Origin: Desulfotalea psychrophila LSv54
GTDB lineage: Bacteria > Desulfobacterota > Desulfobulbia > Desulfobulbales > Desulfocapsaceae
NCBI RefSeq assembly: GCF_000025945.1
Contig: NC_006138.1
Span: 1,740,001-1,772,000 of the forward strand
Length of the DNA stretch: 32,000 nt
Direction of reading: 5' to 3'
Made by a program: the position numbers and the translations under genes. Numbering within the stretch: the stretch's first letter is position 1; each line of letters starts with the position of its first letter. The notes beneath the pieces are model-generated. The model was not told the origin of the DNA. It saw only the letters and a list, made by a program, of their open reading frames with translations, and did no database searches. Positions 1-32,000 of the stretch are shown one piece after another.

Positions 1-35
1 GGCTTACTGTCCAGTAATACGGCGTAAAAAATTAC

Positions 36-701
36 ATGCTTGATTTTAAATTTGAAATTTTAAAAACTGCCTACCCTATGCTCTGTCAAGGGGTTTGGGC
101 AACAGCGAAGGTAGTCTTTTTTTCTTTTATTCTTGCGATGTTGTTTGGCTTGATAGTGGGGGTTGCCAGATATCGGTCACGGAGTTTATATCTTCTCTTT
201 TCTCCCTACGTAGAGTTTTTTCGAGGGACCCCGTTGCTGATTCAGCTCTTTTTTATTTACTATGGCCTACCAACCATTGGCATATCCATGGATAGTTTTA
301 CGGCAGCCTGTCTCGGCCTTGGCTTGAATGGTGGGGCCTATATCTCCGAGATAATAAGAGGTTCACTCTTATCGGTTGATCAGGATCAGCTGGAGGCCTC
401 ATATGCCTTGGGGCTGACCTGGTTTCAATCTATGGTCTATGTTATTTTTCCTCAGGCATTTACGGTCGCCATTCCGCCTCTTGTAAATTCTTTTTCTTCT
501 CTTTTAAAGGACACCTCTCTGGTATCTGTCTTGGCGATAACCGAGCTGACCAGGGTAGGTCAGCTTATTTACACGAGAACATTTAGGGCTTTTGAAATCT
601 ACCTTGCCATTGGAATGCTTTATTTTATGATGACTTTTGTCATGACACTGCTCTCCAAATATCTCGAAAAAAAATACAAAGTTCAAGGGCGTATTTCATA
701 G
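36..701 (+). CDS. polar amino-acid ABC transporter permease (HisM/GlnP type)
   Basis: 221-aa ORF with several hydrophobic segments. EAA-loop-like 'LEASYALGLTWFQSMVYVIFPQA' and 'FRGTPLLIQLFFIYYGLP' are typical of binding-protein-dependent amino-acid permeases (recollection). Confidence 0.85.
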   Translation: MLDFKFEILKTAYPMLCQGVWATAKVVFFSFILAMLFGLIVGVARYRSRSLYLLFSPYVEFFRGTPLLIQLFFIYYGLPTIGISMDSFTAACLGLGLNGGAYISEIIRGSLLSVDQDQLEASYALGLTWFQSMVYVIFPQAFTVAIPPLVNSFSSLLKDTSLVSVLAITELTRVGQLIYTRTFRAFEIYLAIGMLYFMMTFVMTLLSKYLEKKYKVQGRIS

Positions 702-894
702 GAGAAGGCCATACGTCTAGCAATGACCGGGCAGGTTCAGTGCCCTCTCTTAAATGTGAGGGGGGCTCTGTGTGCTCTTCGCTTTCTGCTACTGGAGGGG
801 ACTGCATTAGACTAAGTTCGGTGAAATACGTATAATATGGATGGGGGCAGACAGCGTAGAGGAGCAATATAAATTAAATTGAGGGGAGATGAAT

Positions 895-2223
895 ATGGCT
901 AAAAAAGTGATCATTATGGGTGGTGCCGGTCGTGATTTTCATAATTTCAATGTCTACTTCAAGGATAACCCCCACTATGAGGTCGTGGCCTTTACCGCAG
1001 CGCCCCAGATTCCTGGGGTTGAAGGTCGCTTCTACCCAACCGAGTTGGCAGGTAAACTTTATCCAACGGGTATTCCCATTTATTTTGAAACAGAGCTTGC
1101 CTCCCTTATTCGCAGGCATACGGTTGAGCTGGTGGCCTTCTCCTATAGTGATGTGCCCTATTCTGAGGTAATGCACCAGGCCTCGATTGCCATGGCAGAG
1201 GATGCAGACTTTATTATGCTTGGGGCCAAATCGACAATGCTCAAGTCAGCTAAACCGGTAATTGCCGTTTGCGCAGTGCGAACGGGTTGCGGTAAATCTC
1301 AAACTACCCGCAAAATATGTGAAATTCTGATGGCAAGAGGAAAGAGGGTTGTGGTTGTCCGTCATCCCATGGCCTATGGTGACTTGGGTAAACAGGTAGT
1401 GCAGCGTTTTTCCTCCTATGATGATTTTGCAAGGCATCGCTGTAGCATTGAAGAACGAGAGGAGTATGAGCATCTGGTTGACCTTGGCATTCTGGTTTTC
1501 GCAGGTGTTGATTATCAGAAAATTCTGCAGGAGGCGGAAAGGGAAGCTGATATTATTATTTGGGATGGTGGCAACAACGATATCCCTTTTTTCTTGCCGG
1601 ATATTCATATCGTCCTCTTTGATCCGCATCGTCCCGGTCATGAACTCCTCTATTATCCGGGGGAAACCAATATGCTTATGGCTGATATTGCCATAATTAA
1701 TAAGGTTAATACCGCCGTCCCTGAACAGATAGAACAGGTTCGGCATAATATTGAGCTGCATGCCCCCCAAGCGCAAATAATACTGGCCGACTCAAAAATC
1801 ACTGTCAGTGAAGAGGGGCTCATTAAGAACAAGAGGGTACTTGTGGTTGAAGACGGGCCGACTCTTACCCATGGCGGCATGTCCTATGGTGCCGGAATGA
1901 TCGCGGCAGAGATGTATGGAGCGGCAGAGATAGTTGATCCCCGCCCCTATTCTGTCGGAACCCTCAGAGAAACCTATGAAAAATACCCACATATCGGTCC
2001 GCTGCTACCGGCAATGGGCTATAGTCCTGCTCAGATTGCTGATCTTGAGAAAACAATCAACAGTGTTGCCTGTGATCTTGTCCTCTTGGCCACCCCGATC
2101 AGGCTGGATCGACTGCTCTCCATCAATCGTCCTCTCTTGCAGGTTTCTTATGACTACAGCGATCATGGTCAGCCCGACCTGGAGAGTATTCTCCTCTCCT
2201 TCCTTGCCGGGCTTATTACCTGA
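895..2223 (+). CDS. P-loop protein resembling cyclic 2,3-diphosphoglycerate synthetase / ArgK-related GTPase family
   Basis: ORF 889..2223. The second ATG (895) lies 6 nt after SD GAGGGGAG (881-888). P-loop 'RTGCGKSQTT'. N-terminus 'VIIMGGAGRDFHNFNVYFKDNP' recalls cpgS-like proteins. Family assignment is by memory only. Confidence 0.55.
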   Translation: MAKKVIIMGGAGRDFHNFNVYFKDNPHYEVVAFTAAPQIPGVEGRFYPTELAGKLYPTGIPIYFETELASLIRRHTVELVAFSYSDVPYSEVMHQASIAMAEDADFIMLGAKSTMLKSAKPVIAVCAVRTGCGKSQTTRKICEILMARGKRVVVVRHPMAYGDLGKQVVQRFSSYDDFARHRCSIEEREEYEHLVDLGILVFAGVDYQKILQEAEREADIIIWDGGNNDIPFFLPDIHIVLFDPHRPGHELLYYPGETNMLMADIAIINKVNTAVPEQIEQVRHNIELHAPQAQIILADSKITVSEEGLIKNKRVLVVEDGPTLTHGGMSYGAGMIAAEMYGAAEIVDPRPYSVGTLRETYEKYPHIGPLLPAMGYSPAQIADLEKTINSVACDLVLLATPIRLDRLLSINRPLLQVSYDYSDHGQPDLESILLSFLAGLIT

Positions 2224-2403
2224 TGTCCCAAAATTATTAAAGGGGCTGAAGGCAGGGCGGGTTCTTATCGGGCCATAAATCAGCGCAAAATCCAGGCCGA
2301 TTCAGCGCCCTTTCTTGAGTTTATGTTGCCGATGAGTTGCCATATAGACCGCTGTAGCAGAGGGAAAACGTGGCCCCTGTTAGCCTCTATGTGAAGGTGG
2401 AAA

Positions 2404-2652
2404 ATGGCAATTCCTTACGGGCTACGGGGTTTGGGAAAGGCTCTGTTGTTTGGCTTATGGTGCCAGGGTGAGTCAATCCAGCACGGGCCACGAGATTTTA
2501 AGTATCGTCAACTTTGTTTGTATATGTCTGTTTTAAAAGAACTTAATATTTGCTTTGATTCTGTTGCGCTCATTTATGCGCTCACTTGTGCCTGTCGTTT
2601 TCAGGTAATGGGTTGGCATCATTATCCTGTTGGGGCTAGTCTTTTGATTTAA
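2404..2652 (+). CDS. short ORF spanning the composition break; possibly a truncated or fused host gene at an insertion junction
   Basis: Good SD (GAAGGTGGA, 4 nt before the ATG). The first ~35 codons are GC-rich and the rest AT-rich. The product is Cys-rich and not recognisable. Confidence 0.2.
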   Translation: MAIPYGLRGLGKALLFGLWCQGESIQHGPRDFKYRQLCLYMSVLKELNICFDSVALIYALTCACRFQVMGWHHYPVGASLLI

Positions 2653-2654
2653 AT

Positions 2655-3254
2655 TTACTGTTCAAGAGAGCTTTCGGTTACGAGATCGTCCACCATTTCA
2701 GTATATCTTGTCTGCCTTAAACTTAGAGCAAACAAAAGTGTAAAGAAAATGCTAGTGATAAAAAATGGGGCGAAATATACCCCTGGGAAAAAAATCATTC
2801 CAACACAGCTAAGAACTATTATTAAAATAGAGGATAATCCCCATGTTTTATTCACAAAAGTATCTATTTTATGCCACCATGTCTTTTTAAAAAGACCACT
2901 GTATTGAAACGCTCCATCGCTAAAGGTGACCATGCCTGGCGTTCTGTACAATACATATGTTAAAATATTGACTTTATCATCATCTAGTAATCTTAAAATG
3001 TTTGAGTAGCTCATTCTCAAACCGTAAATTAGTCGGAAAATTTCACAGACCCTATGTTTGCTTTTTTGTGCTAAAGCCTCATCAAGTTCTTTGAGCAGTT
3101 CAACTCGGATTTTTCTTGATTGATTTAAGTAGTGGAGCGTCACTGTGAAAGTGCCGATTACCGATATTAAAGTTGTTAAAAGCCTAGCTGTTTCAGTTAG
3201 TTCCATTGGTAGGTGCTCTCCAAGGCCTTTTGCTAATGTCGTTATAGCTGGCAT
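2655..3254 (-). CDS. hypothetical membrane protein (about 3 TM segments)
   Basis: 199-aa ORF. Hydrophobic stretches 'LLTTLISVIGTFTVTL', 'LSSILIIVLSCVGMIFFPGVYF' and 'APFFITSIFFTLLFALSL'. An alternative start at 3206 (MELTE...) follows a GGAGAG SD. Last gene of the minus-strand island. Confidence 0.5.
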   Translation of the reverse strand: MPAITTLAKGLGEHLPMELTETARLLTTLISVIGTFTVTLHYLNQSRKIRVELLKELDEALAQKSKHRVCEIFRLIYGLRMSYSNILRLLDDDKVNILTYVLYRTPGMVTFSDGAFQYSGLFKKTWWHKIDTFVNKTWGLSSILIIVLSCVGMIFFPGVYFAPFFITSIFFTLLFALSLRQTRYTEMVDDLVTESSLEQ

Positions 3255-3333
3255 AGGTAAAAGGTTGTTTTTTAGAATTTAGGGGCGGAAACGCTTATTT
3301 TGTTGTGATATCCAAGGGAATGGACGCATATTT

Positions 3334-3696
3334 TCAATATGCCCACCAGCCACTGCCTTTTTTTCTTAAATTTTTATCTGCCAGATGAGGGGTGAAATCG
3401 CTTATTTTGGAGGATCCGTTACTCGTTTTGGCATGTTTCATAGGAAATGTCTTGAGTTGATAGCCTTCGTTATCGATTAAAAGAACATGTTCTAAAGACT
3501 GTTTGTAGCCACAATTTTTTCTTCCTTTTTTGTTAAACTGCCATGTCTCACATAATATCATGGAGTTATCTGTGTCTATATCTATGTCCCATGCCCCGAA
3601 AATAACTACTTTGTCTGTGTGATTCACAAATGACCAACTCCAGTGCCAGTTTCGGCATGTTGCGCCCTGAGACTGTATAAAATTTCTTCTATTCAT
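3334..3696 (-). CDS. hypothetical small Trp-rich protein
   Basis: 120-aa ORF, 88 nt downstream of the KAP gene on the same strand. Distinctive 'GATCRNWHWSWSFVNHTDKVVIFGAWD'. No obvious SD and no family recognised with confidence. Confidence 0.5.
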   Translation of the reverse strand: MNRRNFIQSQGATCRNWHWSWSFVNHTDKVVIFGAWDIDIDTDNSMILCETWQFNKKGRKNCGYKQSLEHVLLIDNEGYQLKTFPMKHAKTSNGSSKISDFTPHLADKNLRKKGSGWWAY

Positions 3697-3784
3697 AATA
3701 ATTGTGTAGTTCTTTTGTGAACGAATGCGTGAGCATTGTCCTTTTATCGTTGAGCATGATGAGAAAGATTGGCATTGATGTATG

Positions 3785-5233
3785 TTACTCTAATTGGGTC
3801 GCAAGTCTTACAATATCTGGGTATGATTCTATCGATTCAATAGAATCGATGTTCCTAATAATGTTGTTTATCTCTCGATTTGAACCCAAAGTACCCTCAC
3901 TTAACATATTGTCAAAAATTTCTTTGGATATTTTTTTTTTATAGCATTTGAAGTATTCCTGGATGATAGAGGCTAATGTTATCTCTTCTACTAGTATTGG
4001 GTCATTGGTATTGCGGAAACGCTTATAACAAATAACACTGTTGATGCCCCTTTCGGTGTTATTTGGGAAGGATGGCCCTTGGTATCCAGGTTTGAAAATT
4101 TCTTCAAAAAAATCAGGAAATTTCTCTTTTATTAGTACTAGGTAAATAGTAAATAAAGCACCTATTTTTCCCGATCCACTTAGATTGTTAACAATACCTT
4201 CTATTCGTTCGTAACATTGTTTTTGGGTTCTTAGGTCTAGTGAGAATATCTCTGTCAAAGCATAGAAAACGAGGATGCTTTCCATGTTTTTGGGAGAACC
4301 ACGGGGAATAAATAGTGCTTTTGTTGTAGATATTTTCTCTGATCTACCTTGTTGGCTGAAGTCATGTGACATGCTCCTCTCTTGAGAATCAAAGTTTTTA
4401 AAGAGGACTTTCGCAAAATCAAGGTTACTTGGGGCTGGTAGGGTAAACTCTTGATCGAAAAAACGTCGAAGGTACGTTCTTCCATCAAATTTTTCGCCGT
4501 AAATAGCGCATACAGAGTGGGCGAGCTGCTTGGTGTCTGTGGAGATGATAAAATGGATATCTGGCATGTTAAAAAGGTGCTTTACTCTTTCTAGCAGCTC
4601 AATAGCAAAAAGTGGGCGGCATCTATCTAGCTCATCAATGAGTACAAAAAGAGGTAGTTTTTCTCCTATGTCGCTGTTCGTTTCAATTTCATTGAGAAGA
4701 TTTTTTAATCCTATTTGAAAATCTTCTATTGCGGAAATTTCTTTGTTGAAAGATTTTGTTAGTGCTTCCGTTATGTTTTCTGCTGTGCTTTCATCTTCAG
4801 CTGTGAGCTGAAGGAGCGCTTCTCCTTCTTGTTGACCAATTGCCTTTTTGATGAGTCCTTTTGCTAGAATTGGCAGTAGTTTTGTTACAACTTTTGTCCC
4901 TTTTTTTGTCCAGTCCTCACTTTTCTTTTTAGCACCATCTTGGTCAAGCAAAGAGCATAGCTCTCGGGTTATAGCCGATACAAGAGCCAAGAGTGGTTCT
5001 TCGGTGAAGTCGTGCTTCCAAGCATTAAAGATAACTGTGGGATATTTTTCTTTAAGATCTTTTGCCCAGTGGTCTATGAAAAAAGTTTTTCCCGCGCCCC
5101 ATTCAGCATTGATATTGAGGACGAAATTCTCTTTGTTGAGTAGGTAATTGGTCAAGAAATCAGCGTACTGTTTGCGGTTAAAAAGATCATCTGCCCACAT
5201 TTTGTTGTTGTCTTGTGTTGTCTCTTCAGTCAT
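3785..5233 (-). CDS. KAP-family P-loop NTPase (no inserted TM segments apparent)
   Basis: Walker A 'NAEWGAGKTFF', 'FNAWKHDFTEEPLLAL', Walker B 'LFVLIDELDRCRP', and later 'YLRRFFDQEFTLP'. This is the canonical KAP motif order. Confidence 0.8.
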   Translation of the reverse strand: MTEETTQDNNKMWADDLFNRKQYADFLTNYLLNKENFVLNINAEWGAGKTFFIDHWAKDLKEKYPTVIFNAWKHDFTEEPLLALVSAITRELCSLLDQDGAKKKSEDWTKKGTKVVTKLLPILAKGLIKKAIGQQEGEALLQLTAEDESTAENITEALTKSFNKEISAIEDFQIGLKNLLNEIETNSDIGEKLPLFVLIDELDRCRPLFAIELLERVKHLFNMPDIHFIISTDTKQLAHSVCAIYGEKFDGRTYLRRFFDQEFTLPAPSNLDFAKVLFKNFDSQERSMSHDFSQQGRSEKISTTKALFIPRGSPKNMESILVFYALTEIFSLDLRTQKQCYERIEGIVNNLSGSGKIGALFTIYLVLIKEKFPDFFEEIFKPGYQGPSFPNNTERGINSVICYKRFRNTNDPILVEEITLASIIQEYFKCYKKKISKEIFDNMLSEGTLGSNREINNIIRNIDSIESIESYPDIVRLATQLE

Positions 5234-5362
5234 ATCAAAATATTATTTTAACGTCTAAGTAGATAGATTTGTTGTAATGTGGTGAAAACCTTTCATATAC
5301 TCTGCACTTATTTTACCCGCTCTCTATCACATATCTTTTCTAGTGAGGTAAGCATTCATTGA

Positions 5363-6511
5363 TTAACCTGAGCAAATTATTTGTTCAACAACGCCTTGAA
5401 CTGTAATAGTCATTGTCTCTTCTGGTGTGTTATTGATTCTTACGTAGAAACTATTTTTTTTAATTTGTTCAGAGCTATATATTGGTTCGTATCTCATGCA
5501 TATTAGTATTGCTCCTATTAGCTTACGAAGTTTGGATGGTATTGGACCCAATAAAATTTTTTGGTGCTCTGGTTTGAGCTGAGTAGGATTTTCACTTTGA
5601 TAGAATTGTGAGAATGATTCTCGCACAGCTAGGCAATCCTCGTTTTGTCCATATGCTATTGATTTGTAGAGGTGCATTTTGCACGTAATGTTTGGAGAAC
5701 TAATAGGCAAATGCTCGAAAAATTCAAATTTTTCGATAAGGATTTTAAATTTTTTGGATCCATAACTGCTTAGACCATGGAAAAAAAGTAAGTGGATTTC
5801 ATCTGTTGAAAGTTGAGATCTAATGAAGTTGGAATATTGTTTTTTATTTTTTCCCTCTGCGTTAGTTTCTATGAACAAGAGGATTTGGTAGAGGGTTTTG
5901 TGGTAATGCGCTAAAGACGATTCTATCTCTTTGTATCTTGTATTATAACGTTCGATGATATGATTTCTATGGCAGTCGCGGTTTTCTATTTGAAAAGACA
6001 TGATGCGAAGGATCTCTGAGAAACATTTTTTGCGGGTAACGATTTTATTTTCAGAGATTAATTCGAGAGAGGCCACGATGTCGTTGTAAAGACTCATTAG
6101 GTGGAAGAACGTTTTTTCAAAATTGTCTTTTTGTATAGCTTGGTATTGCAGTTCCGCTGTGTCAGCAGCACATTTTTGTGCTACAGCAGATTTAGCCAGT
6201 TCCTTTCTTGTGAGCGTGAGTTCTTCTCTTGAGAGAGCTAGCTCAGTTTGAGATGTTTTGAGTTGTTGGGCTTGGAAGTGAAGGGTTAGCAGTATTGCTA
6301 TAAGTCCAAAAAAGCTGAGGATTGGGCCAAGAGATCCGCCAACAAAATCGCCAAATGCTGACCAGTCTGCTTGTGCTGTGCTAAACCCACTCTGGAAGTG
6401 ATAGAAATATGTACTGGGAACAACAACTAATCCCAAGAGACCCGCTATGCCTATGATAGTCAGGAAGTTTGGTAGATGGTTTTTTGTATCATTTGTGTAG
6501 GTAGGTTTCAT
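5363..6511 (-). CDS. putative abortive-infection membrane protein (putAbiC-like)
   Basis: 382-aa ORF. The N-terminal two-TM region with 'WSAFGDFVGGSLGPILSFFGLIAILLTL' followed by a coiled segment resembles the Pfam putAbiC family (recollection). Confidence 0.55.
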   Translation of the reverse strand: MKPTYTNDTKNHLPNFLTIIGIAGLLGLVVVPSTYFYHFQSGFSTAQADWSAFGDFVGGSLGPILSFFGLIAILLTLHFQAQQLKTSQTELALSREELTLTRKELAKSAVAQKCAADTAELQYQAIQKDNFEKTFFHLMSLYNDIVASLELISENKIVTRKKCFSEILRIMSFQIENRDCHRNHIIERYNTRYKEIESSLAHYHKTLYQILLFIETNAEGKNKKQYSNFIRSQLSTDEIHLLFFHGLSSYGSKKFKILIEKFEFFEHLPISSPNITCKMHLYKSIAYGQNEDCLAVRESFSQFYQSENPTQLKPEHQKILLGPIPSKLRKLIGAILICMRYEPIYSSEQIKKNSFYVRINNTPEETMTITVQGVVEQIICSG

Positions 6512-6546
6512 TCTTTAAGCTCTGGGCAGGTTGATTTGATCTTATG

Positions 6547-8124
6547 CTATGCAGCAGCCAGCCCATCTACGGTTGTCGCTATTTGGTCATCTATGCTTGT
6601 TAGGCCCCTAAGCTCTAGCGACTCTCGGTACTCTCTGGCTTCTGCAGCCAGGGTCCATTTCGTATCTATGCCAAGTTTGCTCGTTAAGTCTTTCACGGAG
6701 GCAATATTAACATTGAAGAATTCTTTTCGTTTGTTAATTTTGTTCACTCTGTATTGGTCAAATTGTCGATGTAGTTCACTTTCTAGGGCGGGAGCATTTT
6801 CACTGAACATTAAAGCATGTACGTCAAATGCAAATGGGACACTGGCATCTCCAAGTTCTTTGACGCGATCCAGTGGTTCTAGGCGTCGAGTGAGGCCAAT
6901 TTTGATAACTTTTTCTCCAAAAGAGCCTTCGTTGGAAATTACGTAAACATGACCTCTTTTGGTTTGTTGGGCCATGGATATGGCTCTCTGATTTTTCTCT
7001 TCTGCTTCTGCAAGCTTCGCTTCAAGCTCTTTTAACTGCATTTCAAATTGTGCTTTTTGCTCTTCTGATGCGTTTCCAAGTTCTTTTCTAGCTTCCGCCA
7101 TTGCCTTTTGAAGCATCTTCTCTTCTTTTTCAGCATCACGAACAGCCTTCTCGTATTCTCGCGCTGCCTTTGCTTCTTCACGTAACTCTTCTTTGATGCG
7201 TTTTTGTTCTTCTCTGTCGCGAAGAGCAAGTTCCTGGGTTGCAACTGCCCATTTTAACTCATCCTGGCGGGCGGCGAGGTATTCTGGGGAAATACGGGCA
7301 TTTCGAAATGCAGATCCATTATTATTTACGAGGCTGAAAGCATCAATAATTTGTTGCTGAAGCTTTCCGTAATTGTCATGTTTTACCTTGGACAGGATGG
7401 TTGCTACCTTCCCATTAAAAGCGTCTAAGACAAAGTTGATAGCCGTTTTTTTTCTATTTTCTTCTGCATAATCGCAGGTCGCAGCATATTCATTCTTAAC
7501 AAAATCTCGAACAAGAACTCTTGCTTCTTTAAGTTTTTCCCCAGCTTCTTTAAAGTCGTATTGGTCAGCAAGTTCATCAAGCAGGCTGTCGGGCGGCATG
7601 AGGTATTCTGCACCATAGCCCTTTATGGTGTTTCGCATGGCCGTGACAGCTTTTTTCAATTGCTTTTCGGTTTGCTTGATAGCATAAGCTTCCCCAGCTA
7701 TTTGTTCGGCTTTTTCTTCTGCAGCAGCAATTACCTTATCAGCTTTTTCCTTCGCTTCTCTTCGTACTCTATCTACCCTTTGTCCTGCTTCCTCTAGTTT
7801 TTCAGTCGCTTTTTTCAAGATTGATTTTGCCTGTACCTTTATACTCAGGGCTTCCTTTTCTACATCAAATATAGGAGCATATTTTTCTAATTCTTTCCTT
7901 GCTTGTTGTAGTTCCTTGGAAATTTCATTTTGCTTTATTGTTTCACTTTTAATCGACGCCTCGGCATCAACTCGTAAATCTTCTTCTTCTGCCAAGGCTT
8001 TGGTAAGGTTTGATATTCGAGAGCTCAAGCCATCGTTGATTGATCTGTTTTTTTTCAATTTTATAAATAGATAGATAGCTACAAAAGGTGAAACGAAAAA
8101 CAGGATACCAAAAAAATATTCCAT
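6547..8124 (-). CDS. DUF4041-type protein with C-terminal T5orf172 (MUG113 / GIY-YIG-like) domain, N-terminal TM anchor and long coiled coil
   Basis: ATG at 8124 lies 8 nt after SD AGAGGAG; the ORF track starts at a GTG at 8133. TM 'YFFGILFFVSPFVAIYLFIKL'. Lys/Glu-rich coiled coils. C-terminus 'GHVYVISNEGSFGEKVIKIGLTRRLEPLDRVKELGDASVPFAFDVHALMFSENAPALESELHRQF' is a T5orf172 signature. Confidence 0.7.
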   Translation of the reverse strand: MEYFFGILFFVSPFVAIYLFIKLKKNRSINDGLSSRISNLTKALAEEEDLRVDAEASIKSETIKQNEISKELQQARKELEKYAPIFDVEKEALSIKVQAKSILKKATEKLEEAGQRVDRVRREAKEKADKVIAAAEEKAEQIAGEAYAIKQTEKQLKKAVTAMRNTIKGYGAEYLMPPDSLLDELADQYDFKEAGEKLKEARVLVRDFVKNEYAATCDYAEENRKKTAINFVLDAFNGKVATILSKVKHDNYGKLQQQIIDAFSLVNNNGSAFRNARISPEYLAARQDELKWAVATQELALRDREEQKRIKEELREEAKAAREYEKAVRDAEKEEKMLQKAMAEARKELGNASEEQKAQFEMQLKELEAKLAEAEEKNQRAISMAQQTKRGHVYVISNEGSFGEKVIKIGLTRRLEPLDRVKELGDASVPFAFDVHALMFSENAPALESELHRQFDQYRVNKINKRKEFFNVNIASVKDLTSKLGIDTKWTLAAEAREYRESLELRGLTSIDDQIATTVDGLAAA

Positions 8125-8160
8125 ATTACCCACTCCTCTTCTTGATCTTGACTTCTGCTT

Positions 8161-8535
8161 TTATCGGCAAAAGACAGTTTGTCTTTTTATGTATATAGGT
8201 GAAAAATTAATTATTTTTACCCGTTTGTTTTGTATCAGCACGCCTATCGCAAGCTGTGTGTGGGCAATATTCCATGCGGAGATGAAGCGATCATCGTTAC
8301 CTAGTAGAGAAATTATGGTGGCCAGGAAAATTATGACAAAGGAGATGTGAAGGTGCTTTTCGGATGGTCGCGGGGATGGCGCGGTACTACGATGTGGTAC
8401 ATGCTGAAAAGGATGTTTAAAATTGTTGGCGGAGATTGCTTTGCCTTGATAGCGTTGATCCCCGTGCTGAATGGTTGTATATTTTAATTTTGTGACATTC
8501 TCCCCGGCATGGAGCCAGGTTTCACATTCGTCCAT
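8161..8535 (-). CDS. hypothetical protein with one TM segment (weak call)
   Basis: 124-aa ORF with AAGGG upstream of the ATG. TM 'ISFVIIFLATIISLL'. Its 3' end contains the 8169-8187 hairpin, so it may be spurious. Confidence 0.3.
   Translation of the reverse strand: MDECETWLHAGENVTKLKYTTIQHGDQRYQGKAISANNFKHPFQHVPHRSTAPSPRPSEKHLHISFVIIFLATIISLLGNDDRFISAWNIAHTQLAIGVLIQNKRVKIINFSPIYIKRQTVFCR
8169..8187. terminator. symmetric hairpin (AAAAGACA-GTT-TGTCTTTT) flanked by A and T runs
   Basis: 8-bp stem and 3-nt loop read directly. Lies just upstream (minus sense) of the DUF4041 gene start, so it could insulate island 1 from repressor-operon read-through. Confidence 0.35.
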
Positions 8536-8592
8536 CCTGCCCTTTTCTGTTAGCTTTTTTTCTTGCTCAAAACCTCTGGCAATACCTTTCTG

Positions 8593-8955
8593 CTACTCCA
8601 TACACTGCAAATAGATGTTGCTGACGTACCAGCCGGAGCGGTATTTTTTATGCAGGTAGGTTTCGCTCTCTGCTGAGAAGCTGCGGCCTTTGGTTTTGTA
8701 GTGCCGGATCGTTGTCTCGGTGTGGGCAGTGTCTTCCTTTTTGCTGTTGTCCAGGAAGATGTCGACGTTGAGTTGTTTGCAGGGGGCGCCGCCCTTGATG
8801 AAACCCTTGGTTTTGATTGTGCTACCTGTCTGGCGATAGCTTACCTTAACTTTTCGTCCATCGATGTTGAAGGTGTCGGTCTGTTGGGCGAGGGAAGATG
8901 TGGCGAGTCCAAGGGTCAAAATCAGTGTTATAGTTATTCCTAGTAAGCCTCTCAT
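8593..8955 (-). CDS. small secreted protein (signal peptide)
   Basis: SD AAGGA 4 nt before the ATG. N-terminus 'MRGLLGITITLILTLGLATSSLAQQ' looks like a Sec signal with an AxA-type site. Downstream of and co-oriented with the repressor gene. Confidence 0.55.
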   Translation of the reverse strand: MRGLLGITITLILTLGLATSSLAQQTDTFNIDGRKVKVSYRQTGSTIKTKGFIKGGAPCKQLNVDIFLDNSKKEDTAHTETTIRHYKTKGRSFSAESETYLHKKYRSGWYVSNIYLQCME

Positions 8956-9074
8956 CTTTTCCTTTTTTGCAACATAAAAATCACTTGTGTATATTGCTAA
9001 CGTATTGAAAATACGTTTACTATCGCCTGTGCATGTACTACGCTGTCACACTGGGGAAGGCAATAAGTTTTCCT

Positions 9075-9536
9075 CTAACCGAGTTTCTTTTCTTGCCTGT
9101 GCTCTATTCTCTTCGCTTTTAGCCATTCCTTGAACTCTGGACTCTCCTGGGTAAGTTTTGCCTTGAGAAGTGCCCAGTAGTCTAATCCGTCGTCCTGTTC
9201 TTCTATCCACTCGATCAGTTCTTTGTGATGCTCATTGGTAATGCTTGTTGCCGTGCGAGCTTCTGTCTTGAAGTCAAAGTTGATGGCATCGCCTTTGGGT
9301 GGTGTATAGGAATACGGTTCTCCCACCCCAGTTGCCAGCCATTCGATATCGCATTTAAAAAACTCTGCTATTTTTACGAGTGTGGTCCGGTGTGGCGTCC
9401 CAACAAACCCTGATACCCACTTGCTCACCTGGGAAGGGTTCTTGCCAATGGCTCGGGCAAGGTCTTTTTGCTCAATTTTTTTTAAATCTATAAGCATTTG
9501 TAATCGCTTGCAAAACTCTTCCATGTAAGTCACCAC
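9075..9536 (-). CDS. XRE/cI-like phage repressor
   Basis: HTH 'IEQKDLARAIGKNPSQVSKWVSG' near the N-terminus with a C-terminal extension. Divergent from a Ner-like gene. The start may be the ATG at 9524 rather than the GTG at 9536. Confidence 0.75.
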   Translation of the reverse strand: MVTYMEEFCKRLQMLIDLKKIEQKDLARAIGKNPSQVSKWVSGFVGTPHRTTLVKIAEFFKCDIEWLATGVGEPYSYTPPKGDAINFDFKTEARTATSITNEHHKELIEWIEEQDDGLDYWALLKAKLTQESPEFKEWLKAKRIEHRQEKKLG

Positions 9537-9595
9537 ATTCCACTAAGTTCAAATTACTGGTTGTCACCACGTGTCATCTACGCTATCCTGTGTGC

Positions 9596-9790
9596 ATGGA
9601 TAAACAAAAACTCATTCACTTAATTGGTTATGTAACCGGCAAAAATATTCCTGAGTTAGCGGATGAATATGGTTATCCGCCTTCAAGTTTTTACCGCGTC
9701 ATATCGGGACGGGTGAAAAAATCACCCATTAGAAAAATCATATCTGACCTCGTTGATAAACCTATAGATCAGCTTTGGCCAGACAACTAA
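9596..9790 (+). CDS. Ner/Nlp-like small DNA-binding protein (Cro-equivalent)
   Basis: 'ELADEYGYPPSSFYRVISGRVKKSPIRKIISDLVDKPIDQLWPDN' parallels Mu Ner '...FGYAPTTLANALERHWPKGEQIIANALETKPEVIWPSRY'. ATG at 9596 inside ORF 9590..9790. Confidence 0.6.
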   Translation: MDKQKLIHLIGYVTGKNIPELADEYGYPPSSFYRVISGRVKKSPIRKIISDLVDKPIDQLWPDN

Positions 9791-9929
9791 AAAAAGGGGA
9801 TTTTGTGCATCAGCATACCAAGCTGTTTGTACGAAGCATCCCAGCAGTGGTGTTTGTTTTTTGCATAGACGGCCTCTTGATTTAGTTCAAAAAAACCCGA
9901 GGCCTAAAGGAAGGAATAATAGATCTGTC

Positions 9930-9991
9930 CTGTCCCCTGGACGCAATACGGGCTTGGTGGTTGGCACTTTCAAACCTAGCAGGGGACAGGG
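9930..9991. repeat. 11-bp inverted repeat CCTGTCCCCTG ... CAGGGGACAGG
   Basis: Arms at 9930-9940 and 9981-9991, read directly. The left arm region contains GTCCTG, the core of the iteron motif seen at 12951-13283. Confidence 0.5.
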
Positions 9992-10067
9992 CTTCTTACA
10001 AGGATAAATCAAAGAGATTGGCACTTTGCACTTTGATTACATACCAATTTGTCGCTGGAGGGTAGTT

Positions 10068-10583
10068 GTGATTACGAGAGAAACTAAACATCCAAGAGAT
10101 TACGAGGTGATGGATGCGGTGCTGGATCGTGGTGAAGCCACTGAATTAGCCCGTTTATTGTCATGCTCTCCACAGCTTATTCGTGGTTGGTGCCGGGCTC
10201 CTGAAACTGAGGCTGAATATACCACGGGGAGGTTTGGACCTCTTGCTCGTATTCGTACTCTCATTGCCATGATACGTGAGGCTGATGGTCGTCCTGATCG
10301 CGCCTTTCTCATTGGCCAGTATGTTGCCCTTCTTCTCGGTGGTGTTTTTGTTCCCACCCCTCCTGTTATTGAAAATGTGAATTCAGATGTGCTCAGCAAT
10401 GTTTCTCGCACAATGAAGCGATCGGGTGAGGCTATCGAGACCATCAGGATTGCATGGTTTGAAGAGAGCCCGGGCAAAATAACGAACCAGGAACGTGCGC
10501 TGTGTGTGGCCGATATCCAGAAGGCCATTGTTGCTCTTATCCAGACGCAACAGTGTATTGAACGACATTCAACTATTCGGTGA
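10068..10583 (+). CDS. hypothetical early protein with probable HTH
   Basis: GTG at 10068 lies 5 nt after SD GGAGGG. 'EATELARLLSCSPQLIRGWCR' is HTH-like. No family assigned. Confidence 0.5.
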   Translation: MITRETKHPRDYEVMDAVLDRGEATELARLLSCSPQLIRGWCRAPETEAEYTTGRFGPLARIRTLIAMIREADGRPDRAFLIGQYVALLLGGVFVPTPPVIENVNSDVLSNVSRTMKRSGEAIETIRIAWFEESPGKITNQERALCVADIQKAIVALIQTQQCIERHSTIR

Positions 10584-10592
10584 GGGGGGATT

Positions 10593-10856
10593 ATGGGCGA
10601 GCGTGAATATAAAGAACTTAAAGCCGAGTTATCTGAGATCAGAGGGTTGTTGATGCAGATTACCAACAACGATCGGATGATCTCTATTGATGAGGCAGCC
10701 GTCTATATGGGTTGCTCTATTGCGACTTTGAGGCGCCGTGTTCAGTCAAAGCAGTTACGCAATTATGCACCACCTCGTAAGTCGTATCGATTCAAGGTGA
10801 GTGAGTTGGCCACGGCGAAGAGTGGCGGGAGAATATCAGCGCTATCTATTTTGTAG
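10593..10856 (+). CDS. excisionase/MerR-type HTH DNA-binding protein
   Basis: 'MISIDEAAVYMGCSIATLRRRVQSKQL' is a typical excisionase-family HTH. SD GAGGGGGG lies upstream. Confidence 0.6.
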   Translation: MGEREYKELKAELSEIRGLLMQITNNDRMISIDEAAVYMGCSIATLRRRVQSKQLRNYAPPRKSYRFKVSELATAKSGGRISALSIL

Positions 10857-11078
10857 ATGGGGCTTGATGTTTTCCCCGTGCCCCTTTCGTCGGTAGATCC
10901 GGCAGGAGAGAGGTTGATTGATCCCCTGCAACCCCTGGGTTCGAGTGATCTGGCAGAGAAGGGGCCTGTGTGAAAAATGTCCACGGGTCCTTCTGGGGAA
11001 AAATGAGTTAGCACGGGTGGAAGCAGCTCGACAGATGAGCCTGTGAAAATTTTTGGTTTGGTTGGAATTGTGGAATTT

Positions 11079-11114
11079 GCTGTATCCCAGTGCTGACGGG
11101 GGATACAGCGTTTT
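11079..11114 (+). terminator. rho-independent-terminator-like hairpin
   Basis: GCTGTATCCC (11079-11088) pairs with GGGATACAGC (11100-11109) around an 11-nt loop, followed by GTTTT. Confidence 0.45.
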
Positions 11115-11200
11115 AGTATAAAAAAAATTGATAGATGCAACGCTGGTAAGCAATCTGGCTTGAGGTGGTTTGCATCACATTACAAAGGATGGTTGTTAGG

Positions 11201-12946
11201 ATGGAGCATGAAATTATAGAAAGTAGTCAGGAGCTGATGGGTGATGAAGGCGAAGTGCTTTCTCCCGTTTTGCAGGATCTCGATTTTATCAGGGATTGTT
11301 TCGGTGCTAATGAGCGTGGTGATGGTTTGCTTCTTGCGGCAATTCTTAAGGATAGATACCTCTATGTCACAGCTCCTGACGATAAAGGGGAGTGGTACAA
11401 ATGGGTGGGCCATGTTTGGCAACTTGATGAGTTCGATACCACCGTTGATGTAGCTGAACAGGTGGCTTTGGCCTATGAAGAGTATGCCTTTCATGTAGAG
11501 GCACAGCGGGACCAGGAGTTGGCTAAGCTCGATGAAGAGCGCAACGAAAAAATCGCGATGATTAAGGCTGAGTGTGAAGAAGAGGACGCCAAGAAAAAAA
11601 TTGATACTCTTCTGCAGAAGCCTCTTGTTCCTCCCAAGTGGATGACCTCCACCATCAAAGATTATAACAAAAGGGCGTGGGTGCTGAGAAGCCGGGAACG
11701 AATTATGAAGGCGCGTTTCTTTGCCCCAAAAGTTGACCGTAGAATAGCCGCTATCTCCGATGATCTGGATCAAAAAAAATGGCTTCTTCCCTGCGCCAAC
11801 GGGGTGCTTGATCTTAAGCGCGGCCTTCTTATGGATGGTCGGCCTTCAGATCTGCTCACCAAGCAGATCGATGTTGCCTACAATCCCGATGCTGACTACT
11901 CCTTTTTTGAAGAGATTATAAAAGATATCTGTGTCTGCCCAGAGATTGAAGGCACCGATCTCCTGCCTGCCTTTTTGAAACGACTCTTTGGCTATGCCAT
12001 CACCGGTAACGTCAACGAAGAGTTTTTGGCAATTTTCATCGGGCCTGGACGAAACGGCAAAGGTACCATTCTTGAAACGATAACCAGTGTACTTGGTGCT
12101 TACTATCATCAGGCAAACCGATCTCTCTTTATTGAACAAAAATTTGAGCCACCACCATCGGCTACCTCCGAACATATGTATGCCCTCCAGGGCAAGAGGC
12201 TTGTTGTGGGAGCAGAAACCAACAAGGGCCAAAAAATTGATGGCGGCCTCATCAAGGGTATTACCGGTGGTAACAAGGTTAACTATCGTAAAAATTTTAA
12301 ATCTGAAAAGACGTTTACTCCGACTCACACCCTCATTCTTGAGACCAATAATATCCCTTACGGACTCACCAAAGAGTTCTCTCTTACCCAACGTTTAGTC
12401 CTGGTCGATTTTCCCTTTCGCTATGTGGATGATATCGAAGCAGAAGAACGGAAATACCCTGCACTCAAAGGCCGTTTTAAAAAGAAAAATAAGGATCTCA
12501 AGGCAAAGCTTAAGAGTCGGGAGAGTCGTGAGGGCGTTTTGAAGTGGTTGGTCGAAGGGTGCTTGGAGTGGGATGAGCATGGTCTGCTGATCCCAGATTG
12601 TGTCCTTCAGGCCCGGGAAGATCTCACCAAAAAAGAAGATTATATAGGTCAATTCTTAGGTGAAATTGTTGAGCACGTCCCTGATCGGGAAAATATGCGC
12701 ATGGAGTTTAAGTACCTGTATGAAGCCTTTCAATACTTCTGGAAGGATACCATCGACTCCCGGGATAATAAGGTGCCGCATAAGAATACCCTCTCCAAAG
12801 AGCTTAAGGAACGTGGCTACTCGCTTGAAAAAATAGGCGGGAAGCTCTGGGCCTACCACTTTCGAATTCGTCCTGAATTAGTTCATGGCGTGGCAGAGCT
12901 GGGTGCAATTGATGCGAAGGCCAGTAGTATAGCTGCCCTCTCTTAA
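11201..12946 (+). CDS. D5 / P4-type phage-plasmid primase C-terminal family SF3 helicase
   Basis: D5_N-like 'WLLPCANGVLDLKRGLLMDGRPSDLLTKQIDVAYNPDADYSFFEEII', Walker A 'FIGPGRNGKGT', Walker B-like 'RLVVGAETN'. Start uncertain among GTG 11165, ATG 11189 and ATG 11201. Confidence 0.85.
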   Translation: MEHEIIESSQELMGDEGEVLSPVLQDLDFIRDCFGANERGDGLLLAAILKDRYLYVTAPDDKGEWYKWVGHVWQLDEFDTTVDVAEQVALAYEEYAFHVEAQRDQELAKLDEERNEKIAMIKAECEEEDAKKKIDTLLQKPLVPPKWMTSTIKDYNKRAWVLRSRERIMKARFFAPKVDRRIAAISDDLDQKKWLLPCANGVLDLKRGLLMDGRPSDLLTKQIDVAYNPDADYSFFEEIIKDICVCPEIEGTDLLPAFLKRLFGYAITGNVNEEFLAIFIGPGRNGKGTILETITSVLGAYYHQANRSLFIEQKFEPPPSATSEHMYALQGKRLVVGAETNKGQKIDGGLIKGITGGNKVNYRKNFKSEKTFTPTHTLILETNNIPYGLTKEFSLTQRLVLVDFPFRYVDDIEAEERKYPALKGRFKKKNKDLKAKLKSRESREGVLKWLVEGCLEWDEHGLLIPDCVLQAREDLTKKEDYIGQFLGEIVEHVPDRENMRMEFKYLYEAFQYFWKDTIDSRDNKVPHKNTLSKELKERGYSLEKIGGKLWAYHFRIRPELVHGVAELGAIDAKASSIAALS

Positions 12947-12950
12947 ACTC

Positions 12951-13283
12951 TATCCTGCCATCCTGCGCCTGTCCTGTCGCTATCATGGCAACTATATTGT
13001 TGAAATAAATTGAAAAAATTGGACTAGCAGGACAGCAGGACAGCGTCTCCTTATACGCGCACACATAAGAGTTTTTAAAGCTTCTTTAACTGGCTTATAA
13101 AACTTCTCTTAGCTCTTTGTATAGAGACTTATATATCCTCTTATCCTGTTTGTTAATAATTATATGTAAAAATAAAGAGTTAAGAGCAGGATGAAAAAAG
13201 GATAGAGACAGGACAGCAGGATGGAGGAAAAAAAAGCAGGATAGCAGGATGACGAGGCAGGATAGGGGCAGGACAACAGGATG
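12951..13283. repeat. iteron cluster / candidate replication origin
   Basis: By eye, at least ten forward copies of (A/G)(G/A)CAGGA(T/C), for example AGCAGGACAGCAGGACAG at 13028-13045 and a run of five at 13236-13283. Four inverted copies (ATCCTG/GTCCTG) lie at 12951-12980 and about 13142. AT-rich tracts sit at about 12990-13020 and 13145-13182. Confidence 0.6.
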
Positions 13284-13298
13284 AAAAAGGTGGAGATC

Positions 13299-14885
13299 AT
13301 GAATACAGAAAGCATAGTTCGAAAGATAGCAGCAGAGCATGGCCTTCGTAAAAAAGGCAACCGTTTCACCGGGCCCTGCCCAGAGTGTGGCGGATCCAAA
13401 ACCTCCGATAAGTTTTCTATCCTGCTCGATGGTGGTTTCAAATGTTACGCCTGCAATTTTCGCGGCGACATCATCACCTGGCTCCGAAAGCGGGAGAGCA
13501 TGAACTGCCCAGATGCTCATGATTACGCTGGCCGAGATTGCAGGCAGAAAGATTCCTGCCCTGCAGCAGCTCATTGCCGACTCGGTAATGGTTCAGCTCC
13601 TGCCACCAAGAGACGCCCTGCCTATCGTCGCCCAAGCAGGCCTCGCCAGGAAGAGGAGGTTCAGCAAACTCTGCCAATGGTGGAGCCTCAATACCCTAAA
13701 GCGGTTTGGGTAAGTTGGGCGGATGCTCTGGTACAGAAGGCCCACGAAAAACTTCTGGAGACTCCGGAGCAACTGGCCTATCTGGCATCTCGTGGCATTG
13801 ATGCCGAGGCCGTGGATCGTTTCTCCCTGGGTTGGTTGAGCCATCAGCAACAGGTTCTTAAGAACAAGATCGGCCTACCGGTTGATGAAGGTAAGGATAA
13901 ACTCTGGGTTCCGGAGGGTTTGCTGATTCCCATTTTTGATCAAAGTGGATCACTGCACCGTATTCGGATTCGCAGATCGCCGGAGGCCCGGGCCAAGTTT
14001 TTGCCAAATCTTAAATATAACTGGATGCGGGGGGCGGGCAATATGCCCATGGCCCTTGTTCCGGAGGGAAAAATTCGCGGTGCCGTGATCGTCGAGGCAG
14101 AGCTTGATGCCATGGCAGTCGCCTCGGCTCATGTAGATGTTGCGGCCATTGCCGTTGGTTCTCTTGGCTCTGGTGTTGATCCCGAGCTTGACCAGCTTCT
14201 CGAACAGGCGCCTGTTGTCCTGGTGGCCCTTGATGCCGAAGATAAGGCCGAGAAAGTTGCAGATATGTGGAAGGAGAAATATCGCCACGCCAAGTATTAC
14301 AAAACAACCATCGGCAAAGATCCAGGTGAAATGTTTGCCGCCGGCGGCGATCTTCATGCCTGGATTGAAAGGGGACTGCCTCTGCAACCATCACGTCCTC
14401 GTTCTACCCCAGCTCCTGTCCCAAAGCAGGACGAAGCCTTTCTCCCTGCGCGTAAGCTCAACAGGGGGGGAGGGGGAGCGCAAATAATAGAGCCTTCGGC
14501 AAAGGCATCTATAGACTCGGATGTTGCCTGTCCCCAACCTGAAAAGATTAAGGGCCCTGTCGTACCTTCCAACTCAAAATCATTCTCCATGACCCTGCCC
14601 AACGGCACCGTTATCTATGTGGTTCCGTCTAAAGACAAGGAATGGCAGGAGCTGACGGATCAGGGCCTGCCCGTTTTCACGGCCTATGAAATAGATAAGC
14701 TGGGCGCGGCTGTCTCCACTATGAACGACGAAGAGAGACTCAAGGCGGCCACGGCCGCAATAAATATAAAAACAGTATTCGGCGGTTACATAAGCCGAGG
14801 CGAGGCAATCGAAGCGGGTGAGGATGGCGGTGATCCTTGCACGCAAGATGGGCCTGAGAAACCCCAGAGCGCAGTGAGACTCTAG
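13299..14885 (+). CDS. Zn-finger + Toprim DNA primase-like protein with low-complexity linkers and an unassigned C-terminal domain
   Basis: ATG at 13299 lies 4 nt after SD GGTGGAG. 'CPECGGSKTSDKFSILLDGGFKCYACNFRGDIITW' is a CHC2-type Zn finger. Toprim-like 'VIVEAELDAMAV' and 'VLVALDAEDKAEK'. Pro/Arg-rich linkers are present. Confidence 0.7.
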   Translation: MNTESIVRKIAAEHGLRKKGNRFTGPCPECGGSKTSDKFSILLDGGFKCYACNFRGDIITWLRKRESMNCPDAHDYAGRDCRQKDSCPAAAHCRLGNGSAPATKRRPAYRRPSRPRQEEEVQQTLPMVEPQYPKAVWVSWADALVQKAHEKLLETPEQLAYLASRGIDAEAVDRFSLGWLSHQQQVLKNKIGLPVDEGKDKLWVPEGLLIPIFDQSGSLHRIRIRRSPEARAKFLPNLKYNWMRGAGNMPMALVPEGKIRGAVIVEAELDAMAVASAHVDVAAIAVGSLGSGVDPELDQLLEQAPVVLVALDAEDKAEKVADMWKEKYRHAKYYKTTIGKDPGEMFAAGGDLHAWIERGLPLQPSRPRSTPAPVPKQDEAFLPARKLNRGGGGAQIIEPSAKASIDSDVACPQPEKIKGPVVPSNSKSFSMTLPNGTVIYVVPSKDKEWQELTDQGLPVFTAYEIDKLGAAVSTMNDEERLKAATAAINIKTVFGGYISRGEAIEAGEDGGDPCTQDGPEKPQSAVRL

Positions 14886-14964
14886 GTGGCTACGCCACTA
14901 TGGATGGAAAAGAACTGAATCAAGGCGGCTATCGCCGCTATAGAGATAAAAAGGGGAATAAAAA

Positions 14965-15300
14965 ATGTTTGAGATAAAAGATGTAGCCGAGCCTGTAAAA
15001 ACAAGAAGAGTGGTTTCTCTTGCTGGTAAAGATATCGGAACCCTTGGCTTTACCAACGATACCTCAAAATATCATGCCGTTCTGCGCCTTGACGATTTCA
15101 TGGGATGGAGCAGTGCCCTGAGCTCTCTTGGCCAGCCCGATTGCCTCTCCTGTCTTCTACAGGGCCTGGGCGATACTGAGGAGGAGGCGATTAAAGATGC
15201 CTTTACCCAGGTAAAGTCGAAAATGGAAAAACTGGCGAGTGGGGTAGACAAGCTTCAGTCTGCCTTCTTCGAGACTGCCGGGGCAGGCCATGAGTCTTGA
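14965..15300 (+). CDS. hypothetical phage protein
   Basis: 111-aa ORF with SD GGGGA 8 nt upstream. Overlaps the next gene by 11 nt. Confidence 0.5.
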   Translation: MFEIKDVAEPVKTRRVVSLAGKDIGTLGFTNDTSKYHAVLRLDDFMGWSSALSSLGQPDCLSCLLQGLGDTEEEAIKDAFTQVKSKMEKLASGVDKLQSAFFETAGAGHES

Positions 15301-15679
15301 AGCCATCATCCCCGATGAAGAGCTGCGTAGGAGAGTTGAAGGCCTGAGCAGAGACGAACTCTTGCTTCTGGTCTGTGAGTTGAGCAAAAGCTCAGGGGAA
15401 CAAAAGAGAGAACCTCTGCTGACTATGACAAAGGTGATTGAGATGACAGATAAGGTGCAGGGCCAAGAAGTAAAAAAGAAAAGATACCTGGTTCTTTCAA
15501 CGGATCCCGAAGAAGCACTGCTTCAAATTGCAGACTGTATCGAAAAAAAGATGGTCTTGAAAGGACGTACCTATCCTCCAGGAGGCGACAAGAGGGCTTG
15601 CCAGGGATTTTGGCAGGATATTGGTTTTATCTACGATCTTCAGGCGATTGCTCATCAGATAGAAGAAAGACGTCAGTAA
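15290..15679 (+). CDS. hypothetical phage protein
   Basis: 129-aa ORF, co-oriented with and overlapping the preceding gene. Confidence 0.5.
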   Translation: MSLEAIIPDEELRRRVEGLSRDELLLLVCELSKSSGEQKREPLLTMTKVIEMTDKVQGQEVKKKRYLVLSTDPEEALLQIADCIEKKMVLKGRTYPPGGDKRACQGFWQDIGFIYDLQAIAHQIEERRQ

Positions 15680-15696
15680 AGAAATGGGGGGGGAAT

Positions 15697-16023
15697 ATGG
15701 GGGACGTGACGAGTTATGTAGATAGGGCTTTTGGGAAAGATATTTTTGAAAAAACTTTAGAAACAGAATTCGAAGAAAGCTTTACTGAAGATTTCTTGGG
15801 GTTCAGGCAAGAAGAAATTGAGAGTATGTCAAAAGGTCAGTTACTGAAGAGAGTAATTGAGCTTGAAAGAAGAGACTATGTAAATGGGGCAATGGGAGAT
15901 GTACTTCATTTTGCTGTCAGAGATTTGTTCTTTAATCATTTCGATTATGACGGAACAGATTGGGATGATGCCTTTAAAGAACGAATTTTACGGAACGTTT
16001 ACAGTTGTTATTTAAGAAGCTAG
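15697..16023 (+). CDS. hypothetical phage protein
   Basis: In-frame ATG at 15697 follows a G-rich SD (GGGGGGGA) inside ORF 15598..16023. Confidence 0.5.
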   Translation: MGDVTSYVDRAFGKDIFEKTLETEFEESFTEDFLGFRQEEIESMSKGQLLKRVIELERRDYVNGAMGDVLHFAVRDLFFNHFDYDGTDWDDAFKERILRNVYSCYLRS

Positions 16024-16096
16024 GGAGGGAGAGGGAATGTTTGAGAAATGAAAAGAGGATGGGACTGTTGTAGGGCCTGTTGCGCAGGAAGAGGCA

Positions 16097-16246
16097 ATGG
16101 GCCTCGTTGGTGGCCGCCCACGTGGTAGTGACTATATGGAGCGCATAAGACAGCTCGCCAACCAACGAAGAAAAGCCGCCAGACCAAAGAAAATCCGCAA
16201 GCTGTTGCCGGGCGAGGAAAATCAGCTTCGCCTGCCGGGAATGTAA
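16097..16246 (+). CDS. small basic protein (49 aa), below the ORF-track cutoff
   Basis: Hand translation gives MGLVGGRPRGSDYMERIRQLANQRRKAARPKKIRKLLPGEENQLRLPGM. GGAAGAGG lies upstream. Fills a gap that otherwise holds only antisense ORFs. Confidence 0.3.
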   Translation: MGLVGGRPRGSDYMERIRQLANQRRKAARPKKIRKLLPGEENQLRLPGM

Positions 16247-16293
16247 ATATATGCTGTAACCGCGATAAATAATGTGGAAAGGGAACAAGTAAA

Positions 16294-16869
16294 ATGACCG
16301 ACACCCCCAGCTGGCAAAACTATACCGAGACAAATAAAAAAGCCGATGTGCTGCGCTATCTGCAGGAGACGGGTTGGCAACTCAGAAAGCAGACCTTCTA
16401 CAACCACTGCGGGGATGGCAAACTCAAAAAAAACAGATCCGGTCTCTACTCAAAACAGGCCGTGAAAAAATATGCCGAAACATGGCTGGTCCATATCGGT
16501 TTGGGCAGCACGGTGGGCGAGGCGGAGGAGAACCTTGCCAAACAGAAGACCAAAAAAGAGATTGACCGGATCACCACCTCGGAACAGCACGAGCGCTTTA
16601 AACTCGATATCCTCCGGGGTAAATATATTGAGCGCTCCAAGGTAGAGCTGGAACTTGCCAGCCGTGCCGTGGTGCTCGATCACGGCCTGGACTATCTGAT
16701 AAAATCCAACGTGGCCGAGATGGTGGCCCTGGTGGGCGGTATGGCCGACAAGACAACCCTGCTGCTTGATTTTCTTCTGAAGAAAAAAGATGCACAGCTC
16801 TCGCACTATGCGAGTATCGATGATTTTACTGTAAACCTGCAAATAGAGAGCGAGGTGGAATCGTGCTGA
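16294..16869 (+). CDS. putative terminase small subunit (by position)
   Basis: 191-aa ORF whose stop overlaps the terL start. Occupies the Nu1 position. No motif recognised. Confidence 0.45.
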   Translation: MTDTPSWQNYTETNKKADVLRYLQETGWQLRKQTFYNHCGDGKLKKNRSGLYSKQAVKKYAETWLVHIGLGSTVGEAEENLAKQKTKKEIDRITTSEQHERFKLDILRGKYIERSKVELELASRAVVLDHGLDYLIKSNVAEMVALVGGMADKTTLLLDFLLKKKDAQLSHYASIDDFTVNLQIESEVESC

Positions 16870-18836
16870 GTCCCCCCAATGTGAAGATGTTCCAGGTGAA
16901 GAATATGTCTTATATCCCGGAGAGTCTGCAGAAGACGGGTTTCTGCCATACCACCTCGTTTTCTAAGGCGGAAAAACGGGTCCTGCGCAAAAAAAAATGG
17001 CAGGCTCCGAGTGAGTGGGCCCCAAAAAACAGGAAAATTGTTAAGGGTCAGCTTGCCGGCAACTATCTCAGCCTTGATATCACCCCCCATCTGCGCGGGA
17101 TCATGGATGCGGCCGTGCTTCCCTTTGTCCGTCGTCTGCATATTATGGCTGCACCGCAGACCGCAAAGACCACCCTGATAGATACCATCATCGCCTGGGC
17201 AACCATCTTTGCCCCTGGTCCTGCGGTCTCCTTTTATCCCGATGAGGTAACGGCCAAGAGATCCATGAAAGAGAGACTGCAGCCCATGGTTGCCGGTTCT
17301 CCCTCTCTGTCCCGTCTGCGTTCGGGCCATCGGGACGATTTCACCAACACCTCCATGGCCCTCTCTTCCATGACCTGGGAGGTGGGTTGGGTAGGTTCAA
17401 CCGCTCAGACCGCCGATAGATCCCTGCGCTATGTGGATATGCAGGAGGTGGATAAACCAAGTTATGGGGGGAGTAAGGAGGAGACCGGCGTGATCGAGCT
17501 GCTGCTGAAACGTCCCAGGGCCTATGGTGATACCTACAAGGTCTTCATCTCATCTTCACCCACCACCGAGGCGGGCAATATTAACATGATCATAGAGAAG
17601 GAGACCGAGGCAGTCTTCCTGCAATGGGTGCGCTGTCCCCACTGTCATGAAGAGGTGCTGATGCTCTTTAGCCACGACACCTTCCACTGGCCCCACGATG
17701 AGGAGGGACACAGTATTGACCGTAAAACGATTCTCAGTAAAAAGCTTGCCCGTTATATCTGCCCCGAATGTGCCGCCCTGTGGGATGATAACGATCGCAA
17801 TAAGGCCATTCGCCGTGATGTCTGGCGCCTGCGAATGGTGGATAATAAGGGCGAGACCCTCTATGAAAAGGGGGAGGAAATGTTTCGCTATCTGCAAAAG
17901 CACCGGCCTGCCTCCATCGGCTTTATCGTCCCCTCCTGGACAAGCTATATGGTCAGCCTCTCCGAGGTGGCCCACGACTTCCTCCGTTCCGTGGATAAAA
18001 ATATCAGTGCCGAAGAACGTCTCAAGGCCCTGAAGGATTTTAAAAACGGCCACGAGGCAAAACCGTGGAAACCGGAGATCGTAGAACGGGCGGAAGCGAG
18101 TCTTCTCCGGCTGAAAAATGATCTCCCCGCAACCGAGGTACCGGCTCAAGGGGTGGCAGGTCTCTTTGCCGGGGTCGATACCCAGGACGATGGTTTCTGG
18201 TACTGGGTCATGGCCGTGGGTTATGGCAGGGCGCCGGAGCGTTGGCTTCTTCGCTGTGGTTTTGTCTTCACCTTCGAGGCCGTGGTTCAGGTGCTCTGGG
18301 GCAATGAGTACAGGGATAAAAATGGCAATATCTATCCCGTTCATCTCTCCCTGCAGGATGCCATGGGCCATAGAACCTCGGATGTCTACGATTTCTGCGC
18401 CTCCCGTCACGGTCAGATACTACCCACCAATGGTCAGCAGACCATGGCCACCCCATACTCCACCAACGATGTCGAGTTTTATCCTGGTAGTGATAAGCGC
18501 AGGTTCCCGGGGGCGCTAAAGAGGGTGCGGGTCAATACCACCTACTATAAGGATAAGGCCGATGGCATTCTCAAGATCAATCCCGGTGATCCCGGGGGCA
18601 TCTCCTTTTATAGCGAGGTCTCCCGGGGAGATCTGCTACAGCTCTGTGCCGAAACACGAAATGAGAAGGGCTTTTGGGAGCAGATCGGGCAAAGAGATAA
18701 CCATCTCTGGGATTGTTTCTGTCTGGCCCTCTGTGCAGAGGATGTGGCCGGTGTCCGCTACTGGCCAACACCGGAAGAGCAGGAAGAGATGAGTGATGAT
18801 TTAGTGGTTGAAGATTATGCCGCAACACTGGGCTAA
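16863..18836 (+). CDS. terminase large subunit, lambda gpA family
   Basis: GTG at 16863 follows SD GAGGTGG. 657 aa. 'MAAPQTAKTT' P-loop-like segment, Zn-ribbon 'CPHCHEEV...CPECAALW', and gpA-like overall length and layout. Confidence 0.85.
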   Translation: MLSPPNVKMFQVKNMSYIPESLQKTGFCHTTSFSKAEKRVLRKKKWQAPSEWAPKNRKIVKGQLAGNYLSLDITPHLRGIMDAAVLPFVRRLHIMAAPQTAKTTLIDTIIAWATIFAPGPAVSFYPDEVTAKRSMKERLQPMVAGSPSLSRLRSGHRDDFTNTSMALSSMTWEVGWVGSTAQTADRSLRYVDMQEVDKPSYGGSKEETGVIELLLKRPRAYGDTYKVFISSSPTTEAGNINMIIEKETEAVFLQWVRCPHCHEEVLMLFSHDTFHWPHDEEGHSIDRKTILSKKLARYICPECAALWDDNDRNKAIRRDVWRLRMVDNKGETLYEKGEEMFRYLQKHRPASIGFIVPSWTSYMVSLSEVAHDFLRSVDKNISAEERLKALKDFKNGHEAKPWKPEIVERAEASLLRLKNDLPATEVPAQGVAGLFAGVDTQDDGFWYWVMAVGYGRAPERWLLRCGFVFTFEAVVQVLWGNEYRDKNGNIYPVHLSLQDAMGHRTSDVYDFCASRHGQILPTNGQQTMATPYSTNDVEFYPGSDKRRFPGALKRVRVNTTYYKDKADGILKINPGDPGGISFYSEVSRGDLLQLCAETRNEKGFWEQIGQRDNHLWDCFCLALCAEDVAGVRYWPTPEEQEEMSDDLVVEDYAATLG

Positions 18837-18845
18837 GGGGAGAGC

Positions 18846-19049
18846 ATGAAAAAGAACGGAACAATATTGGTGGGAATGGATCAGATCACCGCTTACGCAG
18901 GCAGAAACAAAGAGACCATCAGGCAGGCCATTGTTAGCCGTGGCTTCCCCGCAGTTAAGGTACGGGGAAGATGGGAGTCAAACAGTCAGCTCATTGAGGA
19001 GTGGCAGAGGAAGCAGATTGTTGCTGGGTGTGGGGTAACTCAACGATGA
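18846..19049 (+). CDS. small excisionase-type HTH protein
   Basis: SD GGGGAGAG. 'MDQITAYAGRNKETIRQAIVSRGFPAVKVRGRWESNSQLIEEW' has the excisionase/AlpA-like pattern. Composition is phage-like. Confidence 0.55.
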   Translation: MKKNGTILVGMDQITAYAGRNKETIRQAIVSRGFPAVKVRGRWESNSQLIEEWQRKQIVAGCGVTQR

Positions 19050-19058
19050 ATTAACTGG

Positions 19059-19078
19059 TTGCGGGGCTGTCTCCGCAA
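19059..19078. terminator. hairpin between convergent genes
   Basis: TTGCGG (19059-19064) pairs with CCGCAA (19073-19078) around an 8-nt loop. No strong T run. Confidence 0.3.
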
Positions 19079-19112
19079 TCCATGTTCAATGACTGGTTAG
19101 AAACCTATTTTA

Positions 19113-20519
19113 CTAAATATCAAGTATCCGCAAGTTGTTTTTATTAATTCTTTCTGACCAGTATTTTGTTATCATTTCGATATGTTGATTTTCTGTAAAA
19201 GGAGTATAACTGGAAATATTCGTCAATTTATGATTTTCCTTTTCTACCATAATACGGTCTATATCTGACCAACGATATGTGTGTTTTTGGTATTCGCATA
19301 AAATTATTTTTCTAACATCATCAAAGATTGAATAGTGAAATTCATCAGTAATCAGCCTGTCTACATTTAATATTTCGCTGAGTATCATTTCTTGTTTTTT
19401 CTTACTGAATGATTTCCAATAAGTTGGGTTGATAAACCAATGATCGCTGCTATGCATCATGAATGTTTCAATAAAACATAAAATGGTGAGTGAGCTTTGG
19501 AAGTAATAATCTATAATATTTTTAAAAAAAATACTATGCACTCTATCAGCATAACAAAAAATATAGGTACAATTTTCCATTGGAATTATATTTGTCATTA
19601 AAAGCATTTTTTTTATACTTTTTTTATTACCATAGGCCAGTGCTGTGTACCCACAAAGAGAAACTGGAAATTTATGGTTAATGCAAATACCATGATTGAT
19701 TGTTGCTCTCTCCTCCTCTATTGTTTGATTATTGTATTCATTTAGTATTTGTTCGGAAAGTCTCTTAAGATAAGCTAGGCGTTTTTCGAAATCCTTTTCC
19801 ATTCCTTGAAAGCTGATCAGTAATTTGTCAATATTTTTGATATTGATTTTTGTTAATTCTTGCTCAATTCCTCGTTGTTTCAACCTATGCCTTAATATGC
19901 CTAATGCTTCTTGCTCGATTGCTGTTCTATATGTTTCTATTTGATTTTGAATTTTATCAATTTCAATATTTAACCATACGATCTCTCTGCAAATAGCCCT
20001 AAAAGTCTGTAACTGAATAAGAGAGTCTTCGTCGATTTCACCATTTTCAATAACTTGGAATATCTGTTCATGTTTTTCACAATATCCAGGAAAAGTTGAT
20101 GCGCTCTTTATACCTACAAGATTCATTGAAACTTTCAAATTTTTCGCAAATATATCAACTACGGGCTGAAGCACATGCCCTTGATCCGCTATATATTTAA
20201 GAGAATTACCTTTAGCAATAGAGTGTGATCTTTTAATACTTAGTGAATTGCAATTCGGATACACGCAACATCTTGGCCTATTTGTTATTTTTCTACTTTT
20301 ATGAGCTAATGATTTTAATAACGGTGCATAGATTTCAAATTGCTGCATCTTAAGAGAATTGTTTGCAATAAGTCGCATGATATTGTCAAATTCTTCACCA
20401 ATAATATCTGTTTCTTTCATTATTTCCGTGGGTGTCGATGTTTTAACATAAACTTCTAACAAGGTGTTATACAGGTCTGTATAACACACAATTTTGCGTA
20501 ATAGGTAGACTGTCGCCAC
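19113..20519 (-). CDS. uncharacterised 468-aa protein with a Cys/His motif region and central coiled coil
   Basis: AT-rich ORF. 'CCVYPNCNSLSIKRSHSIAKGNSLKYIADQGHV' and 'ASTFPGYCEKHEQIFQVIE' are followed by a coiled coil. Start uncertain between GTG 20519 and ATG 20420. Confidence 0.6.
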   Translation of the reverse strand: MATVYLLRKIVCYTDLYNTLLEVYVKTSTPTEIMKETDIIGEEFDNIMRLIANNSLKMQQFEIYAPLLKSLAHKSRKITNRPRCCVYPNCNSLSIKRSHSIAKGNSLKYIADQGHVLQPVVDIFAKNLKVSMNLVGIKSASTFPGYCEKHEQIFQVIENGEIDEDSLIQLQTFRAICREIVWLNIEIDKIQNQIETYRTAIEQEALGILRHRLKQRGIEQELTKINIKNIDKLLISFQGMEKDFEKRLAYLKRLSEQILNEYNNQTIEEERATINHGICINHKFPVSLCGYTALAYGNKKSIKKMLLMTNIIPMENCTYIFCYADRVHSIFFKNIIDYYFQSSLTILCFIETFMMHSSDHWFINPTYWKSFSKKKQEMILSEILNVDRLITDEFHYSIFDDVRKIILCEYQKHTYRWSDIDRIMVEKENHKLTNISSYTPFTENQHIEMITKYWSERINKNNLRILDI

Positions 20520-20640
20520 TCCACCCTCTGTAAAACTCTAACTGAGGTGATACATAAAAAAATGTTAAGCACAAGGGGTAAGCTGCTAGAGTCGCACGTA
20601 ATATGCAAAAAAAATAAGTTGTGGAGAGATGATCCACCCC
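20519..20640. repeat. copy A of a ~122-bp block shared with 25777-25900
   Basis: Hand alignment shows identical cores TCTAACTGAGGTGATACA, ACACAAGG, TAAGCTnCTAGAGTCGCACGnAATAT and ATGATCCAnCCCC. On the minus strand it contains TTGTGC-N16-TATCAC (20547-20574) and the SD of the 468-aa gene. Confidence 0.75.
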
Positions 20641-20790
20641 GATCAGTTCAGTAAACTCCTCAAGGAAAAGGGGATCAACGTCCAGAAGGTGGGCGGGGTT
20701 GTCTACCTCTGTGGCTACACCCTCTCAGGCGAGTTTCTGGAGTCGGTTGGGAAAGGGGTGTGGGGCAGGTGGTTTGCCTGCTCCGCATAA
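20629..20790 (+). CDS. small GC-rich ORF (53 aa), phage-like composition
   Basis: Hand translation gives MIHPDQFSKLLKEKGINVQKVGGVVYLCGYTLSGEFLESVGKGVWGRWFACSA. Its first 12 nt lie inside repeat copy A. Copy B keeps only a 9-codon stub. Confidence 0.3.
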   Translation: MIHPDQFSKLLKEKGINVQKVGGVVYLCGYTLSGEFLESVGKGVWGRWFACSA

Positions 20791-20934
20791 AAAAGATTCT
20801 TTGGCGTGTTTCTGTAGATGCGTAAAGCTAAGCTCACTGGCGGCTTTAATGAAAGTGGATTAACGATGAATCTTTATTGAAATTTTGGAAAAAGCTCCCT
20901 TGGACGCCCATTGCCGTCCGTGTGTATGCTGTCG

Positions 20935-21639
20935 TTAAGTGCCAGATATTGTATGGTAAATGATTTCTGAGGTTAGCTTGTTAAATTCTAAACAAGTGTC
21001 TCTGTCAACATTATCGTCATATCTTCTAAATAAACGCTCTCCTTCATCCAAAGACAATTTTTTTCCACCATATATTAATGGAACAATATAATACTCTGTA
21101 ATCTGTTCATCAAAAGCATTTTTATAACGGACTTTTAGATAACGTCTCAAATTGATAAAACAACTTTCATCGTTTTTCTGGCAGATCCCACTATATTGCT
21201 CATCAAGTTGAGACAGTTGAAGATTATTGTTTTTTCCAAAAATGGTTGCAAGTAACCCACTCCCTTTTGCCGTCATGTAACCTGCACGATAATAACCAAT
21301 TAGAGAGTAAGTTTTTTTCTTTTGCACATTTGGTGTTTTAGATAACTCAATATCTATAAGAACTAATGAATTATAGTGAAAATCAGAGATTATAAAACCA
21401 TTGTTCTCAATGAATATTTTATCCTCTGAATATATACCAGGTATATCATCCTTTAGTTGTTTTGCAGAAATAGTAAAAACAGGTGATATTTGTTTTTTTG
21501 CAATTTTGGTTTGGACATTTAGCAATTTTGTCTGTTCTTTTGAAATTGAACATTGGCTAAATGAAACTAATATCGCCATAATTGCCAATACAGTAGCTGT
21601 CACCGTTTGAAGGTAGAATTTCACATTTTCTTTGTTCAT
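20935..21639 (-). CDS. hypothetical N-terminally anchored membrane protein, partner of the KAP NTPase
   Basis: 234-aa ORF, 75 nt downstream of the KAP gene on the same strand. TM 'LQTVTATVLAIMAILVSF'. No family recognised. Confidence 0.6.
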   Translation of the reverse strand: MNKENVKFYLQTVTATVLAIMAILVSFSQCSISKEQTKLLNVQTKIAKKQISPVFTISAKQLKDDIPGIYSEDKIFIENNGFIISDFHYNSLVLIDIELSKTPNVQKKKTYSLIGYYRAGYMTAKGSGLLATIFGKNNNLQLSQLDEQYSGICQKNDESCFINLRRYLKVRYKNAFDEQITEYYIVPLIYGGKKLSLDEGERLFRRYDDNVDRDTCLEFNKLTSEIIYHTISGT

Positions 21640-21714
21640 ATTTTTTATACTTAATGCCGTGCTCTGTGGTAAATTTGTAGTGCAGCGGGAAATTTGTCCG
21701 ACAGCAGTGCTTTG

Positions 21715-24000
21715 TTAGATTTGTGGCCAATCATCTTCGATGCCTTTTTCTCTTTGTTTTAAGGCAGCTGTGAAAAGTTTTATTGCTTCTTTGCCTTGTG
21801 CATCCATTTTTTGTTCATCGATATTACTTATTGCACTGGCAATTGGTTCGACTTCGATAAAGTTTTCTATGTCTTTCAGCTTTATATAGCTAGTAATTTT
21901 TGCTACAGAATCTTCCATTGTTTGAGAAGAAGAGTTATTAACGAATCCTTTAAGCAAATTGACACATCCATCTGCGTTTGCTGTCTGGGCTTTTAGCCAC
22001 GCAACGACCTTGTCTTCCTCCCCCCAGCGTTTCCATCTGTATAGGAAAGAAACTAGATGCTCATGTGTTATAAGCATCTCTGGATTAGTTTCAGACATAC
22101 GGTCCAATTTATGTACGAATTCTTGTTTGATCTCCTCAAATTCGTTATCCAGCAACAGAATTTTTGTTTCCGAATTCTCTCGACTATTTTCATCATGTTG
22201 TAAAATGTTCTCAACAATAGAAATACCATCTGAATTTTGGAAGCATCTCAACAATAATTGACCCCTTTCTTTACTATTGTCAACTCTCCGAAGGAAACAA
22301 ACAGCTAATTGTACTGCATGCATATTGGAGCTGGACATGGTAAAACCCATATATTTATGGTCGACTTTATCGCCTATATCAATTAGTGCTTTGATATAAC
22401 TGTAGCCATCTCCTAAAGGGATCTCATCAGTAAATGATTCAAATTGAGATAGAGCATTTTTTAGTATCCCACGTTCCATTAACAATAGAATAAATGATGA
22501 AAAACTCTCAGAGTCCGATGTGCGCGAAAGCATGTCTCTAAGATCTGAATTAGAAAGCTCACCTTTGGGAATTGAAAACTGAAAGTATTTATTGAAATTT
22601 GAGGGATGACATACTCGCATCTCTCGTAACCATCTCTTGCTAAAACAATCGGCATATTGTCTGCCATTAAGAGCCCATTCAATTGCAGGAAATAGCTGCT
22701 TTATCAGTTCTCTTACATGTTCTCTTTTATTTGTACTTGCCTTATCTAAAATTCCATTGATCAGAGAAGTTATAGCTTCCCTACTTTTTTTATCCCCGCT
22801 ATAACTACTTTTCGTAAATATATCTTTTGACCGGGCTATTTCTTTATATATTTCAGGTTCAAATATTCTTATACATTCAATTGCTATAAGATCGACGGGG
22901 TTAACCTCAAATACAGATTTACCCTTCAATAACGAAAAATGAAATGAAAGTGTTGATGTATAACGATACACGTTCCTCAAATTGTCGAAGTAAGCATGTA
23001 ATGCCCCACGAAAAATATTGCCCCAGCGCCCAGAATCAAACATTTCTGCTGCAGATTTATCTTGTTTAATAACTTGATCAATTCTACTGAACAACAAATC
23101 ATGAAGGAGTGTAACTTCAATTTTTGGAATATCAAAAGGGACTTGTATGATTTTTTCTAAATAGTCACGACCTAACTGTTTACCATCAGTTAATTTCTCT
23201 TCTACTAAATCACGCTGGAAAAGAAGAAGAAAAACCACTTTAGGAAACTCAAGGTTTGCCTTAACAAGCTGAAATACCATTCTTAGTTGGCCGGGCGTAA
23301 GTCGATCCAAATCATCCATAACTACAATCAATGATGATGCTCTTTCTGACAATAGAGATGTTAGCTCTTGTCTAATGTCACTTAAGCTTTGCTCCTTTTC
23401 TTTTGCTGTTGCCTCAGCATTACCACTAAGTTTGTTTAGTAGTCCTTTTCCCCACTTGAGGGCTGCTGCCCAAGCTGCCAATAGGCCTAAAATAGCTGTG
23501 CTAACCGTTTTTACCCAAGATTCACCAGAGAAGTTCCCCCCAACCCCTACCAGGGTAGCTAAAATAAATAGTGTTGGTAGAGCCGCTGAGAGGCCTGTAA
23601 CTAGAGATTCTCCAGTATTTAAGTATCTGCCATACTTTTTAAGCGTTGCGGACAGTTTTTTTCCTGACTTACTTTTATCTATTCGACCTATTGATTTTGA
23701 TATTTCTTGAAAAAACGAAGCTGTAATTTTATCTTGAGCTGCCCATTCCCAAGGAGAAAACTCGACAACATCCGGTCTGTTCTCAGTTAGGCTTTTTAGG
23801 TTAGCTACAGCCATATTTTTAATGGATGATTTTCCTGACCCCCAATCACCATGTAGGGCAACGACAAGACTGTCTTTTCCATGCCATCCAGCGATTGCAT
23901 CTGCCAAATCTTTAGAAAATTTGGATCGGCCTAGTAAATCTTCTTTTATTTTTAGGATTGGTCTATCGGAAGCAAATCCATGTACGTCTTGTGAATCCAT
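21715..24000 (-). CDS. KAP-family P-loop NTPase with two TM segments inserted in the NTPase domain
   Basis: Walker A 'LHGDWGSGKSSIKNM'. Hydrophobic inserts 'LSAALPTLFILATLVGVGG' and 'VSTAILGLLAAWAAAL'. Walker B 'LIVVMDDLDRLTPGQ', then 'YLEKIIQVPFDIP'. Long helical C-terminal region. Confidence 0.85.
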   Translation of the reverse strand: MDSQDVHGFASDRPILKIKEDLLGRSKFSKDLADAIAGWHGKDSLVVALHGDWGSGKSSIKNMAVANLKSLTENRPDVVEFSPWEWAAQDKITASFFQEISKSIGRIDKSKSGKKLSATLKKYGRYLNTGESLVTGLSAALPTLFILATLVGVGGNFSGESWVKTVSTAILGLLAAWAAALKWGKGLLNKLSGNAEATAKEKEQSLSDIRQELTSLLSERASSLIVVMDDLDRLTPGQLRMVFQLVKANLEFPKVVFLLLFQRDLVEEKLTDGKQLGRDYLEKIIQVPFDIPKIEVTLLHDLLFSRIDQVIKQDKSAAEMFDSGRWGNIFRGALHAYFDNLRNVYRYTSTLSFHFSLLKGKSVFEVNPVDLIAIECIRIFEPEIYKEIARSKDIFTKSSYSGDKKSREAITSLINGILDKASTNKREHVRELIKQLFPAIEWALNGRQYADCFSKRWLREMRVCHPSNFNKYFQFSIPKGELSNSDLRDMLSRTSDSESFSSFILLLMERGILKNALSQFESFTDEIPLGDGYSYIKALIDIGDKVDHKYMGFTMSSSNMHAVQLAVCFLRRVDNSKERGQLLLRCFQNSDGISIVENILQHDENSRENSETKILLLDNEFEEIKQEFVHKLDRMSETNPEMLITHEHLVSFLYRWKRWGEEDKVVAWLKAQTANADGCVNLLKGFVNNSSSQTMEDSVAKITSYIKLKDIENFIEVEPIASAISNIDEQKMDAQGKEAIKLFTAALKQREKGIEDDWPQI

Positions 24001-24032
24001 ACGATCTCTCTGAAGAATCTACGTTAAGTTCA

Positions 24033-24052
24033 CCAGCGAGCCCCAGCGAGCC
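24033..24052. repeat. tandem 10-mer CCAGCGAGCC x2
   Basis: Read directly. A GC-rich patch in the AT-rich upstream region of the KAP gene, next to the tRNA fragment. Confidence 0.6.
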
Positions 24053-24110
24053 CAGTGGAGTGAAACGGAGCGGTGTTAAAGGCCTTGTTAACTGATTGTA
24101 TTATGTTATT

Positions 24111-24138
24111 TGGGGAAAAGGGGAGGAATCGAACCTCC
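24111..24138 (-). other. tRNA 3'-end fragment (T arm + acceptor 3' strand + CCA); att-site-like remnant
   Basis: Minus strand reads GGAGG-TTCGATT-CCTCC-CCTTTTC-C-CCA. This is a 5-bp T stem, canonical 7-nt T loop, 7-nt acceptor strand, discriminator and CCA. No matching 5' acceptor strand (GAAAAGG) or D arm lies upstream. Confidence 0.5.
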
Positions 24139-24616
24139 CTGCGCTCTCTTTTGACTGATACTATATTTTAAGGTCCATCTATCTCTCATCTAGGTTGGAA
24201 AAATAGTCGTCAGACCTCTCCAGGAGCGCATTTCCAAACCAAGCGTATGCCATTTTAGAAAACCAACTAGCGTTTGCGTTTTTCATAATCACCTCAATTG
24301 CACAAGAAAAAACGTATGAAAGCAACCATTCCAACCCAAACAAGATTCCAATTTCCCATCCAATAAGTATCTTTGACGTCAAACTCTAATTATTTATCAA
24401 TCTATTTTGAATACGTTCTATACCTTTTTGGTGGTGATACCAATTTGTTGTTTAGTAAAATTACTGCTCTATAAAAGTTCTAAAAAATTTATCATGTATT
24501 TCGGTTGTTTTGAAAATACTATTGCTTTACGACTTAGCCTTATTTGCAACTTAAAATCCTGTAACTCAATGTTGCCGAGAGGCCGACAATTTTATATGTA
24601 TCCATGTCAGAACCTT

Positions 24617-24640
24617 AAAAAAGAGCACATTAAGTGTGCT
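24617..24640 (-). terminator. rho-independent terminator of the DUF3800-like gene
   Basis: On the minus strand, AGCACA-CTTAA-TGTGCT is followed by CTTTTTT. It begins 19 nt after the stop codon. Confidence 0.5.
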
Positions 24641-24658
24641 ACTTGGCACAGTGCTTTG

Positions 24659-25768
24659 TTAATCAATTTTACCAGCACGCATCGGAGCCATTAGATCCTT
24701 GAGACCTACTTCACAGTCCAACATATCATATTTTCCAGCAAGTCCGACATAAATGCTCTCACGCATATCATTTACCTTTTTTAAGTACGGCATGGTTTTC
24801 TGCGCAACAAATCCAACAAATTTTTCAAGGTCAGAGACAGAGCTAGGAATTTTATATCCATCTCGTGAGGCAGAAATTAACGCGCCATTATTTCGTAATT
24901 TTGCAATTACATTTGATCTTAGCCATCCCTTGTCTTTATTCAGTTCAATTAGACCTTCATTCTTTAGATGCTCAAGCAATGCATCACCGTATATAAATCC
25001 ATCATCTTCATCGCCAACAGAATACAGTAAATACTGTAGTGTTTCTGCTAATACACGATCTTTTTCTCTTGCCAATACTTCTTCGGCAGCATGAGTGCAA
25101 TGACGAAAGACCAGCTGATCTTCAATGCTGGTATCTACGTCAATATGGGGATCTTCTTTGGCCCTTGGCCACACGTGTACCATCCCCAATGCGGGCTTTA
25201 ATGTATCGAATGCAGATGAATCTTCCTGTTTTTCCATAAACCGACGTACCGTACCTCCAACAAAATCTGCCACCTGCAATAATTCTGACTCTATTGGTGT
25301 TGAATACTTTATTTCACGACTTGAGAACAAGTCTTGCTGAAAATGCTTGTTGATATATGGCGCGAAAGAATCCATGAAATCCTGAGAACCGTGGGTGTCA
25401 ACAACCACAATGACCTGGCTTATGCCCTTATAAATCTTTTCAAACAACCTGCGCTGACAATGCTTATAGGTTGATGATTTAAATCTAAAACCACCATTTT
25501 TGTGAAGCCGGCTCTTCATAATTATCATCACAACAAAACGAGCTCTTAATTGGCCTAGGCTTTCACATATATCTTTTCGTCGCTTTAGATTTGAACCAAC
25601 TTTTGATGACTTTAATTCTTTTCCCACGCCATGTTTATTGCGGATTTCACGAAGCAATGCGCTATCATGATCAAGGTCATTTTCGTCGTTAATTACCGCA
25701 CAGATGACATAGCAATCATCATTCAGGACTGGATCGCCCGATTCATCAATATGTATTCGTTTTCGCAT
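24659..25768 (-). CDS. DUF3800-family protein with a C-terminal wHTH-like extension
   Basis: ATG at 25768 lies 8 nt after SD GGAG; the ORF track extends to 25861. N-terminus 'MRKRIHIDESGDP' is the DUF3800 signature, with a later 'VVVDTHGS'. The C-terminal ~100 aa are rich in a helix/turn pattern. Confidence 0.7.
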   Translation of the reverse strand: MRKRIHIDESGDPVLNDDCYVICAVINDENDLDHDSALLREIRNKHGVGKELKSSKVGSNLKRRKDICESLGQLRARFVVMIIMKSRLHKNGGFRFKSSTYKHCQRRLFEKIYKGISQVIVVVDTHGSQDFMDSFAPYINKHFQQDLFSSREIKYSTPIESELLQVADFVGGTVRRFMEKQEDSSAFDTLKPALGMVHVWPRAKEDPHIDVDTSIEDQLVFRHCTHAAEEVLAREKDRVLAETLQYLLYSVGDEDDGFIYGDALLEHLKNEGLIELNKDKGWLRSNVIAKLRNNGALISASRDGYKIPSSVSDLEKFVGFVAQKTMPYLKKVNDMRESIYVGLAGKYDMLDCEVGLKDLMAPMRAGKID

Positions 25769-25776
25769 ATCATTTT

Positions 25777-25900
25777 CTCCACTTTCTGTAATGTCTCTAA
25801 CTGAGGTGATACACAAATATCTTGCTAAACACAAGGAATAAGCTACTAGAGTCGCACGCAATATACAGAAAGTAACTTATAAAGAAATGATCCATCCCCC
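25777..25900. repeat. copy B of the ~122-bp block shared with 20519-20640
   Basis: See copy A. On the minus strand it contains TTGTGT-N17-TATCAC (25806-25834) and the SD of the DUF3800 gene. The plus-strand end carries the stub ATGATCCATCCCCCTCTTGGTAGCATGTAG. Confidence 0.75.
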
Positions 25901-26096
25901 TCTTGGTAGCATGTAGCAAGTTCTCCTCACCCTGTTTCAAAACCCCCCCAAACGAAACACCTGTCAATAATCTTTAATAGCACGTACACGGCCATAGACG
26001 GCCATAAACGCGCATACACGTCTGGCGCCTAAAACAGGGTGTACTATCTCCGTATAAGTTTTGAGCTTTTTTAATAACCTCTGCGGAGAGAATCTC

Positions 26097-26330
26097 GTGG
26101 CCCCTATTGTCTGTAGTTTAGAAGAGTACCAAGCAGCACGTACAGCCAGAACCCGTCTGATAGAGGGCGCCAGGGCGGTGCGAGTGACCATCGACGGTGA
26201 CAGCACCGAGTTTACTCAGGTGAGTCTGCCCCAGCTCAACGAGACCATTGCCGGAATGCAGGCATACCAGAACTTGACCAGTGGTAATGGTGTGGTGGCC
26301 TTCAATATTCACGGCTGCAAGGGCTTCTGA
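26097..26330 (+). CDS. gpW-like head-tail joining protein
   Basis: GTG at 26097 lies 7 nt after SD GGAGAG. About 77 aa. 'LEEYQAARTARTRLIEGARAVRVTIDGDSTEFTQVSLPQLNETIAGMQ' fits the gpW pattern, and the gene sits immediately before the portal gene. Confidence 0.6.
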   Translation: MAPIVCSLEEYQAARTARTRLIEGARAVRVTIDGDSTEFTQVSLPQLNETIAGMQAYQNLTSGNGVVAFNIHGCKGF

Positions 26331-26331
26331 T

Positions 26332-27849
26332 ATGGGATCAATCGTCGATATGCACGGCAGACCCTTTGCCCAGGCCAGTTCCTCCGGAGGTTTTGGCCCT
26401 CTCTATGAGGGGGCATCCACCGCTGATCGGATCGGTACCTGGGGGCTTTCACCGGCTGGGCCCAACGTTGGCCAGAACGGGATCATTGCCATCAAGAAAC
26501 GCTCCCGCCAGAGCGAGCGCAATAATCCCACTGCCAACGGGGCCATCGATGCCTTTGTCTCCAACCTTGTCGGTACTGCCATCTCTCCTGCCTGGCAAAT
26601 TGATAATTTATTGCAAAAGGAGGAGCTGGAATCCCTCTGGCAGGACTCCCAGAAACAGCTTGATTATGTGGGCTTCACCGACTTCTACGGACAGCTTGAG
26701 CTTATCTGCCGCTCCATGGTGCGTGATGGTGAAGGTCTTGCCGTGATCCATGAGTTGCAACCCTCCCTTGATAATATTGTCCCCATTCAGATCCAGCCCC
26801 TGGAGTCTGACCACCTCGACCCCAACTTCAACGATATTTCGCCCGAAGGAAACGAGATCCGTTTCGCCATCGAGTGGAAGGCGGGTAAACGCTATCGCTA
26901 CTGGCTCTATGACAACCATCCGGGCGAGGTCTTTCTCTGCGCGGATAATATCAGACGAATTCCTGTGCCAGCGGCAGATGTTCTCCATGTCTTCCGTCTG
27001 AAAAGGGCAGGGCAGTGTCGTGGCAGTGGTTGGCTCGGTTCTGTGATCACCAAGCTTCATGACATTGATGTCTATGACGATGCCGAGCTTGTCCGGAAGA
27101 AAGCGGCCGCCCTCTGGGGTGGTTTCATCTATCAGGATAATCAGGTGGCATCTACTTCCAGTAATCCCTTTGGTGGCACCCCTGGGGCCAGATCAAACGG
27201 CGTGCAGAGCATTGAGCTGAAGGCGGGCCATTTTCCCGTATTGCGAGATGGAATGAAGATCGCCTTCTCCGAGTCGGCCGATGTGGGCAACAACTATAAA
27301 GAGTTTATGAAGACTCAGTTTCGCCTCATTGCCCGGGGCATTGGCATCACCTATGAGCAACTCACCGGCGATCTGGAAGGGGTGACCTATAGCTCTATCC
27401 GCTCCGGCCTCATCGAATTTCGCAGACTCTGTGAAACCATTATCGCCCGTACCCTGGTCTTTCAGTACTGCCGACCCATCGTCGATCGTTGGATTCGTGC
27501 TGCCATCCTCAACGGTTGTCTCAAGACCATCACCCCTGGTGAGTATCTTGCCAATCCCCGTCTCTTTCATCGGGTTGATTGGCATCCCCATGGTTGGGAT
27601 TTCACCGATCCAGTCAAGGACCGAGTGGCTGAGCTGATGGATATCAGAAGCGGGATCAAGAGTCGTCGGCAGGTGGTGGCCAAACGTAATGGCAGTGTTG
27701 AGGTGGTGGATCGTGAGAACCGCGAAGACCTGCAACGTGCCGTGGATAATGGCCTTGTCTACGATTGCTATCCCGGCCAGACCACGGGCAGTGGTGCGAT
27801 TCAAAAGGTAAGCGAACAAGTAATTCTACAATCCCTGGAGACAAAATGA
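26332..27849 (+). CDS. portal protein, lambda gpB family
   Basis: ATG at 26332 directly after the gpW stop. About 505 aa. Lies between gpW and the S49 protease, with motif-rich similarity to lambda-family portals (recollection). Confidence 0.85.
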   Translation: MGSIVDMHGRPFAQASSSGGFGPLYEGASTADRIGTWGLSPAGPNVGQNGIIAIKKRSRQSERNNPTANGAIDAFVSNLVGTAISPAWQIDNLLQKEELESLWQDSQKQLDYVGFTDFYGQLELICRSMVRDGEGLAVIHELQPSLDNIVPIQIQPLESDHLDPNFNDISPEGNEIRFAIEWKAGKRYRYWLYDNHPGEVFLCADNIRRIPVPAADVLHVFRLKRAGQCRGSGWLGSVITKLHDIDVYDDAELVRKKAAALWGGFIYQDNQVASTSSNPFGGTPGARSNGVQSIELKAGHFPVLRDGMKIAFSESADVGNNYKEFMKTQFRLIARGIGITYEQLTGDLEGVTYSSIRSGLIEFRRLCETIIARTLVFQYCRPIVDRWIRAAILNGCLKTITPGEYLANPRLFHRVDWHPHGWDFTDPVKDRVAELMDIRSGIKSRRQVVAKRNGSVEVVDRENREDLQRAVDNGLVYDCYPGQTTGSGAIQKVSEQVILQSLETK

Positions 27850-29147
27850 TTACCCCGCATATTGTCAGTGAAGTTTTAAACCGTCCCCTCCTGGTTACCC
27901 CCGATAAGCTCCACGCTATTCTCGGGGTGCTCAATAGCAAGAACGAGGGACATCTTGACCTTGATCTTGCAGCCCTTGCCCCCCTTCTGGGTGCGGATAA
28001 AAACGGTATGGCCACTCGGGCAGAATCCCGACCCGTGCGCAGAAGCAGTGATGAGGAGAAGCGGGTGGCCATCATCCCCGTGATCGGCAGTCTTGTCGCC
28101 CGTAACCGTGGTTTTGACGATGGCTCCGGTCTGCGCTCCTACCGAACCATTGCCCATGAGATCGACCAGGCCCTGGCGGATCAGTCCATCCTCGGCATCG
28201 TCCTCGATATTGACTCCTACGGTGGGGCGGCCGCTGGCTGTGCGCGTCTGGCCGGGCATATTAAGGAGGCCGGTCTCGTGAAACCCATCTATGCCAATAT
28301 TGATCTCAACTGTTTTTCGGCAGCCACCTGGATCGCCTCTGCATGCACTAAGGTCTTTTTGAGCGACGGGCTGGATGCGGGGATGGGTTCCGTGGGCTGT
28401 ATTGCCATCCATCGGGACCAGAGTGTCAAGAACGAGAAGGAGGGCGAGGTCTATACAGCCGTCTATTTTGGTGAGCGTAAGAATGATTTTAGCCCTCACC
28501 AACCACTCTCGGGTGATTTGCAGACCAAGATGCAGGCTGGGGTGGATCGGATGGGCCATGCCTTTGCCGCCGCCGTGGCAGAGAATCGTGGCCTTGATCT
28601 ACAGGCCGTCCTTAAGATGCAGGCGGGTACCTTCTATGGCCAGGATGCCATCACCCATGGTCTTGCCGATGGTGTTGCCAGCCTTACCGAAACCGTCGCC
28701 CTGCTTGGTGCAGAGGCAGAAGAAAGAGAACGGGCTTCCGTTCATAACACAACAGGCCTGACTCAGGCAAAAAACAGAGGTGAAACTATGTCACTATCCG
28801 AAAAACTCTCCGCACTTCTGGCAGAAGAGGGGGCGGTACAGGCCCTGGCCAAACTTGGCTACATTGCAGCCGATGCGGCAAAAACAGAGATGAGCGAGGC
28901 GCTTACCGCCCAAAAGAGCAGCTGTCTTGATGCCGTTAATCTGGCCGCCATCGCCGGGGCCAATGCCCTGCAGGTGAAGGCTATTTTGGAGGGTGAGAAT
29001 CTTTCCAGCGAGCATGTGGGCGCGACCCTGCAGTCCATGCGTGCCAGTGCCGGGGCCAAGAATCTTGCCTCCACCATTTCGCATGCGGCCGGTGATGGTA
29101 AACATCCCCTGGTGGCAGCGGCTGAAAAAGTTCAGAAGTCTGCCTGA
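27846..29147 (+). CDS. S49-family (ClpP-fold) prohead protease, lambda gpC-like
   Basis: ATGA overlap with the portal stop. 'VAIIPVIGSL', 'LDIDSYGGAAAG' and 'CFSAATWIASAC' are S49/SppA-type motifs. Confidence 0.8.
   Translation: MITPHIVSEVLNRPLLVTPDKLHAILGVLNSKNEGHLDLDLAALAPLLGADKNGMATRAESRPVRRSSDEEKRVAIIPVIGSLVARNRGFDDGSGLRSYRTIAHEIDQALADQSILGIVLDIDSYGGAAAGCARLAGHIKEAGLVKPIYANIDLNCFSAATWIASACTKVFLSDGLDAGMGSVGCIAIHRDQSVKNEKEGEVYTAVYFGERKNDFSPHQPLSGDLQTKMQAGVDRMGHAFAAAVAENRGLDLQAVLKMQAGTFYGQDAITHGLADGVASLTETVALLGAEAEERERASVHNTTGLTQAKNRGETMSLSEKLSALLAEEGAVQALAKLGYIAADAAKTEMSEALTAQKSSCLDAVNLAAIAGANALQVKAILEGENLSSEHVGATLQSMRASAGAKNLASTISHAAGDGKHPLVAAAEKVQKSA
28788..29147 (+). CDS. nested in-frame scaffold protein (Nu3-like)
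   Basis: Internal in-frame ATG at 28788 lies 5 nt after a strong SD AGAGGTGA. The 119-aa Ala/Leu-rich helical product shares the stop with the protease gene, as lambda C/Nu3 do. Confidence 0.5.
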   Translation: MSLSEKLSALLAEEGAVQALAKLGYIAADAAKTEMSEALTAQKSSCLDAVNLAAIAGANALQVKAILEGENLSSEHVGATLQSMRASAGAKNLASTISHAAGDGKHPLVAAAEKVQKSA

Positions 29148-29192
29148 AACAATTTTAATGTTGCGCCTTAATATCCCGACAAGGAGGAACTC

Positions 29193-29567
29193 ATGCCAGT
29201 AAAAACAGAATCCAATACCCTTTCCGATGGATTGAAATGGGAACAGGACGCCAACTATTCCCGGGCCAAGGTGACCATCGCCTACCATGCCAAGGCTCCC
29301 CTGCTCGCGGTTTTGGGGCAGGTCACCACCAGTGGCAAATATAAACCGCTTAATCCCGCCGGCGACGATGGCACAGAAAAAGCCGCCGGAATCTCTCTGC
29401 TGGCAGTCGATGCCAGTGGCGGAGATTGTGCCGGTGTCATCTTAAACGATGATGCCTTGGTCAATATGGATGCCCTGGTCTGGCCTGACGCAATAACCGT
29501 TGAGCAGAAGGCCGCCGCAATCGTTGAGCTTTCGGCCCTCGGTATCAAGGCCGTTTCCGTTGCCTAA
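29193..29567 (+). CDS. head decoration protein (gpD-like)
   Basis: SD AAGGAGGA. 124 aa. 'LGQVTTSGKYKPLNPAGDDGTEKAAGISLLAVDA...ALVWPD' matches the head-decoration-protein pattern, and the gene lies just before the major capsid gene. Confidence 0.65.
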   Translation: MPVKTESNTLSDGLKWEQDANYSRAKVTIAYHAKAPLLAVLGQVTTSGKYKPLNPAGDDGTEKAAGISLLAVDASGGDCAGVILNDDALVNMDALVWPDAITVEQKAAAIVELSALGIKAVSVA

Positions 29568-29599
29568 ACAGATACACATCAACCTACTCGGAGAATATT

Positions 29600-30622
29600 A
29601 TGTCTGATCTTATTGTTAATCCCTTTGATGACGGGGGCTATGACCTGGCCACCATGACCACTGCGGTCAACATCATTCCCAATAAATATGGTCGGCTGCG
29701 TAGCATGGGCCTCTTTGCCCGTGAGCCGGTGCAGAGTCGGGTCATCATTGTTGAAGAGAAGAATGGCCATCTCACCCTCCTGCCTTCCCTGCCTCCTGGT
29801 AGCCCTGGTACCCGGGCAAAAAATGGTAAGGGCAAAACCAGATCCTTTATCATTCCCCATATTCCCTACGACGATGTGGTTCGTCCCTCGGATATTCAGG
29901 ATAAACGCGAGGCCGGCACCTCCAACCCAAAAACCCTTGAAACCGTGATGATGCAACGTCTCACCGGTATTCGTGGTTCTCATGCCATCACCGAAGAGCA
30001 TCTCATGTGCGGGGCAATCAAGGGGATCATTCTCGATGCCGATGGCAGCGAGCTTTACGATCTCTATAAGGAGTTTGGTATCACCGCCAAGGTCATCGCC
30101 TTTGCCCTGGGTGCCGAGGGCGGCGATGTGGCGGCTAAGTGTCGCCAGGTTGTGCGTCATATCGAAGACAACCTGCTGGGTGAGGTGATGAGCGGTGTGC
30201 ACTGTATCTGTGGCGAGATGTTCATGGACGACCTCATCTCTGATCCGAGCGTTGAGAAGTTCTTCCTGAACCACACTAAGGCTCTGCAGCTTGCGGGTAT
30301 TGATGAAGATCCACGTAAGGGCTTTGTCTTTGGTGGAATCACCTTCGAGGAGTATCGGGCCAAGGCAACGGATCCAAGCACCGGTAAAGCCCGAAGCTTC
30401 ATCGGCGCAGATGATGCCCACTTTTTCCCCGTGGGTACCATGAACACCTTTAAGATCCACGATGCGCCGGCGGAGTATATGGAGACCGTAAACACCTTTG
30501 GTCAACCCCTCTATGCTAAGCAGGTGATGTCGGCCGATGGCAAGAAGATAGATATCCTCAGTGAGTCCAATCCACTGCCTATCTGTCGTCGTCCTGGTCT
30601 TTTGGTTAAGGGCACCAAGTAA
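29600..30622 (+). CDS. major capsid protein, lambda gpE family
   Basis: 340 aa. N-terminus 'LIVNPFDDGGYDLATMTTAVNIIPNKYGRLRSMGLF' is characteristic of the gpE family. SD GGAGAA. Confidence 0.85.
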   Translation: MSDLIVNPFDDGGYDLATMTTAVNIIPNKYGRLRSMGLFAREPVQSRVIIVEEKNGHLTLLPSLPPGSPGTRAKNGKGKTRSFIIPHIPYDDVVRPSDIQDKREAGTSNPKTLETVMMQRLTGIRGSHAITEEHLMCGAIKGIILDADGSELYDLYKEFGITAKVIAFALGAEGGDVAAKCRQVVRHIEDNLLGEVMSGVHCICGEMFMDDLISDPSVEKFFLNHTKALQLAGIDEDPRKGFVFGGITFEEYRAKATDPSTGKARSFIGADDAHFFPVGTMNTFKIHDAPAEYMETVNTFGQPLYAKQVMSADGKKIDILSESNPLPICRRPGLLVKGTK

Positions 30623-30927
30623 TGAGCAAACTTCACGACGATACCCTGGAGGCCTATGCCACTAATCCTGATCTCTTTGGTCGGGAGATAGGCGTTGATG
30701 GCAGGCCCTGTTGTGGGGTGAAACGGGAGCTGGATTGGCGTGAGAAACAGGATTGTGGTTTTGAACTTGGTATCGAGGCGATTCGGCTGACCCTGGCCCG
30801 GGACTTTTTTGAGGTCGTTCCCGTGCGTCGGCAACAGCTTGAGGTTGATGGTTTTCTCTATGATGTCGATGATGTCAAAATTCGGGGCCATCTGCTCAGA
30901 ATTCTCTTATCGAGGTACTCCTCATGA
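30622..30927 (+). CDS. hypothetical head-completion/packaging-associated protein
   Basis: TAATG overlap with the capsid gene stop. 101 aa. Confidence 0.5.
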   Translation: MSKLHDDTLEAYATNPDLFGREIGVDGRPCCGVKRELDWREKQDCGFELGIEAIRLTLARDFFEVVPVRRQQLEVDGFLYDVDDVKIRGHLLRILLSRYSS

Positions 30928-31526
30928 TCAGTCTGGATCTGAATACAGATGTCGCCCAACAGCTGGCAAAGCAGGTGACAGGTACCCAGGGACAGATGAA
31001 GAAGGCCTTTCGGGGTGCCCTGAGTGATACGGGAAGTGCCGGTGTAACTTTTGTGAAAAAACGGGTTAGTGCCTCAACGCGAGTTGCGCAGAAGCGTTTA
31101 GCTGTGCGGATGAAAAAAAAGATTCTCAATTATGATGAGCATCCCGAAGTTGAGCTCTTCTTTGGCGCCAATCCCGTGGCTTTTCATACAATCGGCACCC
31201 TCACCCAGACCAGAAGTGGGGTGACAGCTGGGCGGATGCATCGGAAAGGGGCCTTTACTCCGGCTAATGGTGGTCTTGGTGGTAGGGCCTTTATTCGGGC
31301 TTCTTCAAAGCATTTTAAGCCGGAGTTTTATTCGACAGAAAGTTTTTTTAAGGGATCGGTCGTGAGTAAGTACGGGAGCGTCAAGAGTCGTTTTCCTCTC
31401 CGGTTAGCCACTGTCCAGATTAACGATGAGGTGGGTGCTGCTGTGGAAGAGTTTTCCGGTCATGTTCAGGAAATTTTCGATAAGAAGTTCAAGCAACGTA
31501 TGAACTATGAGGTGAATGTGAAATGA
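30924..31526 (+). CDS. hypothetical virion morphogenesis protein
   Basis: ATGA overlap with the preceding gene. 200 aa. Confidence 0.5.
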   Translation: MISLDLNTDVAQQLAKQVTGTQGQMKKAFRGALSDTGSAGVTFVKKRVSASTRVAQKRLAVRMKKKILNYDEHPEVELFFGANPVAFHTIGTLTQTRSGVTAGRMHRKGAFTPANGGLGGRAFIRASSKHFKPEFYSTESFFKGSVVSKYGSVKSRFPLRLATVQINDEVGAAVEEFSGHVQEIFDKKFKQRMNYEVNVK

Positions 31527-31984
31527 ACCAAAGTTTTGCTACTCAATTTACTGAACGTCTCCAGGAGCTGGTGGCGGATCTCAGGTATTTCCATAAGCCC
31601 ACCGGCAAGTGGATTGCCCCCAGGGTGGTTGAAACCATGTTTCTGGCCCGGGCGCGAGGGCAGAAGGAAGATTGTGAGTATCCCGCCATTCGTTGGGCCA
31701 TCTATAAGGGGGCCTTTGATCGGCATCGACCTCAGCCTTTTTCGGTGATTCTTAATCTTGGTCTTTTGCTTGATACCTCCTGTGAGTCGGTGGTTGAGGG
31801 AACTGCAAACATAATAGAGTTCACCAATGCCGTGGGTAAGCTCTGTGAGAAGCCCATCTTTGCCCCCTATAAATTAAAGACACCAATCCCCTTTCAGATT
31901 GGTGATCCCACGGAAGGGCAGGAGGGTATGCAGCCACATCCATATTATTGGTCGAGCATGCATCTGGATTTTTTAAAGTCTTAA
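31523..31984 (+). CDS. hypothetical virion morphogenesis protein
   Basis: ATGA overlap with the preceding gene. 153 aa. Confidence 0.5.
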   Translation: MNQSFATQFTERLQELVADLRYFHKPTGKWIAPRVVETMFLARARGQKEDCEYPAIRWAIYKGAFDRHRPQPFSVILNLGLLLDTSCESVVEGTANIIEFTNAVGKLCEKPIFAPYKLKTPIPFQIGDPTEGQEGMQPHPYYWSSMHLDFLKS

Positions 31985-32000
31985 TAAGGAGAAGGTCATG

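Follow-up and report, generated by a model that had tools for sequence, protein, structure and literature searches.

In this work we have examined a 32,000-nucleotide window of the genome of Desulfotalea psychrophila LSv54, a sulfate reducer of cold marine habitats, where a lambda-type head module of a prophage is split between the large terminase gene terL and gpW. We conclude that the DNA between 19050 and roughly 25928 is accessory cargo gained by horizontal transfer, and that the junction which holds it is a genuine gene-swapping hotspot, because 77 relatives carry other cargo or none at this place. We consider it likely that, taken as a whole, the insertion represents acquired anti-phage cassettes expressed in lysogeny, lodged in a hypervariable slot whose edges lie at an operon boundary. 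Given that the hotspot is real, the junction is a place to seek new defence genes. The initial annotation did not know it as a cargo hotspot, and we likewise found no description of it in the literature searched.

The insertion between terL and gpW

The left anchor of the junction is terL, a terminase gene of the gpA type (16863..18836, + strand; Pfam GpA_ATPase 8.9e-40, GpA_nuclease 9.6e-41) whose product shows 100% identity to the LSv54 protein, and the right anchor is a lambda-family portal gene (26332..27849, +; Pfam Phage_portal_2 2e-94). The first gene past the hotspot encodes the gpW head-tail joining protein (26097..26330, +; Pfam gpW 5.2e-9) and likely starts at the GTG at 26097, which has GGAGAG in front of it; in relatives, gpW homologues with a GGKGL ending also sit 5' of the portal. 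The end of terL at 18836 and the start of gpW are 7260 bp apart, which agrees with the earlier estimate of about 7.2 kb, and the block between them holds four intact genes, all antisense to the phage genes. Its computed GC content is 0.366 in 19050-25928 and 0.535 in each flank (16294-19049 and 26097-32000), which is why we regard the island as foreign. The composition shift claimed in the initial annotation is therefore real; its figure of about 30% G+C is correct for two genes, the 468-aa and the 234-aa one, both at 0.31, but too low for those of the KAP NTPase (0.37) and the DUF3800 protein (0.40). The island also contains non-coding stretches of 415 nt (GC 0.47) and 660 nt.

Both edges of the island, originally placed at 19050 and 26096, could be compared with relatives. 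On the right, foreign cargo stops near 25928, and 25929-26096 is conserved non-coding core DNA and not cargo. On the left, the 67-aa HTH gene noted earlier (18846..19049, +), of the HTH_17 type (excisionase/MerR-type winged-helix), is not cargo but a conserved core gene adjoining terL, and with it the hotspot is bounded on this side. Its homologues, 61-80 aa in size, lie directly 3' of terL in at least 16 relatives, cargo-free ones included; PF12728 is matched by 12 of 16 members of this group (best 4e-6), and the LSv54 gene matches PHROG 66 at 3.6e-4.

Cargo exchange at the junction in related phages

For comparison we used 77 non-redundant loci anchored on terL and portal, as had been proposed for a hotspot test, and the test was positive. 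The distance from terL to portal has a median of 2784 bp, with extremes of 446 and 8934 bp; it exceeds 2 kb in 47 of the 77 loci and is below 1.3 kb in 19, which contain the HTH gene and gpW only. The gap has a lower GC content than its flanks in 76 of 77 relatives. No homologues of the LSv54 cargo were found in the terL-portal gaps of the 77 relatives, and the closest relatives carry at the same junction an antisense AAA_21 and RloB pair, a Gp49/HI1420 toxin-antitoxin, Fic with MqsA/DUF4258, or Csf-like genes. The idea of foreign cargo in a variable terL-gpW slot is thus upheld, and the slot belongs to a clade of temperate Desulfobacterota phages with a lambda-type head module, being hypervariable throughout this lineage. 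The antisense orientation emphasized earlier does not characterise the hotspot as such, since in relatives the sense strand carries about 64% of the cargo's coding sequence.

What does the slot usually hold? Judged by profile matches, the cargo of relatives appears to be largely of defence type. The pooled matches comprise AbiLi, AriA-like ATPases, type II methylases, a BsuBI/PstI restriction enzyme, PDC-M01A, Bro-N, AntA and Rha, and AbiL-like pairs, toxin-antitoxins, Fic, antirepressors and Csf-like genes also occur. Much of the cargo is non-defence (antirepressors, Bro-N, ParB, integrases), so we regard the slot as a general accessory one.

The moron concept of Hendrix and Juhala, exemplified by lom and bor of lambda and gene 15 of HK97, describes genes of deviant composition between genes that are adjacent in relatives, with their own signals and thought to be expressed from the prophage. 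The LSv54 genes resemble them in this, but lambdoid morons are single, small and usually co-oriented with the late operon, whereas here we have a 7-kb antisense block of four genes, and use of its slot is documented in 77 relatives. In JBD30 and other Mu-like Pseudomonas phages an anti-CRISPR/aca locus lies inside the head-gene block, and there too conserved head genes surround a variable accessory segment that has its own promoter and encodes a small HTH regulator. However, the JBD30 cargo is counter-defence, co-oriented with the head genes and only a few hundred bp long, and the Aca HTH protein is part of that cargo, while the LSv54 HTH protein is part of the conserved frame. The P2 hotspot likewise consists of core genes around a fast-turnover, AT-rich slot with Abi, restriction-modification and toxin-antitoxin types, adjoining packaging and portal genes (PMC9122126). 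It differs in lying between replication gene A and portal gene Q, whereas the LSv54 slot, between terL (with the small HTH gene) and gpW, is in a lambda-type head module of a phage with a Desulfobacterota host; adjacency to cos and an anti-phage role are putative for the LSv54 slot, and its right edge is an iteron/-10 element for which no P2 counterpart has been described. Phage hotspots have also been annotated systematically with iLund4u (10.1101/2024.10.15.618418).

The conserved element before gpW

The hotspot is bounded on the right by a conserved element (25963..26047, +). It consists of a GTCAA box at 25963-25967, then four iterons with a 10-nt phase (about 25983-26022), and a 3' part, AAAACAGGGTGTACTAT (26031-26047), with the -10-like box TACTAT. 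An alignment of nine phages has the same parts: the GTCAA box, three to five phage-specific iterons at a phase of 10-11 bp and a -10-like TAnnnT, and this invariant T-A-n-n-n-T lies 45-75 nt upstream of the gpW start and is not accompanied by a -35 box. Of 12 phages, 10 have significant iterons, and the iteron of LSv54 occurs at this one place in the window. When the pattern of the element was searched in 2.6 Mb, 12 of 14 matches were found 250-320 nt 5' of a portal gene, whereas shuffled sequences gave 1.4 matches. The element is probably a regulated promoter which restarts transcription of gpW and the later head genes. The slot would then be an operon boundary, with terS-terL-HTH as the last genes of one transcription unit and the element as the point where the head/tail unit starts anew; inserts at this boundary would leave phage gene expression unbroken. 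It had been stated earlier that late transcription must either cross the island or restart after it, and the presence of this promoter-like element directly 5' of gpW in relatives makes a restart the likely solution. In one relative (L096) the element is located upstream of the cargo and not downstream, which does not fit a simple picture of restart after the cargo.

Could the element be a packaging site? It is possible, but in our opinion doubtful, that it is cosB-like, with iterons bound by the small terminase or by the HTH_17 protein, in which case the hotspot would be cos-adjacent and DNA ends would promote exchange. In lambda and phage 21, cosN and cosQ are conserved and the R sites of cosB are phage-specific, a layout mirrored by the conserved boxes around phage-specific repeats; these boxes are short, however, and have no two-fold symmetry, unlike cosN. 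The element is unique in the window and adjoins the terminase genes, and the DNA-binding domain of Nu1 shares the HTH_17 fold. Phased direct repeats to which small winged-helix proteins bind are also known from lambda, at the Xis sites X1-X1.5-X2 and the R sites of cosB; the likeness lies in an array of three to five repeats, arranged head to tail at intervals of about one helical turn, which adjoins the gene for a 60-80-aa MerR/Xis-type winged-helix protein. The LSv54 array, to which binding is putative, differs from the lambda sites in standing directly 5' of a -10-like box that a structural gene follows and not in attP or a mapped cos, and TAnnnT without a -35 box at this distance from gpW is the pattern of an activator-dependent promoter. 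The hotspots of P2/P4 adjoin cos (PMC9122126). Many contigs of relatives stop 0.1-0.7 kb past terL, one of them exactly at the element, but most continue straight across it. The one with its end at the element shares an overlap of exactly 119 nt with another contig from the same sample, and so this end is a k-mer branch of the assembly and not a physical end. We prefer the reading of the element as a regulated promoter.

The cargo genes and their likely role

The third cargo gene (21715..24000, -) encodes a PifA-like P-loop NTPase of the KAP family, 761 aa long (Pfam KAP_NTPase 1.6e-38). The initial annotation described it as a KAP NTPase with inserted transmembrane (TM) segments, and we confirmed both the motifs and the insertion: two TM segments (residues 133-181) stand between Walker A (residue 51) and Walker B (residue 225). 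The protein matches the PADLOC PifA model at 2.6e-82 (positions 4-711 of 720) and is 70% identical to the products of Shewanella and Vibrio plasmid genes. PifA of the F plasmid, which excludes phage T7, is a KAP P-loop NTPase of similar size (about 750 aa) and likewise has its TM helices inserted between the two Walker motifs. The LSv54 gene differs from F-plasmid Pif (PifA and PifC) in being prophage-borne, in having only 25% identity to PifA, mainly in the NTPase half, and in its lack of a PifC repressor gene as partner. Its profile match assigns the KAP gene to the already named PifA-like family, hence it is not new.

The DUF3800-like protein noted earlier was also recovered (Pfam DUF3800 1.8e-9). 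This fourth gene (24659..25768, -) encodes an RNase-H-like protein of 369 aa from the ATG at 25768, with GGAG 8 nt 5' of it; the TTG start of the listed 400-aa ORF is unlikely. The DUF3800 motifs are intact (DE at residue 7, QxxD at residue 165), there is a weak match to PADLOC PDC-M04A (3e-6), and DUF3800 has been tied to retron type VII and Cas12a2 loci (PMC7736814, PMC10910872). The C-terminal half of the protein is uncharacterised.

A terminator-like hairpin with a T-run (24624..24640, -) is located 19 nt after the DUF3800 stop codon. Over the region, promoter-like and terminator-like sites are as numerous as in shuffled sequence, so that it is position which argues for such sites, and the island's own terminator proposed earlier stands by its position and not by the number of sites. 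The "repeated promoter-like blocks" proved to be a real direct repeat of about 125 nt, with approximately 80-85% identity, 5' of the 468-aa gene (20515..20645, -) and the DUF3800 gene (25765..25905, -), ending at the ribosome-binding sites (RBSs) of both. It is present at these two places only, and neither core occurred twice in any shuffle. No RNA-structure signal was detected in these leader blocks, each a promoter/5'UTR region (z = -0.95 for the first copy, +0.21 for the second).

The first cargo gene, DP1578 (19113..20420, -), was correctly described as encoding a Cys-motif protein, as C52, C57, H66, C114 and H117 are invariant. Its length of 468 aa came from the mechanical ORF, which extends to 20519; translation probably begins at the ATG at 20420, for a protein of 435 aa. 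This Cys/His protein is rare, as among 5.8 billion clusters we found only 39 homologues, all of about 425 aa and none with a Pfam domain, and the protein has no profile match in Pfam, PADLOC, NCBIfam or PHROGs. Its AlphaFold2 model (pLDDT 90.7) has no fold match in PDB or BFVD. Genes for a small serine resolvase, AbiEii and transposases lie near the homologues. The second gene (20935..21639, -) encodes the 234-aa membrane protein noted before, a beta-sandwich protein anchored by one N-terminal TM segment (residues 10-32). Its unnamed family has 359 representatives, with no Pfam match in 60 members, and its AlphaFold2 model (pLDDT 96) gave only weak KirBac-like fold matches (TM 0.3); a TIR-domain gene precedes one homologue. 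Both proteins are without any functional annotation, and it is solely their neighbourhood that suggests a defence role.

The four genes are independently travelling single-gene cassettes and not one system, because each occurs elsewhere without the others. An anti-phage function is likely; the full-length PADLOC PifA match and the defence-associated DUF3800 fit the defence or moron reading first put forward. The genes most likely run from their own promoters during dormancy, two of them sharing the duplicated leader, and would shield the lysogen from attack by other phages through exclusion or abortive infection, in the way that F-plasmid PifA acts against T7. It is unlikely, in our view, that the slot is real but its cargo is selfish, addictive or serves another kind of lysogenic conversion (e.g. 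KAP membrane or signalling functions), accumulating where insertion is tolerated. Relatives' cargo is often regulatory or selfish (Bro-N six times, antirepressors, toxin-antitoxin pairs, three integrases, ParB), two of the LSv54 genes are without annotation, and phage exclusion may not be the primary function of PifA (PMC13552941); yet the same work demonstrated experimentally that KAP NTPases defend E. faecalis, in a Walker-B-dependent manner (PMC13552941). An anti-phage role also agrees better with the full length of the PifA match, the ties of DUF3800 to retron and CRISPR loci, and the TIR, AbiEii and resolvase genes adjoining homologues of the two unannotated genes. The same prophage has three more recognised defence genes in a second AT-rich island beside its repressor (PD-Lambda-1, an AbiP/putAbiC-like gene and a PDC-S20 KAP NTPase).

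That the block is decaying junk of a defective prophage, remnants of at least one integrative element with no current function, is very improbable, since despite a tRNA-like fragment, the two non-coding stretches, the duplicated leader and the uneven GC of the genes (0.31 to 0.40), all four ORFs are unbroken and span the full length of their homologues, catalytic and nucleotide-binding motifs and RBSs are kept, and the flanking phage genes are intact. The fragment (24111..24138, -), read directly, comprises the T-arm, acceptor strand and CCA of a tRNA 3' end; no complete tRNA is present in the window, where this is a single copy, and it may be the relic of an integrative-element attachment site.

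The junction between terL and gpW as a variable slot

The head and packaging genes of this prophage, which lies in the chromosome of Desulfotalea psychrophila LSv54, stand in lambda-type order, with Pfam matches to a gpA-type terminase, gpW and a lambda-family portal. The gene order, as listed, starts with a CI-like repressor (9075-9536, minus strand) and continues with CII-like and HTH_17 early genes, D5_N and DnaG-type replication genes, a putative small terminase, the gpA-type large terminase terL (16863-18836), gpW and the portal. NCBI labels the terL protein (100% identity) as 'related to terminase large subunit of phage lambda'. The putative small terminase (terS), a 191-aa ORF at the expected position (16294-16869), matched no Pfam or PHROG family, and the same is true of a 444-aa ORF near the left end of the prophage (889-2223), a possible integrase, which adjoins a host ABC permease (36-701). 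The distance between terL and gpW is 7260 bp. The computed GC content is 0.366 for 19050-25928 versus 0.535 for terS, terL and the following HTH gene, and again 0.535 from gpW onwards. The initial annotation had described this interval as antisense, AT-rich cargo of the defence or moron type, and our ORF calls and the Pfam and PADLOC searches bore out its coordinates and gene list. The block that it had placed at 19050-26096 is real, but its last ~170 nt, next to gpW, belong to the conserved phage sequence.

It had also proposed a test: to take terL and portal as anchors and see whether related prophages have this interval empty or filled with different cargo. Neither E. coli genomes nor phage records gave a megablast match to 16000-29000, the terL proteins of cultured phages were at most 28% identical, and single-protein locus searches found no close relative. 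Because there was no close DNA relative in E. coli genomes or cultured phages, we used an alignment-based terL search: 30 terL homologues were aligned, and 55 genome loci and 80 viral-contig loci were fetched with 10 kb of flank each. Loci with terL and portal on the same strand were kept (n = 85; 77 after removal of redundancy), and in all of them the slot is flanked by the same core genes, terL, with or without the HTH gene, on one side and gpW and the portal on the other. The gap between terL and portal ranges from 446 to 8934 bp with a median of 2784 bp (n = 77). It exceeds 2 kb in 47 of the 77 loci, is below 1.3 kb and free of cargo in 19, and has a lower GC content than its flanks in 76, the mean difference being 0.10. 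In the minimal-gap relatives terL, the HTH gene and gpW follow each other in unbroken succession. Homologues of the four cargo genes of the window were found in none of the 77 gaps, and the slot content differs in every one of the four closest relatives. A Desulfotalea MAG with 59% terL identity has an antisense AAA_21 and RloB (AbiL-like) pair, a second close relative has a Gp49/HI1420 toxin-antitoxin pair and a third a Fic and MqsA/DUF4258 pair. The proposed test was thus positive.

What do the relatives keep in this slot? The gap ORFs of 160 aa or longer, 146 in the pool, were searched with PADLOC and Pfam. PADLOC matches, as raw counts, comprised AbiLi (four times), AriA-like ATPases, many type II methylases, PDC-M01A and MADS components, while Pfam recognized Bro-N, AAA_21, RloB, integrases, methylases and antirepressors of the AntA, Rha and P22 types, as well as Fic, ParB_N, a BsuBI/PstI restriction enzyme and PRTase-CE. 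Many of the cargo genes in relatives are regulatory. About 7 kb of sense-strand slot genes in the fourth close relative, a contig of an Anaerolineales MAG (locus L005, 11983-19100; JALUDX010000090.1), have Pfam matches to Csf1 (faint) and Csf3, which suggests a type IV CRISPR-Cas system. A 31-nt repeat occurs four times in the same locus (16670, 16721, 18198 and 18238); its spacing is irregular and it does not form a regular array. As relatives have cargo on either strand, about 64% of it in sense, the antisense orientation noted at the outset holds for the island of the window, in which all four sizeable genes are on the minus strand, but is not a property of the slot.

The variable gaps and the turnover of cargo in relatives lead us to regard the junction, with high confidence, as a real and widely used accessory-gene hotspot with a defence component. 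Morons are an established concept, and the island shares one of their traits: cargo of deviant GC content (0.366 versus 0.535) splits genes that are adjacent in minimal-gap relatives. New bacterial immune systems have come above all from variable prophage hotspots, and to our knowledge almost all work on them has been done in enterobacteria. Hotspots as such have been established for P2 and P4 prophages (PMC9122126) and, with iLund4u, for phages (10.1101/2024.10.15.618418). The slot between terL and gpW is the same in kind as those of the P2/P4 type, but it belongs to a new lineage and lies at another position, and we found no description of this junction as a hotspot in the papers searched. 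What is new here is the fixed frame, made of an HTH_17 gene and an iteron/-10 element, and two cargo families without an assigned fold or function. The finding is unsurprising in kind, and it provides a discovery site that is well delimited and testable, in a phylum that has been little studied. Two easy anchors, a gpA-type terminase and a lambda-type portal, are enough to locate the slot in phages of sulfate-reducing Desulfobacterota and their neighbours, and it already offers 58 occupied cases (gap of at least 1.3 kb) with mostly unannotated genes as a source of new defence genes.

Cargo genes of the island

One cargo gene encodes a KAP NTPase (21715-24000, minus strand; Pfam KAP_NTPase, 1.6e-38). 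The PADLOC PifA model is matched along its whole length (2.6e-82, positions 4-711 of 720), and the protein has the family-defining insertion of transmembrane helices in the P-loop domain, with Walker A at residue 51, two hydrophobic segments within 133-181 and Walker B at 225. PifA-type KAP NTPases have about 740 aa, and Pif exclusion of T7 is abortive and is triggered by gp1.2 or gp10. The protein of the window is only 25% identical to PifA of the F plasmid, and whereas pifC abuts pifA on F, PADLOC found no PifC among the island ORFs and the 660 nt upstream of the KAP gene are non-coding. For these two reasons we call the gene PifA-like and do not speak of a Pif system. Its closest relatives are on two conjugative plasmids, pSA70-2 of Shewanella putrefaciens (L149) and pVNTG1 of Vibrio nigripulchritudo (L150), at 7001-9277 of each fetched locus, with 70% protein identity and ~69% DNA identity. 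On both plasmids the gene stands alone, and in Vibrio it is flanked by insertion sequences and adjoins an anti-phage dCTP deaminase. This identity to standalone plasmid genes indicates that a single-gene module was recently transferred between phyla, and it documents traffic of defence genes across phyla in marine sediments. Walker-B-dependent phage defence by KAP NTPases has been demonstrated experimentally in E. faecalis (PMC13552941). The 660-nt spacer also contains a tRNA-like fragment (24111-24138, minus strand; GGAGG-TTCGATT-CCTCC-CCTTTTC-C-CCA, that is, T-arm, acceptor strand and CCA). No full tRNA was found in the window and no copy of the fragment in IMG/VR; it may be the att-site scar of an integrative element.

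The DUF3800 gene (24659-25768, minus strand) probably starts at the ATG at 25768, 8 nt 3' of a GGAG. Its product matches PF12686 at 1.8e-9, above the family cutoff. The DUF3800 domain has been described in retron type VII and Cas12a2 loci. In those systems a reverse transcriptase with its ncRNA, or Cas12a2, is adjacent, but the island has none of them: neither a reverse transcriptase nor a Cas domain was detected in it by Pfam or PADLOC, and Rfam gave no match in the island, even at E values up to 10 and with the DUF3800 RNA motifs of the literature included. The protein retains both RNase-H-like motifs of the family, the N-terminal DE (IDESG at residue 7) and the C-terminal QxxD (QVAD at residue 165) (PMC7736814).

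The two remaining proteins are less easily placed. Of 5.8 billion clusters, only 39 make up the family of the Cys/His protein DP1578 (19113-20420, minus strand), which was first listed with 468 aa and more likely has 435 aa. C52, C57, H66, C114 and H117 are invariant in this family. The protein has a confident AlphaFold2 model (pLDDT 90.7, pTM 0.88), and a comparison of the fold with PDB and BFVD found nothing significant, with a best E of 0.016-0.034 and a global TM, normalised by query length, no higher than 0.15. The neighbours of its homologues include AbiEii, RadC, transposases and a small serine resolvase. The 234-aa protein (20935-21639, minus strand) has one N-terminal transmembrane helix and a beta-sandwich domain (model pLDDT 96), and its family is unnamed, with 359 representatives and no Pfam domain. 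The fold search returned only weak, KirBac-like matches for it. Sequence searches of the PDB, made for fold assignment, came back empty. We rejected the idea that it is a partner of PifA, as one homologue follows a TIR-domain gene at a locus with no KAP gene. With confident predicted structures and no relatives of assigned function, these two proteins are concrete candidates for further study. The 415-nt spacer between their genes (20520-20934) has a GC content of 0.47 compared with 0.37 for the island, and it contains a 53-aa ORF on the plus strand (20629-20790) without a family match.

Do the four genes belong together? A single system was ruled out, since each gene is found elsewhere without the others. 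No two of them co-occur elsewhere and their GC contents range from 0.31 to 0.40, so they are separate acquisitions. The repeated promoter-like blocks of the initial annotation correspond to a real repeat, a block of ~125 nt upstream of both the Cys/His and the DUF3800 gene that ends at their ribosome-binding sites. An RNA motif was discarded for this leader: Rfam was empty at gathering thresholds and at E values up to 10, and there was no structure signal, the folding energy being no different from that of shuffled sequence. Nor is it a widespread cassette promoter, as searches of the rest of the window, of 141 related loci and of IMG/VR did not find it; metagenomes gave 26 bare 17-mer matches, consistent with chance, and a single longer match (in locus L188) that lies within a coding region. 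The leader is probably a locally duplicated promoter/5'UTR, and such a duplication would put the Cys/His and DUF3800 genes under common regulation. A terminator had been proposed for the island as well. A hairpin with a T-run is indeed well placed, 19 nt 3' of the DUF3800 stop, but consensus scans of the island for promoters and terminators performed no better than on shuffled sequence.

The prophage carries a second AT-rich antisense block beside the CI-like repressor (2655-8133, minus strand, GC 0.385). It encodes, all on the minus strand, a 482-aa KAP NTPase (3785-5233; PADLOC PDC-S20, 2.4e-99), a putAbiC/AbiP-like protein (5363-6511) and PD-Lambda-1 (DUF4041 and T5orf172; 6547-8133; 3.5e-111), together with two small ORFs that matched no family. 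The two KAP NTPases of the prophage share 23% identity. The presence of these defence genes raises the prior for a defence role of the cargo between terL and gpW. We consider it fairly probable that this cargo serves anti-phage defence, and it would be expressed in lysogeny.

The frame of the slot

Both edges of the slot are conserved. On the left, a 67-aa gene directly 3' of terL is kept in at least 16 relatives, cargo-free phages included, and 12 of the 16 family members match Pfam HTH_17, an excisionase/MerR-type winged helix. On the right, when the regions upstream of gpW were aligned for nine phages that share a portal type, a composite element became apparent, located at 25963-26047 (plus strand) in the window. 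It begins with a GTCAA box that never varies, continues with short direct repeats in an array, and closes with an AAAW-C-N4-KK-TAnnnT box; this box has invariant T, A and T and lies 45-75 nt upstream of the gpW start. In 2.6 Mb of related loci the pattern drawn from this alignment was found 14 times, compared with 1.4 times in shuffled sequences. Twelve of the 14 matches are on the plus strand, 250-320 nt upstream of the portal start, and three of these twelve come from loci with another portal type, which had no part in building the pattern. In 10 of the 12 phages the repeats form iterons of three to five head-to-tail copies with a spacing of 10-11 nt, an arrangement equalled by none of 200 shuffles. 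The iteron sequence is phage-specific, CATAnACG in the window, where it has no second site, and TTTCTCGT, AACCGGTAAA, GCATCATGG, TGTCACCCAC and ACCGTTTC among other phages. In the minimal phage L118 the stop codon of the HTH_17 gene is 15 nt from the GTCAA box.

A -10-like hexamer with helically phased binding sites before it and no -35 box is what one expects of an activator-dependent promoter. Judged by this architecture, the chance that the element is a regulated promoter seems to us about even. In the reading that we prefer, transcription of the head genes would restart at the element and the slot would be an operon boundary, and we propose that insertions are tolerated there for this reason. 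The HTH_17 protein is the obvious candidate for binding the iterons. A frame of a small DNA-binding protein and an iteron-containing, promoter-like element suggests how a phage can tolerate large foreign inserts among its structural genes. Perhaps the slot is a built-in 'cargo bay', in which the HTH_17 protein of the left edge would bind the phage-specific, helically phased iterons of the right edge and switch on the -35-less promoter, so that head-gene expression would be insulated from the inserts. Joined with the proposal that the Cys/His and 234-aa proteins are new single-gene anti-phage systems, this is a speculative reading that we think rather unlikely to hold as a whole. Alternatively, the HTH_17 protein and the iterons might define a site of packaging or recombination at which cargo exchange is actively promoted.

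Could the element be a cosB-like terminase recognition site? This is the main rival of a regulated promoter, and it would make the hotspot cos-adjacent, as are those of P2 and P4 (PMC9122126). The contig of one relative (L117) stops exactly at the element. A second contig from the same metagenome sample (L159) starts 119 nt earlier, and the overlap of exactly 119 nt is the element itself (corresponding to 12379-12497 of L118). We therefore take the contig end for a k-mer branch of the assembly graph and not for a physical end, and the evidence of contig ends leans against cos. The branch hints at heterogeneity at the slot within the population. Two matches of the element pattern lie away from the position near gpW. 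The only one on the plus strand is in locus L096 (5484-5567), ~400 nt after terL, where it is upstream of 5.4 kb of cargo rather than downstream; the other is a second match in L118, on the minus strand.

What the first reader, a model, noticed from the sequence alone, without database searches (positions are those of the whole stretch)
20519..25900. Two cargo genes 5.2 kb apart are preceded by the same ~122-bp block
- The repeat: blocks 20519-20640 and 25777-25900 align over their full length, roughly four-fifths identical by hand alignment with small indels.
- Minus-strand content: each block supplies the SD (GTGGAG) and a promoter-like TTGTG(C/T)-N16/17-TATCAC. It also holds a perfectly conserved upstream core (CGTGCGACTCTAG) immediately 5' of the 468-aa gene (copy A) and the DUF3800 gene (copy B).
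- Plus-strand content: the far end of each block carries ATGATCCA(C/T)CCC. This starts a 53-aa GC-rich ORF in copy A but only a 9-codon stub in copy B.
- Two readings: the genes may share one regulator-controlled promoter and so be functionally linked. Alternatively, the block is the conserved edge of a cargo slot, and the two copies record tandem accretion of alternative cassettes by recombination.
- Minor extra: on the plus strand the block also has a short ORF (MLSTRGKLLESHVICKK... in copy A, LLNTRNKLLESHAIYRK in copy B). Its differences include two synonymous Leu changes, which is too few to call coding.
Basis: seen in the sequence. Interest (0 to 1): 0.7.

Follow-up and report, generated by a model that had tools for sequence, protein, structure and literature searches.

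The report
Repeated head block in prophage defence hotspot
A real but ordinary 122-bp non-coding repeat heads two stacked cargo units in a prophage's anti-phage gene hotspot, and it most likely records how the units were joined by recombination, not a shared control switch.

Summary
The repeat is real. Windows 20519-20640 and 25777-25898 align at 97/124 positions (78%, E~4e-21), with sharp edges and only two copies in the window.

The window is a lambda-head-type prophage of Desulfotalea psychrophila LSv54. The blocks lie in a low-GC island between two backbone units: terminase gpA plus a 67-aa HTH, and gpW plus portal. In nine related phages (50-63% identity) the same slot holds different cargo, such as AbiL, toxin-antitoxin pairs, a kinase and methylase/nuclease modules. 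It is therefore a defence/accessory hotspot.

- Absence elsewhere: the block is missing from all those relatives, from the upstream regions of homologs of both headed genes, and from every searchable collection.
- What it is not: it shows no structured RNA, no Rfam match, no conserved minus-strand reading frame and no sigma-70 promoter signal above background. Its "perfect cores" are no longer than chance allows at 78% identity.
- Reader corrections: the "468-aa" gene really starts 98 nt beyond block A, so that SD is orphaned. The "53-aa ORF" is a relic of a D5-primase C-terminus.

Best reading: a lineage-specific cassette-head or slot-edge segment, present twice because two cassettes were stacked by recombination. 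A shared promoter is possible by position but unsupported.

The parts
16863..18836 (+). Terminase large subunit, lambda gpA type. This is the backbone on the left side of the slot.
   Evidence: Pfam GpA_ATPase 8.9e-40 and GpA_nuclease 9.6e-41. It is 100% identical to a D. psychrophila LSv54 protein.
18846..19049 (+). 67-aa excisionase/HTH_17-like ORF (HTH67). It is a conserved backbone gene and marks the left edge of the slot. It is not gpW.
   Evidence: Homologs of 37-52% identity directly follow the terminase in L001-L004, L010 and L013. Weak matches to phrog_66 (3.6e-4) and MADS1 HTH.
19058..19077 (.). GC-rich hairpin in the gap between the convergent HTH67 and 435-aa genes. It is a possible bidirectional terminator.
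   Evidence: Fold z-scores of -1.7 on both strands, with a 10-bp stem. No U-run follows, so function is inferred only.
19113..20420 (-). Cassette 1 cargo: a 435-aa protein (DP1578, annotated as 468 aa) from an uncharacterised family.
   Evidence: 39 homologs; those at 54-64% identity all start at M34. No Pfam, PADLOC or PDB match. AlphaFold model pLDDT 90.7 with no structural neighbour. GC 30.6%.
20421..20518 (-). 98-nt leader between block A and the true start codon. It contains a perfect 11-bp palindrome at 20464-20487 and has no counterpart in copy B.
20519..20640 (.). Block A, the first copy of the 122-bp repeat. Its GGAG is not followed by a usable start codon.
20629..20790 (+). GC-rich 53-aa ORF. 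It is a relic of the C-terminal domain of a D5-type primase from a distantly related element, and its first 12 nt overlap block A.
   Evidence: 30% identity to residues 539-578 of this phage's own primase (E 2e-6; 0 of 300 shuffles reach the score). 41% identity to residues 541-567 of the L001 primase (E 3e-6). No other homolog among 1.8 billion representatives. GC 56% against 41% for the block.
20935..21639 (-). Cassette 2 cargo: a 234-aa protein with an N-terminal hydrophobic segment, lying downstream of PifA.
   Evidence: ORF list. No family match.
21715..24000 (-). Cassette 2 cargo: a 761-aa PifA-like KAP-family P-loop NTPase.
   Evidence: PADLOC PifA 2.6e-82 over the full length. Pfam KAP_NTPase 1.6e-38.
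24659..25768 (-). Cassette 2 head gene: a 369-aa DUF3800 protein (DP1581, annotated as 400 aa). A terminator-like hairpin with a U-run follows its stop codon.
   Evidence: Pfam DUF3800 1.4e-09. Homologs are 366-386 aa long. Terminator-like site at 24640-24624.
25777..25898 (.). Block B, the second copy. Its GGAG lies 8 nt before the DUF3800 ATG. Its far end keeps only ATGATCCATCCC of the primase relic.
25920..26096 (+). Conserved backbone module upstream of W: a GTTTC..GAAAC inverted repeat, CCTGTCAA, three ~11-bp GCCATAC-type iterons, AAAAACAGGGTGTA, then the W start. It marks the right edge of the slot.
   Evidence: Alignment of nine phages (A4).
26097..26330 (+). gpW-like head-tail adaptor.
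   Evidence: phrog_75 'head-tail adaptor Ad1' 4.9e-11. Homologs lie immediately before the portal in relatives.
26332..27849 (+). Portal protein, lambda family.
   Evidence: Pfam Phage_portal_2 2e-94. Relatives at 59-63% identity.

Best explanation
The 122-bp block is a non-coding, lineage-specific 'head' segment: a 5' leader with a Shine-Dalgarno and probably expression signals. It sits at the W-proximal end of minus-strand accessory cassettes in a defence/accessory hotspot. That hotspot lies between two plus-strand units, terminase-HTH67 and W-portal, in a lambda-head-type prophage of Desulfotalea psychrophila LSv54.

The block is present twice because two cassettes that each carried a version of this head were stacked in tandem by recombination. 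The partners were most likely sibling phages or elements whose heads had already diverged by about 20%.

Copy B is still in working position. It abuts the backbone module upstream of W on one side and provides the SD for DUF3800 on the other. Copy A is now internal and is largely a scar. Its SD is orphaned, a foreign 98-nt leader separates it from the 435-aa gene, and it is fused to a relic of a foreign primase gene.

Shown here: the repeat, its sharp edges, the hotspot, the gene starts, the primase relic, and the absence of the block elsewhere. Inferred: the recombination history, and that block B carries the DUF3800 promoter.
For: - Repeat: it is significant, has sharp edges and shows transition-biased divergence typical of homologous DNA.
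- Hotspot: the slot holds different cargo in relatives. L001/L002 carry AbiLi/AbiLii, L003 a Gp49/HI1420 toxin-antitoxin pair, L004 Fic/MqsA/DUF4258, L011 a PD-T4-6-like kinase plus Vsr/C5-methylase plus AAA/DUF2357-PDDEXK, and L013 a 958-aa unknown protein. The window carries a 435-aa unknown protein, PifA and DUF3800.
- Composition: the island is 30-40% GC against 50-56% for the flanking backbone genes.
- Not native to the genes: the two headed genes are unrelated. Their homologs elsewhere (54-68% identity, four distinct contexts) lack the block.
- Copy A as a scar: the true start is 98 nt beyond block A, leaving an orphan SD.
- Copy B in position: it lies about 22 nt from the conserved W-upstream module. 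It occupies 122 of the roughly 150 nt available upstream of the DUF3800 ATG.
- Primase relic: it begins inside the last 12 nt shared by both copies. The block-relic junction therefore appears to predate the split between A and B.
Against: - No sibling phage close enough to retain non-coding homology was found. The best terminase relative is 59% identical and the best portal relative 63%. So 'slot edge' and the single-cassette ancestors are not observed.
- The recombination history cannot be reconstructed from one locus.
- The claim that the last 12 nt belong to the primase relic rests on only 1-3 aligned residues.
- The promoter role of block B is positional only. No sigma-70-like signal exceeds background, although promoter rules in Desulfotalea are not established.
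- An in-situ duplication followed by cargo replacement is not excluded.
Confidence: 0.55

Rival explanations
1. Shared cis-regulatory module. Both copies would be active promoters or operators bound by one regulator, so that DUF3800 and the 435-aa gene are co-regulated and functionally linked. This can coexist with the accretion history. The rival claim is that function, not history, explains the conservation.
For: Both copies lie 5' of the first gene of a minus-strand unit. Block B is essentially the only non-coding DNA upstream of DUF3800. A terminator-like hairpin after DUF3800 suggests separate transcription units that each need a promoter.
Against: - The candidate hexamers score 2.4-3.2 bits against a background best of 7.9 +/- 1.8.
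- The conserved runs are no longer than chance at 78% identity.
- The conserved 8-mers are not enriched elsewhere and are absent from the immunity region and the W-upstream module (16 observed against 18.6 expected).
- The distance to the start codon differs by 98 nt between the copies.
- PifA, a bona fide defence gene lying between them, lacks the block.
- The two genes do not co-occur in other genomes examined.
Confidence: 0.22
2. Recombination site. The two blocks would be attL/attR-like direct repeats left by Campbell-type insertion of a ~5.26-kb circular cassette (primase relic, 234-aa gene, PifA, DUF3800, block) into a resident block. They could also mediate loop-out of that cassette.
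For: Direct repeats in the same orientation flank a discrete 5.1-kb segment and have sharp edges on both sides. The longest identical run, 19 bp, could serve as a crossover core. A conserved excisionase-like HTH sits at the slot edge in every relative.
Against: There is no integrase or recombinase in or beside the slot. The 78% similarity spread over 122 bp is unlike core-plus-arms att sites. There is no hairpin or attC-like structure. No analogous repeats head the cassettes in the multi-cassette relatives L011 and L004.
Confidence: 0.1
3. Dispersed host repeat or miniature mobile element (REP/MITE-like) that happens to have landed twice in the island.
For: The size (~120 bp) and sharp boundaries are compatible. 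The host genome itself could not be searched.
Against: There are no terminal inverted repeats conserved in both copies. Only two copies occur in 32 kb. There are no matches in GTDB genomes, JGI metagenomes, IMG/VR, plasmids or phages. Both copies sit in the same orientation at equivalent positions relative to the genes.
Confidence: 0.04
4. The block encodes a plus-strand micro-protein (17 codons, MLSTRGKLLESHVICKK / LLNTRNKLLESHAIYRK) behind a strong conserved SD-like GAGGTGAT, or it encodes a small RNA.
For: The frame is preserved for 17 codons, with 3 synonymous and 5 mostly conservative changes. GAGGTGAT lies 10-11 nt upstream within the 19-nt identical run (read directly).
Against: Two copies give no statistical power. 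The start codon differs (ATG versus TTG) and so does the ORF end (30 versus 17 codons). No promoter exceeds background on the plus strand. No stable or conserved fold was found (z from -0.04 to -0.85), and there is no Rfam hit.
Confidence: 0.05

Closest known systems
[quoted passage not shown] 2022, PMC9122126)
   Same: A fixed slot between conserved phage genes carries highly variable defence and toxin-antitoxin cargo across relatives. In P2 the slot lies between replication gene gpA and portal gpQ. Here it lies between terminase/HTH67 and W/portal. Known systems appear among the cargo: PifA here, and AbiL, PD-T4-6-like kinase and methylase/nuclease modules in relatives.
   Different: The phage family is different (lambda-type gpA terminase, portal and capsid E, in Desulfobulbales hosts), and so is the slot. 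There is no evidence that the slot is next to cos, which that paper invoked to explain recombination. That paper does not describe a repeated head block between stacked cassettes, as far as I read it.
Morons of lambdoid phages (Juhala, Hendrix and colleagues, 2000; from my own knowledge)
   Same: Extra genes inserted between adjacent late or structural genes, with deviating base composition and presumably their own transcription signals, expressed from the prophage.
   Different: Classic morons are single units flanked by their own promoter and terminator. Here several units are stacked and two of them share a homologous 5' segment. Promoter and terminator activity is not demonstrated.
Conserved 'boundary' or 'linker' sequences at module junctions in lambdoid phages, proposed to guide homologous exchange of modules (Susskind and Botstein's modular theory; Clark et al. 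2001 on HK620; from my own knowledge)
   Same: A short non-coding stretch of homology at the edge of exchangeable modules could serve as a crossover point and would be left at junctions.
   Different: Those sequences are shared between different phages. Here the homology is seen only within one prophage, and no second phage carrying it could be found.
Integron cassette arrays (attC sites)
   Same: Repeated ~60-140-bp non-coding elements separate stacked, unrelated cargo genes.
   Different: There is no imperfect-palindrome hairpin and no integrase. The block lies 5' and not 3' of the gene. One 'cassette' holds several genes, and PifA has no block.

Membership tests
Prophage defence/accessory hotspot (moron-type cargo slot) | The same slot, bounded by conserved backbone genes, holds different genes in related phages. 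| tested here: met
   Nine relatives show terminase-HTH67 | variable cargo | W-portal. The slot ranges from about 1.0 kb to more than 9.7 kb.
Prophage defence/accessory hotspot (moron-type cargo slot) | The cargo includes recognisable defence or toxin-antitoxin systems. | tested here: met
   PifA 2.6e-82 in the window. In relatives: AbiLi 4.9e-88 and AbiLii 3.5e-22, PD-T4-6 3.6e-34, MTase/Vsr, Gp49/HI1420, Fic/MqsA.
Prophage defence/accessory hotspot (moron-type cargo slot) | Base composition deviates from the backbone. | tested here: met
   Cargo genes are 30.6-39.7% GC. HTH67, W and the neighbouring backbone are 50-57% GC.
Prophage defence/accessory hotspot (moron-type cargo slot) | The cargo has its own promoter and terminator and is expressed in the lysogen. 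| tested here: inconclusive
   A terminator-like hairpin follows DUF3800 and a GC hairpin lies at the left edge. No promoter signal exceeds background. Expression is not testable here.
Sigma-70 promoter | -35 and -10 hexamers with 16-18-nt spacing that score above the local background, at homologous positions in both copies. | tested here: not met
The best conserved plus-strand candidate (TAGAGT) scores 7.4-7.9 bits. The background best per 200 nt is 7.9 +/- 1.8 bits. The consensus scan does not flag it.
Sigma-70 promoter | A mapped transcription start site. | not testable with these tools
   Requires dRNA-seq or 5'-RACE in D. psychrophila LSv54.
Integron attC site | An imperfect internal palindrome that folds into a hairpin, with an integron integrase nearby. 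| tested here: not met
   Fold z-scores run from -0.04 to -0.85 and the structures differ between copies. No conserved inverted repeat was found. No integrase lies in or beside the slot.
REP/MITE-type interspersed repeat | Terminal inverted repeats. | tested here: not met
   No inverted repeat is shared by both copies.
REP/MITE-type interspersed repeat | Many dispersed copies in the host genome. | not testable with these tools
   Only two copies occur in the window, and none in other collections. The LSv54 locus itself is not retrievable from genome contigs, so the rest of the host genome could not be verified.
attL/attR of an integrated element | An identical core flanked by dissimilar arms, with a cognate recombinase in the element. 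| tested here: not met
   Similarity is spread over 122 bp at 78%, with a longest identical run of 19 bp. There is no recombinase among the enclosed genes.
Structured non-coding RNA, riboswitch or leader | A match to a known family, or a stable fold conserved between copies. | tested here: not met
   No Rfam hit at E <= 1. No fold is better than shuffled controls.
Protein-coding sequence | A reading frame conserved across the copies. | tested here: inconclusive
   Minus strand: indels put the two copies in different frames across the block (read), so it is not coding. Plus strand: a 17-codon frame is preserved, but two copies give no statistical power.

The most novel reading that the evidence does not exclude
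The block would be a dedicated docking site that lets this phage lineage stack or swap defence cassettes at the terminase-W hotspot. This would work like an integron but without an integron integrase. It might be serviced by the excisionase-like HTH67 protein, which is conserved at the slot edge in every relative, together with a host or phage recombinase. The 5.26-kb segment between the blocks would then be an excisable unit.
Probability: 0.06. Interest if true: 0.75.

Novelty: new member of a known kind. Interest (0 to 1): 0.3.

Why it matters
The repeat itself is a modest finding: it marks a junction between two stacked cargo units. The context is more useful.
- It defines a previously undescribed defence/accessory hotspot, between the lambda-type terminase (plus a conserved small HTH) and gpW/portal, in temperate phages of sulfate-reducing Desulfobulbales. 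Prophage biology in that group is barely explored.
- The slot can be used as a 'guilt-by-location' trap for new defence genes. One candidate is the 435-aa DP1578 family, which models confidently but has no sequence or structural relative. Others are the DUF3800 protein and the 958-aa protein in L013.
- If sibling phages are found, the block offers a concrete case for testing how hotspots gain a second cassette instead of replacing the first.

Tried and rejected
- Searches for the block elsewhere all came back empty. These were E. coli genomes, INPHARED phages, PLSDB plasmids, IMG/VR, GTDB genomes and JGI metagenomes. The pattern is valid in the window. The source locus itself is not retrievable from genome contigs, so the test for a repeat scattered in the host genome stays open.
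- Exact-protein look-ups for the 67-aa ORF and the portal (GTG start) returned nothing.
- IMG/VR held no relatives of the terminase or DUF3800.
- An nhmmer profile of the block against 16 fetched loci found nothing (best E 3.8-4.4).
- Structured RNA, riboswitch and attC readings were rejected.
- A sigma-54 promoter was considered by eye in TCGCACG-N4-ATGCA. I rejected it because the essential GG is CG in both copies and the GC is AC in copy B.
- Minus-strand coding was rejected because indels shift the frame.
- A shared operator with the immunity region or the W-upstream module was rejected.
- Homology extending beyond the block edges was rejected.
- The block as the native upstream region of DUF3800 or of the 435-aa family was rejected.
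- ORF53 as a conserved gene was rejected.
- A repeated head block as a general feature of multi-cassette slots was not seen in L011, L004 or L013.
- Function of the 435-aa protein: sequence and fold searches against the PDB and BFVD gave nothing.

Full report
**1. Observation**

The two blocks exist exactly where stated. Window 20519-20640 aligns with 25777-25898 at 97 of 124 columns (78%), with four gap columns. E is 1e-22 for the pair and about 4e-21 against the whole window. Substitutions are transition-biased (18 transitions to 5 transversions; Jukes-Cantor distance 0.22), as expected for diverged homologous DNA. A profile built from the two copies finds only these two places in the 32-kb window (E 7e-39 and 5e-38). 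The core words occur only twice. Homology stops sharply on both sides: permissive local alignment of either flank is no better than shuffles (46/500 and 151/500).

**2. Genomic context**

The terminase is 100% identical to a protein of Desulfotalea psychrophila LSv54 on a 3.52-Mb contig. The cargo genes are DP1578 and DP1581. The window is a temperate phage with these features:
- an HTH_3 repressor, a CII-like protein, a D5-type primase and a DnaG-like primase;
- lambda-type head genes: terminase gpA at 16863-18836 and portal at 26332-27849, plus an S49 protease and major capsid protein E.

The true gpW is at 26097-26330 (phrog_75, 4.9e-11). The 67-aa ORF after the terminase (18846-19049) is therefore not W. 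It is an excisionase/HTH_17-like protein (weak matches).

Between this ORF and W lies a 6.9-kb island of 30-40% GC, flanked by 50-57% GC backbone. All convincing genes in it are on the minus strand:
- a 435-aa protein of unknown function;
- a 234-aa protein;
- a PifA-like KAP NTPase (PADLOC 2.6e-82);
- a DUF3800 protein.

**3. The slot is a hotspot**

I recovered nine related phages from metagenomes and MAGs of Desulfotalea, Desulfobulbus, Desulfopila, Desulforhopalus and other Desulfobulbaceae. Their terminase and portal proteins are 50-63% identical to those of the window. Each one that spans the region has the order terminase, HTH67 homolog, variable cargo, W, portal. The cargo differs every time:

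| Locus | Cargo in the slot |
|---|---|
| L001/L002 | AbiLi/AbiLii (4.9e-88 and 3.5e-22) |
| L003 | Gp49/HI1420 toxin-antitoxin pair |
| L004 | Fic, MqsA-like and DUF4258 genes |
| L011 | PD-T4-6/Stk2-like kinase; Vsr plus C5-methylase; AAA plus DUF2357/PDDEXK pair |
| L013 | 958-aa unknown protein |
| L010 | only small ORFs |

In L011 the terminase is on the same contig but more than 10 kb from the portal. I infer this from the matching contig length of 29,423.

The right edge of the slot is a conserved non-coding module upstream of W, present in all nine phages. It comprises a GTTTC..GAAAC inverted repeat, CCTGTCAA, three ~11-bp GCCATAC-type iterons, AAAAACAGGGTGTA and, in most relatives, a CATGAAAAA..TTTTTCATG palindrome (alignment A4). 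In the window this module starts near 25920, about 22 nt beyond block B. Structurally the slot is therefore a gap between two plus-strand backbone units. That would explain why it tolerates insertions (inference).

**4.

- **Copy A's start codon and SD.** Ten homologs of the '468-aa' protein all begin at its M34, which is invariant. The gene is 19113-20420 (435 aa), and block A ends 98 nt upstream of the start codon. The GGAG at the end of block A has no usable start codon behind it. The intervening 98 nt has no counterpart in copy B and contains a perfect 11-bp palindrome at 20464-20487.
- **Copy B's start codon and SD.** Homologs of DP1581 are 366-386 aa long. This supports the ATG at 25768, which lies 8 nt after the block's GGAG.
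- **The 53-aa GC-rich ORF.** It is not a gene launched by the block. It aligns with the C-terminal domain of this phage's own D5-type primase (residues 539-578, E 2e-6, 0 of 300 shuffles as good). It also aligns with the primase of L001 (residues 541-567, 41% identity, E 3e-6). It has no other homolog among 1.8 billion representative proteins. It is a relic of a primase 3' end from a distantly related element. Composition jumps from 41% GC to 56% GC at the junction. The primase alignment starts at the ORF's first residues (M-I-H-P), which are the last 12 nt of the repeated block. Copy B keeps exactly those 12 nt and nothing more. On thin evidence (1-3 residues), this suggests the block-relic junction predates the divergence of A and B.

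**5. What the block is not**

- **Not a structured RNA or hairpin site.** Fold z-scores run from -0.04 to -0.85, the predicted structures differ between copies, and no inverted repeat is shared. There is no Rfam match at E <= 1.
- **Not minus-strand coding.** Indels put the two copies in different frames.
- **No promoter signal.** The best conserved candidate on either strand is the plus-strand TAGAGT, at 7.4-7.9 bits. The best hit in random 200-nt windows of the same island averages 7.9 +/- 1.8 bits. The consensus scan did not flag the block.
- **No excess conservation in the cores.** The 19-nt and 13-nt identical runs are no longer than expected from 78% identity (P = 0.165 and 0.22).
- **No shared operator.** Conserved 8-mers of the block are not enriched elsewhere in the window (16 observed, about 18.6 expected). 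They do not occur in the immunity intergenic region or the W-upstream module.

**6. Where else the block occurs**

Nowhere that could be searched. It is absent from:
- the same slot in the nine relatives;
- the upstream regions of homologs of the 435-aa gene (L005-L008) and of DUF3800 (L014-L016);
- E. coli genomes, INPHARED phages, PLSDB plasmids, IMG/VR, GTDB species genomes and JGI metagenomes.

The search pattern does match both window copies. However, neither that pattern nor the portal search returned LSv54 from genome contigs.

The two headed genes are unrelated (E = 2.0). They occur in quite different neighbourhoods elsewhere. The 435-aa family lies next to HEPN/RiboL-PSP or resolvase and AbiEii genes. 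DUF3800 lies directly after an Mrr-type restriction gene. The block therefore belongs to the slot in this phage lineage, not to either gene.

**7. Most likely explanation**

The block is the 5' non-coding head of cassettes resident at the W-proximal end of this hotspot. Two cassettes carrying already-diverged versions of it became stacked by recombination.

- **Copy B** retains the working arrangement: backbone module, block, SD, gene. By position it must contain whatever promoter DUF3800 uses, because the block fills 122 of the roughly 150 nt available.
- **Copy A** is internal. It has an orphan SD, a foreign leader on one side and the primase relic on the other.

The 22% divergence argues for two sources and against a recent in-situ duplication, but this is inference. 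I put this explanation at about 0.55.

The main rival is a functional shared promoter or operator (about 0.22). It is compatible with the same history but has no sequence support. The other rivals are less likely:
- a Campbell-type or att-like site bounding an excisable 5.26-kb unit (about 0.10);
- a plus-strand micro-ORF or small RNA (about 0.05);
- a host interspersed repeat (about 0.04).

**8. Comparison with known systems**

[quoted passage not shown] There, variable defence systems occupy a fixed slot, which in P2 lies between gpA and the portal gpQ next to cos (PMC9122126). The present locus works like that and like lambdoid 'morons' (my own knowledge). It differs in phage family, host clade and slot. 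Stacked cassettes that share a homologous head recall the proposed 'boundary sequences' of lambdoid module exchange (my own knowledge), but the block was not seen in any second phage. The integron attC, MITE/REP, att-site, riboswitch and sigma-70 promoter definitions were each tested and not met.

**9. Verdict**

The repeat is an ordinary by-product of mosaic phage evolution in a new example of a known kind of hotspot. Interest is about 0.3, mostly because the hotspot and its uncharacterised cargo are a useful lead, not because of the block itself.

Noticed in passing
window 25920-26096; L001 14330-14535, L003 4440-4665, L010 4100-4285, L013 9560-9750, L012, L009, L011 (alignment A4): A conserved non-coding module lies upstream of gpW in all nine related phages. 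It comprises a GTTTC..GAAAC inverted repeat, CCTGTCAA, three ~11-bp GCCATAC-type direct repeats, AAAAACAGGGTGTA and, in most relatives, a CATGAAAAA..TTTTTCATG palindrome before the W start. It looks like an activator-dependent late promoter or regulatory region for the W-portal-head operon.
   Followed up: partly
window 12951-13275: Eleven GCAGGAYR iterons cluster between the D5-type primase and the DnaG-like gene. The whole window has 16 matches against 3.7 expected by chance. This is probably the phage replication origin, bound by the primase C-terminal domain, the same domain of which ORF53 is a relic.
   Followed up: partly
window 2655-8133 (minus strand): A second low-GC defence-like island lies next to the HTH_3 repressor (9075-9536). 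It holds a KAP NTPase (3785-5233), a putAbiC-domain protein (5363-6511) and a DUF4041/T5orf172 protein (6547-8133). None of them carries the 122-bp block.
   Followed up: partly
window 19113-20420 (minus strand): The DP1578 family has 39 homologs with invariant Cys/His positions. Its neighbourhoods elsewhere look defence-related (HEPN RiboL-PSP, AbiEii, resolvase). It gives a confident AlphaFold model (pLDDT 90.7, pTM 0.88) with no significant match in the PDB or BFVD and no Pfam, PADLOC or NCBIfam family. It is a candidate new defence protein or fold.
   Followed up: partly
window 20464-20487: A perfect 11-bp inverted repeat (GTGTTATACAG-GT-CTGTATAACAC) sits in the 98-nt leader of the 435-aa gene, between block A and the start codon. 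It looks like an operator and is absent from copy B and from the homologs' upstream regions.
   Followed up: no
window 19113-20519 and 24659-25861: The deposited gene models DP1578 (468 aa) and DP1581 (400 aa) appear to have starts that are too far upstream. Homolog alignments support 435 aa (ATG 20420) and 369 aa (ATG 25768).
   Followed up: yes
window 18846-19049; L001 12009-12194, L003 3487-3681, L004 4460-4699, L010 2894-3097, L013 ~6068-6241: A small excisionase/HTH_17-like protein is conserved immediately after the terminase large subunit, at the left edge of the hotspot, in every relative. Its role is unknown; it could be a late regulator or act in recombination.
   Followed up: partly
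L011 210-266 and 897-953: A ~57-100-nt direct repeat (about 71-72% identical) flanks a minus-strand 175-aa ORF with GIY-YIG-like motifs (GVYAFWWVG...LYVGKSTNIKKRF). It is unrelated in sequence to the window's block and may be the footprint of a homing-endonuclease-type insertion.
   Followed up: partly
window 24179-24382 (minus strand): A small ORF lies between DUF3800 and PifA. An internal ATG is preceded by GAGGTGAT and would give a 35-aa product, MKNANASWFSK... It has no family match, and its coding status is unknown.
   Followed up: no

What the first reader, a model, noticed from the sequence alone, without database searches (positions are those of the whole stretch)
20935..24000. Candidate two-gene system: TM-inserted KAP NTPase with a dedicated membrane partner
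The 761-aa protein has the KAP hallmark of two hydrophobic helices inserted between Walker A ('GDWGSGKSS') and Walker B ('VVMDDLDR'), as in the original description of the family (Aravind et al., 2004). It also has a long helical C-terminal region that could be a sensor. A 234-aa N-terminally anchored protein of unknown family lies 75 nt downstream. The pairing sits inside a prophage cargo island and is flanked by a tRNA-fragment scar, which suggests a self-contained mobile module. One plausible model is an NTP-driven membrane sensor or effector acting in abortive infection or exclusion. KAP NTPases remain functionally obscure in bacteria.
Basis: partly seen in the sequence, partly recalled or inferred. 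Interest (0 to 1): 0.75.

Follow-up and report, generated by a model that had tools for sequence, protein, structure and literature searches.

The report
PifA-like phage-exclusion NTPase, chance neighbour
The large gene is a membrane-anchored relative of PifA, a long-known single-gene phage-exclusion protein, carried as prophage cargo, and the small membrane gene beside it belongs to an unrelated, uncharacterised family found next to it only in this genome, so this is not a two-gene system.

Summary
The sequence features are real. There is a 761-aa KAP P-loop NTPase (21715-24000, minus strand) with two hydrophobic helices between Walker A and Walker B. A 234-aa N-terminally anchored protein follows after 75 nt. 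Both lie in a low-GC cargo island of a prophage, and a tRNA 3'-end fragment sits upstream.

The two-gene interpretation fails. The NTPase is an end-to-end homologue of F-plasmid PifA (PADLOC PifA E=2.6e-82; profile-profile probability 99.7% over 660 columns). It belongs to a large, mobile subfamily (66-77% identity in Vibrio, Aeromonas, Shewanella and others). Across about 20 independent contexts this subfamily has no conserved neighbour.

The 234-aa protein is not an orphan. It belongs to an unannotated family of about 620 clusters with a confidently predicted fold that matches no solved structure. None of 9 other family contexts holds a KAP gene, and none of 25 KAP loci holds a family member.

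So the pairing is a one-off adjacency in a defence-cargo hotspot. The NTPase is best read as a standalone PifA-like abortive-infection or exclusion gene. That makes it a new member of a known kind, of modest interest.

Residual novelty: this subfamily keeps the TM hairpin that F PifA lacks, and the small-protein family is unexplored.

The parts
21715..24000 (-). 761-aa KAP P-loop NTPase, a PifA-like subfamily member with a TM hairpin
   Evidence: ORF. Pfam KAP_NTPase 1.6e-38. PADLOC PifA 2.6e-82 covering 4-711 of 720 profile positions. hhalign against F-type PifA: 99.7%, 660 columns.
23827..23850 (-). Walker A, GDWGSGKS (residues 51-58)
   Evidence: Motif search. Invariant G51, W53, G54, G56 and K57 in the 23-sequence alignment.
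23449..23613 (-). Two hydrophobic helices (residues 130-159 and 162-184) inserted in the P-loop domain
   Evidence: Hydropathy scan. Hydrophobic segment(s) at this position in all subfamily homologues examined (two separate segments in most); absent from F-type PifA (maximum 1.27).
23302..23328 (-). Walker B, IVVMDDLDR (residues 225-233)
   Evidence: Motif search. D229, D230, D232 and R233 invariant.
21640..21714 (-). 75-nt spacer between the two genes, with no terminator-like hairpin
20935..21639 (-). 234-aa single-pass membrane protein of an unannotated family. It is a neighbour, not a conserved partner.
   Evidence: 621 clusters in the exhaustive profile search. AF2 pLDDT 96.4: a long N-terminal helix followed by a beta-sandwich. 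No fold match in PDB. No Pfam, PHROG or PADLOC match.
24111..24139 (-). tRNA 3'-end fragment (T arm, acceptor 3' strand, CCA), a junction scar upstream of the KAP gene
   Evidence: Not found in any other locus.
19050..25928 (.). Low-GC cargo island in a prophage hotspot between the terminase/HTH genes and the portal gene. Four antisense genes.
   Evidence: GC profile. Flanking genes. Related viral contigs L061/L062 carry different cargo at the same site, and homology resumes at window position 25929.
20515..20640 (.). Copy A of a roughly 125-nt direct repeat (about 85% identity), upstream of the 468-aa gene
25775..25900 (.). Copy B of the same direct repeat, upstream of the DUF3800 gene
24659..25861 (-). 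DUF3800 protein (weak PADLOC PDC-M04A match), a separate cargo gene followed by its own terminator-like hairpin at 24640-24624
19113..20519 (-). 468-aa protein with no family, a separate cargo gene

Best explanation
The 761-aa protein is a standalone PifA-family KAP P-loop NTPase. It is carried as defence cargo in a variable hotspot of a lambda-like prophage of Desulfotalea psychrophila. By analogy with F-plasmid PifA, it most likely sits at the inner membrane, here anchored by the two-helix hairpin inserted in its NTPase domain. It would sense a protein of an infecting phage through its long C-terminal region. NTP binding or hydrolysis would then trigger a membrane permeability or energy lesion that aborts the infection. 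The 234-aa gene is an independent cargo gene from a different, widespread, uncharacterised family of single-pass membrane proteins. It happens to lie downstream, possibly on the same transcript, but it is not a co-evolving partner. Shown here: domain identity, end-to-end homology to PifA, conservation of the TM hairpin, lack of any conserved neighbour, and the hotspot context. Inferred: the defence phenotype, the trigger, and the membrane lesion.
For: PADLOC PifA matches at E=2.6e-82 (275 bits) and spans residues 8-739, against 54 bits or less for QatA and PDC-S20. The subfamily profile aligns to F-type PifA (the gene next to pifC in L014) with probability 99.7%, E=4e-26, over 660 columns from the N to the C terminus. 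BLASTP gives 25% identity over residues 12-385 plus a colinear C-terminal segment. Hydrophobic segment(s) at the hairpin position occur in every subfamily member examined (two in most) but not in F PifA. The subfamily is large and horizontally mobile: 636 hits at E<1e-20, and 66-77% identity across Vibrio, Aeromonas, Pseudoalteromonas, Shewanella, Colwellia and a Synechococcus MAG. No neighbour is shared among independent contexts. One plasmid copy is bracketed by IS3 and IS256 next to an anti-phage dCTP deaminase. Other copies sit by Patatin/SRAP or TIR-TPR genes. The 234-aa family occurs without KAP in 9 other contexts. The same prophage hotspot holds different cargo in relatives. From the literature: PifA aborts T7 infection through membrane depolarisation and nucleotide leakage triggered by gp1.2 and gp10 (PMC8594841, PMC13001434), and single-protein KAP NTPases need Walker B and the C-terminal region to defend (PMC13552941).
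Against: Identity to F PifA is only about 25% and the profile score is far below that of true PifA (275 against 963 bits), so the function may have diverged. F PifA lacks the TM hairpin, so the membrane mechanism may differ. No pifC-like repressor is present. The two genes are 75 nt apart on one strand with no terminator between them, so co-expression and a local functional link cannot be excluded. The subfamily is absent from 50,697 sequenced phage genomes. No phenotype data exist for any member of this subfamily. The BASEL authors question whether defence is even PifA's primary role (PMC8594841).
Confidence: 0.7

Rival explanations
1. One reading: the KAP NTPase and the 234-aa membrane protein form a dedicated, co-inherited two-gene defence module.
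For: Same strand, 75-nt gap, no terminator-like hairpin between them. Both are predicted membrane proteins. Both have similarly low GC3 (0.29 and 0.24).
Against: None of 25 KAP-homologue loci with enough downstream sequence holds a relative of the 234-aa protein, even at family-profile sensitivity. None of 9 other family contexts has a KAP gene. The closest plasmid homologue (70% identity) is followed by an unrelated 186-aa protein.
Confidence: 0.04
2. Modular-partner model: TM-hairpin PifA-like NTPases work with interchangeable, non-homologous small membrane proteins encoded just downstream. In this genome the 234-aa protein fills that slot.
For: In 11 independent contexts with a same-strand gene within 200 nt downstream, 5 of those genes encode predicted TM proteins (67-279 aa, 1-5 TM segments). 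A sixth (L028) has a weaker N-terminal hydrophobic segment. The gaps are uniformly short, 47-139 nt.
Against: The enrichment is not significant: 5/11 against 40/173 background ORFs, one-sided Fisher p=0.10, and weaker once the window itself is excluded. About half of the contexts have a soluble or convergent downstream gene or an IS element. The ORF calls are mechanical and some may not be genes.
Confidence: 0.1
3. The NTPase is not primarily an anti-phage protein. It serves another membrane-associated role for the mobile element, such as maintenance, signalling or a lysis-lysogeny function, as has been suggested for PifA and RexAB.
For: F PifA has a very narrow target range, and the BASEL authors suggest it may not have evolved as immunity (PMC8594841). 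No phenotype is known for this subfamily.
Against: Homologues repeatedly sit among recognised defence genes: dCTP deaminase, TIR, Patatin, and in this window PD-Lambda-1, AbiP-like and PDC-S20. They are carried by unrelated mobile elements with no conserved neighbour. Diverse single-protein KAP NTPases were shown to defend (PMC13552941).
Confidence: 0.14

Closest known systems
PifA of the F plasmid (pif locus; PADLOC PDLC02361), an abortive-infection protein acting against T7
   Same: A KAP P-loop NTPase of similar length (741 against 761 aa). It is homologous from end to end, including the C-terminal helical region. It acts as a single effector gene, is carried on a mobile element, and is membrane-associated according to the literature.
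   Different: About 25% identity. The window protein and its subfamily keep two hydrophobic helices inside the NTPase domain that F PifA lacks. There is no pifC repressor upstream. The carrier is a prophage in a deltaproteobacterium-type host rather than an IncF plasmid. The trigger is unknown.
Single-protein KAP NTPase defences such as EF_KAP (PMC13552941, 2026)
   Same: A KAP NTPase domain with TM helices, fused to a C-terminal region of unknown function of about 300-400 aa. In those proteins both Walker B and the C-terminal region are required for defence.
   Different: Those proteins come from Firmicutes and gut metagenomes and have other C-terminal regions. EF_KAP was reported not to act by abortive infection. 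Direct homology to them was not tested here.
QatA of QatABCD, and PADLOC candidate PDC-S20
   Same: They share the KAP-type P-loop domain (weak PADLOC matches, 48-54 bits).
   Different: Only the NTPase domain matches. No QatB, QatC or QatD is in the island. A true PDC-S20 gene lies elsewhere in the window (3785..5233, E=2.4e-99) and is a different protein.
Tmn (YobI-family TM P-loop NTPase; PMC13001434)
   Same: Two TM helices inserted in the P-loop domain, a single-gene membrane defence, and sensing of a phage protein.
   Different: A different family: the Pfam YobI-ATPase match scores 17 bits, below the cut-off of 27. Tmn lacks a long C-terminal domain and acts by Mg2+ export and plasmolysis, not by a permeability lesion.

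Membership tests
KAP family P-loop NTPases (Pfam PF07693; Aravind et al. 2004) | Match to the KAP_NTPase domain model above the curated cut-off | tested here: met
   133.1 bits against a cut-off of 20, residues 25-354, profile positions 1-289 of 293. All 23 aligned subfamily members match.
KAP family P-loop NTPases (Pfam PF07693; Aravind et al. 2004) | Intact Walker A and Walker B motifs | tested here: met
   GDWGSGKS at residue 51 and IVVMDDLDR at residue 225. The key residues are invariant in the alignment.
KAP family P-loop NTPases (Pfam PF07693; Aravind et al. 2004) | Transmembrane helices inserted within the NTPase domain | tested here: met
   Two hydrophobic segments, 130-159 and 162-184, between Walker A and Walker B, conserved across the subfamily. 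This rests on hydropathy only; membrane insertion is not testable here.
PifA (F-plasmid pif abortive infection; PADLOC PifA) | Full-length match to the PifA profile that beats the other KAP-type models | tested here: met
   E=2.6e-82, 275 bits, profile positions 4-711 of 720. The next best model, QatA, scores 54 bits. True F-type PifA scores 963 bits, so this is a distant member.
PifA (F-plasmid pif abortive infection; PADLOC PifA) | Colinear homology of the C-terminal, non-NTPase region with F PifA | tested here: met
   hhalign 99.7%, 660 aligned columns, query 20-749 against PifA 14-734. BLASTP also finds a colinear C-terminal HSP, 652-683 against 649-680.
PifA (F-plasmid pif abortive infection; PADLOC PifA) | pifC repressor gene upstream (the F pif operon layout; as I recall, DefenseFinder's Pif definition also lists PifC) | tested here: not met
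   tblastn of PifC (L014 2872-3960) finds nothing in the window or in any subfamily locus.
PifA (F-plasmid pif abortive infection; PADLOC PifA) | Exclusion of a phage through a membrane permeability lesion triggered by specific phage proteins | not testable with these tools
   Needs phage challenge and membrane assays. The literature basis is PMC8594841 and PMC13001434.
QatABCD | QatA-type NTPase accompanied by QatB, QatC (QueC-like) and QatD genes | tested here: not met
   Only weak NTPase-domain matches to QatA. None of the three neighbouring island proteins matches QatB, QatC or QatD.
Tmn / YobI-like NTPases | Match to the YobI-ATPase model above its cut-off | tested here: not met
   17.3 bits against a cut-off of 27.
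   0 of 25 KAP loci by tblastn at E<=1. 0 of the same loci by family HMM, apart from a 9-bit, E=0.16 match to a TM-only 67-aa ORF.
   0 of 9 other independent contexts. The KAP profile hits none of those loci.

The most novel reading that the evidence does not exclude
TM-hairpin PifA-like NTPases might act through interchangeable small membrane proteins encoded just downstream. In this prophage, a member of the uncharacterised 234-aa family (a long TM helix plus a beta-sandwich, matching no solved fold) would have been recruited as that membrane effector or modulator. That would make the locus a modular sensor-effector pair rather than a one-gene Abi.
Probability: 0.08. Interest if true: 0.6.

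Novelty: new member of a known kind. Interest (0 to 1): 0.3.

Why it matters
The result takes a tempting 'new two-gene system' off the candidate list and files the NTPase under PifA, a system known since the 1980s whose mechanism is still unresolved. Two things remain useful. First, this widespread marine and aquatic subfamily keeps the intramembrane hairpin that F PifA has lost. It may therefore be a better model for how KAP NTPases couple nucleotide hydrolysis to a membrane lesion. Second, the neighbouring 234-aa protein reveals an unannotated family of about 620 clusters with a confident predicted fold that matches no solved structure. The family recurs in variable and mobile regions and could be tested on its own for exclusion or defence.

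Tried and rejected
(1) Megablast of the island against E. coli genomes found nothing. The host was identified instead through an exact protein match to Desulfotalea psychrophila.

(2) The word-indexed protein search suggested the 234-aa protein was almost an orphan, with 3 hits. The exhaustive profile search overturned that, finding 621 clusters.

(3) The first AF2 model, from 3 sequences, had pLDDT 58 and its Foldseek hits (MHC-like, TM-score about 0.15) were meaningless. The 94-sequence model reached pLDDT 96.4. It still has no convincing PDB match: the best TM-score is 0.28, to Kir-channel and Ig-like domains. Two uncharacterised phage proteins in BFVD match at TM-score 0.38-0.39.

(4) A weak Pfam match to Bacterial Death-like domain 2 in the KAP C-terminal region (E=0.023) was rejected. 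It is below the cut-off and appears in only 2 of 23 subfamily members.

(5) No solved structure is related to the NTPase by sequence.

(6) ARAGORN and Rfam found no tRNA. The fragment was found only by reading the upstream sequence.

(7) Enrichment of TM proteins downstream of KAP homologues was tested and is not significant.

(8) The subfamily has no match in 50,697 phage genomes. 'Common phage moron' was therefore rejected in favour of general mobile defence cargo.
Full report
**1. What is in the sequence**

The two ORFs are as reported: 21715..24000 (-) encodes 761 aa and 20935..21639 (-) encodes 234 aa, with 75 nt between them. An exact protein match identifies the source as the Desulfotalea psychrophila chromosome.

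The large protein matches Pfam KAP_NTPase (E=1.6e-38, residues 25-354). Walker A (GDWGSGKS) starts at residue 51 and Walker B (IVVMDDLDR) at residue 225. Between them lie two hydrophobic segments, 130-159 and 162-184.

The small protein has one N-terminal hydrophobic segment. It has no Pfam, PHROG or PADLOC match.

**2. Setting**

The genes lie in a low-GC block (gene GC 0.31-0.40, GC3 0.24-0.33) inside DNA of GC about 0.54.
- To the left are a GpA-type large terminase (16863..18836) and a 67-aa HTH gene.
- To the right are a lambda-family portal (26281..27849), an S49 head protease and an E-type major capsid protein.

So the island interrupts the head-gene block of a lambda-like prophage. All four of its genes (468 aa, 234 aa, 761 aa, and a DUF3800 protein of about 370-400 aa) run antisense to the phage genes.

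Related viral contigs show that this site is a cargo hotspot. L061 and L062 (portal 63%, terminase 43%, HTH 52% identity) carry a different low-GC insert at the same place, with a single antisense 958-aa ORF of no known family. Homology to the window resumes at position 25929.

The island itself looks composite, on four grounds:
- A roughly 125-nt direct repeat (about 85% identity) precedes both the 468-aa gene and the DUF3800 gene.
- A 294-nt stretch of GC 0.50 separates the 468-aa gene from the 234-aa gene.
- The DUF3800 gene is followed by a terminator-like hairpin.
- A tRNA 3'-end fragment (T arm GGGAG-GTTCGATTC-CTCCC, then CTTTTCC-CCA) lies at 24111-24139, 111 nt upstream of the KAP start. 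Only 0.01 such matches are expected by chance.

ARAGORN and Rfam miss it because only the 3' part is present. It is not found at any other KAP locus.

**3. Identity of the NTPase**

PADLOC's PifA model matches over the whole length (E=2.6e-82, residues 8-739, profile positions 4-711 of 720). The other KAP-type models, QatA and PDC-S20, reach at most 54 bits.

I took the PifA gene that lies next to pifC on an IncF plasmid (L014) for direct comparison:
- BLASTP gives 25% identity over residues 12-385, plus a colinear C-terminal segment.
- A profile of 23 subfamily members aligns to F-type PifA with probability 99.7% and E=4e-26, over 660 columns from end to end.

The protein is therefore a distant but full-length member of the PifA family.

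It differs from F PifA in one clear respect. All subfamily members carry hydrophobic segment(s) at the hairpin position (two separate ones in most), whereas F-type PifA has no segment above threshold. This agrees with the published statement that PifA lacks TM helices (PMC13001434). No pifC homologue is present.

The subfamily is large and mobile. There are 636 hits at E<1e-20, with 66-77% identity in Vibrio, Aeromonas, Pseudoalteromonas, Shewanella, Colwellia, Vogesella and a Synechococcus MAG. Members also occur on conjugative plasmids.

**4. Is the 234-aa protein a dedicated partner? No**

From the KAP side:
- I collected loci from genomes, metagenomes, one viral contig and plasmids.
- Among 25 loci with a full-length homologue and at least 775 nt downstream, tblastn with the 234-aa protein finds nothing at E<=1.
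- A family HMM finds nothing either, apart from a 9-bit, E=0.16 match to a 67-aa TM-only ORF.
- Clustering of all flanking ORFs shows no family shared among independent contexts. Shared neighbours occur only among copies of the same genomic region.
- The closest plasmid homologue (70% identity) is followed by an unrelated 186-aa protein.
- A Vibrio nigripulchritudo plasmid copy is bracketed by IS3 and IS256 elements beside an anti-phage dCTP deaminase.

From the side of the small protein:
- The indexed search found only two relatives.
- The exhaustive profile search found 621 clusters at E<=1e-3, of which 293 are at E<=1e-10. They are mostly 230-290 aa.
- Nine other independent contexts were examined. 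They lie after a TIR gene and a 180-aa gene; after two further different upstream genes on short contigs; among IS elements; after Ogr/Delta and SEC-C genes of a P2-like element; between ruvA and gidA; beside a tRNA-Val and an HNH gene; near AbiE; and near an integrase.
- None of these contains a KAP gene.

The adjacency in this window is therefore unique.

**5. What the small protein is**

With a 94-sequence alignment, AlphaFold2 gives pLDDT 96.4 and pTM 0.86. The model has a single 48-residue N-terminal helix, whose first half is the membrane anchor, followed by a beta-sandwich packed with three helices.

Foldseek finds no convincing PDB match; the best TM-score is 0.28. Two uncharacterised phage proteins of similar size match at TM-score 0.38-0.39.

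The family has no Pfam, PHROG or PADLOC model. Its function is unknown. Its scattered occurrence in variable regions and prophages would fit an independent accessory gene, possibly one for exclusion. That is inference only.

**6. Most likely mechanism**

This section is inference from the family. F PifA aborts T7 infection when it senses gp1.2 and the capsid protein gp10, causing membrane depolarisation and nucleotide leakage (PMC8594841, PMC13001434). Single-protein KAP NTPases from other bacteria defend against phages and require both Walker B and the C-terminal region (PMC13552941).

I therefore propose that the 761-aa protein is a hairpin-anchored inner-membrane NTPase whose C-terminal region senses a phage component, and that nucleotide-dependent switching then produces a membrane or energy lesion. 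The domain architecture and homology are shown here. The trigger, the lesion and the phenotype are not.

**7. Rival explanations**

- A conserved two-gene system is rejected (section 4).
- In a looser 'modular partner' model, non-homologous small TM proteins would follow the NTPase. I tested this. Of 11 same-strand downstream genes within 200 nt, 5 have TM segments, against 40 of 173 background ORFs. The one-sided Fisher test gives p=0.10, which is not significant. I keep this as the low-probability novel reading.
- A non-defence role cannot be excluded without experiments. However, the genomic company of the homologues (dCTP deaminase, TIR-TPR, Patatin) and of this gene argues for defence.

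**8. Verdict**

The headline claim of a dedicated membrane partner is not supported, and the NTPase already falls under a named system. This is a new member of a known kind, and interest is modest.

Noticed in passing
window 2655-9536 (minus strand, GC 0.35-0.43): A second cluster of defence-type genes. A 482-aa KAP-like NTPase matches PADLOC candidate PDC-S20 (3785..5233, E=2.4e-99). Next to it are an AbiP-like protein (5363..6511, E=5e-11) and a PD-Lambda-1 homologue (6547..8133, E=3.5e-111). The window therefore holds two different KAP-type NTPases.
   Followed up: partly
window 19050-25928; L061/L062 about 6300-9600: The gap between the terminase/HTH genes and the portal gene is a cargo hotspot in this phage lineage. 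Relatives carry a different low-GC insert there, with one antisense 958-aa ORF that has no Pfam or PADLOC family.
   Followed up: partly
window 20515-20640 and 25775-25900: A roughly 125-nt direct repeat (about 85% identity, 5260 nt apart) lies just upstream of the 468-aa gene and the DUF3800 gene. It could be a shared promoter or leader, or a recombination site of the cargo cassettes. It has no Rfam match.
   Followed up: partly
window 20935-21639; alignment A5; model m0c9f66b6bf7a: The 234-aa protein defines an unannotated family (621 clusters at 50% identity) with a very confident predicted structure: a 48-residue TM helix plus a beta-sandwich. The fold matches nothing in the PDB and the family is absent from Pfam, PHROGs and PADLOC. 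Only P53 is invariant; Q43, N79, G81, Y116, N138, Y172 and G200 are nearly invariant.
   Followed up: yes
window 20641-20934: A 294-nt stretch of backbone-like GC (0.50) lies inside the low-GC island, with a 53-aa plus-strand ORF (20629..20790). It may be a remnant of phage backbone separating two independent insertions. It has no match in the related viral contigs.
   Followed up: partly
window 24659-25861; L015 8272-9032: A DUF3800 gene lies immediately upstream of the PifA-like gene here. Another DUF3800 gene lies about 2 kb from true pifA on a Klebsiella-type virulence plasmid. This may be a coincidence or a recurrent co-occurrence.
   Followed up: no
window 19113-20519 (minus strand): A 468-aa cargo protein with no Pfam, PHROG or PADLOC family, preceded by the direct repeat. 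It is an unexplored candidate defence gene in the same hotspot.
   Followed up: no
L002 123-5709: The closest homologue of the 234-aa protein sits in a block of candidate defence genes: a TIR_2 protein, a 180-aa protein, a 376-aa membrane protein, a Cys-rich 244-aa protein, and a partial ORF that looks like a dCTP deaminase by eye only (not searched against any library). Its neighbours differ in every other context examined.
   Followed up: partly
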